Source: Candidatus Methylomirabilales bacterium (lineage in GTDB: Bacteria; Methylomirabilota; Methylomirabilia; Methylomirabilales; CSP1-5). From it: a stretch of DNA of 49,701 bases. The stretch spans positions 1 through 49,701 of the forward strand of contig JBFHXD010000003.1 of assembly GCA_041599135.1 (NCBI GenBank). The letters are read 5' to 3'. The notes beneath the pieces were generated by a model, which was given only the letters and a program-made list of their open reading frames with translations, ran no database searches and was not told where the DNA came from. Positions 1 through 49,701 of the stretch are shown in pieces (positions within the stretch are counted from its first letter, which is position 1; each line of letters starts with the position of its first letter). The translations under genes were made by a program, and so were the position numbers.

Positions 1-82
1 AGACCTGGTGGTGACGATGGGGGCAGGGGATATCTGGCGAGTGGGAGAGGAGCTTCTCCGCCGGCTCGAGGGAGGTTCATAG
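1..82 (+). CDS. murC: UDP-N-acetylmuramate--L-alanine ligase, C-terminal fragment (5' truncated by window)
   Basis: Frame 2 reads DLVVTMGAGDIWRVGEELLRRLEGGS*, the typical MurC C-terminus; directly upstream of murB. Confidence 0.85.
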   Translation, partial: DLVVTMGAGDIWRVGEELLRRLEGGS

Positions 83-232
83 TTGAGAGCTGAGAGTTGA
101 GGGTTGAGAGCTGAGAGCTGCGAGGGAGGACGACCGATAACCGCACAATTTCGAAATTCGAAATTTTGGGGACGTTGGACTCTAGACTCTGGACTCTCAA
201 CTATGAACCGTGAACCATGAACCCTGAACGGA
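81..232. repeat. Intergenic heptamer tandem repeats
   Basis: GTTGAGA/GCTGAGA about x6 at 81-120; TTCGAAA-type run 147-166; GGACTCT/GAACCNT run 177-232, partly complementary to the first run. Confidence 0.8.
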
Positions 233-233
233 A

Positions 234-1148
234 ATGAAAAGAGTGGACCAAGGAAAAAAAGAAACGCTGGAGAAGCAGATCAGGGGTCGGGTCGTGTATG
301 GAGAGCCTCTCGACAAGCACACCTCCTTTGGGATCGGCGGCCCCGCAGACATTATGGTCTTTCCTGCGGGGGTAGAGGATATCCAGGCTGCGCTCGCGTT
401 CTGCCGAAAGGCAGATCTTCCGTATCTCGTCCTGGGGGGTGGCAGTAATGTGTTAGTTCGAGACGGAGGATTTCGGGGGATGGTTCTCCATGTGGATACG
501 GTCTTTCATCAACTGACCTGTGAGGGGAGGCGAGTCCGTGCCGGCGCAGGGGTACGCCTCAGTCGACTGGTCGCCTTCTGTTCGAAACACGCCCTGGTCG
601 GGATGGAATGCCTTTCTGGCATTCCCGGAACCGTCGGGGGTGGAGTGAAAGGGAACGCTGGTGCCGTGGGGGGCTCGATTTCCGACCACCTGGTGGAGGT
701 CCAGCTGCTGATGCCGCAGGGAGACCTGCAGGCTTTATCGCGAGACCAGATGGAGTTTTCATATCGATACTCCTCCTTGCCCGAGGGATGCGTGGTGCTT
801 GAAGCGGCGTTCGACTTGGAGCCTGGGGATCCCGTTCAGATCCGGCGCCGCGTCTCAGGGAATCTCCTCGAGCGGAACCGCCGACAGCCGGTGGAATGGC
901 GATCGGCTGGGTCCATATTCAAGAACCCTCCCGGCGATTATGCGGGCCGGCTGGTGGAGAAGGTCAACCTCAAGGGAGTGCGGGTCGGAGATGCGTGCAT
1001 CTCGCCGAAGCATGGAAACTTCATCATCAATCTTGGGAGAGCCAGCGCGATAGACGTCCTGACCCTTATTGACCTGATGCAACGCCGGGTGCGGGACGAG
1101 ATCGGTGTTGAACTGGATCTCGAAGTCCGGGTGGTGGGGGAGGACTAA
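234..1148 (+). CDS. murB: UDP-N-acetylenolpyruvoylglucosamine reductase
   Basis: HTSFGIGGPAD, GGGSNVL, GIPGTVGG..GNAGA, SAGSIFKNP, HGNFIIN motifs. Confidence 0.97.
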   Translation: MKRVDQGKKETLEKQIRGRVVYGEPLDKHTSFGIGGPADIMVFPAGVEDIQAALAFCRKADLPYLVLGGGSNVLVRDGGFRGMVLHVDTVFHQLTCEGRRVRAGAGVRLSRLVAFCSKHALVGMECLSGIPGTVGGGVKGNAGAVGGSISDHLVEVQLLMPQGDLQALSRDQMEFSYRYSSLPEGCVVLEAAFDLEPGDPVQIRRRVSGNLLERNRRQPVEWRSAGSIFKNPPGDYAGRLVEKVNLKGVRVGDACISPKHGNFIINLGRASAIDVLTLIDLMQRRVRDEIGVELDLEVRVVGED

Positions 1149-1157
1149 TGGGCACAC

Positions 1158-1193
1158 GGTACAGCGGGTACAGCGAGTACAGAGGGTACAAAA
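1158..1193 (+). repeat. Nonamer tandem repeat (GGTACAGCG-like x4)
   Basis: GGTACAGCG GGTACAGCG AGTACAGAG GGTACAAAA; related runs at 20048-20085 and 20341-20403. Confidence 0.75.
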
Positions 1194-1229
1194 CGTTCAG
1201 GGAAGGCTATGGGAAGGTAACACTGAACT

Positions 1230-2045
1230 ATGAACGGTAAAAGGGGTAAGGTGCGCAAAAGACGGAGACAAGACCTGTGGACTCGGCTGGGGCGAATCGC
1301 AGGGGTCGTACTGCTCGCCGTCCTCGTTGCGGGGATCGTGTGGTGGGTTCACCAACCGCTCCTTGAGCTCTCGCATCTTCACATAAGTAATATCCAGGTG
1401 CGGGGGAATCATCACGTGACGAAAGAGGACATCCGTTCCCAGGCAGGGATTCACACGCCGGTCAACGCGTTCCAATTGGATCTGGAGGAGATGGCCGGCA
1501 GGATCATGGCGCACCCTTGGATTCGAAGCGTGTCGATTGAGCGACGGCTCCCCAGCGGCTTGATCATCACCGTCGAGGAGCGACAGCCCATCGGCCTGCT
1601 GACCTCCGGGAAAACGTATCTGCTGAGCACTGATGGCCTCATCTTGGAAGAGATGAAGAAATCTTCAACCCGAGTGCTCCCTCGGTTTCGACCCGCGTGG
1701 CGTGTCAGGTACCGGGTGGGGGAACACCTCGACGATCCTCACCTGTTAGGAGGGCTTGAGCTCCTTGGGGCGCTCCCGGACGCGCCCGTGCTGCGACAGG
1801 CGGAGCTAGAGGAGATCACGGTAGAGGCCGACGGGTACTATGTCCTGCACCTGACGCAGGGCCGACCAGTCCTCCGGCTCGGCCCAATAGAGCCCCTCAG
1901 GCAGCTCACTCGTCTTGAAATCGCCCTGCGCCACCGAGGCCTAAAGCTGGAGAATTTTGCCTATGTGGATCTCAGATTCCCCGGGCGGGTGATTCTGAAG
2001 CCCTGGAGAAAGGAGGCTGAGCAGTGGGATGGCAGAACAACCTGA
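1230..2045 (+). CDS. ftsQ: Cell division protein FtsQ/DivIB
   Basis: Basic N-tail, single TM helix, POTRA domain (IQVRGN..HPWIRSVSIERRLPS), C-terminal YVDLRF; precedes ftsA. Confidence 0.93.
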   Translation: MNGKRGKVRKRRRQDLWTRLGRIAGVVLLAVLVAGIVWWVHQPLLELSHLHISNIQVRGNHHVTKEDIRSQAGIHTPVNAFQLDLEEMAGRIMAHPWIRSVSIERRLPSGLIITVEERQPIGLLTSGKTYLLSTDGLILEEMKKSSTRVLPRFRPAWRVRYRVGEHLDDPHLLGGLELLGALPDAPVLRQAELEEITVEADGYYVLHLTQGRPVLRLGPIEPLRQLTRLEIALRHRGLKLENFAYVDLRFPGRVILKPWRKEAEQWDGRTT

Positions 2046-3262
2046 TTGCGGGAGTAGACGTCGGGACCACGAAGATTTGTGCCATCATCGCCGAGCTAGC
2101 AGAGGACGGAAGTCTCGACATCATCGGCATTGGGACGAGTCCGTCCAAAGGCCTGCGGAAGGGAGTCGTGATCAATATCGATGTCACGGTCGATTCGATT
2201 AAACGCGCCCTCGAAGAGGCAGAGCTGATGGCAGGCGTGGATGTCTATTCCGCCTTCGTGGGGATTGCCGGCGGCCATATCAAGGGGATCAACAGCCGCG
2301 GGGTGATTGCGGTCTCCGGGAAGAATCGCGAGATTACCCAGCGGGATATCGAACGGGTCATCGATGCGGCGAAGGCGGTGGCGCTGCCCGTGGATCGCGA
2401 GGTGATCCATGTTCTGCCTCAGGAATTTATGGTGGACGGTCAGGGGGGGATCAAAGAGCCGCTGGGGATGACCGGGGTGCGACTCGAGTCCGAAGTCCAT
2501 ATCGTCACCGGTGCCGTCACCTCCGCGCAGAACATCATCAAATGTTGCAACAGGGCGGGGCTTGAGGTCCAGGACATCGTGCTTCAGCAGCTGGCCTCAA
2601 GCCTCTCGACGCTGACCGCCGACGAAAAGGATCTGGGCGTGGTCTTGGTGGATATCGGGGGTGGCACGTCGGACATCGCCGTCTTTACAGATGGGAGTAT
2701 CTATCACACGGCGGTGTTGTCGGTCGGCGGAGATCACGTCACCAACGACATCGCGATCGGCCTGCGCACGCCCGTGCACGAAGCGGAAGAGATCAAGAAG
2801 AAATACGGGTGTGCGTCCGCCATGCTGATCGAGGGAGAAGTGAAGATCGAGGTGGGTGGCTTGGGGGGTCGTCGTCCTCGGATTATCAGCCGGCACATGC
2901 TCTCTGAGATTATCCGGCCTCGTCTGGAGGAGATTTTCTCCCTCGTCGATCGGGAGGTTCGGCGGGCCGGGTTTGGGGACGCGAACGTCGCAGGCATGGT
3001 CGTGACGGGGGGCTCCTCCATCCTGGCGGGGGTCCCGGAGCTCGCCGAGGAGATGCTCAATGTGCCGGTGAGGCGGGGCATTCCTACCGGGGTGGCGGGT
3101 CTCGTCGACATCGTGGCGAGCCCGATCTATGCGACGGCGGTAGGCCTCGTCCAGTACGGGGCTCAGCGTCGACATCAACGCAAGTTCCGACGGGTCACCG
3201 AGGGGGCCCTGTTCAGTCGAGTGACGGATCGGATGCGAGAATGGTTCGGTGAATTTTTCTAA
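2024..3262 (+). CDS. ftsA: Cell division protein FtsA
   Basis: VDVGTTKI, GLRKGVV, DIGGGTSD, VTGGSS motifs; C-terminal amphipathic WFGEFF; AAGGAGG RBS before GTG. Confidence 0.98.
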   Translation: MGWQNNLIAGVDVGTTKICAIIAELAEDGSLDIIGIGTSPSKGLRKGVVINIDVTVDSIKRALEEAELMAGVDVYSAFVGIAGGHIKGINSRGVIAVSGKNREITQRDIERVIDAAKAVALPVDREVIHVLPQEFMVDGQGGIKEPLGMTGVRLESEVHIVTGAVTSAQNIIKCCNRAGLEVQDIVLQQLASSLSTLTADEKDLGVVLVDIGGGTSDIAVFTDGSIYHTAVLSVGGDHVTNDIAIGLRTPVHEAEEIKKKYGCASAMLIEGEVKIEVGGLGGRRPRIISRHMLSEIIRPRLEEIFSLVDREVRRAGFGDANVAGMVVTGGSSILAGVPELAEEMLNVPVRRGIPTGVAGLVDIVASPIYATAVGLVQYGAQRRHQRKFRRVTEGALFSRVTDRMREWFGEFF

Positions 3263-3316
3263 GCGGAGGCTGACCGGTCGTCGGTCAAGAGTCAACGCGT
3301 AACGGGAGGGTGTGCG

Positions 3317-4468
3317 ATGCCGTTTCAGTTAGAAGATGCACCACAGAGGACCGCCAAGATTAAAGTCGTCGGCGTGGGAGGGGGAGGCTCGAACGCGGTC
3401 AACCGCATGGCGATCTCGTCGATGACCGGGGTAGAGTTCATTGTCGTCAATACAGACGCCCAAGCCCTAGAATCCTCGCCAGTTGAAAGGACGATACAGA
3501 TCGGCGAGAAGCTGACGAAGGGATTGGGAGCCGGATCGAACCCCGATATCGGGCGGAAAGCGGCCATCGAGGATACCGACAGGATCTTGAGCCTTCTGGA
3601 GGGCGCGGATATGGTCTTCGTAACAGCCGGCCTCGGGGGAGGAACCGGAACCGGCGCAACGCCCATCATCGCTAATCTCGCCAAGGAGATGGGGATCTTG
3701 ACGGTGGGCGTGGTGACCAAGCCCTTCGACTTTGAAGGGAAGGTGCGTTCTGCGCAGGCCGAGCGGGGGCTCCAGGAGCTCAGGGAAAAGGTCGACACCC
3801 TCATCACCATTCCCAATCAGCAACTCCTCTCACTGGCCGAGGTGACCACGACCTTTCTCGAGGCCTTCAAGCTGGCCGACGATGTCCTCCGCCAAGCAGT
3901 CCAGGGGATTTCTGATCTCATTGTGGTCCCTGGCCTGATCAATGTGGATTTCGCCGACGTCCGGACCATCATGGCCGAACGAGGATTGGCCATGATGGGA
4001 ACGGGATACGCGGTGGGGGAGGACTGTGCCATCGAGGCAACCCAGCGAGCCATCAGCAGTCCCTTGCTGGAAAATCTCTCGATTCGGGGAGCCCGGGGCG
4101 TCTTGCTGAACATCACCGGGGGCCCGGATCTCTGCCTCCATGAAGTCGGGCAGGTGGGCCAGACGATCTATGAAGCCGCCGATCCCCATGCTCATATTAT
4201 CTTTGGGGCGGTGATCGATGAACGGATGAACCGCGAGGTGCGGGTGACAGTCATCGCCACCGGCTTTGATCACCAGGAAGCCCGGGTAGCCGAGGAGGCC
4301 AAGATCGCCGATCTCAAGGCCTATGCAAGCAAGGTGGTCGAGCGGCCCACGTATCTCAGGCGCCGGGCGGGGAAAGGGGAGGGTGCTCCAGCCCAGCTCA
4401 CGCTTCAACAGGACGCGGAGGAGGATGCACTGGACATCCCGACCTTCCTCCGCCGCCAAGTCGACTGA
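3317..4468 (+). CDS. ftsZ: Cell division protein FtsZ
   Basis: [18 protein letters not shown] signature, NVDFAD, C-terminal LDIPTFLRR. Confidence 0.99.
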
Positions 4469-4487
4469 AGCTCTCCCCTATCCACGT

Positions 4488-4521
4488 GAGGGGCGGCCCC
4501 CAGCGGGCCGCCCCTCTTGTT
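4488..4521 (+). terminator. Probable intrinsic terminator after ftsZ
   Basis: 12-bp stem GAGGGGCGGCCC / GGGCCGCCCCTC, 5-nt loop, then TTGTT. Confidence 0.7.
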
Positions 4522-4550
4522 ATCGCCCCTCCAAAGAGAAAAAAGATTCC

Positions 4551-5747
4551 ATGAGAACGCTCGCAAACATGCTGGTCGTCATGGTGCTGGGTGCATTCGT
4601 GCCGTACACCGCGCTCGCCGACGAGCTCTTGTGGAACAAGCTTAATGCCCGGGTGTTTGCGCTCTATCGTCAGGGGGAATATGTGGAGGCGACGAAAATG
4701 GCCGAACAGGCATTGAAAGTCGCAGAAGACACATTTGGTCCCCACCATCGCAATGTGGCGAGATCCCTGAAGATCCTGGCAGCCCTGTACAGGTCGAAGG
4801 GTGACGCTATTGCAGCGGAACCCTTCTACCTCCGGGCACTGGCGGTGGAGGAAAAAGCCCTGGGACCCGTCCATCCCGAGGTGGCATCCATCCTCAACGA
4901 TCTCGCAGCAATGTATAGAGCCCAGGGGAGATATGTCCAGGCTGAACCCTTCTACGAGCGGGCACTGGCCATACGGGAACACACATTGGGAGCGGACCAT
5001 TTCCAGGTGGGCGAATCCCTGGACAGATTGGCGCTGGTCTATTACGCCCAGGGCAAATATGCGGACGCCGAGCCCCTCCACAGGCGGGCATTGGTTATCT
5101 GGAAGAAGACCGTGGGAGACCTTCATCCCAGGCGGGCCACTTCCCTGAATAATCTTGGCCTCGTGTATTATGCCCAGGGCAACTATACGCAGGCCGAGAC
5201 CCTGTACGAGGAGGCACTAGCCATACGGGAAAAAACCCTCGGGCCAGCGCATCCCGATGTGGCGGTCACCCTGGGGAATCTCGGCGAACTCTACGGAGCC
5301 CAAGGCGACTATGCCAGAGCCGAACCCTTAATCACGCGGGCACTCATCATAAGTGAAGACACCGTTGGGTCGGACCATCTCCTTGTGGCGATTACACTGG
5401 ATAAGCTGGCGGTCCTCTATATAGCCCAGGGCGACTATGCGAAAGCCGAGCCGCTGACCAAGCGGGCACAGGCCATCGGTGAGAAGGCCCTGAGACCAGG
5501 CCATCCACGCCTCGCGACCTTCCTGAGTACTACGGGCAGACTCTACGCAGCCCAGCGCAAGTACATCGAGGCCGAGCGTCTGTATGAGCGAGCACTCGCG
5601 ATCAGGGAAGAGGCCCTGGGGCCAGCGCATCCCGATGTGGCGACGCTGCTCTGGCACATGGCCGAGCTCTACGAGAACGTCGGCAGGCAGGACGAGGCGG
5701 GAAGATTTAAGAAACGTGCACAGAATATCCGTGTGAAAAAGCGCTAA
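4551..5747 (+). CDS. Secreted/periplasmic TPR protein (kinesin-light-chain-type 42-aa repeats)
   Basis: Start re-called at ATG 4551: signal peptide MRTLANMLVVMVLGAFVPYTALA; repeated 'AEPLY.RALAI.EK.LGP.HP.VA' units. Confidence 0.85.
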   Translation: MRTLANMLVVMVLGAFVPYTALADELLWNKLNARVFALYRQGEYVEATKMAEQALKVAEDTFGPHHRNVARSLKILAALYRSKGDAIAAEPFYLRALAVEEKALGPVHPEVASILNDLAAMYRAQGRYVQAEPFYERALAIREHTLGADHFQVGESLDRLALVYYAQGKYADAEPLHRRALVIWKKTVGDLHPRRATSLNNLGLVYYAQGNYTQAETLYEEALAIREKTLGPAHPDVAVTLGNLGELYGAQGDYARAEPLITRALIISEDTVGSDHLLVAITLDKLAVLYIAQGDYAKAEPLTKRAQAIGEKALRPGHPRLATFLSTTGRLYAAQRKYIEAERLYERALAIREEALGPAHPDVATLLWHMAELYENVGRQDEAGRFKKRAQNIRVKKR

Positions 5748-5881
5748 TGACCTCTGGCCGGGCTTGCGAAACTCCGATCGAGTCACACGTACCGTATCGG
5801 GCATGACCTTGGCTTCTGCATTTGGTACACTCTCGAGAGCAAGAAACCGGTGTATTCCGGTGAGCCCGGTGGGAAAGTTGC

Positions 5882-6703
5882 ATGGTCGAACACGAGATCA
5901 TTGAGAGCTCCGAGCCCGGATACGTCCGAATCCCTTTTTTCGAAGGGTTGTCCATCCTGCACGCGTTCAGTACCAGGAAAGGGGGGGTGAGCGGCCCACC
6001 CTACCACACCCTGAATCTTGGCCTCAGCGTGGGAGACGACCCGGCCGCGGTGCAGATAAACCGTCGTCGATTTTTCGGTGCCCTCGGGCTGGATCTCTCT
6101 CACGTGGTCCGAGTCCGCCAGGTCCACGGTAACGATGTCTTGGTGGTGGACCAGACGTTGGCTGGACGCGAGAAATTTCCTCGCCTCCTCCTCGATGAAG
6201 ACTACTCGTACGATGCGATGGTCACCAATATCCCGGGTCTCGGCCTGACCATCGGCACGGCCGATTGCCACCCGATCTTCATCGTCGATCGGCACCGTGG
6301 TGCGCTCGGGGCAGTCCATGCCGGCTGGCGCAGCAGCGTCAAGCACATTGTCGGGCAGACGCTCAAACAGATGCGGGACGTCTATGGCACCAACGCTTCC
6401 GACTGCTTCGCGGGTGTTGGTCCGGGTATCCGGGGCTGCTGCTATGAGGTGGATGAACCGGTTATCACGCAACTCAAGCGGGCTGTGAAAGGCTGGCAGG
6501 GTTGTGTGGAACCGGCGGGAGAGGGTCGCTGGATGTTGGACTTGGCGACGCTCAATATCATGCTTCTTCACGAGGTCGGACTCAAGCGAGACCACATCTT
6601 TGACACCGGCTTCTGCACGGCCTGCCGCACAGACCTCTTCTATTCCTACCGGGCCGAAAAGCCAACGACAGGCAGGATGATGAGCCTGGTCGCCCTCATA
6701 TAG
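5882..6703 (+). CDS. pgeF: Peptidoglycan editing factor / purine nucleoside phosphorylase YfiH family
   Basis: FSTRKGGVS, QVHG, TADC.PI, HAGWR, GPGI..CCYEV, YSYR..TGRM motifs. Confidence 0.95.
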   Translation: MVEHEIIESSEPGYVRIPFFEGLSILHAFSTRKGGVSGPPYHTLNLGLSVGDDPAAVQINRRRFFGALGLDLSHVVRVRQVHGNDVLVVDQTLAGREKFPRLLLDEDYSYDAMVTNIPGLGLTIGTADCHPIFIVDRHRGALGAVHAGWRSSVKHIVGQTLKQMRDVYGTNASDCFAGVGPGIRGCCYEVDEPVITQLKRAVKGWQGCVEPAGEGRWMLDLATLNIMLLHEVGLKRDHIFDTGFCTACRTDLFYSYRAEKPTTGRMMSLVALI

Positions 6704-6726
6704 TTGAGGGTGCAGAGTTCACGATT

Positions 6727-6913
6727 CGATGACCGATCACCGATGACCGTGGACCGACTACAGACCGCCGTGGACGTTGACAGGATGAGTCCGCCCTTTT
6801 CGCAAACCGAGAAGTGGGATCCGCGACTCTGGACGTAAGTGGCGGCTCGTCAGTGGTTACTCCCTCGGTCGTCGGTCATCCGTCTTCGGTCGTCGCCGGA
6901 TGTCGGTCATCGT
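6727..6913. repeat. Inverted pair of heptamer tandem runs (CGATGAC-like / GTCATCG-like)
   Basis: CGATGAC CGATCAC CGATGAC... at 6727-6770; complementary GTCGTCG GTCATCC... at about 6866-6913; same family at 17912-17961. Confidence 0.7.
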
Positions 6914-6921
6914 CCCCTAAG

Positions 6922-6950
6922 TTGACACCTCTGGGACCCTTTGTTAAGTT
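6922..6950 (+). promoter_or_regulatory. Sigma70-type promoter upstream of yggS
   Basis: TTGACA-N17-TAAGTT with extended -10 TG. Confidence 0.6.
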
Positions 6951-6981
6951 ACCAAAGAAAGGAGGGTCTCGGGCGGGCTCG

Positions 6982-7671
6982 ATGACGATAAAGGAGCGTG
7001 TGGAAAGCATTCGGGAGCGGATCGCGGCGGCAGCCCTGAGCGTGGGTCGGGATCCCACCGAGGTGCTGGTGGTTGCCGTTGCGAAGACCTTTCCGGCGTC
7101 AGCGGTTGAAAAGGTCATCGCTGCCGGCATCAATAACATTGGAGAGAATCGCGTCCAAGAAGCCAGGGCGAAGATCGCTGCGATTGAGACCCCCTGTCAC
7201 TGGCACATGGTGGGGCACCTGCAGACAAATAAGGCTCGGCTCGCGGTAAGCCTTTTTGACTGGATCCAGTCGCTCGATTCGATAAAGCTTGCCCAAGAAC
7301 TGCACAAAGCGGGGTCTGGGCTGGGCAAGCGAGTGAGAACGTTAGTCGAGGTCAACCTCGGTCAGGAACCGAGCAAGACCGGGCTATACGAGACGGAACT
7401 CGTTCCCTTCCTCGAGCAGGCAGGGGCCCTGCCGGACCTGGGCATCGAGGGGTTGATGGCCATGCCCCCTTATGATCCAAATCCCGAGGCTGTCCGACCC
7501 TACTTTCGCCGTCTGCGCGAGCTTCGCGACGATGCTGCCTCGCGGTTTCCTCAGCTGACGCTCTCACATCTCTCTATGGGCATGAGCCATGATTTTGAGA
7601 TTGCCATCACGGAGGGAGCGACGATCGTGCGGGTTGGAACCGCCATCTTTGGCGAACGGCCAACCCGATAG
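6982..7671 (+). CDS. yggS: PLP homeostasis protein YggS/PROSC
   Basis: Start re-called at ATG 6982 (MTIKERV); VAVAKT, GENRVQE, WHMVGHLQTNK, LSMGMSHDF, VRVGTAIFG. Confidence 0.96.
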   Translation: MTIKERVESIRERIAAAALSVGRDPTEVLVVAVAKTFPASAVEKVIAAGINNIGENRVQEARAKIAAIETPCHWHMVGHLQTNKARLAVSLFDWIQSLDSIKLAQELHKAGSGLGKRVRTLVEVNLGQEPSKTGLYETELVPFLEQAGALPDLGIEGLMAMPPYDPNPEAVRPYFRRLRELRDDAASRFPQLTLSHLSMGMSHDFEIAITEGATIVRVGTAIFGERPTR

Positions 7672-7755
7672 CACTCAGCAGTCAGCAACCAGCTGTCAGC
7701 AAGAAAATGGAACAGGTTTTCTAAGGCTGATTGCTGACGGCTGATAGCTGACAGC
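7670..7755. repeat. Palindromic heptamer element (CAGCNNT)n ... (GCTGANN)n
   Basis: Left arm 7670-7700, right arm 7726-7755; related copies at 18982, 24384 and 49427. Confidence 0.8.
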
Positions 7756-7761
7756 TTCACC

Positions 7762-8073
7762 ATGCGGTTGGATCTTTTTCTCAAGACGTCTCGCTTGATC
7801 AAACGCCGAAGCCAAGCGAAGGCCCTGTGCGAGGCAGATCGGGTCCGCGTGAATGGACGGCCGGCGAAAGCGGGACAGCAGATTCGGCCGGGAAACCGAA
7901 TCGCCTTGGATCTGTACCGGGGTCAAGTGGTAGTCGAGGTCGAACAGGTCACATCGGGTATGAGGGGTCGGGGTGGATCCTCGGCCCGCTATAGAGTCGT
8001 GGCAGAGCAACAAACTGCTCGAGGGATGAGAGATCAGGGAGAGGAGGACAGTGATGCAGATTTTTATGGATAG
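7762..8073 (+). CDS. S4-domain RNA-binding protein (RqcP/YabO or Hsp15-like)
   Basis: MRLDLFLKTSRLIKRRSQAK..C..RVRVNGRPAKAG. Confidence 0.88.
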   Translation: MRLDLFLKTSRLIKRRSQAKALCEADRVRVNGRPAKAGQQIRPGNRIALDLYRGQVVVEVEQVTSGMRGRGGSSARYRVVAEQQTARGMRDQGEEDSDADFYG

Positions 8074-8719
8074 CGCCAATGTGAAGGCGATCCAGGATGC
8101 CGTGGCGCATGGCCTCATCGATGGGGTAACCACGAATCCGTCTCTGATCGCCAAAGAGGAGACGAAATTTCGGGAGGTGATTGAGGAGATCTGCCGGATC
8201 GTTCCCGGCCCGGTCAGCGTGGAAGTTGTGGGGACCACCTACGAGGAGATGATGGTTGAAGGCCGGGAAGTCGCCAAAATCGCTGACAATGTGGTCGTGA
8301 AGATCCCTATGCTCAAAGAAGGACTCCGGGCGGTTCGGGAGCTGACCCAGGACGGGATCCGGGTCAATGTGACGCTGGTTTTCTCGGCAGCGCAGGCCCT
8401 CTTGGCGGCCAAGGCCGGGGCGACCTATGTCAGCCCCTTTATTGGGCGCCTGGATGATCACGCCCACGTCGGCATGGATATTGTGCGCGATATCGTGGCC
8501 ATCTATGAAAATTACGCGCTTCCATCCCAAGTCTTGGTGGCCAGTGTTCGGACTCCTCTCCATTTCGTCGAGGCGGCGTTGTCCGGTGCACACGTGGTCA
8601 CCGTCCCCCCCGGAGTCCTGCAGCAGCTGTTGAAGCACCCCCTGACCGACGTGGGGCTTGAACGCTTCCTGGCTGACTGGCAAAAGGTCCCCCAAGGGAT
8701 CTTTGGCCCCCCTCGGTAA
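8054..8719 (+). CDS. tal: Transaldolase / fructose-6-phosphate aldolase (short type)
   Basis: IFMDSAN, GVTTNPSL, VVKIP (Schiff-base Lys), VNVTLVFS, YVSPFIGRLDD, HPLTD.GL. Confidence 0.95.
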   Translation: MQIFMDSANVKAIQDAVAHGLIDGVTTNPSLIAKEETKFREVIEEICRIVPGPVSVEVVGTTYEEMMVEGREVAKIADNVVVKIPMLKEGLRAVRELTQDGIRVNVTLVFSAAQALLAAKAGATYVSPFIGRLDDHAHVGMDIVRDIVAIYENYALPSQVLVASVRTPLHFVEAALSGAHVVTVPPGVLQQLLKHPLTDVGLERFLADWQKVPQGIFGPPR

Positions 8720-8781
8720 AACGGCATCCCGCAGAGGCTTCCCCTAAACTTGCTCCCCTACCCCCTATCCGCATTTTTTTC

Positions 8782-8810
8782 TTGACAACAATAAAACAAG
8801 ATTTTACATT
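8782..8810 (+). promoter_or_regulatory. Sigma70 promoter for the IclR/CoA-transferase unit, with an overlapping imperfect palindrome
   Basis: TTGACA-N17-TACATT; TAAAA-caaga-TTTTA at 8792-8806. Confidence 0.65.
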
Positions 8811-8946
8811 GTGGGGGCTCTCACACGGCACCGACTATCCATATCCGAGCAAGTCCTTTCGTGCATATAAGCCCGGTTGGTGTTTGCGGGTCGCCAGGAA
8901 GGGGACCCTTCGTAGAGCCCAATCCCGCGTAGGATAAAGGCCGAGG

Positions 8947-9759
8947 ATGGCTCATCGCCGCAAGCAAAAATCGGAATATATCGTCCAGTCAGTCGACCGG
9001 GCCTTAGACATACTCGAGGCGTTCAATTATCACGAGGAAGAGCTGGGAGTGACCGAGCTCAGCCAGAAGCTCGGGCTCCATAAAAACAACGTTTTCCGTT
9101 TGCTGGCCACCCTGGAGGTCCGGGGGTATATCGAGCAGGATAAGAAGACCGGGAACTACCGGTTGGGGATCAAGACCTTCGAGGTGGCCAACATATTCCT
9201 CCATCATTTGGGCCTGAGACGTCAGGCGCGGCCCATCTTGGAGGATCTGGCCGATCGGTGTGACGAGACGGCATATCTCGCGATCTTGGATGGCCCCGAG
9301 GTGGTGTACGTCTTGATGCACGAGACTTCACAGACGGTTCGTATTGTCCCCCGCCTGGGCCACCGTTTGCCCGCATACTGCACTGCCTCTGGCAAGATCC
9401 AGCTGGCCTTTGAGTCTCGCGACCATCTGGCCCAGATCTTCGAAGGCCATACGCTGAAGAAATATACGGGAAACACAATCGATAACTTTGAAAAGCTCCT
9501 CAACCATCTCAAAGAAGTGACTCGGCTCGGATACGCCGTTGACAACGAGGAGTTGGAGCAGGGAGTCCGTTGCGTCGCTGCACCGGTGAAAGATTACTCA
9601 CATCGGGTAGTAGCCGGCGTCGCGCTCTCGGGTCCGGTGCCGCGGTTCTCCATGGAGCGGATCGAGAAGGAGCTGGTTCCCCTCGTGAAGGACGCTGGGA
9701 TAAAGATTTCCCAACGTCTGGGATACGAACTCCATCCGGTTGGCCTCAAGGGGGAGTGA
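8947..9759 (+). CDS. IclR-family transcriptional regulator
   Basis: VQSVDRALDIL HTH; PAYCTASGK; GYAVDNEELEQGVRCVAAPV. Confidence 0.96.
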   Translation: MAHRRKQKSEYIVQSVDRALDILEAFNYHEEELGVTELSQKLGLHKNNVFRLLATLEVRGYIEQDKKTGNYRLGIKTFEVANIFLHHLGLRRQARPILEDLADRCDETAYLAILDGPEVVYVLMHETSQTVRIVPRLGHRLPAYCTASGKIQLAFESRDHLAQIFEGHTLKKYTGNTIDNFEKLLNHLKEVTRLGYAVDNEELEQGVRCVAAPVKDYSHRVVAGVALSGPVPRFSMERIEKELVPLVKDAGIKISQRLGYELHPVGLKGE

Positions 9760-9864
9760 ACAGAAGAAAGGAGGTGAGAGGCGAACACGGAGAGATGCTG
9801 TCGATGAATTCGGTGTTGATGGAAGCGGAGGCATCACAAGAACTTCTTGCAGGAGGAGGAGAGC

Positions 9865-11280
9865 ATGGCAGAGATAAAGAGCACTGACATTCCTGTGCTG
9901 CCGTGGCCTGCAGTACCCACGCCGACGCCCGATGAAGTTTATAAGGGCCTCAGCGAGGCAGCCCAGGAATACCCGAGATGGCTGGAAACCCAGGTCCACT
10001 GGCGGGACGTCGGGAAAAAGCCGGAGAAGCTGAACCGGCTTCGCGTGCTCGATGTGACCCAGAAGAGCATGGGCGGGCACTGGTGCACGTCCCTCTTCGC
10101 CGAGCATGGGGCCGACGTCATCATGGTCGAGCCCCCCGGTGGAGATCCGAGCCGGCGCTTGACCCCCTTTAACCGCCAGCAGTACATGTTCAAGGACAAC
10201 GTGACCGGCGAGGCGATGGGAGCGAAGTTCCTCCACGAGTGCCGGAACAAGTTCTCCATCACCCTCAATCTGGAAAGCGCCGAGGGCCGGGAGCTGCTCA
10301 AGAAGCTCGCGGTGGATGCGGATGTGCTCGTCGAGAACTACCCCCCCGGGCAGTTCGACGCGTGGGGGATCGGCTATCGGCAGCTGTCCGAGATCAACCC
10401 CCGCCTGGTGTACGGCTGGATCGGACAGCGGGGACAGTGGGGACCGCTCAAGGATCGGCCCTGGATGTACGACCCCGTGGGGCAGAACGCCTGTGGATTT
10501 ACGCATGGGACCGGCGCCCCGTCGGCCTTCGGGGGTCGGCCCACCCGTTCCGGCATGTGGGTTTGCGATTACGTTGGCGGGACCTGCCTGGCCATGGGGA
10601 TCATGGTGGCCCTGAATTACCGGGATCGGATCTCGGGTCGTGGCCAGTTCGTCGAGGCGACCGGCGCGGCCGGGATCATGCGGATCATCGACTATAACTG
10701 GGGCTGGCAGGGGATGGACGGCAGCATCCGGCCCCGCTTCGGCAACTGGGACCTGGCCATCAACATCTATGCCGTCAACCCCTGTAAGGACGGCCAGATC
10801 ATGGTCGGTGGCGGACACGATCGGCTCTGGTTCCGGATCTGGAAGACGGTGGGTAAGGACCGACCCGAACTCGAGCAGCACATCGTCGAGGATCCGGCGC
10901 TCAAGATCGTCGTGGATCGGCTCCCCTACTATGCTCAGGTCGAGACCTATACCACCTTTGCCGACTGGTTCAAGGATAACACCCGCCTCGAGGCCGAGCT
11001 CAAGCTGCAGGCCGAAGAGGTGGCCTCGGGCGGTGTGACATTTGCCGATGAGGTGGCGGAGTTCCCGCACTTCAAGTACCGGGGGCATGTGCTCCAGATC
11101 GACGACCTCTCATACGGCAAGGTGGTTTACAGCCCGCCGTCGCAGCTGGCCCAGAAGGCGCCCCCGCGGGTGAAGTGGCTTGGCCGGCCGACGGGCTATG
11201 ACAACGAAGAGATCTATCGCAAGATCTTCGGGTTCAAGAAGGACGACATCGATGCCCTCAAGAAGAAGGGGGTCATCTAA
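9865..11280 (+). CDS. Family III (CaiB/BaiF) CoA-transferase, subunit 1
   Basis: Start re-called at ATG 9865 (GGAGGAGG RBS); GADVIMVEPPGGD, RNKFSITLNL, ADVLVENYPPG, INPRLVY; Asp retained in WVCDYVGG. Confidence 0.92.
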   Translation: MAEIKSTDIPVLPWPAVPTPTPDEVYKGLSEAAQEYPRWLETQVHWRDVGKKPEKLNRLRVLDVTQKSMGGHWCTSLFAEHGADVIMVEPPGGDPSRRLTPFNRQQYMFKDNVTGEAMGAKFLHECRNKFSITLNLESAEGRELLKKLAVDADVLVENYPPGQFDAWGIGYRQLSEINPRLVYGWIGQRGQWGPLKDRPWMYDPVGQNACGFTHGTGAPSAFGGRPTRSGMWVCDYVGGTCLAMGIMVALNYRDRISGRGQFVEATGAAGIMRIIDYNWGWQGMDGSIRPRFGNWDLAINIYAVNPCKDGQIMVGGGHDRLWFRIWKTVGKDRPELEQHIVEDPALKIVVDRLPYYAQVETYTTFADWFKDNTRLEAELKLQAEEVASGGVTFADEVAEFPHFKYRGHVLQIDDLSYGKVVYSPPSQLAQKAPPRVKWLGRPTGYDNEEIYRKIFGFKKDDIDALKKKGVI

Positions 11281-11306
11281 ACTCCTGAGACATGGAGGTC
11301 TGCAGC

Positions 11307-12665
11307 ATGGCGATGAGCTTTGAAGAGTACTGTCGGAGCGTCTTCGACGTAAAGAAGATCTTCGAAAAGCCCGAGGCCTTCAAGGGGTATACGGCCATCT
11401 CCACCACCCAGTACATCCTCGGCCCCTCGTGCGCCAACTACTTCGCCGAGCTGGGGATGGAGACCATCAAGATCGAGCTGCCCCGCCGGGGCGAGCCGAT
11501 GCGGCACACGACCCCGTATAACGAGCCCTTCCTGTATCCCTTGTCCCGGTGGATGCCGGACAAGGGGACGGGTTTGGGCTTTTTCGGCGCCAACCACAAC
11601 GAGTACTTTCTCGCGGTGGACTTTCACAAGCCCGAAGGCGTAGAGATCGTTCATCGGATCCAGGCCAAGGCCGATGTCCAGTGCGAGAACTACCGGCCCG
11701 GCACCTTTGACCGGTGGGGGATCGGCTACCGCCAGGCCTCCAAGATCAACCCCCGCCTGGTGTACATCTGGATGGGCGGCTTTGGCGGCTGGGGGCCGGG
11801 GCGGGTCCGGGCGTCGTACGACATCCTGGGCCAGGCCCAGGGGGGAACGTTCTCCATCACCGGCTTCCCCGGCCCGGGGTCCGGTCATCCGGCCATCGGG
11901 CTCCCCTCCAAGCACACCATCTGGCTCGCCGACTACTGGGGGGGCATGATGGGCTGCTTTGCCGGTCTCGCCGCGCTCTGGTGGCGGGATAACGTTTCGG
12001 GGACCGGCGAGTTCATCGAGTACAGCCAGGTCCACGGCGCGACCCGGATCATCGAAGGAACCATCCCTCTGTTCGGCCGCTACGGGGTCGTGGCTCAGCG
12101 GTGGGGGAACTGGGATCGAGAGCTTTGCGTCCACGGGATCGTCCAGTGCGGGAAGCCGTCGTACCCGGACTCCAAGATCATGCTCGAGCTGGAACCGGGA
12201 CAGATCCTGATCTCGGCCCCCGAGGACAGCGAGTTCGCCAAGCTCTGCCAGACCATCCCGACCCTCAAGGGGCTGGCGTCGAAGTACGCCAAGTACAACG
12301 ATCGCGTTCAGCCCGCGGCCCAGTCCGAGATCTATACCGCCATGGAAGAGTGGGCCAAGGACAAGACCAAAGAGGAAGTCTGGCAGATCATGGAGAAGGC
12401 CGACATCAACAGCCAGCCGGTCTGGAGCAACAAGGAATGCGCCCAGCAGGAGCACTTCCACCTGCGGGATGAGCTGCACTGGCTGGATGACCCGTACTTC
12501 GGCGACGTCCTGAGCCAGGGGTTGCCGTACCATCTGTCCGAGACGCCGGCCCGGCACCGGTGGGTCTTCAAGCCGGTCGGCGCGGATAACGAGTACATCC
12601 TGCAGAAGTACTGCAACTACGGCTTGGACGAGATCCGCGAGCTGGAGAAGAACGAGATCATCTAA
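11307..12665 (+). CDS. Family III (CaiB/BaiF) CoA-transferase, subunit 2
   Basis: Start likely ATG 11307 (GGAGGT RBS); IKIELPRRGEPMR, ADVQCENYRPG, INPRLVY, YDILGQA; Asp retained in WLADYWGG. Confidence 0.92.
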   Translation: MAMSFEEYCRSVFDVKKIFEKPEAFKGYTAISTTQYILGPSCANYFAELGMETIKIELPRRGEPMRHTTPYNEPFLYPLSRWMPDKGTGLGFFGANHNEYFLAVDFHKPEGVEIVHRIQAKADVQCENYRPGTFDRWGIGYRQASKINPRLVYIWMGGFGGWGPGRVRASYDILGQAQGGTFSITGFPGPGSGHPAIGLPSKHTIWLADYWGGMMGCFAGLAALWWRDNVSGTGEFIEYSQVHGATRIIEGTIPLFGRYGVVAQRWGNWDRELCVHGIVQCGKPSYPDSKIMLELEPGQILISAPEDSEFAKLCQTIPTLKGLASKYAKYNDRVQPAAQSEIYTAMEEWAKDKTKEEVWQIMEKADINSQPVWSNKECAQQEHFHLRDELHWLDDPYFGDVLSQGLPYHLSETPARHRWVFKPVGADNEYILQKYCNYGLDEIRELEKNEII

Positions 12666-12680
12666 ATGGTCAGTCGATGG

Positions 12681-12711
12681 CCAGGGGGGCCGCCGAGGGC
12701 GGCTTCCCTGG
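12681..12711 (+). other. Intergenic GC-rich hairpin without U-tract
   Basis: CCAGGGGGGCCGCC-GAG-GGCGGCTTCCCTGG. Confidence 0.55.
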
Positions 12712-12731
12712 GCTGACAAGGAGGTGTCTGC

Positions 12732-13133
12732 ATGGCAGACTTCAAGCATTGTTCGCTGATCATGGAGTGCGGCAAGTGCTCGATTCTCAACTACCTGGAT
12801 CCCTTCACCTTCTGGTTCTTCGAGGGGAAGGTGAAGTGCGCCGGCTGCGACGCCATCTGGGCGATCAAGATCGACAACGGGGTCCGGGTCTCGGGCCCGA
12901 CCGAGGGCAAGCCGCCCCATGATAAACTCCCCGGCTACGCGCAGACGAAAGACTACAAGACCAAGATCACCGACACGACCAAGGTCAACCCGCCGGTCAT
13001 GGCCCGGGCCGACTTTGTCGGCAAGCCGATCCCCATCACCAAGAGCATCCGGGGCAAGCCGGTGAGCGGCGCGCCGCTCAAGGCCGAAGACCTGGTCGGC
13101 AGCCGGCCGCGTTTTATCAAGGAGGGGAAGTAG
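12732..13133 (+). CDS. Hypothetical Zn-ribbon protein (CxxC...CxxC)
   Basis: AAGGAGGT RBS; CGKC and CAGC pairs; codon style matches the neighbouring genes. Confidence 0.8.
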   Translation: MADFKHCSLIMECGKCSILNYLDPFTFWFFEGKVKCAGCDAIWAIKIDNGVRVSGPTEGKPPHDKLPGYAQTKDYKTKITDTTKVNPPVMARADFVGKPIPITKSIRGKPVSGAPLKAEDLVGSRPRFIKEGK

Positions 13134-13143
13134 GAGCGACTAG

Positions 13144-13593
13144 ATGCCCAAGCCGAAAAAGAAAGCGGCGGGGCGGGGTCGACGTCCTGCACGGGGCAAG
13201 ACACCGAAAGCGAAAGCGCGCCGACCCAAGCCGAAGGCGAAGGCCAAGAGGCCGAAGAAGCCGGCGCCAGCCCGAAAGGGCAAAGCTGTCGCTCCCAAGC
13301 AGAAAAAGAAGGTCCGGGCTCCGGCCAAGCCGGCGCGCCGGGCCCGCAAGCCCGCGGCTCTGAAACCCGCGGCGCCCAAGACCGTTGCCCCGAAACCCGC
13401 GGCCCCCAGACCCGCTCCTGTCGAGCGGAAGGAGGAGACAAGGATGGCCGGACAGAGTTGCCCAATCCACAACAGCCCTGACTGCTTCAAGCCGGCGCTC
13501 GATGCCTTCGTTCAGAAGGCATACGACGGCTACTGCACCAAGATCGACTGGCCCTACTGGAGGATCATCCCTAAGGGATGGAAGCCCAAGTAG
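13144..13593 (+). CDS. Lys/Ala/Pro/Arg-rich histone-like region fused to a 49-aa Cys/His domain (internal start at 13444 possible)
   Basis: KPKAKAK and KPAA repeats; AGGAG before ATG 13144 and AAGGAGGAG before in-frame ATG 13444. Confidence 0.65.
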   Translation: MPKPKKKAAGRGRRPARGKTPKAKARRPKPKAKAKRPKKPAPARKGKAVAPKQKKKVRAPAKPARRARKPAALKPAAPKTVAPKPAAPRPAPVERKEETRMAGQSCPIHNSPDCFKPALDAFVQKAYDGYCTKIDWPYWRIIPKGWKPK

Positions 13594-13622
13594 CGCTCCG
13601 AATGGGCTGATCGACACGTAGG

Positions 13623-13661
13623 ATAAGCCACGGCTGTGACGAGCAGCCGTGGCTTATTTTT
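13623..13661 (+). terminator. Intrinsic terminator closing the CoA-transferase operon
   Basis: 14-bp stem ATAAGCCACGGCTG / CAGCCGTGGCTTAT, 7-nt loop, T-tract. Confidence 0.85.
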
Positions 13662-13675
13662 GCCGCGAGACAACC

Positions 13676-13748
13676 TTGACCGAACAAAAGGGGCATGGTA
13701 GGGTGGCCGTGCTTTCAGGGGATATCGGACATATAATAGACATATAAT
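13676..13748 (+). promoter_or_regulatory. Putative promoter plus 11-bp-period direct repeat operator
   Basis: TTGACC-N17-TAGGGT; GACATATAAT x2 at 13728 and 13739. Confidence 0.45.
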
Positions 13749-13771
13749 GGTTGAGGAAAGGGGGAGAAGCG

Positions 13772-14146
13772 ATGAAAGTCGAATTTTATTACAGCAGTAA
13801 GGACGAGCCGGCGAAGCAGTACCACTGTGACAACCAGAAGGCCCTGGAGCTTGCCAAGCAGTTGCAGGGGAAGGGAGTCAACATCAAGATCCAAGACTGT
13901 GGAGAGCAGCCAGCCAGCTTCATGACGTACAACGCAGCCGTAACCGGGCCCAGCGCCGCCAAGCGTGCGGTCTTTGGGACCAAGGGGGCATTAGAAGAGG
14001 AGTTCGGGAAAGCGGTCCCGGCGCTGCTCGTCTTTGAGAAGGAAGGGGACCGGTACCCCACCGAGGTCTTTCCCCGCATGGATAAGGAACAAAACAAACT
14101 GATCGGCCCCGAGGAGGCCCTGCAGAATCTGCTGAGCCAGGCCTAA
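13772..14146 (+). CDS. Hypothetical protein (possibly thioredoxin-like fold)
   Basis: Start re-called at ATG 13772 (GGGGAG RBS); KVEFYYS...VPALLVF pattern; 17 nt upstream of the ligase. Confidence 0.7.
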   Translation: MKVEFYYSSKDEPAKQYHCDNQKALELAKQLQGKGVNIKIQDCGEQPASFMTYNAAVTGPSAAKRAVFGTKGALEEEFGKAVPALLVFEKEGDRYPTEVFPRMDKEQNKLIGPEEALQNLLSQA

Positions 14147-14163
14147 AAGGAGGAGGAGGCGAC

Positions 14164-15840
14164 ATGGGAAAAATCCCGGAAGGATATCTCCCCCCGAAGG
14201 AGCTCTGGCCAAACCGACTCTACACGCTCCCAGAATACCAGGCCTACCCGCAAAAATTTAACAACACCGAGGAGTTGCTGGACAAGCAGGTGGCCGCGGG
14301 GAAAGGCGATCGGCCCGCCATCCTCTTTGAGGACAGAAAGATTCCCTATAAGGCGCTGCTCGGCATGGTCAACAAGCTCGGCAGCAGCCTGAAAGCCTTG
14401 GGCATCGAGGAGGCGGACCGGGTGGCGCTTCGCGCCCCGAATATCCCTCCTGCGCTGGTGAGCAATTTCGCGGTCCTGAAGATTGGTGCGATCTTCCTGC
14501 CGACCTCCGGCCTCTTCTCGCGGGCCGAGATCGCCCACGTCTTTAACAATGCCGAGGTCAAGGCGGTGGTCGTGGCGGCCGCGATGCTCGAGGAGCTGGA
14601 GAAGGCCAAACCCGATCTCAAGACCTTGCAGCATGTCATTATCATCGGCGGCACGCCCGAGCAACAGGCCGAGTACAAGCAGAAAGGCTATCTCCTGTAT
14701 CAGGAGCTTGTGGACGGCGGGAAGCCGGAGTGTGACCCGGTGCGCCGTGATCGCATGGATATCTCGGTCCTGCTCTACACCTCGGGAACCACCGGCCTGC
14801 CCAAGGGGACAGTCCATTTCAATGAAGAGGCGCTCATTATCCCCGACGGCTTTGGCAAGTACTGCTGGAATGTCACCGAGAACGATGTGATCCTGAGCGG
14901 TGCCCCCATCGCCATGGCCGCCGGATACTCGGCCGTGGCGTCGATCCCATACCGATTCGGGGCCTCGGTCTCCATCTTCCCCCGCTTCACCCCGGAGGGG
15001 TTGTTCGAGCAGATCCAGAACCACAAAGTGACACTCCTCTCGGCCCTGCCGACGGCGTATCGCAAGATGCACCAGGTCGCGGATGCCGAAAAGAAGTACG
15101 ACCTCAGTTCCCTCCGGATCTGTACCGGTGGGGGCGAGTCACTCACCGCGAAAACATACCACGATTGGAAGGCCAAGTTCGGCCAGGAGATCTTCGAGGG
15201 GCTGGGAACCACCGAGATGATGTTCGTCTTCATCTCGTCCGCGGCTACCAAGAAGGTCAAGCCCGGCTCGATCGGACCAGCTGTTCCAGGATATGAAGTC
15301 AAGGTCATCAACGAGGAGGGGAAGGACTGCAAGCCGGGAGAGACCGGACAACTCGTGGCGCAGGGCCCGACAGGGACCGTGTACTGGCGCGATAATGAAA
15401 AGCAGCGATCCGTCGTCAAGGATGGCTGGTGCCGGGCCGGCGATATGGTCACCATGGACGAGGATGGCTATATCTGGTTCCTGTCCCGCGAGGACGACCT
15501 GATCAAATCTTCCGGCTACCGAATCGGACCGGAGGAGATCGAGGATGTCCTCGTCACCCACGCGTCGGTGGCAGATGCGGGTGTTGTCGGGGTCGCAGAC
15601 CCGGTGATGGGCCAAAAGACCAAGGCCTACGTCCAGCTCAGAGAGGGCAAGCAGGGTTCGGAGGATCTGAAGCAAGAGCTGGTCGAATTCTGCCGGGGCA
15701 AGGTCGCAGTCTACAAGCTCCCACGGGACGTGGAGTTTATTGACAAGATGCCGCGGGCACCGGGCCCGGGGGGTCCCGGAACGGGCAAGCTCCTGCGCCG
15801 CGTTCTGAGGCAGCGCGAGGCAGAGCAAGCCAAGGCGTAA
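14164..15840 (+). CDS. AMP-forming acyl/aryl-CoA ligase, benzoate/2-aminobenzoate-CoA ligase-like
   Basis: N-terminal LPPKELWP; YTSGTTGLPKG P-loop; GLGTTE; GD..MDEDGY; R.DDLIKSSGYRIGPEEIE; C-terminal TGKLLR. Confidence 0.9.
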   Translation: MGKIPEGYLPPKELWPNRLYTLPEYQAYPQKFNNTEELLDKQVAAGKGDRPAILFEDRKIPYKALLGMVNKLGSSLKALGIEEADRVALRAPNIPPALVSNFAVLKIGAIFLPTSGLFSRAEIAHVFNNAEVKAVVVAAAMLEELEKAKPDLKTLQHVIIIGGTPEQQAEYKQKGYLLYQELVDGGKPECDPVRRDRMDISVLLYTSGTTGLPKGTVHFNEEALIIPDGFGKYCWNVTENDVILSGAPIAMAAGYSAVASIPYRFGASVSIFPRFTPEGLFEQIQNHKVTLLSALPTAYRKMHQVADAEKKYDLSSLRICTGGGESLTAKTYHDWKAKFGQEIFEGLGTTEMMFVFISSAATKKVKPGSIGPAVPGYEVKVINEEGKDCKPGETGQLVAQGPTGTVYWRDNEKQRSVVKDGWCRAGDMVTMDEDGYIWFLSREDDLIKSSGYRIGPEEIEDVLVTHASVADAGVVGVADPVMGQKTKAYVQLREGKQGSEDLKQELVEFCRGKVAVYKLPRDVEFIDKMPRAPGPGGPGTGKLLRRVLRQREAEQAKA

Positions 15841-15867
15841 GAGAGACAATCGAGGAGCAAAACCAGT

Positions 15868-15897
15868 GAGGGGACTCTGCGGGGTCCCCTCTTTTGT
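15868..15897 (+). terminator. Intrinsic terminator after the CoA ligase
   Basis: GAGGGGAC...GTCCCCTC followed by TTTTGTT. Confidence 0.8.
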
Positions 15898-16066
15898 TGC
15901 CAGACACTCCCGACCTCGAATAGTATGTATGGCTGCGTTCTTGTGTTTCTCTCCCGAACAGAGCATCATCACTTCCCTGACGATTCCTACGTCACCGGAT
16001 ATATCGAGTGTCGGTATGTCGATGAAATGGTTCAGCAGCACTCCGGTGCCTAGCCATATTTTTCCC

Positions 16067-16124
16067 TTGACAGCTTTGGGTAGGGTACTGTTTAATCTGG
16101 AGAACTGCGTTCTATATGGAGAAC
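16067..16124 (+). promoter_or_regulatory. Promoter and palindromic operator of the second IclR gene
   Basis: TTGACA-N18-TTTAAT; GTTCTATATGGAGAAC at 16109-16124. Confidence 0.55.
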
Positions 16125-16901
16125 ACACAACTAATGAAGGAAGATCGCGTCCCAGCGGTGGAGAGTGCAGTCCGGATCCTCAAGTTCCTGAAAGACCGGA
16201 ACCATCGGCCCTGGGGGGTTTCGGAGCTCAGCCGGTCCCTTCAGCTCAATAAAAGCACGTGCTTCAACATCCTCAAGGCCCTCACCGGTCATGAGCTGGT
16301 CGCCTACGATGAAGGAACCAAAAAGTACGCCCTGGGATCCGCCCTGATCGAACTCGGGGGTGCCGCGTCGGCTGCCACCAGTCGTGCTGAGGTAGCAAAG
16401 CCTTTCCTCCAAGATCTCTTTGAAGAGTTAAAGCTCACCTGTCTCTTGGGACAGCGATTTCAGGATAGGGTGATTATTGTGGATCGCGTGGAGGCTCAGG
16501 ATGCCTTCCGGATTACGATTCCGATCGGACAGGCGCTCCCCCTCGGTCAGGGGGCCCTGGGACGGTGCTTCCTTGCCTATCTTCCCGAGGCGGATCTCGA
16601 CCACCTCCGGGCCCTCGGGGTCCTGGAGCAGGCTGACCCCCGCAAAGGGTACCACCAGATTAAGACGGCCTTAGCCAAAGTCCGGCGCCAGGGGTTTGCG
16701 GAGAGCTTTGGAGAGGTCGCCAAGGGGGTCAACGCTGTGGCCACACCTATTTTCGATCACCGGGGCGATGTACCGCTGGCCCTCGGGGTCATTGGCTTTG
16801 CCTCTCTGCTTACACCCCGTCGGCTAGCCCGCTGCGGACGAAAACTCCGTGAGGTTTCTGGGCTGATTACCCGTATCATGGGGGGTCAGGCCAGGCCGTG
16901 A
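16116..16901 (+). CDS. IclR-family transcriptional regulator
   Basis: VPAVESAVRIL, GVSELSRSLQLNKSTCFNIL HTH; GALGRCFLAY; GVNAVATPIFD (start could be ATG 16134). Confidence 0.94.
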   Translation: MENTQLMKEDRVPAVESAVRILKFLKDRNHRPWGVSELSRSLQLNKSTCFNILKALTGHELVAYDEGTKKYALGSALIELGGAASAATSRAEVAKPFLQDLFEELKLTCLLGQRFQDRVIIVDRVEAQDAFRITIPIGQALPLGQGALGRCFLAYLPEADLDHLRALGVLEQADPRKGYHQIKTALAKVRRQGFAESFGEVAKGVNAVATPIFDHRGDVPLALGVIGFASLLTPRRLARCGRKLREVSGLITRIMGGQARP

Positions 16902-16909
16902 ATTTCCCC

Positions 16910-16966
16910 TTGACGAATAGCAGTCGAGGTGGTATCCTCCCGAGGATTTCGTTCTATTGGTCGAAC
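16910..16966 (+). promoter_or_regulatory. Promoter and operator of the U32 operon
   Basis: TTGACG-N17-TATCCT with extended -10 TG; GTTCTATTGGTCGAAC at 16951-16966. Confidence 0.6.
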
Positions 16967-16979
16967 GACGAGGGCTGTC

Positions 16980-17903
16980 ATGTGGGTTAGCAGCGGTGGA
17001 ATACTCCTGGCTCCCGCGGGGAGCGTCCAGGCCGCCAAGGCCAGCTTAGAGGCAGGAGCGGATGCCATCTATGTTGGGCTGAAGGGATGGAGTCGAGGGG
17101 GTGGACGAGGCGAGCTCACCCCTGTTCAGCTCCGGAAGGTCCTGGCCCTCGCTCGCCAAAGGGATGCAGCCGTGCAGCTGGCCCTCAACACCATCCCCCG
17201 CGGGCGTGAGATCGATTACCTCCTCGAGCGCCTCCCGGAACTCAAAGGATGGGGCATCACGGGGGTCATCCTGAACGACCCTGGCATCCTAGCATTCATT
17301 CACCGGTGTTATCCCGAGCTGCCCCTCACCGCGAGCATTGGGTGTGGTGCCCTCAATGTGGATGATGTCGCCCTGCTAGAGGAGATCGGCGCGACCTGCA
17401 TCGTCCTGCCGGGAACGGTACATCCTGCAGAGATTGCCGAGATGCGACCGTATGTCAAGGCTCAGATCGAGGTCATGATCCACATGGTGGATGAGTTTCA
17501 CCAGCTCGGGAAGTGCTGGATGCCGAGCTATTATCGGACGAACCGCTCTCCGATACCAGAGATGCCGGCCGACGGTGAGCGTCTCACGGGATCGATCAAG
17601 CGAGGCGGGTCGGGAGTCTGCTTCAAGGTCTGCCAGCATCCCTGGGGCCTCTATCTGAATGGACAAAAAAAGGAGGAGCGCATGCTGCCCGCCCGACAGG
17701 TGAGTCGGGCTCCAGAGGTCGGCGCCTACCTCGACGCGGGGGTGGACGTGATCAAACTTCAGGGGAGGAGTTTGCCGCCTGAGCTGGTCTTCCCCCTGGT
17801 TCGGCGATTCCGCGTGGCCATTGATCAGGTTAGGGAGGGACGGCAGCTCTTGGAGGTGGCACAATTTGAATTGCCGGCCTCGTGGGTCGTGGTGGGACGA
17901 TGA
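16980..17903 (+). CDS. Peptidase U32-family Fe-S protein, UbiU/TrhP-like (paralogue 1)
   Basis: Start re-called at ATG 16980; LLAPAGS, GADAIYVG, LGKCW, GVCFKVC, IKLQGR. Confidence 0.88.
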   Translation: MWVSSGGILLAPAGSVQAAKASLEAGADAIYVGLKGWSRGGGRGELTPVQLRKVLALARQRDAAVQLALNTIPRGREIDYLLERLPELKGWGITGVILNDPGILAFIHRCYPELPLTASIGCGALNVDDVALLEEIGATCIVLPGTVHPAEIAEMRPYVKAQIEVMIHMVDEFHQLGKCWMPSYYRTNRSPIPEMPADGERLTGSIKRGGSGVCFKVCQHPWGLYLNGQKKEERMLPARQVSRAPEVGAYLDAGVDVIKLQGRSLPPELVFPLVRRFRVAIDQVREGRQLLEVAQFELPASWVVVGR

Positions 17904-17911
17904 AACAGGGT

Positions 17912-17961
17912 CGATGACCGACTACTGACGACCGATGACCGCTGACCGATCACCGACGACC
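17912..17961 (+). repeat. Heptamer tandem run (CGATGAC-like)
   Basis: CGATGAC CGACTAC TGACGAC CGATGAC CGCTGAC CGATCAC CGACGAC. Confidence 0.75.
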
Positions 17962-18077
17962 AGGAACCAAGAGCTCGGAGCGCAAGCCAGATGTCGCCTG
18001 CCCCGGAAGGAACCCCTTCCTCGCTCTTGGCGACTTCGGAGGTTCAACTTCGTACCTTAAGCCGTGAAGGGTGAATC

Positions 18078-19028
18078 ATGGATCGTCAAATCTTCGAGTT
18101 GAATACGGCAATCTCCAACATGAAAGATCTGATGGCCTCGGATTTGAGTCCGTATGATGCGGTCTACCTGGGGAATCTCTACTGCCGGGATTACGAGGCC
18201 AACTTTTTGGAGAAGCTGGACGATCTCCGGGCGGGGATCCGCCACTGCCGAGAGGCAGGTTCCAAGGTATATCTCACGACCTATGCGGCCCCCCGCAACT
18301 ATTTTCTCCCGCAAATCCGCAAGGCAATCGCCGTGGCAGCAGAGGAGGGGGTGGACGCCGTTGAAGCGCACAACCTCGGGGTCGTGCGGATCCTCCGGAA
18401 CGAGTTTCCCGCACTTTCGATCCACATCGGCGGGTTTGCGAATGTCTATACCGATACAGGGGCATTGGTCCTCCGAGACTACGGGGGGACCCGGGTGACT
18501 CCCAACTACGAACTCTCTCTGGAGGAGATCGAAGGGATGGCCCACAGCACTACTCTTCCCCTTGAGATTTTGGTCCACGGCAAGATGCCTTTAGGGATCT
18601 CCGACTATTGCTTCCTGCTGGAGTATGAAAAGGCGTGGGGGATGCAGTGTCCGGATCTCTGTCAGCAGGACTTGTTTCTCCGTCAAGGGGATTGGGCGAT
18701 GAAGTCAACGGGGAAGGGAATCCTGAGCGGCCGGGATGTCTGTATGCTCGAGTATTTGCCCCGTCTGGTGGCGGGTGGGTTTCGCTTCTTCAGAATCGAG
18801 GCAGTTTCGGAGGATCCTGCTTACCGCCGTGACATTGGAATGGTTTACAAGGAAGCCCTTGAACACGCCTTTAGCGGTGCATACGAGATTCACGAGGCGT
18901 GGTGGGAAAAAATCCAGACCCACGCAAAGGTGGGGCTGTGTAATGGCTTTTATTTCGGTCAATCGGGACAGCTTTACATCGGCAGTCAGCCGCCAGCTGT
19001 CAGCCATCAGCTAAGAGTCATAAGCTGA
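18078..19028 (+). CDS. Peptidase U32-family Fe-S protein, UbiV-like
   Basis: VYLGNLYC near the N-terminus; HGKMPLGISDYC-X12-C-X3-C, the UbiV-type Cys spacing; FRIE. Confidence 0.85.
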   Translation: MDRQIFELNTAISNMKDLMASDLSPYDAVYLGNLYCRDYEANFLEKLDDLRAGIRHCREAGSKVYLTTYAAPRNYFLPQIRKAIAVAAEEGVDAVEAHNLGVVRILRNEFPALSIHIGGFANVYTDTGALVLRDYGGTRVTPNYELSLEEIEGMAHSTTLPLEILVHGKMPLGISDYCFLLEYEKAWGMQCPDLCQQDLFLRQGDWAMKSTGKGILSGRDVCMLEYLPRLVAGGFRFFRIEAVSEDPAYRRDIGMVYKEALEHAFSGAYEIHEAWWEKIQTHAKVGLCNGFYFGQSGQLYIGSQPPAVSHQLRVIS

Positions 19029-19054
19029 CCGCTGATAGCCGACTGCTGACAGCT
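18982..19054. repeat. Palindromic heptamer element (CAGCNNT/GCTGANN family)
   Basis: GCAGTCAGCCGCCAGCTGTCAGCCATCAGCT ... AGCTGACCGCTGATAGCCGACTGCTGACAGCT; overlaps the 3' end of the UbiV-like gene. Confidence 0.8.
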
Positions 19055-19074
19055 TGATCAGAAGGGAGGAGACG

Positions 19075-20043
19075 ATGGTCGAACTACTCGTGCCGGCGGG
19101 CAGCATTGAAATGGTCAAGGCGGCCGTGGACAACGGGGCGAATGCCCTGTATGTAGGCCCGAAGGGGTGGAGCCGGAGGCGCGATGCCTACGAACTCGAC
19201 GATGAAACCCTTCGAGAAGCGGTCCGGATCGCCCATGCGCGTGGGGTGAAGGTTCGCGCAGCCATCAATACCCATCCCACGTCTTCGGAGCTCTCCACGC
19301 TGCTCAAACGGATGGAGACTTGGGTGGGCAATGGCATTGACGGAGTGATCCTGAGCGATGTGGGGGTGATGGCGGCGGTCCACCGCGCCTTTCCCGCCCT
19401 GACCATCCACGCCAGCATCGGGGCCAACATCCTGAACGACGAGGATATCCGCTGGTATCGCGAGATCGGGGTCAGTCAGGTGGTCGCCGATACCAAGCTC
19501 TCGCTCAAAGAGCTCAGGGCGCGCCGCGAGATCGAGGTGGGGGTCGAGGTATTGATCCACGCCAACAAGTGCTATACCTATCTGGGCAAGTGCTGGATGT
19601 CACCTTACCATCGCCTCGAGCGGAGCCAAGATGAAACCGGCAAAGACCAGTTCAAGGGGAGTCCGAATCGCGGCGGCCTGGATTACCGTGTCTGTCTCGA
19701 GGCCTGGAGCCTCTGGCGAGGAAATCAGGACTTATGGGCGGACCGGGTAAGCCTCAAGAATGATGCCTTCTTCCTCCTCGACGACATTCCCCACCTGATC
19801 GACATGGGGGTCCACACCCTCAAGGTCCAGGGGCGGGAGTACGCCCTCGACCTCATCGGCCGGATGGTGAAATTCTACCGGGACCTCGTCGATGCTTACA
19901 CGGCGGATCCTCAGGCGTTTGACCTGCGTCTCTGGACAGTGCGACTGGCCGAGATTCAGGCTCAGCGGGACCTGGAGCGGGCCAAGGGGACGCTTCATCT
20001 CTTTGAGGAAGCCAGGCAGCCGGTCCATGGGTGCGTCCGATAA
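19075..20043 (+). CDS. Peptidase U32-family Fe-S protein, UbiU/TrhP-like (paralogue 2)
   Basis: Start re-called at ATG 19075 (GGAGGAG RBS); ELLVPAGS, GANALYVG, C-X6-C (CYTYLGKC), NRGGLDYRVC, LKVQGR. Confidence 0.9.
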   Translation: MVELLVPAGSIEMVKAAVDNGANALYVGPKGWSRRRDAYELDDETLREAVRIAHARGVKVRAAINTHPTSSELSTLLKRMETWVGNGIDGVILSDVGVMAAVHRAFPALTIHASIGANILNDEDIRWYREIGVSQVVADTKLSLKELRARREIEVGVEVLIHANKCYTYLGKCWMSPYHRLERSQDETGKDQFKGSPNRGGLDYRVCLEAWSLWRGNQDLWADRVSLKNDAFFLLDDIPHLIDMGVHTLKVQGREYALDLIGRMVKFYRDLVDAYTADPQAFDLRLWTVRLAEIQAQRDLERAKGTLHLFEEARQPVHGCVR

Positions 20044-20047
20044 ATAC

Positions 20048-20085
20048 GGTACAGAAGGTACAGAGGAGTGTAGAGGGTGTAGGAG
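20048..20085 (+). repeat. Nonamer repeat run (GGTACAGAA-like)
   Basis: GGTACAGAA GGTACAGAG GAGTGTAGAG GGTGTAGGAG. Confidence 0.55.
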
Positions 20086-20094
20086 GGGATAGGG

Positions 20095-20337
20095 GTGTGC
20101 AAGCGGTGCGGCAACACGGACGCCGGCCAGTTTGAGCGGCTGGATGGCTTCGAGCGGATCGCGCTAGCCGATGACCCCGCGGATCCCAACTGCGGTCATT
20201 ATTACGTGGAGACCGTCTACGTCATGCGTTGCCCCGCATGTGATCATCGGCAGGAGGCGGTCACCAAGCGCTGGCCGTTTCAGACACTACGCGAGGCCGC
20301 AAAAGAGATGGAGAGCCATATCATCGGCAAAGGGTAG
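20095..20337 (+). CDS. Small Zn-finger protein (CxxC...CxxC)
   Basis: CKRC and CPAC pairs plus a CGH; follows the U32 genes. Confidence 0.72.
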   Translation: MCKRCGNTDAGQFERLDGFERIALADDPADPNCGHYYVETVYVMRCPACDHRQEAVTKRWPFQTLREAAKEMESHIIGKG

Positions 20338-20340
20338 GCG

Positions 20341-20403
20341 CAGGCAGGTACAGCAGGTACAGCAGGTACAGCAGGTACAGAGAGGTCAGAAGGTGCAGAG
20401 GTG
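20341..20403 (+). repeat. Nonamer tandem repeat CAGGTACAG x4
   Basis: CAGGTACAG CAGGTACAG CAGGTACAG CAGGTACAG, then degenerate copies. Confidence 0.8.
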
Positions 20404-20404
20404 T

Positions 20405-20884
20405 TTAGCGCCGCCATTTGGTGAGGCGGCGGGCGGTCTTGTCTCCCCACAGGAGGGTGAAGAGCGCGTGACGGGCGGTCTTGCGAACCCGCTCGTAGTG
20501 CCGACAAACGCCGTTGGCAAAGTGGGTCCGCGTTCCGTTCTCGCGGCAGAGGAGGACGCGGCCGGAGACCGCATTGTGGCGGAGGCCCAAAGGAGCGACG
20601 TTGAGCACGGTGACATCCACCGGGAGTTGGAGCGCCCGGCTCAGATCTTTCGCGAGGGTCGCCTGGTATTGCAGAGAGGCTCCTCGGGTAAGGCGACCAT
20701 TATTGAGGTAGACCGCGACGTCGATGTCGCGGAATCTGTTTCCGTTGATGAAAGAGCCGTGGAGATAGGCAAAGAGGACCTCCTCGCGGAACGCCAGAAG
20801 GTCATGGAGGGCAGAGGTGACGCGAGCCTTCTCACGAGATGTCAATCGATACCTGCGGTACACGGCTTCGCACCCCAAAATCAA
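20405..20884 (-). CDS. Minimal nucleotidyltransferase (MntA/polbeta-like)
   Basis: FAYLHGSF...RDIDVAVY (GS..DxD) and PVDV.VLN.AP; true start may be GTG 20863. Confidence 0.85.
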   Translation of the reverse strand: MILGCEAVYRRYRLTSREKARVTSALHDLLAFREEVLFAYLHGSFINGNRFRDIDVAVYLNNGRLTRGASLQYQATLAKDLSRALQLPVDVTVLNVAPLGLRHNAVSGRVLLCRENGTRTHFANGVCRHYERVRKTARHALFTLLWGDKTARRLTKWRR

Positions 20885-20972
20885 TGACGGTTCTGACCAC
20901 CTCTTAGTTCCTCTCTGTAGCGACTGCCAGCCGCCACCGTTGTCCGAACTTTAGAACAAAAGCCTGTCAGAA

Positions 20973-21338
20973 TCAAGCCGAGGAATCCTCATAGATGACC
21001 CATGCGCCTGGCCCCGTTGCATGCACCTCCGCGCTCAGCATCTCGTGGGCTCCCATCTCCAGCCTGACAAAATATGAGGTTTTTGCCTCGTCGAGGCCCT
21101 GAGGGAGCAGATAGTGAACCTGCACCGTGTGGTCAGGAAATTCAGCCGCCACCATGCCGGCCCAGTCGAGATCGGGGCTGTACATTCCGGCCTCATCGAG
21201 CCCACCCACGTTGGTCTCGAGACTCATGGTGTTCGGGGAAAGCGTTTTCAATTTTTCTCTCAGCCACTCACCCAAGGAGGAACTAATCCCTCCCTGAAGG
21301 GCCGGTTCCGTGATGGAATATTCTCCCCAGATTTTCAT
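20973..21338 (-). CDS. Hypothetical protein
   Basis: Start re-called at ATG 21338 (MKIWGEY); co-oriented with the cluster; no recognised motif. Confidence 0.55.
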   Translation of the reverse strand: MKIWGEYSITEPALQGGISSSLGEWLREKLKTLSPNTMSLETNVGGLDEAGMYSPDLDWAGMVAAEFPDHTVQVHYLLPQGLDEAKTSYFVRLEMGAHEMLSAEVHATGPGAWVIYEDSSA

Positions 21339-21366
21339 CGGTCTATGACCCTCGGAACATTGCAAT

Positions 21367-22410
21367 TTACCGGTCGCCAGGCTCTTGCCCCCAGCTTTCG
21401 GCTTGTACATCCCGCTCCATGGACATCCGCTGGCGGACCCGGCGGAAGGTTAGCATGTCACGCTTCAGATCCGGGCTTCCCATTTGCTTGTCGAGCGAGA
21501 TGACTTCTTCGAGCAGGCTGAGGGCCTTTCGATACTCTCCCTTTTCCTCGTGGACGATTGCCAGATTATGCATGAGCACGGTGATGCGGAGAAGGTCATC
21601 CCGTTCCCGCAGGATCTGAATGCCGCGCTCGTACGTTTCTTTTGCCCCCTCGAGGTTCCCCATCTCCTTGCGGACGAGCCCGAGGCTGTTCAAGATCGTG
21701 GCACACCCTAAGGCATCCCCCAATGCTTCGTGGAGGGCATAGCTTCTTTGATAGTATTCGGCAGCCTCCTGCTGCTCCCCCTGTTGATGGTGCACCCGGC
21801 CCATGTTGGCCAGGGTGATCGAGAGACCTCGGGTGTCGCCGAGATCTTCCTGAATGGCCCGACTCTGGCCATAGGCCTCGAGGGCGTCTTCCCATTTCTC
21901 CATTTTGGCCCAGAGGGTGCCGATATTGTTCCAGGTCAGACCGAGACCTACGTTATCGCCGAGTTCCTCTTTGACCTTCATACTCTCTTGGTAGCAGTGA
22001 AGGGCCTGTTCCCACTCCCCCTTCACTTCGTGGGTATTCCCCATCTTCCCAAGGGTGGCGGCGAGCCCGGCACGGTCTCCGAGTTCCTCCTGAAGACGCC
22101 GAGCTCGGTCCAGGGACTCCAACGCCCGATCCCAGGCGCCCTGCTGAGGCAAGAGATGGCCCATGAGGGCGGAAACAGAAGCTTCGCCCGGCTTATCCCC
22201 GAGATCCTCGAAGAATTTGAGGCTTTGTTCAAAATAAGCAAGGGCTTCCCGATGCTTTCCCTGTGTCTGATAAAAAGTCCCGATCTTGGCCAAGGCCCAG
22301 CCTGCCCCTGAGGCATTTCCCTCGGCACGACACTTGTCGAACTCTTCCAGGAGCCCGGGAAGGTTGACCCGTCCCTGGTCCTCTGCCGTTTGGCGATCTC
22401 CCTGGCCCAT
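21367..22410 (-). CDS. TPR-repeat protein (about 40-aa MalT-like repeats)
   Basis: Start re-called at ATG 22410; repeated 'EELGD..GLA.TL..MG..H...GEW..AL..Y..S' units. Confidence 0.88.
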   Translation of the reverse strand: MGQGDRQTAEDQGRVNLPGLLEEFDKCRAEGNASGAGWALAKIGTFYQTQGKHREALAYFEQSLKFFEDLGDKPGEASVSALMGHLLPQQGAWDRALESLDRARRLQEELGDRAGLAATLGKMGNTHEVKGEWEQALHCYQESMKVKEELGDNVGLGLTWNNIGTLWAKMEKWEDALEAYGQSRAIQEDLGDTRGLSITLANMGRVHHQQGEQQEAAEYYQRSYALHEALGDALGCATILNSLGLVRKEMGNLEGAKETYERGIQILRERDDLLRITVLMHNLAIVHEEKGEYRKALSLLEEVISLDKQMGSPDLKRDMLTFRRVRQRMSMERDVQAESWGQEPGDR

Positions 22411-22420
22411 GTGGTTCCCC

Positions 22421-22630
22421 TTATGCTCCCCCGGCTTGTGGTCTCTTGAAGATGATGAGAGCCCCCACTGTTCCATAGGCGATGCCATCTTTGTTGGGGG
22501 CAATCAGAGGGACTGCCGAAACCATTTCCCATCCTTCCTGACCCAGGTGGTTCAACCAATCCAGTCCGCTGACCAATCCGTCTGAAGTTTCCTTAAACAT
22601 CACCATGCGGTCCTGATATTCCCAACGCAT
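22421..22630 (-). CDS. DUF4177-like small protein
   Basis: MRWEY...LNHLGQEGWEMVS...FKRP pattern; GGAGG RBS. Confidence 0.8.
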   Translation of the reverse strand: MRWEYQDRMVMFKETSDGLVSGLDWLNHLGQEGWEMVSAVPLIAPNKDGIAYGTVGALIIFKRPQAGGA

Positions 22631-22670
22631 TTATGAATCCTCCATTGGTGGTGTTGTATGCCGAGGCGGT

Positions 22671-24023
22671 TTAGTGCTCTGCCTCGGGATCGAGGAAGGC
22701 GTCCGGAAGACTGAGGATCTTTGCGATGTCCTTCCGAATTTCTTGGAGGAGGGCATGCCGGTCCTCCGGACGCGCGTTCTCGACCTCGAGCATGCGTACG
22801 GTGACGACCCGATTCAGTTCCTGCAAACCTTCCTGGTTCGGTGCCTTGCTGAACTGCTGGACGATTTTTTCCTGCAAGGCTTGGTAGAAGGGTTCATTCA
22901 GGAAGGCCATCTGCGCAGTGGGATCATGGAGCATCTGGTATTGATAACTCATGAAGATCCGGGTGATGTGACGGGCCATCTGGGACACATCCATCGCGGC
23001 GTTGTCCTCCTCGAGCAACCGAAGTTTCTCTTCTTGAGGCATGAGGTTCCACACCGCTGATGAGACACCCTCCCGGGTGACCATGCTGCCTGACCGGTAT
23101 CGATTAGTAAAACTGAGGATCGTCCGGCCACCCAGCTTCTCGGCGAAACGTCCCACGAGGTCTCTCAGCTCCGCATCGGGGATCTCGTAAAAGGAGGGGT
23201 AGCGATCCTTGAGGGGCGCAAGCTCACGGCGCATCTCCTCGGTTCTCATCAGCTCGGTCAGGGCCTTGACAGAGAACTGGAGCTCCTCGCGGGCCATCCC
23301 TTCAGTATCCGGGGGCGGTGTCGCCTCCGGCTCTTCTTTTCCGATGCGCCTCATGGCGTTGTCAAAGAGGCTTTCCAGCGGCTTGTCAAAGGCGATGGTT
23401 TGGGCAATGTCCTCGCGGATGCCCCGCAAGATCTCTTCAGCAGCTCGGGCCGGGGCATGTTCCAGCTGCTGGGTCTTGGGCAAGATTCTTTCTTTCAGCG
23501 CGTGAAGGTCCTCGGAGGGTATGCTGACGAGGGCCACTTGGACCTCAAAGTAGCTGGGGAACTCGATGGCTGCCAGGGGAAGGCTCAGGTCGTAATACAG
23601 GTCGTAGCTTCCGCAGTAGAGGAGCCGGGCCAGCTCCCGCCGGAGCTGCGGCAGGGCCAGGCCTGCTTCGTCGGAGGCCAACATGTACCACTTCTCTGCA
23701 CAGGACATGTTCTGAAGCTCCTCTTCGGTAAGCGCATTGAGGCCTGAGCCTTCTACGGCAGCCTTGAAGTCCAGGTCTGCGAGGGCGAGTTCGGTGTACT
23801 GGGGAACGAAAGCGGTGACAAACGCTTGCATCCGCTCGAGGGGGAGGTACTCACTATAGCTTTCCAAACACACCGCCCGGCTGGTCTCATCCAAGCAGTC
23901 CGTGAAGACGCGCACGGTCCACCGGAGTTGGTCATCGGTCATCTCTTGAATCTTGGAGAGGAGTTCCTGTTCCCTGGTGCGGATGTATCGCCGCATCTGT
24001 TCGATACGAGGTCCCTTATCCAT
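22671..24023 (-). CDS. Hypothetical all-helical protein made of two duplicated domains of about 210 aa
   Basis: 450-aa ORF overlapping the upstream gene end; self-similar halves (see findings). Confidence 0.8.
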   Translation of the reverse strand: MDKGPRIEQMRRYIRTREQELLSKIQEMTDDQLRWTVRVFTDCLDETSRAVCLESYSEYLPLERMQAFVTAFVPQYTELALADLDFKAAVEGSGLNALTEEELQNMSCAEKWYMLASDEAGLALPQLRRELARLLYCGSYDLYYDLSLPLAAIEFPSYFEVQVALVSIPSEDLHALKERILPKTQQLEHAPARAAEEILRGIREDIAQTIAFDKPLESLFDNAMRRIGKEEPEATPPPDTEGMAREELQFSVKALTELMRTEEMRRELAPLKDRYPSFYEIPDAELRDLVGRFAEKLGGRTILSFTNRYRSGSMVTREGVSSAVWNLMPQEEKLRLLEEDNAAMDVSQMARHITRIFMSYQYQMLHDPTAQMAFLNEPFYQALQEKIVQQFSKAPNQEGLQELNRVVTVRMLEVENARPEDRHALLQEIRKDIAKILSLPDAFLDPEAEH

Positions 24024-24375
24024 CCCGCAGCTCCTGCCCCTCGACAGCCTTCACCAAACCCTCGATGATTTCATCTCGGTGATCTGCTCGGACATGCCAA
24101 AAGGCGTTCACCGGAATCTCGTCTTCGCTGTCCATCAGTTCGCCAATATTGATCGGCTGGGGTCCGCTCGCCGGCTGTCCCAGGAAATCGGCAAAATAAT
24201 CGATCAAGGCAAACGACACTCCACGAAGCGAGTGGACGTCAACTGTCCCATGGTCCGGTCCGATGAAGAGAAAGAATTCCACCTCCTCATGGCTTCCTTC
24301 GCGGGAGGCCTGTCCCTCTATGAGGAGACCCCGCGCTCCCCTTTCCTTCTTCGCGAGTCGAAAGCGCCAATCCAT
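24016..24375 (-). CDS. Hypothetical protein
   Basis: Start at ATG 24375 (MDWRFRL); 8-nt overlap with the next gene. Confidence 0.7.
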   Translation of the reverse strand: MDWRFRLAKKERGARGLLIEGQASREGSHEEVEFFLFIGPDHGTVDVHSLRGVSFALIDYFADFLGQPASGPQPINIGELMDSEDEIPVNAFWHVRADHRDEIIEGLVKAVEGQELRDG

Positions 24376-24383
24376 GGTCAAGA

Positions 24384-24477
24384 AGCAGTCAGCAGTCCGC
24401 TGTCAGCCGTCAGCAAAGAAGTTAGAGCCACGCATGGACAGCCAAAGCTGATTGCTGACCGCTGATCGCTGACAGCT
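24384..24477. repeat. Palindromic heptamer element (CAGCNNT/GCTGANN family)
   Basis: AGCAGTCAGCAGTCCGCTGTCAGCCGTCAGC ... GCTGATTGCTGACCGCTGATCGCTGACAGCT. Confidence 0.8.
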
Positions 24478-24484
24478 GTTGTCA

Positions 24485-24817
24485 CTAGATGCTCCAAGGA
24501 CACCATGCCCCCCACCCGAAGGTCTGGTACTCTTCCTCTCCCATCCACTCCGCAAGGTGGGTACGATGCTCTGCGACAAGTTGGAATCCCTGATCGAACT
24601 CGACAGTCACGATGTGGCGGTCTTCGAGGCAACAGTACCGGATCGCATAGGTCTTCTCAGGCAAGGCGCAGGCGTCAATGGGCCGAGTATCGTCGAACGC
24701 GTGACCGAGGATGTGCAGAAGCTCGTAGAGGTCATAGGACCGTCCATTAATGTTCAGTTCGAAACTCCCCGTCCCCAGTTCCCCATATCGCGTCTCGATC
24801 GTCTCCCTGTTGATCAT
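24485..24817 (-). CDS. Hypothetical protein
   Basis: AAAGGAG RBS; 110 aa, co-oriented with the cluster. Confidence 0.7.
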   Translation of the reverse strand: MINRETIETRYGELGTGSFELNINGRSYDLYELLHILGHAFDDTRPIDACALPEKTYAIRYCCLEDRHIVTVEFDQGFQLVAEHRTHLAEWMGEEEYQTFGWGAWCPWSI

Positions 24818-24854
24818 CCTTCGCCACTCCTTTTCCGTGTGGATTCCGTCAACA

Positions 24855-25685
24855 TTATTGGTCCTCCCTGATCCGGTACATCAAGTCGGCGAGATCGGAG
24901 GCGCCCCGTAAGGGTTTGACGCTGGCATGCCTCACGTCCATTAGGCGATCCATCACCTGCCTGGAAGTGCAGCCTGCCGGCTCCCACCTGATTTGAAGGG
25001 GAAAAAGGGGATCGGCCTTCGAGGCCTCCTCCCATGCCTCAAGCGAGGAAATCCGGGGATCGAGGTTCCTGGCCCGCTCGAACCCGTTGGACTCAATGTC
25101 AAGGTTAAAGCCGGTCTCCCAAAAGAAATTGAGCAGGGTGTCCACTTGTTCCGCCAGGGGAAGGGTCTCCAGGTCCTCGGGATGACCACGTAAGCATGCC
25201 CGACAATTGGAGGTCAAGACAGGATCTACCTGAACATTGTAAAGATTGGGGATATAAAGCGCATCATCAGGAGATTGCAGGGGCGCATTCCGGAAATACA
25301 CGCGCATCTCTTCTAAGCCTCCTGCATAAGCCTCATCCCCTTCGATGGTATAAAAAATACAGATGTGAATCGTGTAAGGAAAAGCCAGCCAGTGTGATGT
25401 ATATGCCCCCCCTTTCTCCATTTTGGCGGGGCTCCAGGTGACTCGTCGCACCTCGGGCGGGAGTTCCACCACGAGGCCTGTGGAAGCCCCGCGCACGGCG
25501 ACATACCTGGTCCCGGCAGGAAGGAAGAGCGTGCAGTCCCGCTGGGAGGAATCCATGGACGTGACAATACTTCCCAGGAAGTCCCGGAAAGCGACCTGTC
25601 GTAGCGGGGCTCGCTGCCCACCTTTCTCTTCTCCCATCAGCCGGGCCTTCTCGCCAACGATCTCGATGATGTCGTCCATGATCAT
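24855..25685 (-). CDS. Prokaryotic E2-like protein (Prok-E2 family D / PRTRC protein B-like), paralogue 2
   Basis: LAFPY, MRVYFRNAPL, PNLYNVQ...CRACLRG, FFWETGFNLD; clear paralogue of 28353-29144. Confidence 0.65.
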   Translation of the reverse strand: MIMDDIIEIVGEKARLMGEEKGGQRAPLRQVAFRDFLGSIVTSMDSSQRDCTLFLPAGTRYVAVRGASTGLVVELPPEVRRVTWSPAKMEKGGAYTSHWLAFPYTIHICIFYTIEGDEAYAGGLEEMRVYFRNAPLQSPDDALYIPNLYNVQVDPVLTSNCRACLRGHPEDLETLPLAEQVDTLLNFFWETGFNLDIESNGFERARNLDPRISSLEAWEEASKADPLFPLQIRWEPAGCTSRQVMDRLMDVRHASVKPLRGASDLADLMYRIREDQ

Positions 25686-25718
25686 CCCGTAGTCTCCGGG
25701 GACAACAACAGGGTCGCG

Positions 25719-26831
25719 TTAGCCTTTCATTCCGCGGTCACTGCCAATGACCTCGAGGATGGCCTCGGCGGTGATTTCGTCCATGGGATAAAACTCTCCA
25801 CCCATGGCGACTGCCAGTTCCTGGGCTGGCGCAAAGATTCTGCCATCCGACATCCGCCAGCCTTCGCCACCGGTCCCGAGTACGATGCTGCGAATGTTCT
25901 TGGCCCGAATCATCTCCCCGACCAAAGCCGCCTCTTTGCCGGGATCCATATGACCCATCGACACGTTTGCATTTCCATCACTGATAAGGATTAGAACGGG
26001 AATGAGGGCCCGGTCTCGTCGAAGTTCTTGCTGGATGAGTTCGTAGGCGGTGAGCAAACCTTTGGAGATGGGGGTCGTCCCCCCGATGTCCAGGGACTGG
26101 AACGCGGCCTTGGCCAGCTCGATGCTGGCGGTCGGACGCAGGATGATGGCAGCGGACTGTTCCCGGAAAGTGACCAAGCCCACGCGATCCCGCCGCTGAT
26201 ACGCGTCAACCAACAGGGCGAGGATCGCCCCTTGCGTTGCCAGGATCCGACGCTGCGTCCCCATCGAGGCGCTGCAGTCCACGACGAAGACGAGCAAATT
26301 TCCCACCTTCCGCTCTCGGATTTTGGAGTGCAGATCAGACGGCTCGACCTTGAGGAGCATGTTGCCTCGATCCCGATTCTGTTGGTGCACCGCAGCCGTC
26401 CGGAGGGTGGCGTCGAGGGCGATATCTCGAGTGTGGGATCCAGCATGGAAGGCCCGAATGTAGCGGCCGCGGCTCTGCGCCGTCCGCGCAGTACTCCGCT
26501 TACCAGGCATGTCTCGTCGTTTCCTCTCCTTCCGGGGGGTAATGATGAGATGCGGATTGAAACCCTGCATCATTTGGAGCAGGAGGGTCTCATCGAATGC
26601 GATCCGTTGTTCGGAGGGCATCCCTTGATCATGCGGGCAGTTGTCCAGGTCGCAGGTACAGCCCCGCCCGGCGCTGCCGATGCCTGCCGCTTCGTCGAAG
26701 AAATCACCTCCTTCTAATCCCTCCCAGGGTCGGAGTTCTAAATTGTAACTCTCCCCCGTGGACGAGGGAGTAACGTCCCGATCATCACGGTGGGAAATTG
26801 CGAGGGGCGCTTTGGATAATTTTGTGGGGTC
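25719..26831 (-). CDS. ChlD-like linker + VWA domain (probable +1 frameshift continuation of 26830-27930)
   Basis: GKRS.ART..SRGRYIRA, DIALDATLRTAA, MIDAS DCSAS, AYQRRDRVGLV, GGTTP, ISDG.ANV. Confidence 0.88.
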   Translation of the reverse strand, partial: DPTKLSKAPLAISHRDDRDVTPSSTGESYNLELRPWEGLEGGDFFDEAAGIGSAGRGCTCDLDNCPHDQGMPSEQRIAFDETLLLQMMQGFNPHLIITPRKERKRRDMPGKRSTARTAQSRGRYIRAFHAGSHTRDIALDATLRTAAVHQQNRDRGNMLLKVEPSDLHSKIRERKVGNLLVFVVDCSASMGTQRRILATQGAILALLVDAYQRRDRVGLVTFREQSAAIILRPTASIELAKAAFQSLDIGGTTPISKGLLTAYELIQQELRRDRALIPVLILISDGNANVSMGHMDPGKEAALVGEMIRAKNIRSIVLGTGGEGWRMSDGRIFAPAQELAVAMGGEFYPMDEITAEAILEVIGSDRGMKG

Positions 26832-26844
26832 AAAGATGCCTCCT
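26829..26844 (-). other. prfB-type programmed +1 ribosomal frameshift cassette
   Basis: Minus strand reads AGG AGG CAT CTT TGA C; skipping one base enters the VWA frame at GAC. Confidence 0.75.
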
Positions 26845-27930
26845 GTGGGCGAACGCCTCGGCCAGACGATCCAGCGTCTTCGCGTCAAGGGCCTTTTCCT
26901 GAAAGGGGAGGCGCTTGACCCGATGTCGCAGGCTGAGCTCCATGATGTCCCGAAAATCCTGAGGCGTGGGTGCCTGCTCCTGTCGAAAGGCCGCGGCGGC
27001 CACGGCAGCCTTCACCATGGTGATCTCTGCCCGATGGCCATCCACCTTCATCTCTTCGGCAACCTCGGCGGCAAAATCCATCAGCTCTTCCGAGGGAGTG
27101 AGCGTCGGCAGAAGCTCCCGAGCCCGGACAATCTGGGCGTGGAGCACCTCTTGCGATGCCTGCCATTCCCGTCGGAATCCTTCGGGATCCGTCTGGAAGG
27201 TGAGGGCCCGGCGTGCGATATCTTTTCGGTGCCCGCGGGATTGCTCCGTCTCGATCTCCACGCAGAGACCGAATCGGTCTAACAGCTGGGGTCTCAGCTC
27301 TCCTTCCTCGGGATTCATGGTCCCGACCAGAATGAGCCGGCACGGATGGGTGTAGCTCACCCCCTCCCGTTCCACGAGGTTGATGCCGGTCACTGCGACA
27401 TCGAGGAGCACATCGACGATGTGATCATCCAGAAGGTTCACTTCGTCGACATACAGGATCGCGCGATGGGCACTGGCGAGGATTCCTGGTTGGAAGACCT
27501 TCTGCCCGGTCTTCAGCGCGGCTTCGATGTCGATGGACCCTACCACACGGTCTTCGGAGGCATTCAGGGGGAGATCCACGACCGGCGTAGAGGTTTCGTG
27601 GAGCGGCAATAGTTTCCCTTGTCCCACCTTGATCTGACAGTCAGGGCAAAGCCCCTCCTTCTGATCGGGATGACAGGCGAACCGGCAACCCTTCACTGCC
27701 AGGCGTGCAGGCAGGAGCTCAGCGATACCCCGGACGGCCGTGGATTTGGCGGTCCCCTTCTGCCCTCGGATGAGCACCCCGCCGATGGAGGGGTCAATAG
27801 CATTCAGGACCAGGGCTTTTTTCATCTTCTCCTGGCCCAGTACCGCGGAGAAGGGGAAAATGGGTCGCGTCATAGAAACTTGTCCATGCACAGGTTTGCT
27901 TCCTCTTTTTCGTGAGGAACGGCTCTTCAT
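26830..27930 (-). CDS. ChlI/BchI-like AAA+ ATPase (chelatase-type)
   Basis: [10 protein letters not shown], Walker [17 protein letters not shown], Walker [28 protein letters not shown]; ATGA overlap with the Ubl gene. Confidence 0.93.
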
Positions 27931-28211
27931 CCTTTCTCCCCAGCCTGGCGCACAAATTCAAGGTGCTGCCCTGGAAGAAGAATTTGGGTCTCGCTCACCT
28001 CCTGCCCGTCAATGAGGGCTATCGCCCTGGGACTGATGTTGAAGGCCTGCCCCAGTGCCTCCCGGACCTGACTCACCGTCTTTCCGGCAACCCCGACGGA
28101 GAGGGCGTGTATCCCATAGACAACTCGGACCTTTCCACCGACGTGTGCCTCGGGCGCCCAACCGATAGGGCCACCGGGCGCCTTGATCTCCTGTAACCAT
28201 TCTTTGCTCAA
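27927..28211 (-). CDS. Ubiquitin-like (beta-grasp) protein ending in ...AGEKG (PRTRC protein C-like)
   Basis: [20 protein letters not shown]...ALIDG.EV....[14 protein letters not shown]; C-terminal Gly; lies among E2-like and JAB genes. Confidence 0.8.
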
Positions 28212-28270
28212 GGTCCCGCATCCTCTCGATCCGATGAGTTGTTCATCTACAAACGCTGTTTTAAATTTTC

Positions 28271-28299
28271 ATTCTATTCATGGCGGGAAATAATGTCAA
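28271..28299 (-). promoter_or_regulatory. Sigma70 promoter for the Ubl-AAA/VWA unit
   Basis: Minus strand TTGACA-N17-TAGAAT. Confidence 0.75.
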
Positions 28300-28352
28300 C
28301 CGCAAAGGCACATCCGAAGTGGCCAATCGCAGGGTCTACCCTCTGTGCGAAG

Positions 28353-29144
28353 TCACTTCGTTTCGGCGATCCGGTACATCAAGTTTGCCAGATCCGAGGC
28401 ATCGGCGATGGCTCGGCGAGGCTGCGGACCACTCTCGGCGAGGCGATCCATGACTTCGCCGATGGTCAGCCCGAGCGCCTCCCATGGCAAGGTGAGGGGG
28501 AAGAGGGGTTCGGCCTGTGAGGCGGTCTCCCAGGCCTCGAGGGTGGTGATGCGAGGATCGAGAGGTCGGGCTCGCTCGAAACAGTTTCCAGCAATGTCGG
28601 CGTTAAAGCCGGTCCCCCAGAAGAAATCAAGGAGCATCGTCGCCTGCTGCACGGGCGGCCTATCCCACAGATCCTCCGGTCTCCCTCTGAGACAGGCCCG
28701 GCAAGCGGAGGGTTTCTCGGGATCCGCTTGCACATTCCAGAGGTTCGACAGCAGCAAGGTATCGTTTGGGCCCTGAAGCGGGGCGGTCCGGTAGTAGACC
28801 CGCATGTCTTCGAAGGTGCCCTGGAAGAAGAGGAAGATATAGACAATGTATGGGAAGGCCAGACGGTACGTCTGGTACTCCGCCCCTTTTCCCATGGCGG
28901 CATCACTCCAGCGGATCAGCCGGAGCTGTGGCGGTTGCTCGACGCACAGGACGTTTACTGTCCCTTCCAGCTTGGCAATCCGCGTTCCGGGGGGGAGGAG
29001 GAGGTGATGTCCTCGCCCCGGACGACGGGCTGAGGCGGTCACCTCTCGCAAAAAATCCTCGATCGGAACCTCTCGATCACGCGTCGGAGGCGTCCCATCT
29101 TGGTAGAGTGCAACCTTGTTCCCCCGGATTTCGATCCACTCCAC
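28353..29144 (-). CDS. Prokaryotic E2-like protein (Prok-E2 family D / PRTRC protein B-like), paralogue 1
   Basis: EQPPQLR, LAFPY, MRVYYRTAPL, SNLWNVQ...CRACLRG, FFWGTGFNAD; AGGAG RBS before GTG. Confidence 0.65.
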   Translation of the reverse strand: MEWIEIRGNKVALYQDGTPPTRDREVPIEDFLREVTASARRPGRGHHLLLPPGTRIAKLEGTVNVLCVEQPPQLRLIRWSDAAMGKGAEYQTYRLAFPYIVYIFLFFQGTFEDMRVYYRTAPLQGPNDTLLLSNLWNVQADPEKPSACRACLRGRPEDLWDRPPVQQATMLLDFFWGTGFNADIAGNCFERARPLDPRITTLEAWETASQAEPLFPLTLPWEALGLTIGEVMDRLAESGPQPRRAIADASDLANLMYRIAETK

Positions 29145-29170
29145 AGCTTCTACTCCTGTGTTTTCGGTCT

Positions 29171-29199
29171 AGGTTAGGTGGCTTCCATTGACGTGTCAA
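29171..29199 (-). promoter_or_regulatory. Sigma70 promoter for E2-like paralogue 1
   Basis: Minus strand TTGACA-N17-TAACCT. Confidence 0.6.
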
Positions 29200-29209
29200 G
29201 ATCAGTCAG

Positions 29210-29947
29210 TCATCCGGTACCTTCTTGGATCCTGAGCCATGCCAGTGCCTGCTGGAAGACATCAGGGTTGAATTTCAAATCCACGTGGTTGAACCAGCGG
29301 TGTAGATACGGAAGAATGGCCGGGCTCAGCTCGGCCTCGGGATGCTGGAATGTGGTCACGGCCGCTACTGTTCCGTGGGAGAGGTCTCGTGCCAAACTAT
29401 GAATCCCCTCGATGAGGGTCGGAATATCCCCGTCCCCGTGAAGAAGGAGGGCCGGCCGGGTAGGCTGCTTCAGCTGCTCCATCTTCTGCAGGAGTTCTAG
29501 AATGTACATTGGGCTTGGGCTGCGGACAGTGGTGGCGCCAAAGGCGAGGAGCATCTGTCGCCCTTCCTCGGAAGGTCGAGTGGCCACGGCGGGAGAGATC
29601 GCGATCACGAGATCCGCGCTCGAGAGCAGGACGAGCCGCCCACCGAGGCTGTGTCCCACGGCGACCACGGTCCCGTAGCGGCGGAGCCACTGCAGGCCGG
29701 CCTCTACATCCTGAAGCAATCCGTCATCGAGGATCCCGGGGTGCTCTCCGTGCCCCCGCAGATCGAGGGCGACCGCCGCCCATCCTTCCTCGGCGAGGCG
29801 GGCTGCCACACCGAGCATCTGCTCCTTGCACCCCCCGTAGCCGTGCACGACCACCGCTCCACCCCGGTGGTCTTCAGGAAGGATAGCGTAAGCGGGGACG
29901 GCAAGTTCGTCCTTGGTTCTGAGGTCGGTGAGTCGGCGAAATTGCAT
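29210..29947 (-). CDS. Alpha/beta-hydrolase fold protein
   Basis: Start re-called at ATG 29947 (GGAGG RBS); VVHGYGG, DLRGHG, nucleophile elbow GHSLGG, LLHGDGD. Confidence 0.9.
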   Translation of the reverse strand: MQFRRLTDLRTKDELAVPAYAILPEDHRGGAVVVHGYGGCKEQMLGVAARLAEEGWAAVALDLRGHGEHPGILDDGLLQDVEAGLQWLRRYGTVVAVGHSLGGRLVLLSSADLVIAISPAVATRPSEEGRQMLLAFGATTVRSPSPMYILELLQKMEQLKQPTRPALLLHGDGDIPTLIEGIHSLARDLSHGTVAAVTTFQHPEAELSPAILPYLHRWFNHVDLKFNPDVFQQALAWLRIQEGTG

Positions 29948-30057
29948 CGGTGATGCCTCCGAAGGGCGACACGCGGAGGTACTCTGTCGTCCCCTTGTTT
30001 GGTGGCGGCTGACGTGGGCTGCTGAGAACGAGTGGTGGTCGGGTTGCTCTTTCCCCA

Positions 30058-30684
30058 TCAGGCCTTTGGACTGGGTGGGAATCCTGGCGGGTCAGGCGTG
30101 AAGGGGGTCAGAAACTCCATCTCGACTGGGCTCTCGAACAACTCCAGATCACGGGTGATCACGTGGAGCTTCTCGCACATCTCGGCAATGATAGCGTTCC
30201 GAAGTATGACCTCGTCCACCTCACTGCCCATGCGAGGAACAACCGTCAAGGGAAGGTCGCCGAGCGTCTGCCCGTTCGGGGGCAAGATGTCGAGGCGGCA
30301 GGCGAATTCGCCCCCTTTATTACCAACGAGAGAGATCATGAAGTCCCCGGAAAAATTCGCGATGGTGCGCTCATCCGTTTCACTCCATTCCACGTCCATC
30401 TCGGCATGGCTGTGCCACCACAGACACAGTGAAGCAGGGTTCCGCCCTTCGGCAACGCAGCACTCGAGGATTTCGAGCAAGGCCGCCGGGTCAAGTTCCG
30501 TCTCGGATGGGGAGACTTTCTGAGGGAGAATGAAGAGGTCGGTAATCACAAATCGGTCGCCATCCCGTTCCACTTCGCCGAGTCCGCCGATCTCTACGGG
30601 ACACAGTTCGATGTAGAGTCGCAGCTTTTGGAACGCCTCCGGGGTAATCAGGATCTGAGGGGGGGTGTTGCTCGTCCAGTTCAC
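30058..30684 (-). CDS. JAB/MPN (JAMM) metalloprotease
   Basis: Start re-called at GTG 30684 (GTGA overlap, GGAGGAGGT RBS); PVEIGG Glu and WWHSHAEMDVEWSETD (HxH-X7-S-X2-D). Confidence 0.88.
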   Translation of the reverse strand: MNWTSNTPPQILITPEAFQKLRLYIELCPVEIGGLGEVERDGDRFVITDLFILPQKVSPSETELDPAALLEILECCVAEGRNPASLCLWWHSHAEMDVEWSETDERTIANFSGDFMISLVGNKGGEFACRLDILPPNGQTLGDLPLTVVPRMGSEVDEVILRNAIIAEMCEKLHVITRDLELFESPVEMEFLTPFTPDPPGFPPSPKA

Positions 30685-31859
30685 GCGTGAACCTCCTCCC
30701 AGTAGTCGATCGGCGTGTACCACCCATTCGGGTTCACGGTCTTCAGGTACTCGAGGAGCAGTTGGGCCGTGGCCACCCACTGGAATTCGCTGACCAGCTT
30801 CGGGACGCTGTGGCCGATGTTCCCGAGGCAGGGCTTGGCGTCCCACACGTGCGGGTGGTCGTAGTAGCCGTAGGCTCGCGTAAGATTCTTGATGGCAACG
30901 TCTCCATTGAACCGGATGTCGAGTTGAAAGCGTCCGAGGCGGAACCGCTTTCCGGCCACGACCGTCTCGACGGTATTCGTAATGACGCGGAGGCAGTCTC
31001 CCAGAATCTCGACCTCTCGGACTTCGGGGATCGCCGTCAACGCTTCGATTTCCCGCACCAGCAACTCCTCCGACTGCTCAACCTCCGTGAGGATGCGGAT
31101 CCGCTCGCGGCAGCTCGAAAGCATCCGGGTGTGAAGCGCCATCTGGCGGGAGAGTTCTTTCAGATTCTCTTCCACGATCGCCATCCCCTGCCGAATCTGA
31201 TCGCCGGTCTCGAAGGCCCCGGACGTGCCGGCCGATGGATCGGGGGGGCTCGATTGCTCCCGCCACGCCTCGGCGCACTCCAGCATCATGAGAGTCGTCC
31301 GGTGACTCTGCCGCCGCAGGGTCACCTGCACCTGGTGGGGAAGCCGGCCGGTCTCATGGCACACCACCTCTGTCATCCCTTCCAGGCAGAGATCGAGGGT
31401 CCGCCGCAGCAGAAGCGGCCTAACCGCGGTCGGTTGGCCCAGCAGGTCGAACAGGACGTAGATATTCTCTCCGAGGATCCCGCTGACCGCACGACCCCGC
31501 GGATCGCACTTGACGGTCCCGCGGGTGAAGAGGTTACCTGGAGCCAGGGTGTACTGCGTTCCGGGGGCGAGCTCCCAGAAAAAGACCGCAGGCGTCTCGA
31601 TGCTCGGGCTGACCGGCCAGAAAGAGAACCGGTGTGGTCGAGCGGGGAGGGCGAAAAGGTGCAGATGGAGACCATCACCCCGCCGGGGTGGAGAGACGTG
31701 GTGGGACGGTGCGTGGGCGTGGATGGGAATGTGCAGGGCGCGCGCATACTCCTTCAGCACGGGTTGCAGCAGTATCGGTCCCTCCGCGTGACTCGGGTAA
31801 CCGGGGTCCGTGAGCATCATCGAGACCATATGCCACCCCTGGGTGTTGTTGCGCGGCAC
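30681..31859 (-). CDS. Coiled-coil protein with C-terminal E2/UBC-like domain
   Basis: Central heptad-rich segment; C-terminal HPHVWDAKPCLGN resembles the UBC HPN...C motif; start uncertain. Confidence 0.6.
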   Translation of the reverse strand: MPRNNTQGWHMVSMMLTDPGYPSHAEGPILLQPVLKEYARALHIPIHAHAPSHHVSPPRRGDGLHLHLFALPARPHRFSFWPVSPSIETPAVFFWELAPGTQYTLAPGNLFTRGTVKCDPRGRAVSGILGENIYVLFDLLGQPTAVRPLLLRRTLDLCLEGMTEVVCHETGRLPHQVQVTLRRQSHRTTLMMLECAEAWREQSSPPDPSAGTSGAFETGDQIRQGMAIVEENLKELSRQMALHTRMLSSCRERIRILTEVEQSEELLVREIEALTAIPEVREVEILGDCLRVITNTVETVVAGKRFRLGRFQLDIRFNGDVAIKNLTRAYGYYDHPHVWDAKPCLGNIGHSVPKLVSEFQWVATAQLLLEYLKTVNPNGWYTPIDYWEEVHA

Positions 31860-32282
31860 CTATTTGTAGCACACGGAGCCATATCGGGCCAAGGGAAAAG
31901 GGCCGCTCCGGTGGCGCTTCTCGCGCAGAAGAATGATCCCAACAGCGGTCCAGAGCATCTAATTGTTCGGAGGGGCGTTTTGGAATTCCGTCCATGGATC
32001 GGACGTCAAAGAAATCGAGGGTACCATCGGGATGGGCACGCCGACGGGGACCTGCCTCTCTTTGTCCCAACTGCGTGTCATTGGTGCCCCACGGGTGTGC
32101 GGAAATTAATCCGGCCCCCCTCGGCGGAAACCGAGTAGGCTGAGAGCTCTGCTCGCGGACCGGGAAGCATTGACGGGATCGAGGAAAGCCTTTAAAGTTA
32201 AAACGATTAGTCCAGGGCTTCATCGGAGAGGGGGCCTGCGCGCGGCGAAAATTTAAAAAAGTGAACGCTGGGAACGTGACCT

Positions 32283-32298
32283 TGGCAAACTTCTTGCA
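32283..32298 (+). promoter_or_regulatory. Sigma54 (-24/-12) promoter candidate
   Basis: TGGCAA-ACTTC-TTGCA, correct GG/GC spacing, about 50 nt upstream of ATG 32347. Confidence 0.55.
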
Positions 32299-32346
32299 CC
32301 GCACCCGATAAAACAACGCATCCACGACCTGAAAGGGCTGTTCATC

Positions 32347-32613
32347 ATGGTACTCGGTGATGTGATCACAGTCGTCTCCCTCGTCTCGCTCGGCAGTATC
32401 ATCGGGGCCGCTGGATTCATGCGGCTTATTCGCCTGGATCGACTGCGCTGGGAACGCATGCGGCAGGATGCCTGTCGCTGGCATCAATGGCAGTTTTCCG
32501 AGGCACGGACTTCGCTCGTCTGTTCCCTGTGCGGGAAGCGGAGTCGTCTCATCAATCCCTGTCAGGACCGCGGGTCGGAAATCGGTTCGTCGGGCAACAT
32601 GTTCTTACCCTAG
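32347..32613 (+). CDS. Small membrane-anchored protein with a C-X2-H...CxxC motif
   Basis: N-terminal TM helix; CRWHQW...VCSLCGK. Confidence 0.6.
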   Translation: MVLGDVITVVSLVSLGSIIGAAGFMRLIRLDRLRWERMRQDACRWHQWQFSEARTSLVCSLCGKRSRLINPCQDRGSEIGSSGNMFLP

Positions 32614-32802
32614 CGTCTTCTCTGCTCCCCACAATCGGTGACAGCCCCTGTGCCGCATGGGGGGGACCACCCCCTTCGGCATCTGCCCGTGGCTTTTTCC
32701 CGCCCGACCCGTGCCGCCCCTTCATTATCTTCTATCTTCGCCGACCCCCTGCATGGCTTGCCCCCGCGGTCGAGCCCGGGAAGGGGTGGCGGCTTATTTT
32801 TC

Positions 32803-32831
32803 TTGACAGCCAGGAAATATAACAGTATTTT
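32803..32831 (+). promoter_or_regulatory. Sigma70 promoter candidate for the MFS-ccr unit
   Basis: TTGACA-N17-TATTTT in an AT-rich island; further TTGACA hexamers at 32835 and 32910. Confidence 0.4.
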
Positions 32832-33113
32832 CTTTTGACAATTCTAGGGGTAATGCCCGGCGGGCTATGTGCAGGATGTCTAGCGATAAAATCCATTTAG
32901 ATATTTCGCTTGACAGGGGGAAGAGGGATTTGGTAGGAGAGACCAACCACAGCCAAGTTACTGTCCGACGAAACCGTCCTAGAATCTTTCCAAAAGGGGG
33001 TGGTACCGCGCACATACTGCAGGGGTGGGGAGGCAGCCGGTATCTTTTGCGTTCTGGCTGAGAAGGGAGGCTGATTCACCTTCCCTTCTTCGAACAGAGG
33101 AGGAGGAGTACTC

Positions 33114-34349
33114 ATGGAAGAGCGGCTTCCAAATCGAATAATGTTCCCCCTTCTGGGGGTCGGTATCAACCTGTGCTTGGGGAACCTGTATGCGTGGAGC
33201 GTTTTCCGGACACCCCTGATGAAGGACTACGGCTGGACAGCCGCCGAGGCGACGTTTCCGTTCCAACTCTCGATCGCGTTTTTCGCCGTGGCGATGGTGT
33301 TCGCCGGCCGGTGGCAGGATAAGGCGGGACCGCGGACGGTGGGGATGACCGGGGGGGTTCTCTTCGGCGTAGGGTTCATCCTCACGTCCATGATCGGAAA
33401 CACGCTAACGGGCCTGTACCTGGCGTACGGCGTGATCTGCGGCATCGCCATGGGATGCGCCTATGTGACCCCGCTGGCCGTCACGATCAAGTGGTGGCCG
33501 GACAAGCGGGGCCTCATGACCGGGCTCGTGGTGATGGGGTTCGGCGCCGGGGCCATCATCGGTGGCATCGGCGGCCCGCTCTTGATCAGGGCTACCGGGG
33601 TTATGACCACCTTCCTCATCTTCGGGATCGTCTTCGGCGGTGTGGTTACCCTCTGCGCGGCGATGCTGCGCAATCCCCCGCCCGGGTATAAGCCGGCAGG
33701 CTGGTCACCCCCGGCTCCGGCGGTTGGCGCGAAGGTGGCGAAAGCCGACTACTCGCCCGGCGAGATGATGGGCACGATCCAGTTCTACCTCCTGTGGATC
33801 CCGTACTTCATCGGATCGGCAGTGGGGCTTACACTCATCTCGCAGGCGTCCCCGATCGGCCAGGAGATGGCCGGACTCACGCCGGTCGTCGCGGGAGGGG
33901 CCGTGACGCTTCTGGCTGTCTTTAACGGCCTCGGGCGGCCCGGCTTCGGCTGGATCTCTGACCTGGTTGGGCGGAAAAACGCCGTCATCCTCGACTTCGC
34001 GATTCTGATGGTGGCGATGCTCCTCATCCTTCCGAACGCGACCTCATTTGCCGTGTATGCCCTCGCGGTCTGCATGGTGGGGTTCGGCTTCGGCGGGTTC
34101 CTGGCCCTGATGCCGGCCTTCACCGCAGATTTCTTCGGCACCAAAAACCTGGGGCTTAACTACGGGTTGGTCTTCAGCGCGTGGGGGTTTGCCGGTCTCT
34201 TCGGGCCGATTCTGGGCCTGAAGGTCCGGGCGGCGTCGGGGGCCTGGCTGAATGCCTTTTACATTTACGCCGCCCTGTGTGTCGTGGGGATTATCTGTAT
34301 AGCAATGGCCAAGGCGCCGACCGCGAAGGAGGTCGAGGCCAAGGCGTAA
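33114..34349 (+). CDS. OFA-family (OxlT/YhjX-like) MFS transporter
   Basis: LGNLYAWSVF, GRWQDKAGPR, KWWPDKRGLMTGL..MGFGAG, NGLGR..GWISD..GR, FGTKNLGLNYG. Confidence 0.93.
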   Translation: MEERLPNRIMFPLLGVGINLCLGNLYAWSVFRTPLMKDYGWTAAEATFPFQLSIAFFAVAMVFAGRWQDKAGPRTVGMTGGVLFGVGFILTSMIGNTLTGLYLAYGVICGIAMGCAYVTPLAVTIKWWPDKRGLMTGLVVMGFGAGAIIGGIGGPLLIRATGVMTTFLIFGIVFGGVVTLCAAMLRNPPPGYKPAGWSPPAPAVGAKVAKADYSPGEMMGTIQFYLLWIPYFIGSAVGLTLISQASPIGQEMAGLTPVVAGGAVTLLAVFNGLGRPGFGWISDLVGRKNAVILDFAILMVAMLLILPNATSFAVYALAVCMVGFGFGGFLALMPAFTADFFGTKNLGLNYGLVFSAWGFAGLFGPILGLKVRAASGAWLNAFYIYAALCVVGIICIAMAKAPTAKEVEAKA

Positions 34350-34381
34350 GTACCATTCTCAGTGAGAAGGCTCTGTCTACT

Positions 34382-34417
34382 CAACGAGAGGCTCACCGCG
34401 AGGTGAGCCTCTCGTTG
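34382..34417 (+). other. Perfect 16-bp hairpin with GCGA tetraloop between MFS and ccr
   Basis: CAACGAGAGGCTCACC-GCGA-GGTGAGCCTCTCGTTG; no U-tract, so more likely an mRNA stability/processing element. Confidence 0.7.
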
Positions 34418-34459
34418 TCTATGCCGTGATCCGAGGGTGTTGAGCGTGGAGGTGCGAGG

Positions 34460-35707
34460 ATGAGTGGGAAAACGCACTACGACATTGGCGAGATGCCGCC
34501 CCTTGGCCATGTGCCGAAGTACATGATCGGCCACCTCATCCGCCAGGACCGATTCGGCGAGCCCACCACGGCCTTCCAGATCGAGAAGGTCGAGGTGCCT
34601 TCCTTGAAACCGGATGAGGTGCTGGTCTACGTCATGGCCGCGGGGATCAACTATAACAACGTCTGGGCCGGTCTCGGGAGCCCGGTGGATGTAATCAAGG
34701 CCCGCCAGAAGGATCCCGACTACGTCCCCTTCCATATTGGCGGGAGCGACGCCTCCGGTATCGTGTACGCGGTAGGCTCCGATGTGGCGAACCTCAAGGT
34801 GGGGGACCAGGTGGTCATCCACTGCGGTATGTGGAGCCGTGACTGCCCCATGGTGCGGTCCGGGATTGATCCCATGTTCAGCCCGACCTTTCGCATCTGG
34901 GGCTACGAGTCCAACTGGGGAAGCTTCGCCCAGTTCACCAAGGTGCAGGCCCATCAGTGTCTCCCCAAGCCCCCGCACCTCACCTGGGAGGCCGCAGCGG
35001 CCTACATGCTCGTGGGTGCCACGGCCTACCGAATGCTCTTGGGCTGGTCCGAGCACGTCGTGCGCCCTGGGGATGTGGTGATGATCTGGGGCGGATCCGG
35101 CGGCTTGGGGTGTATGGCCATCCAGATTACGAAGGCCATGGGGGGCGTCCCGGTGGCTGTCGTCTCGAGCGACGAGAAGGGCGAATACTGCCTGAAGCTC
35201 GGCGCCAAAGGGTACATCAATCGTCGGAAATTCTCCCACTGGGGGATGCTGCCCCACTGGAAGGATACGGCAGCGTATGATCGCTGGCTGGATGGGGCCC
35301 GAGCCTTTGGGAAAGCGGTCTGGGAGATTGTCGGTGAGCGGAAGAGCCCGCGCCTGGTCTTTGAGCATCCCGGTGAGGATACCATTCCGACTTCCATCTT
35401 CGTGTGCGAGACGGGGGGAATGGTGGTGATTTGCGCCGGCACCACCGGCTATAACGCCGTGGCGGATCTACGCTATCTGTGGATGCGGCAGAAGCGGCTG
35501 CAGGGGTCTCACTTTGCCAATGACGAGCAGTGCGCGGCCCTGAACCAGTTGGTCATCGAAGGGAAAGTCGACCCCTGCCTCTCCCGCACCTTTACCTTCG
35601 ACGAAATCCCGCTGTGCCACCAGCTCATGTACGAGAATCGCCACTCGCCGGGGAATATGGCGGCGCTGGTCAATGCGCCGCACCCGGGATTGACGCGCAT
35701 CCCGTAA
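34460..35707 (+). CDS. ccr: Crotonyl-CoA carboxylase/reductase
   Basis: [52 protein letters not shown]; CO2-binding Asn/aromatic/Glu/His positions appear present. Confidence 0.95.
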
Positions 35708-36059
35708 TGCGCCGACACTTTTTTACCTGCCGAGCGAAAATTTCGGAAGGGGGCCATGATCCCTGCTCGTTCGCCCCCCCGGATCTTTCCCGTTTGCAGG
35801 CTTGCCGTCGAAGGACGCGATCCTCACTGCCGCCTACAACTGCGAACTCGCGCTTGTTTTCGCTTGACTTCGATGATTTATAAAATACCCTATTTTTTTG
35901 GTACTTCCCTTCACCTGGTAACGGCTATTTTACGAAAAATGCACGTCTGGTTAGGTTAAGAACGATTCAGTCGCCCAGAGAGAGAATGCCCCGCTGACCC
36001 ATTCTGGGGGCCGAAGCAGGACTCTGAGTGATGCGGAGAAGCATGATGAGCCATTTCGA

Positions 36060-39000
36060 ATGAGGGCCCGAGACATCATGATCACCGAGGTTCACGCGCC
36101 GCTCCCCAAAGCGACGATTACCGAGGTCGAGCGCGAGCAGATTCGCAAGCAGGTCGCGCAGGCCGGCAAGCTCATTGCCCCGAACTGGCCGATCCGTACG
36201 ATCATCGCCCGGAACCCCTTGGCCGGGCTGGAGCACAGGCCGTTTCATGAAGCGGTCCGGGAGGCCCAGGCGATGTTCACCGGGCGGGGCTACTTCGCGC
36301 TCGAAGAATTGCGCGCCCAGTATGCCCGTGGCCGGATCACCAAGGCTGCCCTCCTCCGGGCCCTCCGCCGGTTCACGCCGGAATCCATCACGGGATCGCC
36401 GGTGCACGTGGGAAGTCGCCGGATCGAGCCCGCCGAGATTCTCCTCCTCCACCTCCTGTACGGGATTGAGGCGACCGAGCCGGCCATTTTTCAGTGGCGG
36501 GTCCGCGAGGAAGGGGTAACCCAGCGGCTTCGCCAAGATCTCCCTGCCGAGGTGAAGGAGCGGCTCCTGGATCGGGCGCGGGGCGAGCGTACCAAGAATG
36601 CGGGCCGGGGTGACGCCATCCGAGGAGATTCCACGCGGGATCTGGAAGCCGACTATGCTGCGTCGCTCTGGATGGCTACCCTGACGGCCCTCAGCCATGC
36701 CGGGATGCCCGATGAGAAAGCCGACACGCGGCAGGCTGCGTCTGCAGCGGAGACGCTCCCCCCTCCGTGGCGTACGAAGACGGTAGGCGAATGGCTCGAG
36801 GCGCTCACCGGGATGAATGTTGTGGAGCAGCTCAACGAGCACATGATCAAGTGGTGCACCGCTTTTCTGGATGAGGGGTTAGCAGGATGGGGGATGCCGG
36901 AACGCGCCCGGGGATTCTACCTCGCGTGGCGGGACGTAGCCCGGCATGACCGGTCTGTGAGGTTCCTGGGCCTCCGGGACTTTCGTCGTAGGGTTCAGGC
37001 CCTCCCGGCAGACCCGGAGGAGACCGTTGTCACTTGCCTTCGCACGCTGGGTATTCCGGACGATCATTGGACCGACTACTTCGCTCGGCACCTGGCTCAT
37101 CTCTCCGGCTGGGCCGGGCTGATCCGGTGGCGGGCGTTGAACCCGGATTATCCCTGGCAGCAGGAGCATCCCGTTGACCTCGTGGAGTACCTGGCGGTGC
37201 GTCTCTTCTATGAGGTGGCATTGGTTCAGAGCATCTGCCGCACCACCTGGGGCATTGACGGCAGCCTTCCGGCCCTTCTGGCTTCCATCCAGACCCACCC
37301 GGCCCATACCGGAGCCGGGACTATGACGCACGACTCGACGCACGCCGAGTCTCCCTCTTGGATCTGCCGGGATGCGTGGCGCCTGTTTCAGCTTGCCCAG
37401 TTCCTCGAGCTCTCTCCCGACGATGTCCGGGGACTGTCCGCCCAGGCTATCCAAGCACTGCTTGGACTCTTAGATGCGCTTCCCCCGGAGGCGCAGGTCC
37501 CGGTCTGGCAAGAGGCTTATGAGGACGAGTACCAGCAGGAGCTGCTGGGCAAGCTGGCGGCAAACTCCCCCCGGCCACGGTGGGATGGGCGGCCTGAGGC
37601 TCAGGCGGCCTTCTGCATTGATGTGCGGTCAGAGGTTCTCCGCCGACACCTGGAGGCGCAAGGGCCGTATGAAACACTGGGCTTTGCCGGCTTCTTTGGG
37701 GTCCTGCTCGCCTTTACCCCGTTTGACCGGGCAGACACGCAGTTGCTCTGCCCGGTGATTGTCCAACCGAAGTATGCGGCCACCGAAATTCCGCGCACGG
37801 ATCACGATCGAACCTTGCGCCACTACGTCTCTGGGTCCCGGTGGCGTCAGGTGATGCATCACGTGCTGCATGACCTCAAACACAGCCCGCTTGCTTCGTT
37901 TCTGACGGTGGATTTCCTTGGGTGGCTGTTCGGTCTGGCGCTGGTAGGCAAGACGCTCGCCCGGGTGCCGTATGCCCGGTTCAGGGAGCAGCTCCACCGA
38001 TGGCTGGGGCAATCGGTCGCCACCCGCATCCCGATCGAGAAGCCGAGCGACCAGGAGAGTGAAGCGGGCCTCAAGCCGCGCGAGCGGGCTGCCGCCCTCG
38101 GGATCACCGCCCAGGGCTTTACGCTGGCTGAGCAGGCAACAATCGTCGAGACCGCCCTGCGGCTCATGGGCCTTACCCGGACCTTCGCCCGGCTTGTGCT
38201 TTTCTGCGGGCATGGGAGCACGTCGGATAATAACCCCTTTGTCGGCGCGCTGGACTGCGGGGCCTGTGGGGGAAGTCCGGGGGGACCCAACGCCCGAGTC
38301 CTCGCGTCTATGGGCAACCAGCCGGCGGTGCGGGCGCTGCTGCGCGAGCGCGGCCTTGCCATTCCCGAGGACACCTGGTTCCTCGCAGGCCAGCATGACA
38401 CGACCCGGGATCAGGTGCGCCTCTACGATCTTGAAGATCTCCCCGCCTCCCACTGGCAGGATGTGCGGCGGCTCCTCCAGGCCCTTGAGCGGGCCGGGGG
38501 CCTGGCAGCTCAGGAACGGTGTACCCGGCTGCCTGGGGCACCGAAATCCTCTGCGGTGGAGTCCGTGCGCCATGTCCACCAACGGAGCGTGGACTGGGCG
38601 CAGGTCCGGCCCGAATGGGGCCTCTCCGGGAATGCAGCCTACATTATCGGGCAACGCAGCATAAGCTACGGGCTGAACCTTGAGGGCCGCGTCTTTATGC
38701 ATTCCTACGATCCCGAGCCGGATGAAGACGGCCAGCGGCTGGAGTTTCTCATGACTGCCCCGGGGGTGGTCATGCAGATGATCAGCGCGCAGTACTACTT
38801 CTCCGCGGTGGACCCCTGGATCTACGGGAGCGGGAGCAAGGTGATCCACAATGTGGTGGGTGGGATTGGAGTGATGCTGGGCCGCCAGAGCGATCTGATG
38901 ACCGGCCTCCCGCTCCAGTCGCTAATGGACGGTCGTGTTCCTTTCCACGAGCCGCTGCGACTGTTGGCCATTATTGAAGCCCCTCTTGCCCGCATCGAGG

Positions 39001-39137
39001 CGATCATTCGGCGCCATCAAATTCTCCAGCACTTCTTCAACAACCAGTGGGTGCACCTGGTGGCGCTGGATCCCCGTACCCGGGAGTTCTCCCGCTACGG
39101 GCCGGGAGGAGGCTGGGTCCGCTGGAGCCCGGAGTGA
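36060..39137 (+). CDS. dabA: DUF2309 (UPF0753) inorganic carbon transporter subunit DabA
   Basis: APNWP....ARNPL; Zn ligands FCIDVRSE, CGHGS, LDCGACGG; DWAQVRPEWGL; GSGSK.IHNV; HEPLRL. Confidence 0.95.
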   Translation: MRARDIMITEVHAPLPKATITEVEREQIRKQVAQAGKLIAPNWPIRTIIARNPLAGLEHRPFHEAVREAQAMFTGRGYFALEELRAQYARGRITKAALLRALRRFTPESITGSPVHVGSRRIEPAEILLLHLLYGIEATEPAIFQWRVREEGVTQRLRQDLPAEVKERLLDRARGERTKNAGRGDAIRGDSTRDLEADYAASLWMATLTALSHAGMPDEKADTRQAASAAETLPPPWRTKTVGEWLEALTGMNVVEQLNEHMIKWCTAFLDEGLAGWGMPERARGFYLAWRDVARHDRSVRFLGLRDFRRRVQALPADPEETVVTCLRTLGIPDDHWTDYFARHLAHLSGWAGLIRWRALNPDYPWQQEHPVDLVEYLAVRLFYEVALVQSICRTTWGIDGSLPALLASIQTHPAHTGAGTMTHDSTHAESPSWICRDAWRLFQLAQFLELSPDDVRGLSAQAIQALLGLLDALPPEAQVPVWQEAYEDEYQQELLGKLAANSPRPRWDGRPEAQAAFCIDVRSEVLRRHLEAQGPYETLGFAGFFGVLLAFTPFDRADTQLLCPVIVQPKYAATEIPRTDHDRTLRHYVSGSRWRQVMHHVLHDLKHSPLASFLTVDFLGWLFGLALVGKTLARVPYARFREQLHRWLGQSVATRIPIEKPSDQESEAGLKPRERAAALGITAQGFTLAEQATIVETALRLMGLTRTFARLVLFCGHGSTSDNNPFVGALDCGACGGSPGGPNARVLASMGNQPAVRALLRERGLAIPEDTWFLAGQHDTTRDQVRLYDLEDLPASHWQDVRRLLQALERAGGLAAQERCTRLPGAPKSSAVESVRHVHQRSVDWAQVRPEWGLSGNAAYIIGQRSISYGLNLEGRVFMHSYDPEPDEDGQRLEFLMTAPGVVMQMISAQYYFSAVDPWIYGSGSKVIHNVVGGIGVMLGRQSDLMTGLPLQSLMDGRVPFHEPLRLLAIIEAPLARIEAIIRRHQILQHFFNNQWVHLVALDPRTREFSRYGPGGGWVRWSPE

Positions 39138-39148
39138 CTGGAGGTGCC

Positions 39149-39637
39149 ATGACTCGGAGAACCCGCAGCATCATCGTGAACACCTTGGTGTTGTTCGGGA
39201 TCTGGCTGCTCTTCTCTGGACAGCTAGAACCCTTCTATGTGGGAGCCGGGCTTGGTTCGGCTCTGTTGGTGGCCTGGCTTCGAGTCGGCTTGCCGGCCTT
39301 GCCCGCGTCGCCATTTCCATGGCGGCGTCTCCTACTCTATGTGCCGTGGCTGTTCTCCCGCATCATCCTGGCGAACCTCCATGTCGCCGCGATCATCTTC
39401 AATCCGCGTCTGCCCATCGCGCCGAAGATTTTCCGCTACCGGACAGCGCTGCGTGATCCCCGGGCGGTGGTATTGCTGGCGAACTCGATTACGCTCACGC
39501 CCGGGACGATCACGGTTGGGGTGTCTCAAGACACACTCGTGGTGCATGCCCTGGATGCCGACTCGGCGGGGGCTATCCTCAACAACACGCTAGAGCGGAA
39601 GATCGCTCCCGTGTTCACCGAGCTGCGGGAGGGCTGA
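39149..39637 (+). CDS. mrpE: Mrp/Mnh antiporter subunit E
   Basis: Start re-called at ATG 39149 (GGAGGT); LANSITLTPGTITV...VHAL. Confidence 0.93.
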   Translation: MTRRTRSIIVNTLVLFGIWLLFSGQLEPFYVGAGLGSALLVAWLRVGLPALPASPFPWRRLLLYVPWLFSRIILANLHVAAIIFNPRLPIAPKIFRYRTALRDPRAVVLLANSITLTPGTITVGVSQDTLVVHALDADSAGAILNNTLERKIAPVFTELREG

Positions 39638-39903
39638 TGCAGACATTCTTCTTTGCTGTCCTGCTGACCATCGTGATCCTCGCGCTGGTCTACCTCTTCC
39701 GTATGGTTTTCGGGCCGACCCTGTTTGACCGGCTCCTCGGCCTGAATGGGATCTCGAACAAGGCCATCCTGATCCTGGTTCTCATCGGGACGCTGTATGA
39801 GCGCCTGGACATCTTTGTGGACATTTCCGTGGGGTATGCGCTCCTGAACCTTGTTGGGGCCGTGGCCGTCGCCAAGTTTCTGGAGCTGAAAGGGATGCCG
39901 TAA
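39637..39903 (+). CDS. mrpF: Mrp/Mnh antiporter subunit F
   Basis: RMVFGPTLFDR..., three TM helices. Confidence 0.93.
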   Translation: MQTFFFAVLLTIVILALVYLFRMVFGPTLFDRLLGLNGISNKAILILVLIGTLYERLDIFVDISVGYALLNLVGAVAVAKFLELKGMP

Positions 39904-40212
39904 ATGAACATCGTCGTGATCCTGCTCATCCTTTCTGGGCTGTTTTTCCTGGTGGGTGCGGCGATCGGAATGGTGCGGTTGCCCGATGTATTCACCCGTG
40001 CCCATGCCTTGGGGCTCACCGACACCCTCGGCTTGACGCTCGTCCTGTTCGGCGTTGTCTGCTATCAGGGCTTCTCACTTTCCGCCGTCAAGACCCTGCT
40101 GATCCTGGTGCTCCTCTATCTGTTCAACCCGGTGATCACGCATGTCGCGCTCCGGGCTGCCCTGCGGACGGGCCTCCAGCCCTGGACGCATGAGGAGGGA
40201 GAGGGGGTATGA
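39904..40212 (+). CDS. mrpG: Mrp/Mnh antiporter subunit G
   Basis: GMVRLPDVFTRAHA...DTLG, NPVITH. Confidence 0.93.
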   Translation: MNIVVILLILSGLFFLVGAAIGMVRLPDVFTRAHALGLTDTLGLTLVLFGVVCYQGFSLSAVKTLLILVLLYLFNPVITHVALRAALRTGLQPWTHEEGEGV

Positions 40213-40736
40213 ACCCCTGGGTCGACGCCGCCTTACTCCTGTTGTTGGTCTTGACCGCATCCGGGGCCATGCTGACCCGGGATCTGATCGGGGCGGTCTT
40301 TATTTTAAGCTGCTATAGCTTCGTGTTAGCGCTGAACTGGGCTTGGGTGGGGGCGGCTGATGTCGCCTTCACTGAAGCGGTCGTCGGGGCGGGTCTCTCC
40401 ACGGTGTTCTTTCTTCTGGCACTGTTTTTGACCTCTCCCAAGGAGGCTCGATCCCCGCATCATCGGGGGCACTGGCTGGCCATCGGGGGGTTGGTCGCCC
40501 TCGGTCTTCTCTTGGTGCGTGCGGCCAAGGATCTCCCCCGCATGGGGGATCCGGCTTCCGCGCCGAATGCCTATCTCACTCCGGTGTACTTGCAACGGAG
40601 CCTGGAGGATACCCTGACGCCCAACGTCGTGACCTCGATCCTTATGGACTACCGAGGATTAGACACCTTAATCGAGACGGCCGTGATCTTCGCCGCCAGC
40701 ATCGGGTGTGCGCTACTGCTTCGGCGAGAGCACTAA
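40209..40736 (+). CDS. Mrp-type subunit (DUF4040 + MbhE-like, equivalent to the MrpA C-terminal part)
   Basis: AADVAFTEAVVGAG; PNVVTSILMDYRGLDTLIE. Confidence 0.88.
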   Translation: MNPWVDAALLLLLVLTASGAMLTRDLIGAVFILSCYSFVLALNWAWVGAADVAFTEAVVGAGLSTVFFLLALFLTSPKEARSPHHRGHWLAIGGLVALGLLLVRAAKDLPRMGDPASAPNAYLTPVYLQRSLEDTLTPNVVTSILMDYRGLDTLIETAVIFAASIGCALLLRREH

Positions 40737-40748
40737 CCGGGGGGCCCG

Positions 40749-41195
40749 ATGCTCCAGCCCTATGACAGCCTGATCACCCAAACCCTCTGCCGGGTTCTGA
40801 TCCCGTGGCTCCAGCTTTACGGCCTCTATGTCCTGGTTCATGGACAGGTGAGTCCAGGGGGTGGCTTCGTAGGGGGAGTGGTCATTGGGGCCACGTTGCT
40901 CCTCAGCCTGCTCGTCTACGGCGATGGCCCGACCTCGCGCATGATTACGCGGTTTGCCACGTACGGAGAGGGGATGGGGCTCCTACTCTTTACCGCCATC
41001 GGGATCCTCTGCCTCCTCTGGGCCGGGGAGTTCTTGGACTATGGGTCGGTACGTGTGCCGGGATGGGAGGGGCCGGTGCGGCGCTGGACAGGAATTCTGC
41101 TCACGATGGTGGGAGTATACGTGGATGTGGCCGTCGTCGCGGTCGCGATTTTTTATAGCCTCTCCCCAAATAATATGGAGCCGGATCATGACTGA
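40749..41195 (+). CDS. mrpB: Mrp/Mnh antiporter subunit B
   Basis: HGQVSPGGGFVGG motif. Confidence 0.9.
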   Translation: MLQPYDSLITQTLCRVLIPWLQLYGLYVLVHGQVSPGGGFVGGVVIGATLLLSLLVYGDGPTSRMITRFATYGEGMGLLLFTAIGILCLLWAGEFLDYGSVRVPGWEGPVRRWTGILLTMVGVYVDVAVVAVAIFYSLSPNNMEPDHD

Positions 41196-41550
41196 GACTC
41201 TGCTCGGCCAGGGGAACTTTTTCGCCTTCATCTTTCTCTTTCTGTGGGGACTCCTGATCATGCTGTCCCATCACAACCTGATCAAAAAGCTGATGGGCAT
41301 GTACTTGGTCCAGACCAGCGTGATTCTCTTTTTTGTGTCGCTCTCGGCGAAGCGGGGGGGCACGGTGGCGATCCTGCTTCCGGACGTCACGCGACCCGAG
41401 GCCTATACGAACCCGCTGCCTCCCGCTCTCATGCTCACCGCGATCGTGGTGGGGGTGGCGACGTTAGGGGTGTCCCTGGCCCTGGCGGTTCGGCTCTACC
41501 GGCAGTTCGGGACGCTTGAGGAGGGGGAGATTTTCAGGAGAATCGGATGA
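41188..41550 (+). CDS. mrpC: Mrp/Mnh antiporter subunit C
   Basis: Start re-called at ATG 41188; NLIKKL; NPLPPALMLTAIVVG. Confidence 0.92.
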   Translation: MTETLLGQGNFFAFIFLFLWGLLIMLSHHNLIKKLMGMYLVQTSVILFFVSLSAKRGGTVAILLPDVTRPEAYTNPLPPALMLTAIVVGVATLGVSLALAVRLYRQFGTLEEGEIFRRIG

Positions 41551-43019
41551 GCATGCATCTCCCGGTCCTGATCTTTGCCTTCCCGTTCTTCACCGCGGTT
41601 GCCATGCCTTTGGTGGGGCTGCGGAAGCGAGCGTGGTGCCGGCCTTTGACCCTGATTGCCCTTTCGGCCATGAGCCTGCTTGCGCTGCTTCTGCTTGCGA
41701 CGGTGGTGGAAGATGGACCAATCCGTTACGCCTTCGGTGGGTGGGCCCCGCCTCTAGGCATCGAGTGGGTGGCAGATGGGCTGAGCAGCCTCATGATGGT
41801 CGCGGTGAGCCTGATTGCGCTGCTCGCGGTGGTCTACGGCGACTCACCGCTTATGCAGGGGCCGCTTGCGAGGAAGACGGCCCTGTATTACACGTTGGTA
41901 CTTCTTATGGTTTCAGGCCTCACGGGGATCGTGCTGACGGCCGATCTGTTTAATCTGTTTGTGTTTCTCGAATTGGCATCACTCTCCGCCTATGCCCTGG
42001 TCGGGGTGGCCGGGGGCCACGCGAGTCTGGCCGCCTTTCGGTACCTCATCCTGGGGACCATCGGAGCCTCGTTGTACCTGCTTGGGGTCAGCTTTGTCTA
42101 CGCGGCCACCGGGACGCTCAACATGGCTGATGCCGCCCAGCGCCTCCCCGCGCTCCTCGCCTCCCCTGTGGTCTTATGGGGAAGCGTGTTGATCATGGTC
42201 GGGTTGGCCATCAAGATGGCGCTCGTCCCCCTGCATGGCTGGCTGCCCGATGCCTACACCCATGCCCCCGATGCGGTAAGCAGCCTCATTGCCCCTCTGA
42301 TGACCAAAGTCTCGCTGTACGCGCTGGTGCGGGTCGCCTACTGGGTCTTTGGCCCCGAAACGATGACGGCACAAATTCCGGTCTTGCCGGTCTTAATCTG
42401 GATCGGGGCCGGCGCCGCCGTGGTTGGCGCCTGCCTGGCCTTGATCCAGGGGCACCTCAAGCGGATGTTCGCCTACGGGGGAATTGCGCACATCGGCTTA
42501 AGCGTCTTAGGGATCGGCCTGGGGAACCGGACCGGGTTTGCCGGTGGCGTCTTTTACCTAATCACCGATGCGGTGATGCAGGCCGGCCTCTTCTTTGTGG
42601 CCGCGGCAGCCAGCTCCATGCATGGAGTGCGCGAGCTGGGGGAACTTGAGCGCCTCCGGGGCCGGATGCCCTGGGTGCTGGCTGCCTTGGTCGTGATCGC
42701 GCTCTCCATGATTGGCTTCCCGCCAACAGGGGGGTTCTTTGGCAAGTGGTACCTCGTGCTGGGGGCCCTGGAACGGCAGCACTATCTGGCCGTGGCAGCC
42801 ATCATCGGGAGCACCGTGCTGACCCTGGCCTACTTCTTCCGGATTTTTGAGAAAGTGTACTTGGGGAGGACCCCGGTTTCGGCTCGCTCCCCCGAGGCGC
42901 TTCCCTGGAGCATGCGCCTTGGCCTCGCTGTTGTCACCCTGGCCCTTCTCATCCTCGGCTTCGGCAGCGACTGGCTCATCGCGCTGATCCAGACCACGGC
43001 TGTACCGAAGGGACTCTAA
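41547..43019 (+). CDS. mrpD: Mrp/Mnh antiporter subunit D
   Basis: GGWAPPLGIE, DLFNLFVFLE, IKMALVPLHGWLPDAY, GFPPTGGFFGKW. Confidence 0.93.
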   Translation: MSMHLPVLIFAFPFFTAVAMPLVGLRKRAWCRPLTLIALSAMSLLALLLLATVVEDGPIRYAFGGWAPPLGIEWVADGLSSLMMVAVSLIALLAVVYGDSPLMQGPLARKTALYYTLVLLMVSGLTGIVLTADLFNLFVFLELASLSAYALVGVAGGHASLAAFRYLILGTIGASLYLLGVSFVYAATGTLNMADAAQRLPALLASPVVLWGSVLIMVGLAIKMALVPLHGWLPDAYTHAPDAVSSLIAPLMTKVSLYALVRVAYWVFGPETMTAQIPVLPVLIWIGAGAAVVGACLALIQGHLKRMFAYGGIAHIGLSVLGIGLGNRTGFAGGVFYLITDAVMQAGLFFVAAAASSMHGVRELGELERLRGRMPWVLAALVVIALSMIGFPPTGGFFGKWYLVLGALERQHYLAVAAIIGSTVLTLAYFFRIFEKVYLGRTPVSARSPEALPWSMRLGLAVVTLALLILGFGSDWLIALIQTTAVPKGL

Positions 43020-43026
43020 GAGGCTC

Positions 43027-45201
43027 ATGTACGCGCTTATTCCGCTCCTTCCGCTTTCCGCCTTTCTCATCATCGGCCTCTTCGGTCGATGGCTCAGAGA
43101 GCGGAGCCACCTCGTCGCCATCCCTGCCGTTTCCCTTTCGTTTGCCTTGTCAGCGGTCGCGTTTCTTGATGTCCTCCTCCATGGCCCCATCCGCCTCCCG
43201 CTCTTCACCTTCATCCACTCGGGAAGCCTCCATATCAATCTCGGCCTCTACATTGATACCCTCACCGCCGTGCTGCTCCTCCTGGTGGCCGGGGTAAGCG
43301 ACCTCGTGTATCGCTTCTCCGCCCGCTACATGCAGGGGGATCCTCGGTATGCCCGATTCTTTGCGGTGATCGCCCTCTTCACCGGGGCCATGCTCCTGCT
43401 GGTGATGAGCAGCAACCTGCTCATCCTGTACCTCTGCTGGGAGCTGATGGCCCTCTGCTCGTACCTGCTCATTTCCCACTGGGCGGAGCGCAAGGCGGCC
43501 TGTGTGGCGGCCACCCGGGCCTTCCTGGTGAATGCCGTGGCGGATGTGGGATTGGGACTCGGGGTGCTCCTCACGTTCCTCACCTTTGGGACCCTTGAGA
43601 TCCCCGAGATCCTGGCGAATGTGCCGGCCCATGTGAGGGAGACGATCACCCCCCTTGGCTGGCTGGGCCTTGATTGGGCTGTGCCGGTCACCACGCTGAT
43701 CCCGCTTCTCTTCTTTATTGGTGCGATGGGGAAGTCGGCCCAAGTGCCGTTCCATGTCTGGCTTCCCTTTGCCATGGAGGCTCCCACGCCGGTCTCCGCC
43801 CTGATTCATGCCGCGACGATGGTGAATGCGGGCGTCTACCTCGTGCTCCGTCTCAGCCCACTCTATGCCCTGGCCCCGGTCGCCATGACCCTGGTGGCGG
43901 TGGTAGGGGCGATAACGGCGCTCGGGGCGGCCATCGTGGCCCTGACCCAGAGCGACATCAAACGGATCCTCGCCTATTCCACGATCAGCCAGCTAGGGTT
44001 CATGATGCTGGCCTGCGGGGTGGGAGCATATGTTGCGGCCATCTTCCATCTGGTCGCCCATGGGGCCCTGAAGGGGTTCCTGTTCCTCTATGCCGGGAAT
44101 GCGCTGCAGCCCTTGGCGGTTGAGCAGGACTTCCACTTGCGCGAGCGGCACAGTCATGCGGCTCCCCATCCTGCCCGTCCCTGGCCGCTGTATCCCGTGG
44201 CCCTCGCCCTGGCCTGCCTTCCGCCGCTGGTGATCGTGTTGAGCAGGTATGATCGGCTGTGGATGGCTACCCAGTTCCCCTCGGCTCGGGTGGCCTTCTT
44301 CGTCATCCTGGCGGTCACGACGGGGCTCACAGCCCTGGCCCTCTTCCGCTGGGTTCTTGCGATCCTTCCGCATCCCACGCCAGTGGAGTGGGGGGATCGC
44401 GTCTTCAGTTCTCCGCCGGGCCTCTTGGGGGGGGTGGCGGTCACCGGCATGATCGCCCTCGCCTGGGCTGGCCTGCTGGCGCTGCTGTGGAGGGGTTTCG
44501 TGCAGGCCCTCTCCCCGGTGCTGGTGCCCTCGCCCCTGACCCCCCCAGACGTCTCGGGTCCGCTGCTCCTCGCGCTGCTCACCGCCGCCATCGGGGGCTT
44601 TGGCCTGGCCATGTACGCCCACGTGCGGCCGTACCAGCCATCCCCGTGGCTTGCCGAGCGTCTGAAGCCCCTCTACGTGCTGGTGCTCAATAAGGGGTAC
44701 TTCGATGAAATCTATGACACTGCCATTGTCCGTCCCACCCTCGCACTGGCTCGGTGGCTCGAACGGGTCGTGGAACGGCAGGGCATTGAAGGGCTGGTGC
44801 ACGGGTTGGCAATGCGGAGCGTGGGGGCAGCTCACTGGGTCTGGCAGCATATCGATCTGCGGGGGATTGACCGGCTGGTGGAGGGAATGGCCGGGTTCAT
44901 GGTCAAGCTCGCCCATTGGCTGTGGTATGGGTTGGATCTGCGGGGGATTGACCGGCTGGTGGAGGGAACGGGCAGGCTCATGGTGAGGTTCGCGTATTGG
45001 CTGTGGTATCGGGTGGATCTGCGGGGGGTTGACCGGACGATCGAGCAGGTGGGACGGGTGACGGAGGTCTCCGCGGAGCACCTGCATCAGATGGAGCCCC
45101 GGCTGCTCCCGCACCTGCTAGGGGTGGTGATCCTTCTCCTGGTCCTGGCGATGGGCATACTCATCCGGTTTGCGAGCATGAACGCATCGCTGCCAAGATA
45201 A
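43027..45201 (+). CDS. NuoL/MrpA/DabB-like proton-translocating subunit with extended lateral helix
   Basis: WELMALCSYLLI, GKSAQVPFHVWLP.AMEAPTPVSALIHAATMV, AYSTISQLG, NKGYFDEIY followed by 27-aa repeats. Confidence 0.9.
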   Translation: MYALIPLLPLSAFLIIGLFGRWLRERSHLVAIPAVSLSFALSAVAFLDVLLHGPIRLPLFTFIHSGSLHINLGLYIDTLTAVLLLLVAGVSDLVYRFSARYMQGDPRYARFFAVIALFTGAMLLLVMSSNLLILYLCWELMALCSYLLISHWAERKAACVAATRAFLVNAVADVGLGLGVLLTFLTFGTLEIPEILANVPAHVRETITPLGWLGLDWAVPVTTLIPLLFFIGAMGKSAQVPFHVWLPFAMEAPTPVSALIHAATMVNAGVYLVLRLSPLYALAPVAMTLVAVVGAITALGAAIVALTQSDIKRILAYSTISQLGFMMLACGVGAYVAAIFHLVAHGALKGFLFLYAGNALQPLAVEQDFHLRERHSHAAPHPARPWPLYPVALALACLPPLVIVLSRYDRLWMATQFPSARVAFFVILAVTTGLTALALFRWVLAILPHPTPVEWGDRVFSSPPGLLGGVAVTGMIALAWAGLLALLWRGFVQALSPVLVPSPLTPPDVSGPLLLALLTAAIGGFGLAMYAHVRPYQPSPWLAERLKPLYVLVLNKGYFDEIYDTAIVRPTLALARWLERVVERQGIEGLVHGLAMRSVGAAHWVWQHIDLRGIDRLVEGMAGFMVKLAHWLWYGLDLRGIDRLVEGTGRLMVRFAYWLWYRVDLRGVDRTIEQVGRVTEVSAEHLHQMEPRLLPHLLGVVILLLVLAMGILIRFASMNASLPR
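44773..45096 (+). repeat. 81-nt (27-aa) intragenic tandem repeat, 4 units
   Basis: GATCTGCGGGGG(A/G)TTGACCGG at 44854, 44935, 45016; degenerate first unit at 44773. Confidence 0.9.
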
Positions 45202-45341
45202 TTCGGCCTCCCCTCGCTCCCGGCGGGCACCCAGCCGACCGAGGGCCACTGGCCCGTCGGCTAGAGCTACCAATGAATGCAGTAAGTCGCAGCTTAACGG
45301 GGCGGCGTTAGAGCTGAGACGGGGGTTTGTGGAGGACTGAC

Positions 45342-46814
45342 ATGGCTGAGTTGTTCCTGAACCATCTGCTCAGCTGGATCATTGTGCTGCCCGTACTGGG
45401 CGCGGGCATTCTTGTCTTTCTCCGCAAGGAAGAGACCATCCGGCGGGTCGCCCTCGGCTGCACCCTCCTCGTTTTTGCGCTCTCCCTGCTCCTCTGGCTC
45501 TGGTTTGATCCGTCCACCGACCGGATGCAATTCGTCGAGCGGGTGGCGTGGATGCCGACCTTCAACATCCAGTACGCCGTCGGAGTGGATGGAATCAGCC
45601 TGCCGTTGATCCTCCTCTCCACCCTGCTCTCGCCCCTCTGCGTGCTCTGCTCGTGGAAAAGCATCGAACACCATCAGAAGGCCTTCTTCATGCTTATCCT
45701 GTTCATCGAGAGCTCCATGCTCTTGACGTTCTCCACGATGGATCTGTTTATGTTCTTCATGCTGTGGGAGACCACGACGATGCCGATGTACTTCATCATC
45801 GGGCTGTGGGGTGGCTCCCGACGGATCATGGCTGCGGCCAAGTTTGCGCTCTTTAGCCTCACCGGAAGCCTGGTGCTCCTGGTCGGGATCTTGGGGCTCT
45901 ACCTCGAGGGCGGCCGCACCTTTGACATGCAGGTGCTGGCATCGCAGCAGTATCCCATCAACGCCCAGCTCTGGATCTTCGCCTGCATGTTCTTCGCCTT
46001 TGCGATCAAGACCCCCATGGTGCCCTTTCATTCGTGGCTCCCCGACGCGCACACCGAGGCCCCGACCGCCGGGAGCGTGATCTTAGCCGGCGTCTTCCTG
46101 AAGATGGGGGGCTATGGCTTTGTGCGCCTCTGCCTCCCCATGCTCCCAGATGCAACCGCAAAGTTTGCGCATGTGCTCCTCTGGCTGTCCGTGCTTGCGA
46201 TTCTCTACGGGGGCTACATGGCCCTCGCCCAGGAGGATCTGAAGCGGCTGGTGGCCTATTCCTCGATTTCGCATATGGGCTTTGTGACGTTAGGGGTCTT
46301 TGTGACGAACCACCAGGGTATCCAGGGGGCGCTCCTTCAGATGTTCAATCACGGAATCACCACCGGAGCGCTGTTCTTAGCGGTGGGGCAGCTCTACGAC
46401 CGTACCCATAAGCGCTTGATCGAGGATTATAGTGGCCTCCATCGGCTCATGCCGCGGTTTACTCTGCTGTTTTCCATCTTTGCGGTGGCCTCGTTTGGGC
46501 TCCCCGGCACGAACAACTTCATCGGCGAGTTCCTGGTGCTGGTGGGGACGGCCCAAGTGAGCCTGCTCATGGTCTTTCTGGCGATAGGCGGGATTCTGCT
46601 CGGTGCAGCTTACCTGCTTTGGATGCTGCAACGGACCGCTCTAGGGCCAGTTGCCACGTCTGGACCGCGCTGGCTTCCGGATCTGACCCCGCGCGAGCTG
46701 GTGACCATGATCCCCCTGGCGGTCTTGGTTTTCTGGATCGGCCTCTACCCGAGACCCTTTCTCAAGCTCATGCAGCCCAGCGTAACCATGTTGCTTCGGG
46801 GCCTTGGCCCTTAG
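45342..46814 (+). CDS. nuoM: NADH-quinone oxidoreductase subunit M-like antiporter subunit
   Basis: Start re-called at ATG 45342; GVDGIS, WE...PMY..IG.WG, KTPMVPFHSWLPDAHTEAPTAGS, AYSSISHMG, GLPG..NFIGEF. Confidence 0.92.
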   Translation: MAELFLNHLLSWIIVLPVLGAGILVFLRKEETIRRVALGCTLLVFALSLLLWLWFDPSTDRMQFVERVAWMPTFNIQYAVGVDGISLPLILLSTLLSPLCVLCSWKSIEHHQKAFFMLILFIESSMLLTFSTMDLFMFFMLWETTTMPMYFIIGLWGGSRRIMAAAKFALFSLTGSLVLLVGILGLYLEGGRTFDMQVLASQQYPINAQLWIFACMFFAFAIKTPMVPFHSWLPDAHTEAPTAGSVILAGVFLKMGGYGFVRLCLPMLPDATAKFAHVLLWLSVLAILYGGYMALAQEDLKRLVAYSSISHMGFVTLGVFVTNHQGIQGALLQMFNHGITTGALFLAVGQLYDRTHKRLIEDYSGLHRLMPRFTLLFSIFAVASFGLPGTNNFIGEFLVLVGTAQVSLLMVFLAIGGILLGAAYLLWMLQRTALGPVATSGPRWLPDLTPRELVTMIPLAVLVFWIGLYPRPFLKLMQPSVTMLLRGLGP

Positions 46815-46845
46815 AGCTCGCCGCTGGCTGGGAACCCTGACCGAG

Positions 46846-47823
46846 ATGCTGGCACTCCTCAGTGAGAATCTCTTAACCCCCCCGATCCTCTTTTTCCTCC
46901 TGGGCTTCGGGGCGCGATTGGTCCGGTCGGATCTCGAGATCCCCCGAGAGATCGCCCGCATCCTGTCGATTTATCTGTTGATGGCCATCGGCTTCAAGGG
47001 GGGCGCGGGGTTGGCCAAAAGCGGCTGGACGGCCCAGGTGGCGTTGTCATGCGTGTTGGTGGTCGTGCTCGGCGTCGTGACCACGCTACTGGCCTTCGTC
47101 ATTCTCCGCAAGGTCCTCGGGCTGACCCGCCTCAATGCTGCCACCATCGCGGCTCATTACGGGTCCGTCAGCGCGGTGACCTTCATTACCGGCGTGGTGT
47201 TCCTCGAGCGGATCGGGGCGACCTACGAAGGCTTCACCGTGGCCCTCATGGCGCTCCTGGAATCGCCGGCCATCTTCGTCGGCATCCTGCTCGGCCGGGA
47301 GCGTGGCGGGCAAGAGGGACCGAAGAAGGCCTGGCTGTCGCGGAAGGTCCTGGAGGAGGCGCTGTTCAACGGCAGCATCGTGGTCCTGAGCGGGGGGATG
47401 GTCATCGGCGCGGTGACGGGGGTCCGGGGGATGGAGATGGTCAAGCCGTTCTTGGTCGACCCGTTCCAGGGCGTGCTCACCCTCTTCCTCCTGGACATGG
47501 GCCTGCTGGCGGCCACGCGCGTCCTCGGGTTCCGCCGGATTCCCTGGGGGCTGATCGGCTTTGGCCTGGCCTGGCCCCCCCTCGGCGCCGCTTTGGGGTT
47601 GTTCACGGGGCTCCTCCTGGGCCTCAGTCCGGGGGGGACGATGCTGGTGATGATCATGGGGGCCAGCGGCTCGTACATCGCGGTCCCGGCCGCCCTCCAC
47701 TTGGGGCTGCCCAGGGCGAACATCGCCTACGGCATCACCCTGGCGTTGGCCGTCACCTTTCCGCTCAATATCTCGTTGGGCATTCCTCTCTATTACTGGA
47801 TCGCAACCCTCGTGGCCGGGTGA
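46846..47823 (+). CDS. sbtA: Sodium-dependent bicarbonate transporter SbtA (DUF897)
   Basis: PPILFF.LG, SIYLL.AIGFKGG, AAHYGSVSAVTF, ESPAI, FLLDMG, SYIAVPA, TFPLNI..GIPLY; start uncertain. Confidence 0.93.
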   Translation: MLALLSENLLTPPILFFLLGFGARLVRSDLEIPREIARILSIYLLMAIGFKGGAGLAKSGWTAQVALSCVLVVVLGVVTTLLAFVILRKVLGLTRLNAATIAAHYGSVSAVTFITGVVFLERIGATYEGFTVALMALLESPAIFVGILLGRERGGQEGPKKAWLSRKVLEEALFNGSIVVLSGGMVIGAVTGVRGMEMVKPFLVDPFQGVLTLFLLDMGLLAATRVLGFRRIPWGLIGFGLAWPPLGAALGLFTGLLLGLSPGGTMLVMIMGASGSYIAVPAALHLGLPRANIAYGITLALAVTFPLNISLGIPLYYWIATLVAG

Positions 47824-47837
47824 GGGAAGGGGCAATC

Positions 47838-48161
47838 ATGAAAGAATTGGTGCCGATGCAGAAGCTGGAGATCGTCATCGAGCGATTGCAGCTCGGCCAG
47901 GTGCTCGACATCGTCGAGGCGGCCGGGGCCTCCGGGTACACGGTCCTGCGCGCCGTCCAGACGATGGGGCGTCGCCACGGGGTGCGGGAAGACGTGGGTC
48001 TTGGCGAACTCGAGCGAACGAAACTGGTCCTGGTCGTGGCCCGCCCGCCCGTGATCGCTCGGATCATCGAGGAGGTCACTCCCATCCTGGTCGATTTCCC
48101 CGGGACGCTCTGGGTGTCGGATGTCCAGATGAAGGTGATGGACGTGGGCGAGGGGGATTGA
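47838..48161 (+). CDS. sbtB: P-II-like SbtB regulator
   Basis: MQKLEIVIE...GASGYTV....GRRHG...VSDV; directly after sbtA. Confidence 0.85.
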   Translation: MKELVPMQKLEIVIERLQLGQVLDIVEAAGASGYTVLRAVQTMGRRHGVREDVGLGELERTKLVLVVARPPVIARIIEEVTPILVDFPGTLWVSDVQMKVMDVGEGD

Positions 48162-48197
48162 CAGAGGATTAGGCCGAGCGGTGTGCAGTTTTCTCTC

Positions 48198-48226
48198 TTG
48201 CCAAGGCCAGACCCGCCGGGTATAAT
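48198..48226 (+). promoter_or_regulatory. Sigma70 promoter of the gcv operon
   Basis: TTGCCA-N17-TATAAT. Confidence 0.8.
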
Positions 48227-48321
48227 CCGCCCCATATTACCCCCCTTGCGTTGCCAGTTCGATTGCCACTCAAGAGTCGTTTCTCGTTCTCCTTCTTCGC
48301 CCTTTACGAAGGAGGGGGATC

Positions 48322-49428
48322 GTGGAGCCATCCCAGGCTGACCTCAAAAAGACACCCCTGAATTCGGTCCACCGCCAGATGGGGGCCCGGATGGTCCCAT
48401 TTGGAGGCTGGGATATGCCTGTCCAATACTCCGGCATCCTAGAGGAGCACCGGGCCGTCCGGGGGACCGCCGGCCTGTTCGACATCAGCCACATGGGCGA
48501 GATCGAGTTTCGCGGCCCCGAGGCCCTGACGGCCGTCCAGGGGCTGGTGACCAACGACCCTGCCCGACTTGACATAGGGCAGGTCCAATACGCGGCCCTC
48601 TGCTACGACAATGGGACCTTTGTGGATGACCTCACGGTGTACAAGTTGGCTGATGATCACTTCATGTTCACAGTCAATGCGTCCAATATTGAGAAGGACT
48701 ATCAGTGGATCAAGGCGCATGTTCCCGGGGGGGTCGAGGTCAGGAACATCAGCGATGAGACCGCGCTCCTGGCGCTGCAAGGCCCCAAAGCGCCCGATAT
48801 CCTGCAAAAACTCACTCCGGTAGATCTCAGCCAAATCAGGTATTACTGGTTCCGGCCCGGCAAGGTGCTGGATGCCGATGCCCTGATTTCTCGGACCGGA
48901 TATACGGGCGAAGACGGCTTTGAGATCTATCTCTCATCGGAAAAGGCCGAGTCCCTGTGGAACCGCCTGCTGGCGGAGGGCCGTTCGTTCGGGATTCTCC
49001 CGGTCGGACTAGGGGCCAGAGATACGTTACGGCTGGAGGCCAAGATGGCCCTCTACGGCAACGATATTGACGATAAGCACACGGTGCTGGAGGCCGATCT
49101 CGCTTGGATCGTCAAGTTCGAGAAAGGGGATTTCATCGGGCGGACGGCGCTTCAACAGCAGCAGTCAGCTGGGCTCACGCGGAAACTCGTCGGGTTTGAA
49201 ATGGTAGGCCGCGGAATCGCCCGCCCGCATTACACCGTCGTTGTGGATGGGCGGGAGATCGGCGAAGTGACCAGCGGTGGTCCGTCCCCGACCTTGGGCA
49301 AGAACATCGGACTTGCATACGTGGCGATCGCGCATGCCGCGATCGGGACCGAGATCAACATCCTGATCCGGGGTGAACCGGTTCAGGCCACGATCGTTCC
49401 CGCCCCCTTTTATAAGCGCAAGAGATAG
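48322..49428 (+). CDS. gcvT: Glycine cleavage system aminomethyltransferase T
   Basis: FGGWDMPVQY, GLFDISHMGE, SRTGYTGEDGFE, GLGARDTLRLEA, PFYKR. Confidence 0.98.
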   Translation: MEPSQADLKKTPLNSVHRQMGARMVPFGGWDMPVQYSGILEEHRAVRGTAGLFDISHMGEIEFRGPEALTAVQGLVTNDPARLDIGQVQYAALCYDNGTFVDDLTVYKLADDHFMFTVNASNIEKDYQWIKAHVPGGVEVRNISDETALLALQGPKAPDILQKLTPVDLSQIRYYWFRPGKVLDADALISRTGYTGEDGFEIYLSSEKAESLWNRLLAEGRSFGILPVGLGARDTLRLEAKMALYGNDIDDKHTVLEADLAWIVKFEKGDFIGRTALQQQQSAGLTRKLVGFEMVGRGIARPHYTVVVDGREIGEVTSGGPSPTLGKNIGLAYVAIAHAAIGTEINILIRGEPVQATIVPAPFYKRKR

Positions 49429-49519
49429 CAATCGGCTGTCAGCTGTTAGCAATCAGCTGAAGTGCACGAACTCACCAGGTTGCCGAGAGCTGACAGCGGA
49501 CCGCTGACGGCTGATAGCT
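49427..49519. repeat. Palindromic heptamer element (CAGCNNT/GCTGANN family)
   Basis: AGCAATCGGCTGTCAGCTGTTAGCAATCAGCT ... AGCTGACAGCGGACCGCTGACGGCTGATAGCT. Confidence 0.8.
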
Positions 49520-49538
49520 TCATTCATGGGAGGACATC

Positions 49539-49701
49539 ATGCATGTGCCAGAAGGACTCAAGTACACCAAAGAACACGAGTGGATCAAGGTGGAGGGGGA
49601 TAAAGGACGGGTCGGCATTACGCATTACGCGCAGGATCAGCTGGGAGATGTCGTGTTTGTAGAGCTGCCGAAGAAAGGACGGCGACTTAAACAGATGGAG
49701 C
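49539..49701 (+). CDS. gcvH: Glycine cleavage system H protein (3' truncated by window)
   Basis: Not in the ORF track; reads [41 protein letters not shown]; GGAGG RBS. Confidence 0.95.

Follow-up and report, generated by a model that had tools for sequence, protein, structure and literature searches.

No hydroxylation system other than the U32 proteins is known to draw its oxygen atom from an organic molecule, and prephenate has been described as that oxygen donor (PMC10990095). In vitro hydroxylase activity is reported for no U32 protein in the available text of PMC10990095, and an in vitro activity, a structure and a role of the cluster are given as not yet established in the available parts of PMC10990095 and PMC11574389. 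UbiU-UbiV (YhbU/YhbV in E. coli), the pair responsible for O2-independent, prephenate-dependent ubiquinone hydroxylation, is a heterodimer with one 4Fe-4S cluster per subunit, that of E. coli UbiU being ligated by C169, C176, C193 and C232 (10.1101/587956). Formation of ho5U in B. subtilis requires two U32 proteins, the tandem paralogues TrhP1/TrhP2 (YrrO/YrrN), which act in tRNA U34 hydroxylation (PMC6599085), and RlhA is a U32 domain joined to DUF3656 (PMC5727448).

A 49,701 nt stretch of DNA from a Candidatus Methylomirabilales bacterium, referred to below as the window, has three adjacent U32 genes, all on the + strand, that encode a UbiU-like protein of 307 aa (P1, 16980..17903), a UbiV-like protein of 316 aa (Mid, 18078..19028) and a UbiU/TrhP-like protein of 329 aa when translated from TTG 19054 (P2, 19054..20043). 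The triad proposed in the first-pass annotation is borne out, as all three ORFs are real and score above the Pfam gathering score of PF01136 (Peptidase U32; 22.4 bits) with 90.9, 123.1 and 122.5 bits, respectively, and PF01136 is the sole Pfam family listed for Mid and for P2. A PEP_mutase match in P1 lies below its cut-off (22.3 versus 31.5 bits). The P1 ORF offers an alternative start upstream of ATG 16980 (16929/16980-17903) and a promoter-like site is present at 16910-16938. For P2, ATG 19075, which is preceded by GGGAGGAG, is the more likely start than TTG 19054. Residue numbers given here count from ATG 16980 for P1 and from TTG 19054 for P2. P1 and P2 are homologous along their whole length, with 34% identity (hhalign, probability 100).

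As in UbiU-UbiV, U32 genes of two kinds are adjacent, and P1 and P2 resemble UbiU in length and motif order. The trio differs from UbiU-UbiV in having three genes rather than two, in the loss from P1 and from P2 of one each of the four UbiU Cys, in its NC10 and Acidobacteriota hosts and in its CoA enzyme neighbours. By NCBIfam equivalog cut-offs, P1, Mid and P2 are not orthologues of UbiU, UbiV or TrhP. P1 and P2 score 90.6 and 136.3 bits against UbiU (NF047963; 440 bits), Mid scores 71.9 bits against UbiV (NF047965; 275 bits) even though residues 25-297 of its 316 are aligned, and the best TrhP score, that of P2, is 142.9 bits (NF011996; 534 bits), with no C-terminal domain. Membership of RlhA was likewise rejected, with DUF3656 found by Pfam in none of P1, Mid and P2. 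No UbiT or other Ubi gene is present among the trio neighbours scanned in the window and, to our knowledge, ubiquinone is confined to Pseudomonadota. On balance we lean towards the view that the trio encodes one accessory, multi-subunit, O2-independent, hydroxylase-like Fe-S enzyme that acts on a CoA-activated, probably aromatic, acid, and the comparison points to an undescribed multi-part enzyme.

P1, Mid and P2 travel together: they are colinear in all 58 loci whose flanking DNA is long enough, and in each of the other 13 of the 71 type-A loci the contig runs on for <1 kb past Mid. The loci are labelled NC10, Acidobacteriota and a few others. A related cluster combines a single UbiV-like gene with three of the UbiU-like kind. 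Such strict co-occurrence fits a single trimer and two alternative heterodimers, P1-Mid and P2-Mid, equally well, as the two arrangements differ only in stoichiometry. Two heterodimers would constitute two enzymes, catalyzing successive steps or acting at different positions of one substrate. We regard this as unlikely, but the sole characterised architecture is the 1:1 UbiU-UbiV complex (10.1101/587956), UbiU-UbiV is itself credited with three hydroxylations, the full-length homology of P1 and P2 suggests that they may share the same surface of Mid, and the gene numbers in the related cluster are in keeping with alternative partners for one UbiV-like subunit.

The proposed substrate class comes from the gene neighbourhood. 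A gene for an IclR-family regulator (16116..16901, + strand; IclR_C and HTH_IclR) is located directly upstream of the trio and, judged by its position, probably regulates the trio in the source genome; an IclR gene lies beside the trio in 9 of the 71 type-A loci. Upstream of this, also on the + strand, is a gene for an AMP-forming acyl/aryl-CoA ligase (14164..15840; AMP-binding domains by Pfam), with anthranilate-CoA ligase (4wv3, 256 bits), acetyl-CoA synthetase (9g79, 254 bits) and benzoate-CoA ligase (2v7b, 240 bits) as its nearest solved relatives. In the window, however, the IclR gene and a terminator-like hairpin at 15868-15891, after the ligase gene, stand between the ligase and the trio. 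A linked module (9847..14146, + strand) encodes two family III CoA-transferases (9847-11280 and 11292-12665; CoA_transf_3 by Pfam) and three small proteins (12732-13133, 13144-13593 and 13751-14146) for which Pfam and NCBIfam searches returned no family match. Within 8 kb of the trio, the ligase is present in 15 of the 71 loci and the CoA-transferase pair in 23, in both NC10 and Acidobacteriota and with differing gene order, and the CoA-transferases are absent in most, 48 of the 71, which weakens the link; these counts also overstate independence because many of the loci with CoA genes are close kin (Acidobacteriaceae). Beside the trio, the two CoA-transferases recur with the three small proteins and an aryl-CoA-ligase-like gene, and in one Acidobacteriota genome this CoA module is reordered and accompanied by an MFS transporter. 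Genes near the trio in Acidobacteriota encode a FlK-like acyl-CoA thioesterase (9/71 loci), an amidohydrolase-2 (23/71) and an ABM protein (20/71). A point against the favoured reading is that, in 8 Acidobacteriota loci, a Pfam search of 56 small ORFs lying upstream of the trio found no chorismate mutase. The genes that recur near the trio encode transporters, IclR regulators and CoA enzymes rather than RNA-modification functions, and this neighbourhood points to an organic, probably aromatic, acid supplied as its CoA thioester. Were this the substrate, U32 chemistry would reach beyond the modification of cofactors and RNA into carbon catabolism, both in NC10 bacteria and in the Acidobacteriota, a dominant soil phylum.

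The trio is dispensable. P1 was matched in four of the eight genomes of one genus, and no U32 gene was found in G037, a member of that genus (98% complete, 7 contigs), in G029 (94%) or in G047 (100%). As near-complete relatives thus have no U32 gene at all, the trio is accessory within the phylum rather than housekeeping. It is, however, the sole U32 set in genome G000 and in three of the four Acidobacteriota genomes examined, and TrhO (PF17773) was not found in any of 10 genomes checked, which leaves room for an RNA substrate, with the trio as a split-subunit counterpart of TrhP (ho5U34 in tRNA) or of RlhA (ho5C2501 in 23S rRNA). TrhP is the top NCBIfam match of P2, and a two-subunit TrhP has a precedent in B. 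subtilis TrhP1/TrhP2 (PMC6599085). But the match to the TrhP model (YegQ in E. coli) falls far short of the cut-off and covers only positions 4-184 of 449, the TrhP C-terminal part and DUF3656 are both missing, the matches to CmoB (PF08003) are partial and limited to the methyltransferase core, and tRNA-modification genes are not among the trio's neighbours. Together with the absence of the trio from near-complete relatives, these features make a housekeeping RNA hydroxylase quite improbable.

The positions at which the two UbiU-like proteins depart from the canonical ligand set are reciprocal. The motifs noted in the first-pass annotation are all present, P1 having EFHQLGKC (aa 172-179; 17493..17516) and CFKVC (aa 214-218; 17619..17633), and P2 having CYTYLGKC (aa 173-180; 19570..19593) and DYRVC (aa 210-214; 19681..19695), all on the + strand. 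In an L-INS-i alignment that included E. coli UbiU, UbiV, TrhP and RlhA, and when the P1 profile was matched to that of P2 with hhalign (probability 100), P1 E172 pairs with P2 C173 at canonical Cys1, and P1 C214, which with C218 provides canonical Cys3 and Cys4, pairs with P2 D210 at Cys3; plain MAFFT placed CX3C differently, so that the ligand assignment depends on L-INS-i and hhalign, the better alignments. The four-Cys set of UbiU is thus incomplete in both proteins, with Glu at the first position in P1 and Asp at the third in P2, as had been claimed. The loop between Cys2 and Cys3 has ~30-35 residues versus 15 in TrhP and RlhA. Mid retains four Cys, invariant in a 37-row alignment, and their arrangement, C36-X141-C178-X12-C191-X3-C195, has the layout and the spacing of UbiV, C-Xn-C-X12-C-X3-C, in which the first Cys stands well upstream of the other three (C39/C180/C193/C197 in E. 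coli UbiV), in agreement with the initial reading of the trio as UbiU-like, UbiV-like and UbiU-like.

Conservation was counted in ORFs from 80 public loci. In P1 orthologues, E172 is present in 61 of 62, the single exception having Gln, and C179, C214 and C218 each in 62 of 62; in P2 orthologues, defined by >50% identity, C173, C180, D210 and C214 are each present in 56 of 56. Glu in P1 and Asp in P2 are therefore conserved across two phyla, NC10 and Acidobacteriota, and the conservation of these substitutions is far beyond chance. Among the ligand positions of the family, Cys1 varies most, with P, N, Q, H, S, T, G or K in some relatives. A carboxylate at Cys1 is a clade-wide trait, many representatives at 50% clustering having E-C-C-C or D-C-C-C. 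In a quick tree, the P1 clade is nested in a broader group of Glu-type sequences, and the sister of the P2 Asp clade is an all-Cys clade which, including the Rokubacteria copies, has Cys at the position of P2 Asp210. In type-B proteins, the first Cys is shifted. A comparable pattern is found in a U32 group with a reference sequence, D5MIQ1_9BACT, that we take to be from Methylomirabilis oxyfera. This group, PepU32#6 (Kimura 2017; Pelosi 2019), has incompletely conserved Cys, its mixed pattern being what pooled P1-, P2- and type-B-like paralogues would give, and from the Cys pattern the trio family is probably PepU32#6. The available text on PepU32#6 gives neither a function, a subunit structure nor a paralogue-specific ligand pattern (10.1101/587956).

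Conservation also bears on the idea that one of the UbiU-like copies has degenerated and is kept as a scaffold, being non-catalytic or poor in cluster (no cluster or a [3Fe-4S] cluster), with Glu and Asp in a structural or acid-base role. Heteromeric enzymes often contain paralogue subunits that have lost catalysis, and the variability of Cys1 in the family is consistent with such decay. The three remaining Cys are, however, invariant in both P1 and P2, and the replacing residue is fixed as a carboxylate, which would not be expected at a decayed site, so that we consider this explanation very doubtful. A true peptidase or collagenase of the PrtC type, the original U32 annotation that survives in the database names 'putative protease' and 'U32 family peptidase', is hardly credible given the conserved Fe-S ligand motifs, the position of the trio family beside, not within, any named group in the quick tree, and the description of characterised U32 members as hydroxylation factors (PMC10990095, PMC11574389).

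P1 carries one more conserved Cys, C122, within an ASIGCG motif (SIGCG at 17334..17348, + strand), present in 60 of 62 orthologues and located directly after strand 116-118 in the AlphaFold2 model. Among relatives, Cys occupies the corresponding column in 14 of 20 sequences of Glu type, 5 of 9 of Asp type and 5 of 16 of Cys1 type. No spare conserved Cys is present in the 56 P2 orthologues. The suggestion that other Cys might fill the vacated sites is accordingly contradicted for P2 by conservation, and in P1 C122 is a candidate. It could be a relocated cluster ligand or an active-site Cys and, by analogy with the N-terminal Cys of UbiV, may replace the lost Cys1 and so restore an ordinary four-Cys cluster. 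The AlphaFold2 models of P1 and P2 have pLDDT <50 in the cluster loops, and searches for solved homologues found no solved Fe-S U32 structure.

For the single multi-subunit enzyme that we favour, the assembly of the complex, the type of its clusters and their ligands, the hydroxylase chemistry and the class of substrate are inferred as follows. Mid would be a UbiV-like subunit with an ordinary four-Cys [4Fe-4S] cluster, and P1 and P2 would be UbiU-like subunits. The P2 cluster is most likely held by its three Cys and Asp210, and that of P1 probably by C179, C214 and C218 together with either Glu172 or Cys122. By analogy with UbiU-UbiV, TrhP and RlhA, the hydroxylation would be O2-independent and probably prephenate-dependent. 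Clusters of the [4Fe-4S] type with one non-Cys ligand occur in IspG (Glu), Pyrococcus ferredoxin (Asp) and DPOR (Asp), and IspH has an open-site cluster. IspG, the ferredoxin and DPOR combine three Cys with a carboxylate at a ligand position, as do P1 and P2, for which this is taken from alignment only, and neither they nor IspH is related to the U32 trio in sequence or fold.

More tentatively, the trio might represent a new U32 class, a heterotrimer in which two of the three [4Fe-4S] clusters are site-differentiated by a carboxylate. Asp210 of P2 and Glu172 of P1 would then be labile ligands, and the unique iron would bind the substrate or prephenate in inner-sphere chemistry of the IspG/IspH kind, allowing aryl-CoA hydroxylation without O2 or molybdenum in soil and sediment bacteria (Acidobacteriota, NC10). 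The related four-U32 cluster, found in Aromatoleum and other Proteobacteria, would then form a second branch of this class. IspH-like binding of the substrate to the cluster has been suggested earlier as a possible U32 mechanism (review PMC11574389). A conserved paralogue pair in which each member replaces a different cluster ligand is a natural probe of the role of the U32 cluster, as it reveals which of the ligand positions may be opened. Three natural controls exist, namely the sister clade, which keeps Cys at the third position, the type-B proteins, whose first Cys is shifted, and UbiV, whose first Cys lies upstream.

Downstream of P2, an ORF at 20095..20337 (+ strand) encodes a small Cys-rich protein of 80 aa, zinc-ribbon- or rubredoxin-like by weak Pfam matches below cut-off (Zn_ribbon_8, E 0.0063; RUBY_RBDX, E 0.0069). 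It had been proposed as a small Zn-finger partner of the U32 proteins. The ORF is real, and by tblastn the pattern C-x2-C ... C-G-H ... C-x2-C-x-H is kept in 10 further distinct loci, in each directly after P2; a general part in the system is not borne out, as the matches are confined to NC10-type loci, with none of the 10 labelled Acidobacteriota. From its sequence, a rubredoxin-like electron carrier is as plausible an identity for this protein as a Zn-finger.

Three adjacent genes on the + strand encode U32 proteins (PF01136, cut-off 22.4 bits), namely the UbiU-like P1 (16980-17903; 307 aa, 90.9 bits), the UbiV-like Mid (18078-19028; 316 aa, 123.1 bits) and the UbiU-like P2 (19054-20043; 329 aa, 122.5 bits). 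An IclR-family regulator gene (16116-16901, +) lies directly 5' of this trio and a Cys-rich ORF of 80 aa (20095-20337, +) follows it. The ATG at 16980 is the favoured P1 start on account of a promoter-like site at 16910-16938, and the ATG at 19075, downstream of GGGAGGAG, is the likelier start for P2. All three proteins score below every NCBIfam equivalog cut-off. The top match of P1 is to UbiU (90.6 bits versus 440), those of P2 are to TrhP (142.9 versus 534) and UbiU (136.3 versus 440), and those of Mid are to TrhP (74.3 versus 534) and UbiV (71.9 versus 275), with the UbiV match spanning nearly all of Mid. No U32 genes besides the trio were found in the source genome (2.69 Mb, 94% complete).

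The U32 proteins of reference were UbiU, UbiV, TrhP and RlhA from the annotated E. coli K-12 record. In a first MAFFT alignment, the CX3C of P1 and P2 did not fall on Cys3 and Cys4 of TrhP and RlhA. L-INS-i alignments and an hhalign profile-profile comparison of 45 P1-type with 41 P2-type sequences (probability 100) concur on a different placement, in which P1 Glu172 and P2 Cys173 occupy Cys1, and P1 Cys214 and P2 Asp210 occupy Cys3, of the canonical C-X6-C-Xn-C-X3-C pattern. The ligand series is therefore E-C-C-C in P1 and C-C-D-C in P2, and the reciprocal exchange of Cys for a carboxylate recorded in the first-pass annotation is confirmed. The loop between Cys2 and Cys3 has ~30-35 residues in P1 and P2, versus 15 in TrhP and RlhA. 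Mid does retain the four UbiV-type Cys ascribed to it, C36, C178, C191 and C195, with the spacing of UbiV C39/C180/C193/C197, which Pelosi et al. (10.1101/587956) show to be ligands.

Conservation was counted in ORFs of 200 aa or more at the best 80 of 131 loci, the 131 relatives having been identified by a one-genome-per-species scan with a Mid-type alignment. Glu172 is present in 61 of 62 P1 orthologues, the other having Gln, and C179, C214 and C218 are invariant (62/62). In P2 orthologues with >50% identity, C173, C180, Asp210 and C214 are each found in 56 of 56. Both carboxylates are thus conserved. A regular expression search of the 120 nearest homologues listed for P1 returned Glu at the Cys1 position in 108 and Gln in 3, with 9 unmatched. 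Three further P2-like matches have a third-position Cys, two of them Rokubacteria copies (38% identity) and one a TrhP-like bystander at a locus of a second, larger U32 cluster, designated type B. The Rokubacteria copies are the third genes of variant trios (loci L089 and L101, ~6800-10060) in which P1 retains Glu at Cys1 and the P2 relative keeps all four Cys (C-x6-C ... C-Y-R-P-C), and so serve as a naturally occurring control for the Cys-to-Asp change in P2. The literature searched held no account of U32 proteins with Asp or Glu as cluster ligands.

The trio behaves as a unit. Of the best 80 of the 131 relatives, 71 loci are of the window's kind (type A) and nine are type B. P1, Mid and P2 occur in the same order on one strand in 58 of the 71 type-A loci; in the other 13, the contig stops inside Mid or <1 kb past it, on the side where the absent gene would lie, and no type-A locus with room for the whole trio was seen without a member. 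The labels, among which binning errors are possible, are NC10/Methylomirabilota and many Acidobacteriota (Terriglobales, Acidobacteriaceae, Thermoanaerobaculia, Sulfotelmatobacter), with two Rokubacteria and single Thermoplasmata, Patescibacteria and Acidithiobacillales MAGs. P1 was matched in 33 of 41 sampled relatives and a P2 orthologue (E <=1e-100) in 31 of 151 sampled genomes of the phylum, tallies that take in one or both of two unpublished genomes (G006 and G021) on which alone no claim rests. Nearly all of the 31 are from the window's taxonomic order and two are from a large family, f9, in which the looser threshold of 1e-60 gives a P2 match in 4 of 94 genomes. An exhaustive representative search returned only 35 clusters at E <=1e-30. 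A long open frame that suggested a Mid-P2 fusion in one genome (G017) proved to be out-of-frame GC-rich sequence.

In a maximum-likelihood tree built quickly from 72 rows, with SH-aLRT support only, the family is separate from UbiU, TrhP and RlhA (97). P1 forms a clade (99) nested in a broader group of the Glu type (93), the Asp-bearing P2 sequences form a clade (99) that is sister (86) to an all-Cys clade with the Rokubacteria copies, and type B forms its own clade (100). This topology suggests that the Asp of P2 was derived from Cys and that Glu at Cys1 is older and more widespread. A metagenome scan with a Chloroflexota Glu-type relative (P0123) returned only unrelated U32 genes (~23-34% identity) and a few very short matches.

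The first-pass annotation had also considered that other Cys might fill the substituted sites. This does not apply to P2, for which no further conserved Cys was found among its orthologues, and the economical reading of the alignments is that its cluster would be held by three Cys and Asp. P1, in contrast, has a fourth conserved Cys, C122 (motif ASIGCG; 60 of 62 orthologues), that is a possible substitute. When the C122 column was compared in 17 reference rows and 48 representatives (250-370 aa, chosen from the 150 best), Cys was present in 14 of the 20 rows whose Cys1 residue is Glu, in 5 of 9 with Asp there and in 5 of 16 with Cys, RlhA among them. C122 is therefore enriched where Cys1 has been lost, yet some rows that have lost Cys1 do without it and some that keep Cys1 have it. 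The AF2 model of P1 has C122 just past strand 116-118 and Glu172 at the end of strand 162-172, which places both on the C-terminal face of the barrel. The barrels of P1 and P2 are predicted confidently; the cluster loops have pLDDT <50 (residues 175-193 in P1). As the position of the fourth ligand wanders elsewhere in the U32 family, being an upstream Cys in UbiV and, in type-B proteins, a candidate Cys three residues ahead of Cys2 (C-P-G-[KR]-C), a Cys ligand at a new position in P1 has to be taken seriously as an alternative to Glu. A PDB sequence search with P2 gave no matches, its profile matched 5d88 alone (E 0.0071, over the N-terminal barrel), and Foldseek returned generic TIM barrels and 5d88, so that no template for the cluster site was found in the PDB by these three routes.

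As outlined in PMC10990095, a U32 system is proposed to carry out a two-electron oxidation of the aromatic substrate, after which prephenate decarboxylates and hands over hydroxide, leaving phenylpyruvate, with the U32 clusters proposed as electron carriers; IspH-like binding of substrate to the cluster is raised as a possibility in a review (PMC11574389). In line with these proposals, Mid would be the electron-transfer subunit and P1 and P2 two catalytic or substrate-facing subunits, and the P2 cluster, perhaps also that of P1, would have one carboxylate-held iron able to tune the potential or to open a coordination site. The three-subunit enzyme of the first-pass annotation is supported in part, the observation on which it was built being both confirmed and conserved. 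A literature search found no description of a three-subunit U32 enzyme, nor of the trio's U32 family in NC10 or Acidobacteriota.

An RNA substrate is possible for the trio, as it is the sole U32 set in 3 of 4 Acidobacteriota genomes checked and no TrhO turned up in the 10 genomes searched for it. P2, however, lacks the C-terminal part of TrhP, and the matches to CmoB (PF08003) are partial and confined to the methyltransferase core, so that the cmo5U pathway was set aside. In addition, U32 genes are absent from three near-complete genomes of the phylum, G037 (98% complete, 7 contigs), of a genus with P1 in 4 of 8 genomes, G029 (94%) and G047 (100%), and the whole U32 family is therefore dispensable there. 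The trio is an accessory trait.

A C-x2-C ... LADDPADPNCGH ... C-x2-C-x-H pattern is conserved in the 80-aa ORF, which, by tblastn, lies directly 3' of P2 in 10 more distinct loci, none with an Acidobacteriota label. Its Pfam matches, to a zinc ribbon and a rubredoxin-like domain, are both weak and below cut-off. The small Zn-finger partner predicted in the first-pass annotation is an optional one, which may serve as an electron carrier.

Upstream of the trio are genes for a further IclR protein (8947-9759), two family III CoA-transferases (9847-11280 and 11292-12665), three small proteins (12732-13133, 13144-13593 and 13751-14146) with no Pfam or NCBIfam family, and an AMP-forming ligase (14164-15840) that ends at a terminator-like hairpin. 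Among solved structures, the ligase is closest to anthranilate-CoA ligase (4wv3, 256 bits), an acetyl-CoA synthetase (9g79, 254) and benzoate-CoA ligase (2v7b, 240). The small proteins are conserved and always 3' of the CoA-transferase pair; the first (133 aa) has two C-x2-C pairs, the second is Lys/Ala/Pro-rich at the N-terminus and conserved over its Cys-containing last 55 aa, and the third is 124-131 aa. An atlas lead (0.88) to a glutaredoxin-like identity for the third was too weak to use, and the remaining atlas clusters are unnamed. This module accompanies the trio in other NC10 families and, with changed gene order, in Acidobacteriota, as in G041, where P2 is followed by an MFS transporter (opposite strand), CoA-transferases 1 and 2, the small proteins and the ligase. 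In the type-A set of 71 loci, many of which are close kin so that the counts are not independent, genes lying no more than 8 kb from the trio are, by number of loci, those for CoA-transferase pairs and amidohydrolase-2 homologues (23 each), ABM-domain proteins (20), ligases (15), FlK-like acyl-CoA thioesterases (9), MFS transporters (4) and an FNT channel (1). Some amidohydrolase-2 enzymes are non-oxidative decarboxylases that act on hydroxy-aromatic acids. Other Acidobacteriota loci have unrelated flanks (MreBCD, CorA, deacetylases), and no chorismate mutase was found beside the trio among 56 small ORFs from 8 Acidobacteriota loci.

The type-B cluster (L019, G036:C1:2020000-2039999, 6296-15868; L022, L024, L029 and L102-L110, for example L110 5547-14594) has the order HisC-like aminotransferase, U32, UbiV-like U32, U32, NMT1/THI5-like binding protein, U32 and a PPDK_N/PEP-utilizer (RPH/PigC-like) phosphotransferase of 850-990 aa. 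Its three UbiU-like proteins lack Cys1 but carry an additional Cys three residues ahead of Cys2 (C-P-G-K/R-C). Hosts are Methylomirabilis-type genomes and the Proteobacteria Aromatoleum tolulyticum ATCC 51758, Georgfuchsia, Sideroxydans, Motiliproteus and Neptunomonas; Aromatoleum has the cluster alongside separate TrhP-, RlhA- and UbiUV-like genes. That the aminotransferase recycles phenylpyruvate is speculation. The trio's family is probably U32#6 (reference D5MIQ1_9BACT), a subfamily whose cysteines Pelosi et al. (10.1101/587956) describe as only partly conserved; pooled P1-, P2- and type-B-like paralogues would yield exactly such a pattern. The tree underlying the U32 subfamilies is from Kimura et al. 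(PMC5727448).

DNA near-identical to 16100-20400 of the window is present in marine, sediment, tidal-flat and hydrothermal-vent metagenome runs (X1-X20). Contigs from three runs recorded as metatranscriptomes (90-99% alike) span the relatives' P1, Mid, P2 and small gene, and one contig of 1427 nt covers the end of Mid, all of P2 and part of the small gene; as DNA may be present in these runs, the contigs are not proof of expression. A Polbeta/NTP_transf_2 nucleotidyltransferase gene (20405-20884, - strand) adjoins the window's U32 cluster and another is beside the type-B cluster of G036 (L019, 14380-14814), an adjacency that may be coincidence or may reflect a mobile toxin-antitoxin-like element. 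Further downstream, 36060-48161 is a probable inorganic-carbon uptake region, encoding DabA (1025 aa, 910.9 bits), proton-pumping antiporter-type subunits (MnhE, Oxidored_q2 and three Proton_antipo_M genes) and, after these, an SbtA-like bicarbonate transporter and a protein with a P-II domain.

Follow-up and report, generated by a model that had tools for sequence, protein, structure and literature searches.

A modular lateral helix of variable repeat number in the NuoL-like subunit of a DabA-linked, Mrp-like gene cluster

The window, that is, the whole analysed stretch of 49,701 nucleotides, carries a forward-strand gene cluster in the order DabA, Mrp small subunits, MrpD-like, NuoL-like, NuoM-like and SbtA/SbtB, which represents a putative carbon-concentrating island. 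The cluster opens with the gene for DabA (36060..39137, +), a putative CO2-hydrating subunit of 1025 aa that matches the full Pfam profile PF10070 (positions 1-747, E 9e-274) and the PDB chain 9rd0_A, DabA2 (E 5.6e-117). Next comes orf118 (39237..39593, +), a small ORF assigned to the MrpE position by its location only, which gave no match in Pfam and NCBIfam searches and was matched, among related loci, in L084 only (blastp E<=1e-8). The following genes encode an MrpF-like subunit of 88 aa (39637..39903, +; Pfam PF04066 MrpF_PhaF, E 5.3e-13), an MrpG-like subunit of 102 aa (39904..40212, +; Pfam PF03334 PhaG_MnhG_YufB, E 2.6e-21), an MbhD/MbhE-like protein of 175 aa (40209..40736, +; Pfam PF13244 and PF20501, NCBIfam NF009159 with 158 bits for a cut-off of 141), and an MrpB/MnhB-like subunit of 148 aa (40749..41195, +; Pfam PF04039 MnhB, E 3.7e-23). 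The MbhD/MbhE-like protein is the equivalent of the MrpA C-terminal domain, encoded here by a separate gene, and aligns to around positions 600-790 of the MrpA models. A second small ORF, orf91 (41244..41519, +), likewise assigned by position only, in this case to MrpC/NuoK, had no match in Pfam and NCBIfam searches and has a homologue in L020. Then follow an MrpD-like antiporter subunit of 490 aa (41547..43019, +; Pfam PF00361, E 6.9e-56), which among PDB entries is closest to MbsH/MrpD chains (6u8y_H, 2.7e-56; 7qru_D, 1.4e-53); the NuoL/NdhF-type antiporter-like subunit P0001 (43027..45201, +; Pfam PF00662 and PF00361), a stop-free translation of 724 aa that bears the repeat; and a NuoM/NdhD-type antiporter-like subunit of 495 aa (45327..46814, +; Pfam PF00361 and PF01059), with 597.7 bits to TIGR01972 NDH_I_M (cut-off 263.8) and an E-value of 2.6e-125 to PDB 7aqw_M. 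The cluster closes with an SbtA-type bicarbonate transporter of 339 aa (46804..47823, +; Pfam PF05982 Sbt_1, E 5.8e-107) and a P-II-like protein at the SbtB position (47856..48161, +; Pfam PF00543 P-II, E 4.8e-9), the match of the latter being residues 270-359 of an ORF at 47049..48161 whose 5' part overlaps sbtA.

P0001 passes the NuoL model TIGR01974 NDH_I_L with 482.5 bits (cut-off 407.5), in a match that stops at residue 602, and its best PDB matches are NuoL/ND5 chains (8qby_L, NuoL, E 1.6e-84). Residues 1-607 of its AlphaFold2 (AF2) model superpose on 8e9g_L (Z 49.5, rmsd 5.8, 497 aligned) and on residues 3-585 of E. coli NuoL (7p7l_L; Z 45.5, rmsd 5.4, 501 aligned), so that the model follows the NuoL fold through TM15 into the beginning of the lateral helix (HL), in a comparison that spans model residues 1-611, with the extra modules described below outside it. 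These matches speak for P0001 belonging, as NuoL, to a respiratory complex I whose arm is lengthened by extra NuoM subunits, a reading that is nonetheless very improbable: the score to the NuoL equivalog NF005141 stays under its cut-off (481.5 vs 556), and the neighbours, here and in related loci, are DabA and Mrp subunits, with no nuo genes (nuoA-K, nuoN or peripheral-arm genes) adjoining. Of the original prediction, the NuoL-like protein with an extended lateral helix stands, and the complex I or nuo-operon context gives way to one of DabA-Mrp-SbtA/SbtB. P0001 is, as expected of a DabB, a PF00361 protein encoded together with DabA (PF10070), which lies in the same operon seven genes upstream. 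Its similarity to DabB2 (9rd0_B, E 5.3e-40) is, however, weaker than that to NuoL, and its long tail closes with a predicted 16th helix in the AF2 models, against the 15 TM helices and short HL described for DabB2 (PMC13144422). P0001 is neither an MrpA, since the DUF4040/MbhDE part that MrpA carries fused at its C-terminus is a gene of its own here (40209-40736) and all MrpA equivalogs score far under their cut-offs (for example, NF009287, 242.5 vs 937), nor an NdhF3 (TIGR01960 ndhF3_CO2, 172 bits vs 588.7). P0001 probably serves as the NuoL/NdhF-type subunit in a membrane complex that is Mrp-like and linked to DabA, and which, judged by homology, would be an ion-gradient-driven vectorial CO2 hydration machine.

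With the NuoL/Nqo12/ND5/NdhF proteins, where the lateral helix is arranged as TM15-HL-TM16, P0001 shares the Pfam and TIGR families and the fold up to around residue 607. Its lateral helix starts with an anchor row at residues 555-581 (44689..44769, +; NKGYFDEIYD...ARWLERV), in which the NKGYFDEIY motif occupies residues 555-563 (nt 44689-44715); Y558 and D560 are invariant in the alignments A1, A2 and A3, N555 in A1 and A2, and F559 and E561 in A1 and A3. Four units follow in exact steps of 27 aa or 81 nt, starting at residues 582, 609, 636 and 663 (nt 44770, 44851, 44932 and 45013). Unit 1 (residues 582-608; 44770..44850, +; VERQGIEGLVHG...HWVWQH) is the most diverged copy, unit 2 (residues 609-635; 44851..44931, +; IDLRGIDRLVEG...HWLWYG) is the one absent from a 3-unit allele, and unit 3 (residues 636-662; 44932..45012, +; LDLRGIDRLVEG...YWLWYR) precedes the terminal unit 4 (residues 663-689; 45013..45093, +; VDLRGVDRTIEQ...HLHQM). 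The modules begin with a D-x-R-G-(I/V)-D motif and end, in all except the last, with W-L-W; the terminal unit without this end is the counterpart of the single unit of canonical NuoL, and its form is kept in all tail classes. The protein closes with an EPR motif and the last TM helix, TM16 (residues ~690-720; 45094..45186, +), where P691, R692 and H696 are invariant and E690 nearly so in A3. The translation and the unit identities bear out what had been predicted from the DNA, namely four 27-aa units after NKGYFDEIY at exact 81-nt spacing, three of them beyond canonical NuoL, with a repeat start (44773) that proved one codon late. The accompanying assumption that ordinary NuoL has one unit fits with the 81-aa tails of 16 out of 85 family members, with the 7p7l_L superposition reaching model residue 607, and with the end of the TIGR01974 match. 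Anchor motif, single terminal unit and final TM helix are common to the canonical HL and to this family, 16 members of which keep the canonical 81-aa tail, whereas P0001 has three extra tandem modules, its relatives have between zero and five, the number is labile, and the gene is not part of a nuo operon.

The repeat is also evident at the DNA level, where Tandem Repeats Finder placed a repeat with a period of 81 nt at 44854-45036, in 2.3 copies with 88% matches and free of indels. In register, units 2 and 3 are 85% identical in DNA and 67% in protein, with an exact run of 34 nt; the corresponding values are 57% and 41% for units 1 and 2, and 59% and 41% for units 3 and 4. Every adjacent pair surpasses the maximum of the background, which was 48% (mean 29.5%) for in-frame 81-nt windows from the rest of the ORF compared with units 2 and 3 (n=1054), and 26% (mean 7%) for 27-aa windows compared with all four units (n=2108). 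W604-L605-W606, W631-L632-W633 and W658-L659-W660 are invariant or nearly so in 17 four-unit homologues (A3), and the D..GID and WLW pattern is retained in internal modules across distant clades, a conservation which argues that each module has a function and is not slack. Against L084, the closest orthologue, 88% identical and likewise with four units, the gene has a dN/dS of 0.86 over units 1-4 (11.5 synonymous and 30.5 non-synonymous changes), compared with 0.36 for the core, 0.11 for the anchor row and 0.12 for TM16, all of these being values from one sequence pair with few changes, confounded by gene conversion between units.

A 3-unit allele of the same gene is present in two other public assemblies, and is represented by the protein P0002 (697 aa) and by contigs of the public runs X2 and X3. 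The X2 contig omits exactly 81 nt (44854-44934), with a junction that is ambiguous over 34 nt inside the shared core, and the X3 contig, from a different study, is shorter by 84 nt in net terms. Together with the Logan contigs of run X1, which break within the repeat, these alleles could suggest that the fourth unit is an extra mis-assembled pass through the repeat. This is hardly credible, since the body of unit 2 differs from unit 3 (the 85% identity given above) and is bounded at either end by the repeat core in a separate 107-nt contig of X1 (44858-44964), and since four or more units are found in L084 and many other loci; the four-unit form is thus, as originally proposed, no assembly artefact, even though the shorter allele exists. 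In X1, the 34-nt core unitig has a depth of 20.4, the contig bridging unit 2 one of 6.4, and the flanks 11-14.8, values that fit a mixture of alleles, being k-mer depths of very short contigs, which are unable to show the absence of a form.

The variation extends to the whole family. The survey covered 103 related loci, taken from genome contigs (23/80) and metagenome contigs (80/80), of which 85 have complete tails, 16 have no tail by the pattern used, and 2 are cut by contig ends. The complete tails measure 81 (16 loci), 108-109 (11), 118-119 (5), 132-138 (30), 145 (1), 159-163 (14), 168 (1), 190 (6) and 218 aa (1), that is, length classes mostly in 27-aa steps (81, 108, ~135, ~162, 190 and 218) that correspond to one to six units, with 70/85 tails within 0 or +1 residue of 81+27n. 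Copy number is labile: a core-domain tree of 86 rows, from which the repeat columns were excluded, requires at least 19 changes in unit number; identical cores go with 3 units in L006 but 2 in L118, the sisters L001/L088 have 5 and 4, and L005/L011 have 5 and 3. Near-identical copies occur too, with two identical units in each of the L005 and L134 proteins and 98% DNA identity between units 2 and 3 of L084.

Unit number is, in turn, independent of gene content. The full set DabA-MrpF-MrpG-MbhDE-MnhB-MrpD-like-L-M occurs throughout the tail classes between 81 and 190, or one to five units (for instance, L113/L131/L147, L017/L108/L138, L007/L022/L156, L013/L087/L132 and L005, class by class), and the contig of the 6-unit locus is limited to the three antiporter-like genes. 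Units also number 2-3 where the operon consists of no more than DabA-L-M or L-M: operons with DabA-L-M and no Mrp genes have tails of 109-145, and L146, an L-M pair amid unrelated genes (CitMHS, AcrB), has a 135-aa tail. By eye, no co-variation of unit number with the stop-to-stop ORF lengths of DabA, MrpD-like or NuoM-like genes was visible. Across these homologous operons the number of repeats therefore varies independently of the number of antiporter-like genes, and the original prediction that the helix is a ruler for extra antiporter modules fails at the gene level. The observation on which it was built, a single NuoM-like and a single MrpD-like gene at the locus, is correct. The supposition of partners encoded elsewhere found no support in the nine other PF00361 matches of the genome (contigs C76, C151, C83 and C53), where the ORFs read resemble NuoM/NuoN-type, MrpA-type (801 aa) and other forms, and no orphan NuoM-like gene was seen on these other contigs.

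In complex I, Mrp and related systems, a longer lateral helix is assumed to brace correspondingly more antiporter-like subunits, and sequences with additional helix length have served to predict additional pump subunits. In the present family, the strap is no measure of how many pump subunits are encoded. Gene content does not, however, give stoichiometry, and an alternative reading has several copies of one product in use: each 27-aa module would dock one antiporter-like subunit, with several NuoM-like (or MrpD-like) copies per arm, or HL would cross the small Mrp subunits into a second Mrp-type dimer protomer; module number would then set arm length and ion-to-CO2 stoichiometry with unchanged gene content. 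We regard this as rather unlikely, even though several points favour it. The period, around 40 A as a helix, equals the ~26-aa insertion per extra NuoM reported for the same helix in Nitrospira-type 2M complex I NuoL and in 'Ca. Manganitrophaceae' MrpD2/NuoL (Yu 2022, PMC9040806, which cites Chadwick 2018 for the 2M type), in agreement with the lengthening per NuoM given in the original prediction, and this match counts against a reading of the modules as merely tolerated. The same source mentions NuoL insertions in complexes without an extra pump subunit as well. Furthermore, the tails are mostly quantised, the internal-module motif is conserved, HL is reported to brace Mrp, linking the TM7s of the antiporter-like subunits, in a dimer joined via MrpE (PMC7419157), and the L-M and DabA-L-M systems, with 2-3 units and one partner gene, need either extra copies or a helix that is not straight. 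On the other side stand the one to five units with the same gene set, the relaxed constraint within the units, the lack of the orphan gene mentioned above, and a stoichiometry that would have to vary between the identical cores of L006/L118, between the sisters L001/L088 and between alleles of one population. In its strongest form, a true molecular tape measure with one antiporter-like protomer per module, variable NuoM-like/MrpD-like copies or a bridged dimer, and repeat gain and loss tuning ion-per-CO2 between strains, the proposal is to be considered unlikely.

The predicted geometry bears on the same question, as weak evidence, given that pLDDT is below 50 over residues ~605-693 in both AF2 models (mean pLDDT 73.5 in run 1, and 57.1, poor overall, in run 2, which used A3, the 17 same-length four-unit homologues). 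In both runs, the helix runs unbroken through unit 1 (559-608 or 540-608) and breaks, with low confidence, at 609-613/609-611, 636-638 and 663-668/663-670, the DLRG boundaries of units 2-4, with TM16 lying within a last predicted helix at 669-720 or 671-720. On a continuous helix of 100 degrees per residue, successive hydrophobic faces point to around 130, 350, 130, 315 and 132 degrees, with unit 3 at ~315 degrees against ~130 degrees for units 2 and 4. With this flip of ~180 degrees per unit, a straight rod would be unable to hold one face on a surface, and equivalent docking of one subunit per module would require a joint at each unit. The alternating faces could also mean that half of them point off the membrane, as would suit a docking or oligomerisation platform where the modules bind DabA or the P-II-like SbtB, for example, or engage their counterparts in an adjacent complex. 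Motif conservation is in line with such a platform, and so is the specificity of the extended helix for L subunits usually encoded with DabA, which is in the operon in most loci with enough flank. Nevertheless, L146 and L009 have three units and no DabA within the flanks examined, and DabA keeps a length of ~1011-1067 aa across the tail classes without tracking unit number; we consider the platform quite unlikely.

The explanation that we favour, and hold to be probably right, is that the strap helix is modular and prone to recombination, with extra modules that are tolerated and lie as articulated helices on a surface. The lateral strap between TM15 and TM16 is built from the conserved anchor row followed by 27-residue amphipathic modules, one in canonical NuoL and four in P0001. 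The 81-nt direct repeats and the identical 34-nt core of units 2 and 3 suggest that whole in-frame modules are gained or lost by unequal recombination or slippage, which has happened many times in the family and is probably ongoing in the population that holds the 3- and 4-unit alleles. The constant partner gene set across module numbers indicates that the extra length does not amount to one module per encoded antiporter subunit. Flanked by the anchor row and TM16, both of which are under constraint, the extra modules would lie as amphipathic helices on the cytoplasmic surface of membrane or protein, with the DxRG motifs as joints, and HL would be a brace of weakly constrained length in the DabA-Mrp-like complex; both the jointed, surface-lying geometry and the tolerance of extra modules are inferred.

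The cyanobacterial CO2-uptake module NDH-1MS (NdhF3-NdhD3-CupA-CupS) pairs NuoL-type and NuoM-type subunits with a CO2-hydrating protein. The pairing seen here is analogous, but the hydrating protein is DabA instead of CupA and the base module is Mrp-like instead of NDH-1M. With the Mrp (CPA3) antiporters, where the HL of MrpA is the brace (PDB 6z16, 7qru and 7d3u), the cluster shares homologues of MrpF, G, B, D and the MrpA C-terminal domain; it differs in the split of the NuoL-like part and the MrpA C-terminal domain between two genes, in the additional NuoM-like subunit, and in the presence of DabA in the operon. The DAB2 of Halothiobacillus neapolitanus (DabA2-DabB2, PDB 9rd0) also combines a DabA homologue with a NuoL-like partner, and in at least nine related loci DabA is immediately beside the L gene (L006, L106, L111, L112, L114, L116, L133, L140 and L148). 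DAB2 is described as a PMF-coupled vectorial carbonic anhydrase, with a NuoL-like DabB2 of short HL whose rearranged TM12-14 take up the DabA finger (Lo 2026, PMC13144422); compared with DabB2 as presented there, P0001 keeps the full HL, extra modules and TM16, is nearer to NuoL, and comes with a NuoM-like subunit and, usually in the family, a whole Mrp module. In the 2M complex I, as far as the source cited above describes it, a single insertion accompanies a single additional nuoM in the operon. The locus of P0001 has more than the insertion, that is, three extra modules, and no second nuoM in the operon; the DabA-Mrp family reaches up to five extra modules with no extra gene, as tandem repeats that can still be recognised and that differ from one close relative to another. 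Genes like nuoL and nuoM downstream of mrpD have been reported in 'Ca. Nitrospira alkalitolerans' (PMC7784846) and Nitrospirales lineage IV (PMC12342949), two papers with 0 occurrences of DabA/DUF2309 and, in their available descriptions of mrpD-nuoL/M, no mention of the helix repeat. Another candidate, the 'och' operon of Leptospirillum (PMC9080137), is an ordinary pair of NuoL-like and DUF2309 proteins and was set aside as it is not a DabA-Mrp cluster. Searches of the main texts of the open-access literature brought up neither a lateral helix described as variable or built from repeats nor a DabA-Mrp operon.

A widespread and barely studied family thus breaks the rule that length equals subunits at the gene level, since its helix changes by modules and its partner genes stay constant. 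Either the length of the helix predicts the number of subunits poorly, a point of relevance for genome-based bioenergetic inference, or one gene product is used several times per complex, which, if true, would be a new way of tuning pump stoichiometry. The natural 1- to 6-module variants offer a ready-made series for studying the role of the lateral helix, and in the DabA-Mrp cluster, nitrite oxidisers and other autotrophs have a candidate machine for carbon concentration, as such undescribed in the open-access papers searched.

In 13 genomes of the same genus, a search with the tail as query (E<=1e-8) returned no orthologue, with the proviso that a one-unit orthologue could escape this query, and two weak matches from another family of the order covered only the first ~80 query residues. 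Record titles assign the MAGs with DabA-Mrp clusters to Nitrospirales, Nitrospinota, Planctomycetota, Acidobacteria/Bryobacterales and, in some cases, Gammaproteobacteria. Within the genus, DabA (PF10070) is present in 4/13 genomes, in a longer form.

The NuoL-like open reading frame at 43027..45201 (+ strand), with 724 open codons, encodes P0001, and carries a tandem repeat in the lateral strap helix (HL) located between TM15 and TM16. After the anchor motif NKGYFDEIY (residues 555-563), four 27-residue units follow one another on the + strand, starting at residues 582, 609, 636 and 663 (nt 44770, 44851, 44932 and 45013, respectively). The exact 81-nt spacing anticipated in the original prediction is therefore borne out, the repeat having been placed there one codon late relative to nt 44770. 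Tandem Repeats Finder detects the 81-nt period over 44854-45036, with 2.3 copies, 88% matches and no indels. Among adjacent units, identity is highest for 2 and 3 (85% DNA, 67% protein), which have an exact run of 34 nt in common, followed by units 3 and 4 (59% and 41%) and units 1 and 2 (57% and 41%). Such values lie far above chance and confirm the repeat: in-frame windows elsewhere in the ORF do not exceed 48% DNA identity in the comparison with the unit 2/3 pair, or 26% protein identity in that with all four units.

P0001 matches the Pfam families Proton_antipo_N and Proton_antipo_M. Among the NCBIfam models, it passes TIGR01974 (NDH_I_L; 482.5 bits vs. a cut-off of 407.5), stays below the NuoL equivalog NF005141 (481.5 vs. 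556), and scores far under the cut-offs of the MrpA and NdhF3 models. Its closest solved structures are NuoL/ND5/NdhF chains (8qby_L, E 1.6e-84), MrpA (7qru_A, E 1.5e-45) and DabB2 (9rd0_B, E 5.3e-40) being more distant. In an AF2 model derived from a 33-sequence alignment (mean pLDDT 73.5), residues 1-607 superpose on the NuoL chain 8e9g_L with a Z of 49.5, and residues 3-585 of the E. coli chain 7p7l_L superpose within the same segment (Z 45.5). Since the NuoL superposition extends over residues 1-607, P0001 through unit 1 covers canonical NuoL before its last helix; units 2-4 are extra, giving three modules more than in canonical NuoL. A His/Pro/Arg-rich loop between transmembrane helices (residues 362-382) varies from homologue to homologue and has a pLDDT <50 in the two AF2 models, and an unusual residue composition was flagged for P0001 and for its closest orthologue, L084.

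Two AF2 runs predict helices at residues 559-608 (540-608 in the other run), 614-635 (612-635), 639-662, and 669-720 (671-720). In both, the breaks coincide with the I/L/V-D-L-R-G boundaries of units 2-4, and the helix is unbroken across unit 1, even though this represents weak evidence because pLDDT is <50 over residues ~605-693. An independent argument comes from the 27-residue period, equivalent to 7.5 helical turns. If the helix were continuous, the hydrophobic face, calculated from sequence alone, would point to ~130 degrees in the anchor row, and to ~350, 130, 315 and 132 degrees in units 1-4, respectively. Due to these flips of ~180 degrees, one straight helix cannot hold a single face on the membrane or on the subunit row, and a joint is needed at each unit boundary. 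The comparison with L084 gives a dN/dS of 0.86 for units 1-4 (11.5 synonymous and 30.5 non-synonymous changes), against 0.36 for the core, 0.11 for the anchor row and 0.12 for the last helix, a contrast based on one pair with few changes and confounded by conversion between units. Across 17 four-unit homologues, the D..GID and WLW positions of the internal units show little or no variation, which speaks against these units being mere slack.

Complex I was considered as the context of P0001 and rejected, as its neighbours form instead a head-to-tail cluster (36060-48161) of DabA, an Mrp-like module, the NuoL/NuoM-like pair, SbtA and a P-II-like gene. On the + strand, DabA (PF10070, E 9e-274; PDB DabA2 9rd0_A, E 5.6e-117) comes first, followed by a 118-aa ORF in the place expected for MrpE (39237-39593), MrpF, MrpG, an MbhD/MbhE-like protein equivalent to the C-terminal domain of MrpA, MnhB, a 91-aa ORF in the place expected for MrpC (41244-41519), a 490-aa MrpD-like protein whose best PDB matches are MbsH/MrpD chains, P0001 itself, a 495-aa NuoM-like protein (TIGR01972, 597.7 bits; 7aqw_M, E 2.6e-125), SbtA, and a P-II-like protein in the SbtB position. 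The 118-aa and 91-aa ORFs have no Pfam or NCBIfam match, and GcvT (48322-49428) lies downstream of the cluster. By homology, the cluster would combine a DabA-type module for vectorial CO2 hydration with an Mrp-like ion module, and the whole looks like one putative carbon-concentrating island comprising a CO2-hydration system and a bicarbonate transporter. In contrast to P0001, the NuoL-like DabB2 of the DAB2 system has just a short HL and 15 helices in all, according to excerpts of PMC13144422, where DAB2 was also assayed by complementation of carbonic-anhydrase-deficient E. coli at ambient CO2. NuoL/nuoM-like genes downstream of mrpD are described in Nitrospira, where they were interpreted as extra Mrp subunits (excerpts of PMC7784846 and PMC12342949, which make no mention of DabA or an HL repeat).

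The family bearing this tail (anchor motif through stop codon) is small. A search of a 90%-clustered protein collection with the tail region resulted in 29 proteins, and an exhaustive search without a profile, using the last 185 residues as query, in 209 representatives at E<=0.001 and 33 at E<=1e-10. Locus scans yielded 80 loci from genome contigs and 80 from metagenome contigs, of which 103 were analysed: all 80 metagenomic ones and 23 genomic ones (L001-L022 and L032), with 45-64% identity to the query and near-full query coverage in 21 of them (partial in L020 and L021). The other 57 genome loci, ordinary NuoL/MrpA relatives, were left out. The MAGs carrying these loci are labelled as Nitrospirales, Nitrospinota, Planctomycetota, Acidobacteria/Bryobacterales and Pseudohongiella, among others. 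No orthologue was detected with the tail query at E<=1e-8 in 13 genomes of the same genus; the DabA-Mrp cluster may have a patchy distribution or have been acquired horizontally. DabA itself is present in four of these 13 genomes, with a longer open frame (~1280-1384 aa, stop to stop).

A complete tail was recovered in 85 of the 103 loci, two tails being cut by contig ends and 16 loci giving none with the search pattern. Tails measure 81 aa (16 loci), 108-109 (11), 118-119 (5), 132-138 (30), 145 (1), 159-163 (14), 168 (1), 190 (6) and 218 (1, L002), and 70 of the 85 follow 81+27n with an offset of 0 or +1 residue. Binned by length, this represents one unit in 16 loci, two in 16, three in 31, four in 15, five in six, and six in one. 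The 118-, 119- and 145-aa tails belong to a subfamily in which the units have 26 aa and the end is longer.

The original prediction regarded HL as a ruler for antiporter modules, which is not what the gene content indicates. Across the 103 loci, the same DabA-MrpF-MrpG-MbhDE-MnhB-MrpD-like-NuoL-like-NuoM-like set is found again in each of the tail classes between 81 and 190 aa; for L002, with its 218-aa tail, the contig covers three antiporter-like genes only. A fourth antiporter-like ORF is found in just three loci, L084, L096 and L097, with four, three and three units, respectively. In L097 it lies on the opposite strand, and in L084 and L096 it is an additional NuoL-like ORF downstream of the NuoM-like gene, adjoining a second, longer DabA-like ORF; this looks like an ordinary DabB-DabA pair, in the place taken by SbtA/SbtB in the window. 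A second operon type, in which DabA is directly followed by the NuoL- and NuoM-like genes, with neither Mrp small subunits nor an MrpD-like gene, has tails of 109-145 aa with 26-aa units (L006, L106, L111, L112, L114, L116, L133, L140 and L148). The pair can also be isolated among unrelated genes, as in L146 (9995-13720), where it has a 135-aa, three-unit tail and is flanked by a CitMHS transporter upstream and an AcrB-type pump downstream, with glycosyltransferases also nearby. The pair is likewise alone in L009 and L101, and the available flanks of all three loci contain no DabA.

Unit number changes at least 19 times on a core-domain maximum-likelihood tree of the window and the 85 complete-tail loci (86 rows, repeat columns excluded; IQ-TREE quick, LG+G4). 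L006 and L118, with identical cores, have three and two units, the sisters L001 and L088 five and four, and L005 and L011 five and three. Two identical units occur within L005 and within L134. In L084, which is 88% identical to P0001 and also has four units, units 2 and 3 share 98% DNA identity, which points to duplication or gene conversion in the recent past. Given the recurring gene set, these changes and the differences between identical cores, the number of HL modules in this NuoL-type subunit of a DabA-Mrp-like cluster is labile and varies independently of gene content, an outcome that the original prediction had itself named as refuting its ruler reading.

This lability extends to alleles of the window gene. 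P0002 (697 aa), from another assembly, equals P0001 less one unit. Over 44300-45500, Logan contigs of four public runs (X1-X4) were compared. X2 has a 7,949-nt contig without 81 nt (44854-44934), whose junction is ambiguous across the 34-nt shared core. X3, from a different study, has a contig that belongs to a diverged strain, with 25 differing letters in 1,115 aligned positions; it skips 86 nt but has two letters in their place, making it 84 nt shorter on balance. The region is fragmented in X1, with the 34-nt shared-core unitig at depth 20.4, a 107-nt contig (44858-44964) holding the body of unit 2 between two cores at 6.4, and the flanks at 11-14.8, which fits a mixture of three- and four-unit alleles, these being k-mer depths of very short contigs, which cannot show absence. 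X4 covers only the 5' part.

These differences between alleles and between identical-core sequences make it less likely that the modules serve to count off multiple copies of a single subunit, or that they span an MrpE-mediated dimer, even though the 27-residue period and the motif conserved in internal units would suit a measuring role. Instead, the extra modules would be amphipathic helices on the surface, connected by joints and tolerated owing to the role of HL as a brace, and the changes in their number would be driven by slippage or unequal recombination at the 81-nt repeats. According to excerpts of PMC9040806, a 26-aa HL insertion paired with one extra NuoM is already in print (Chadwick 2018, as cited there), and NuoL also has insertions in complexes lacking any extra subunit. 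No publication on a variable-copy tandem-repeat HL or a DabA-Mrp operon was found in the open-access literature, supplements aside.

Upstream of the repeat, three single bases at 44464-44469 are missing in short X1 and X4 contigs that align over 44449-44484 only, inside an 8-nt tandem repeat (44467-44487); since unlike sequence follows on both sides, the source of these contigs is probably a different organism or locus.
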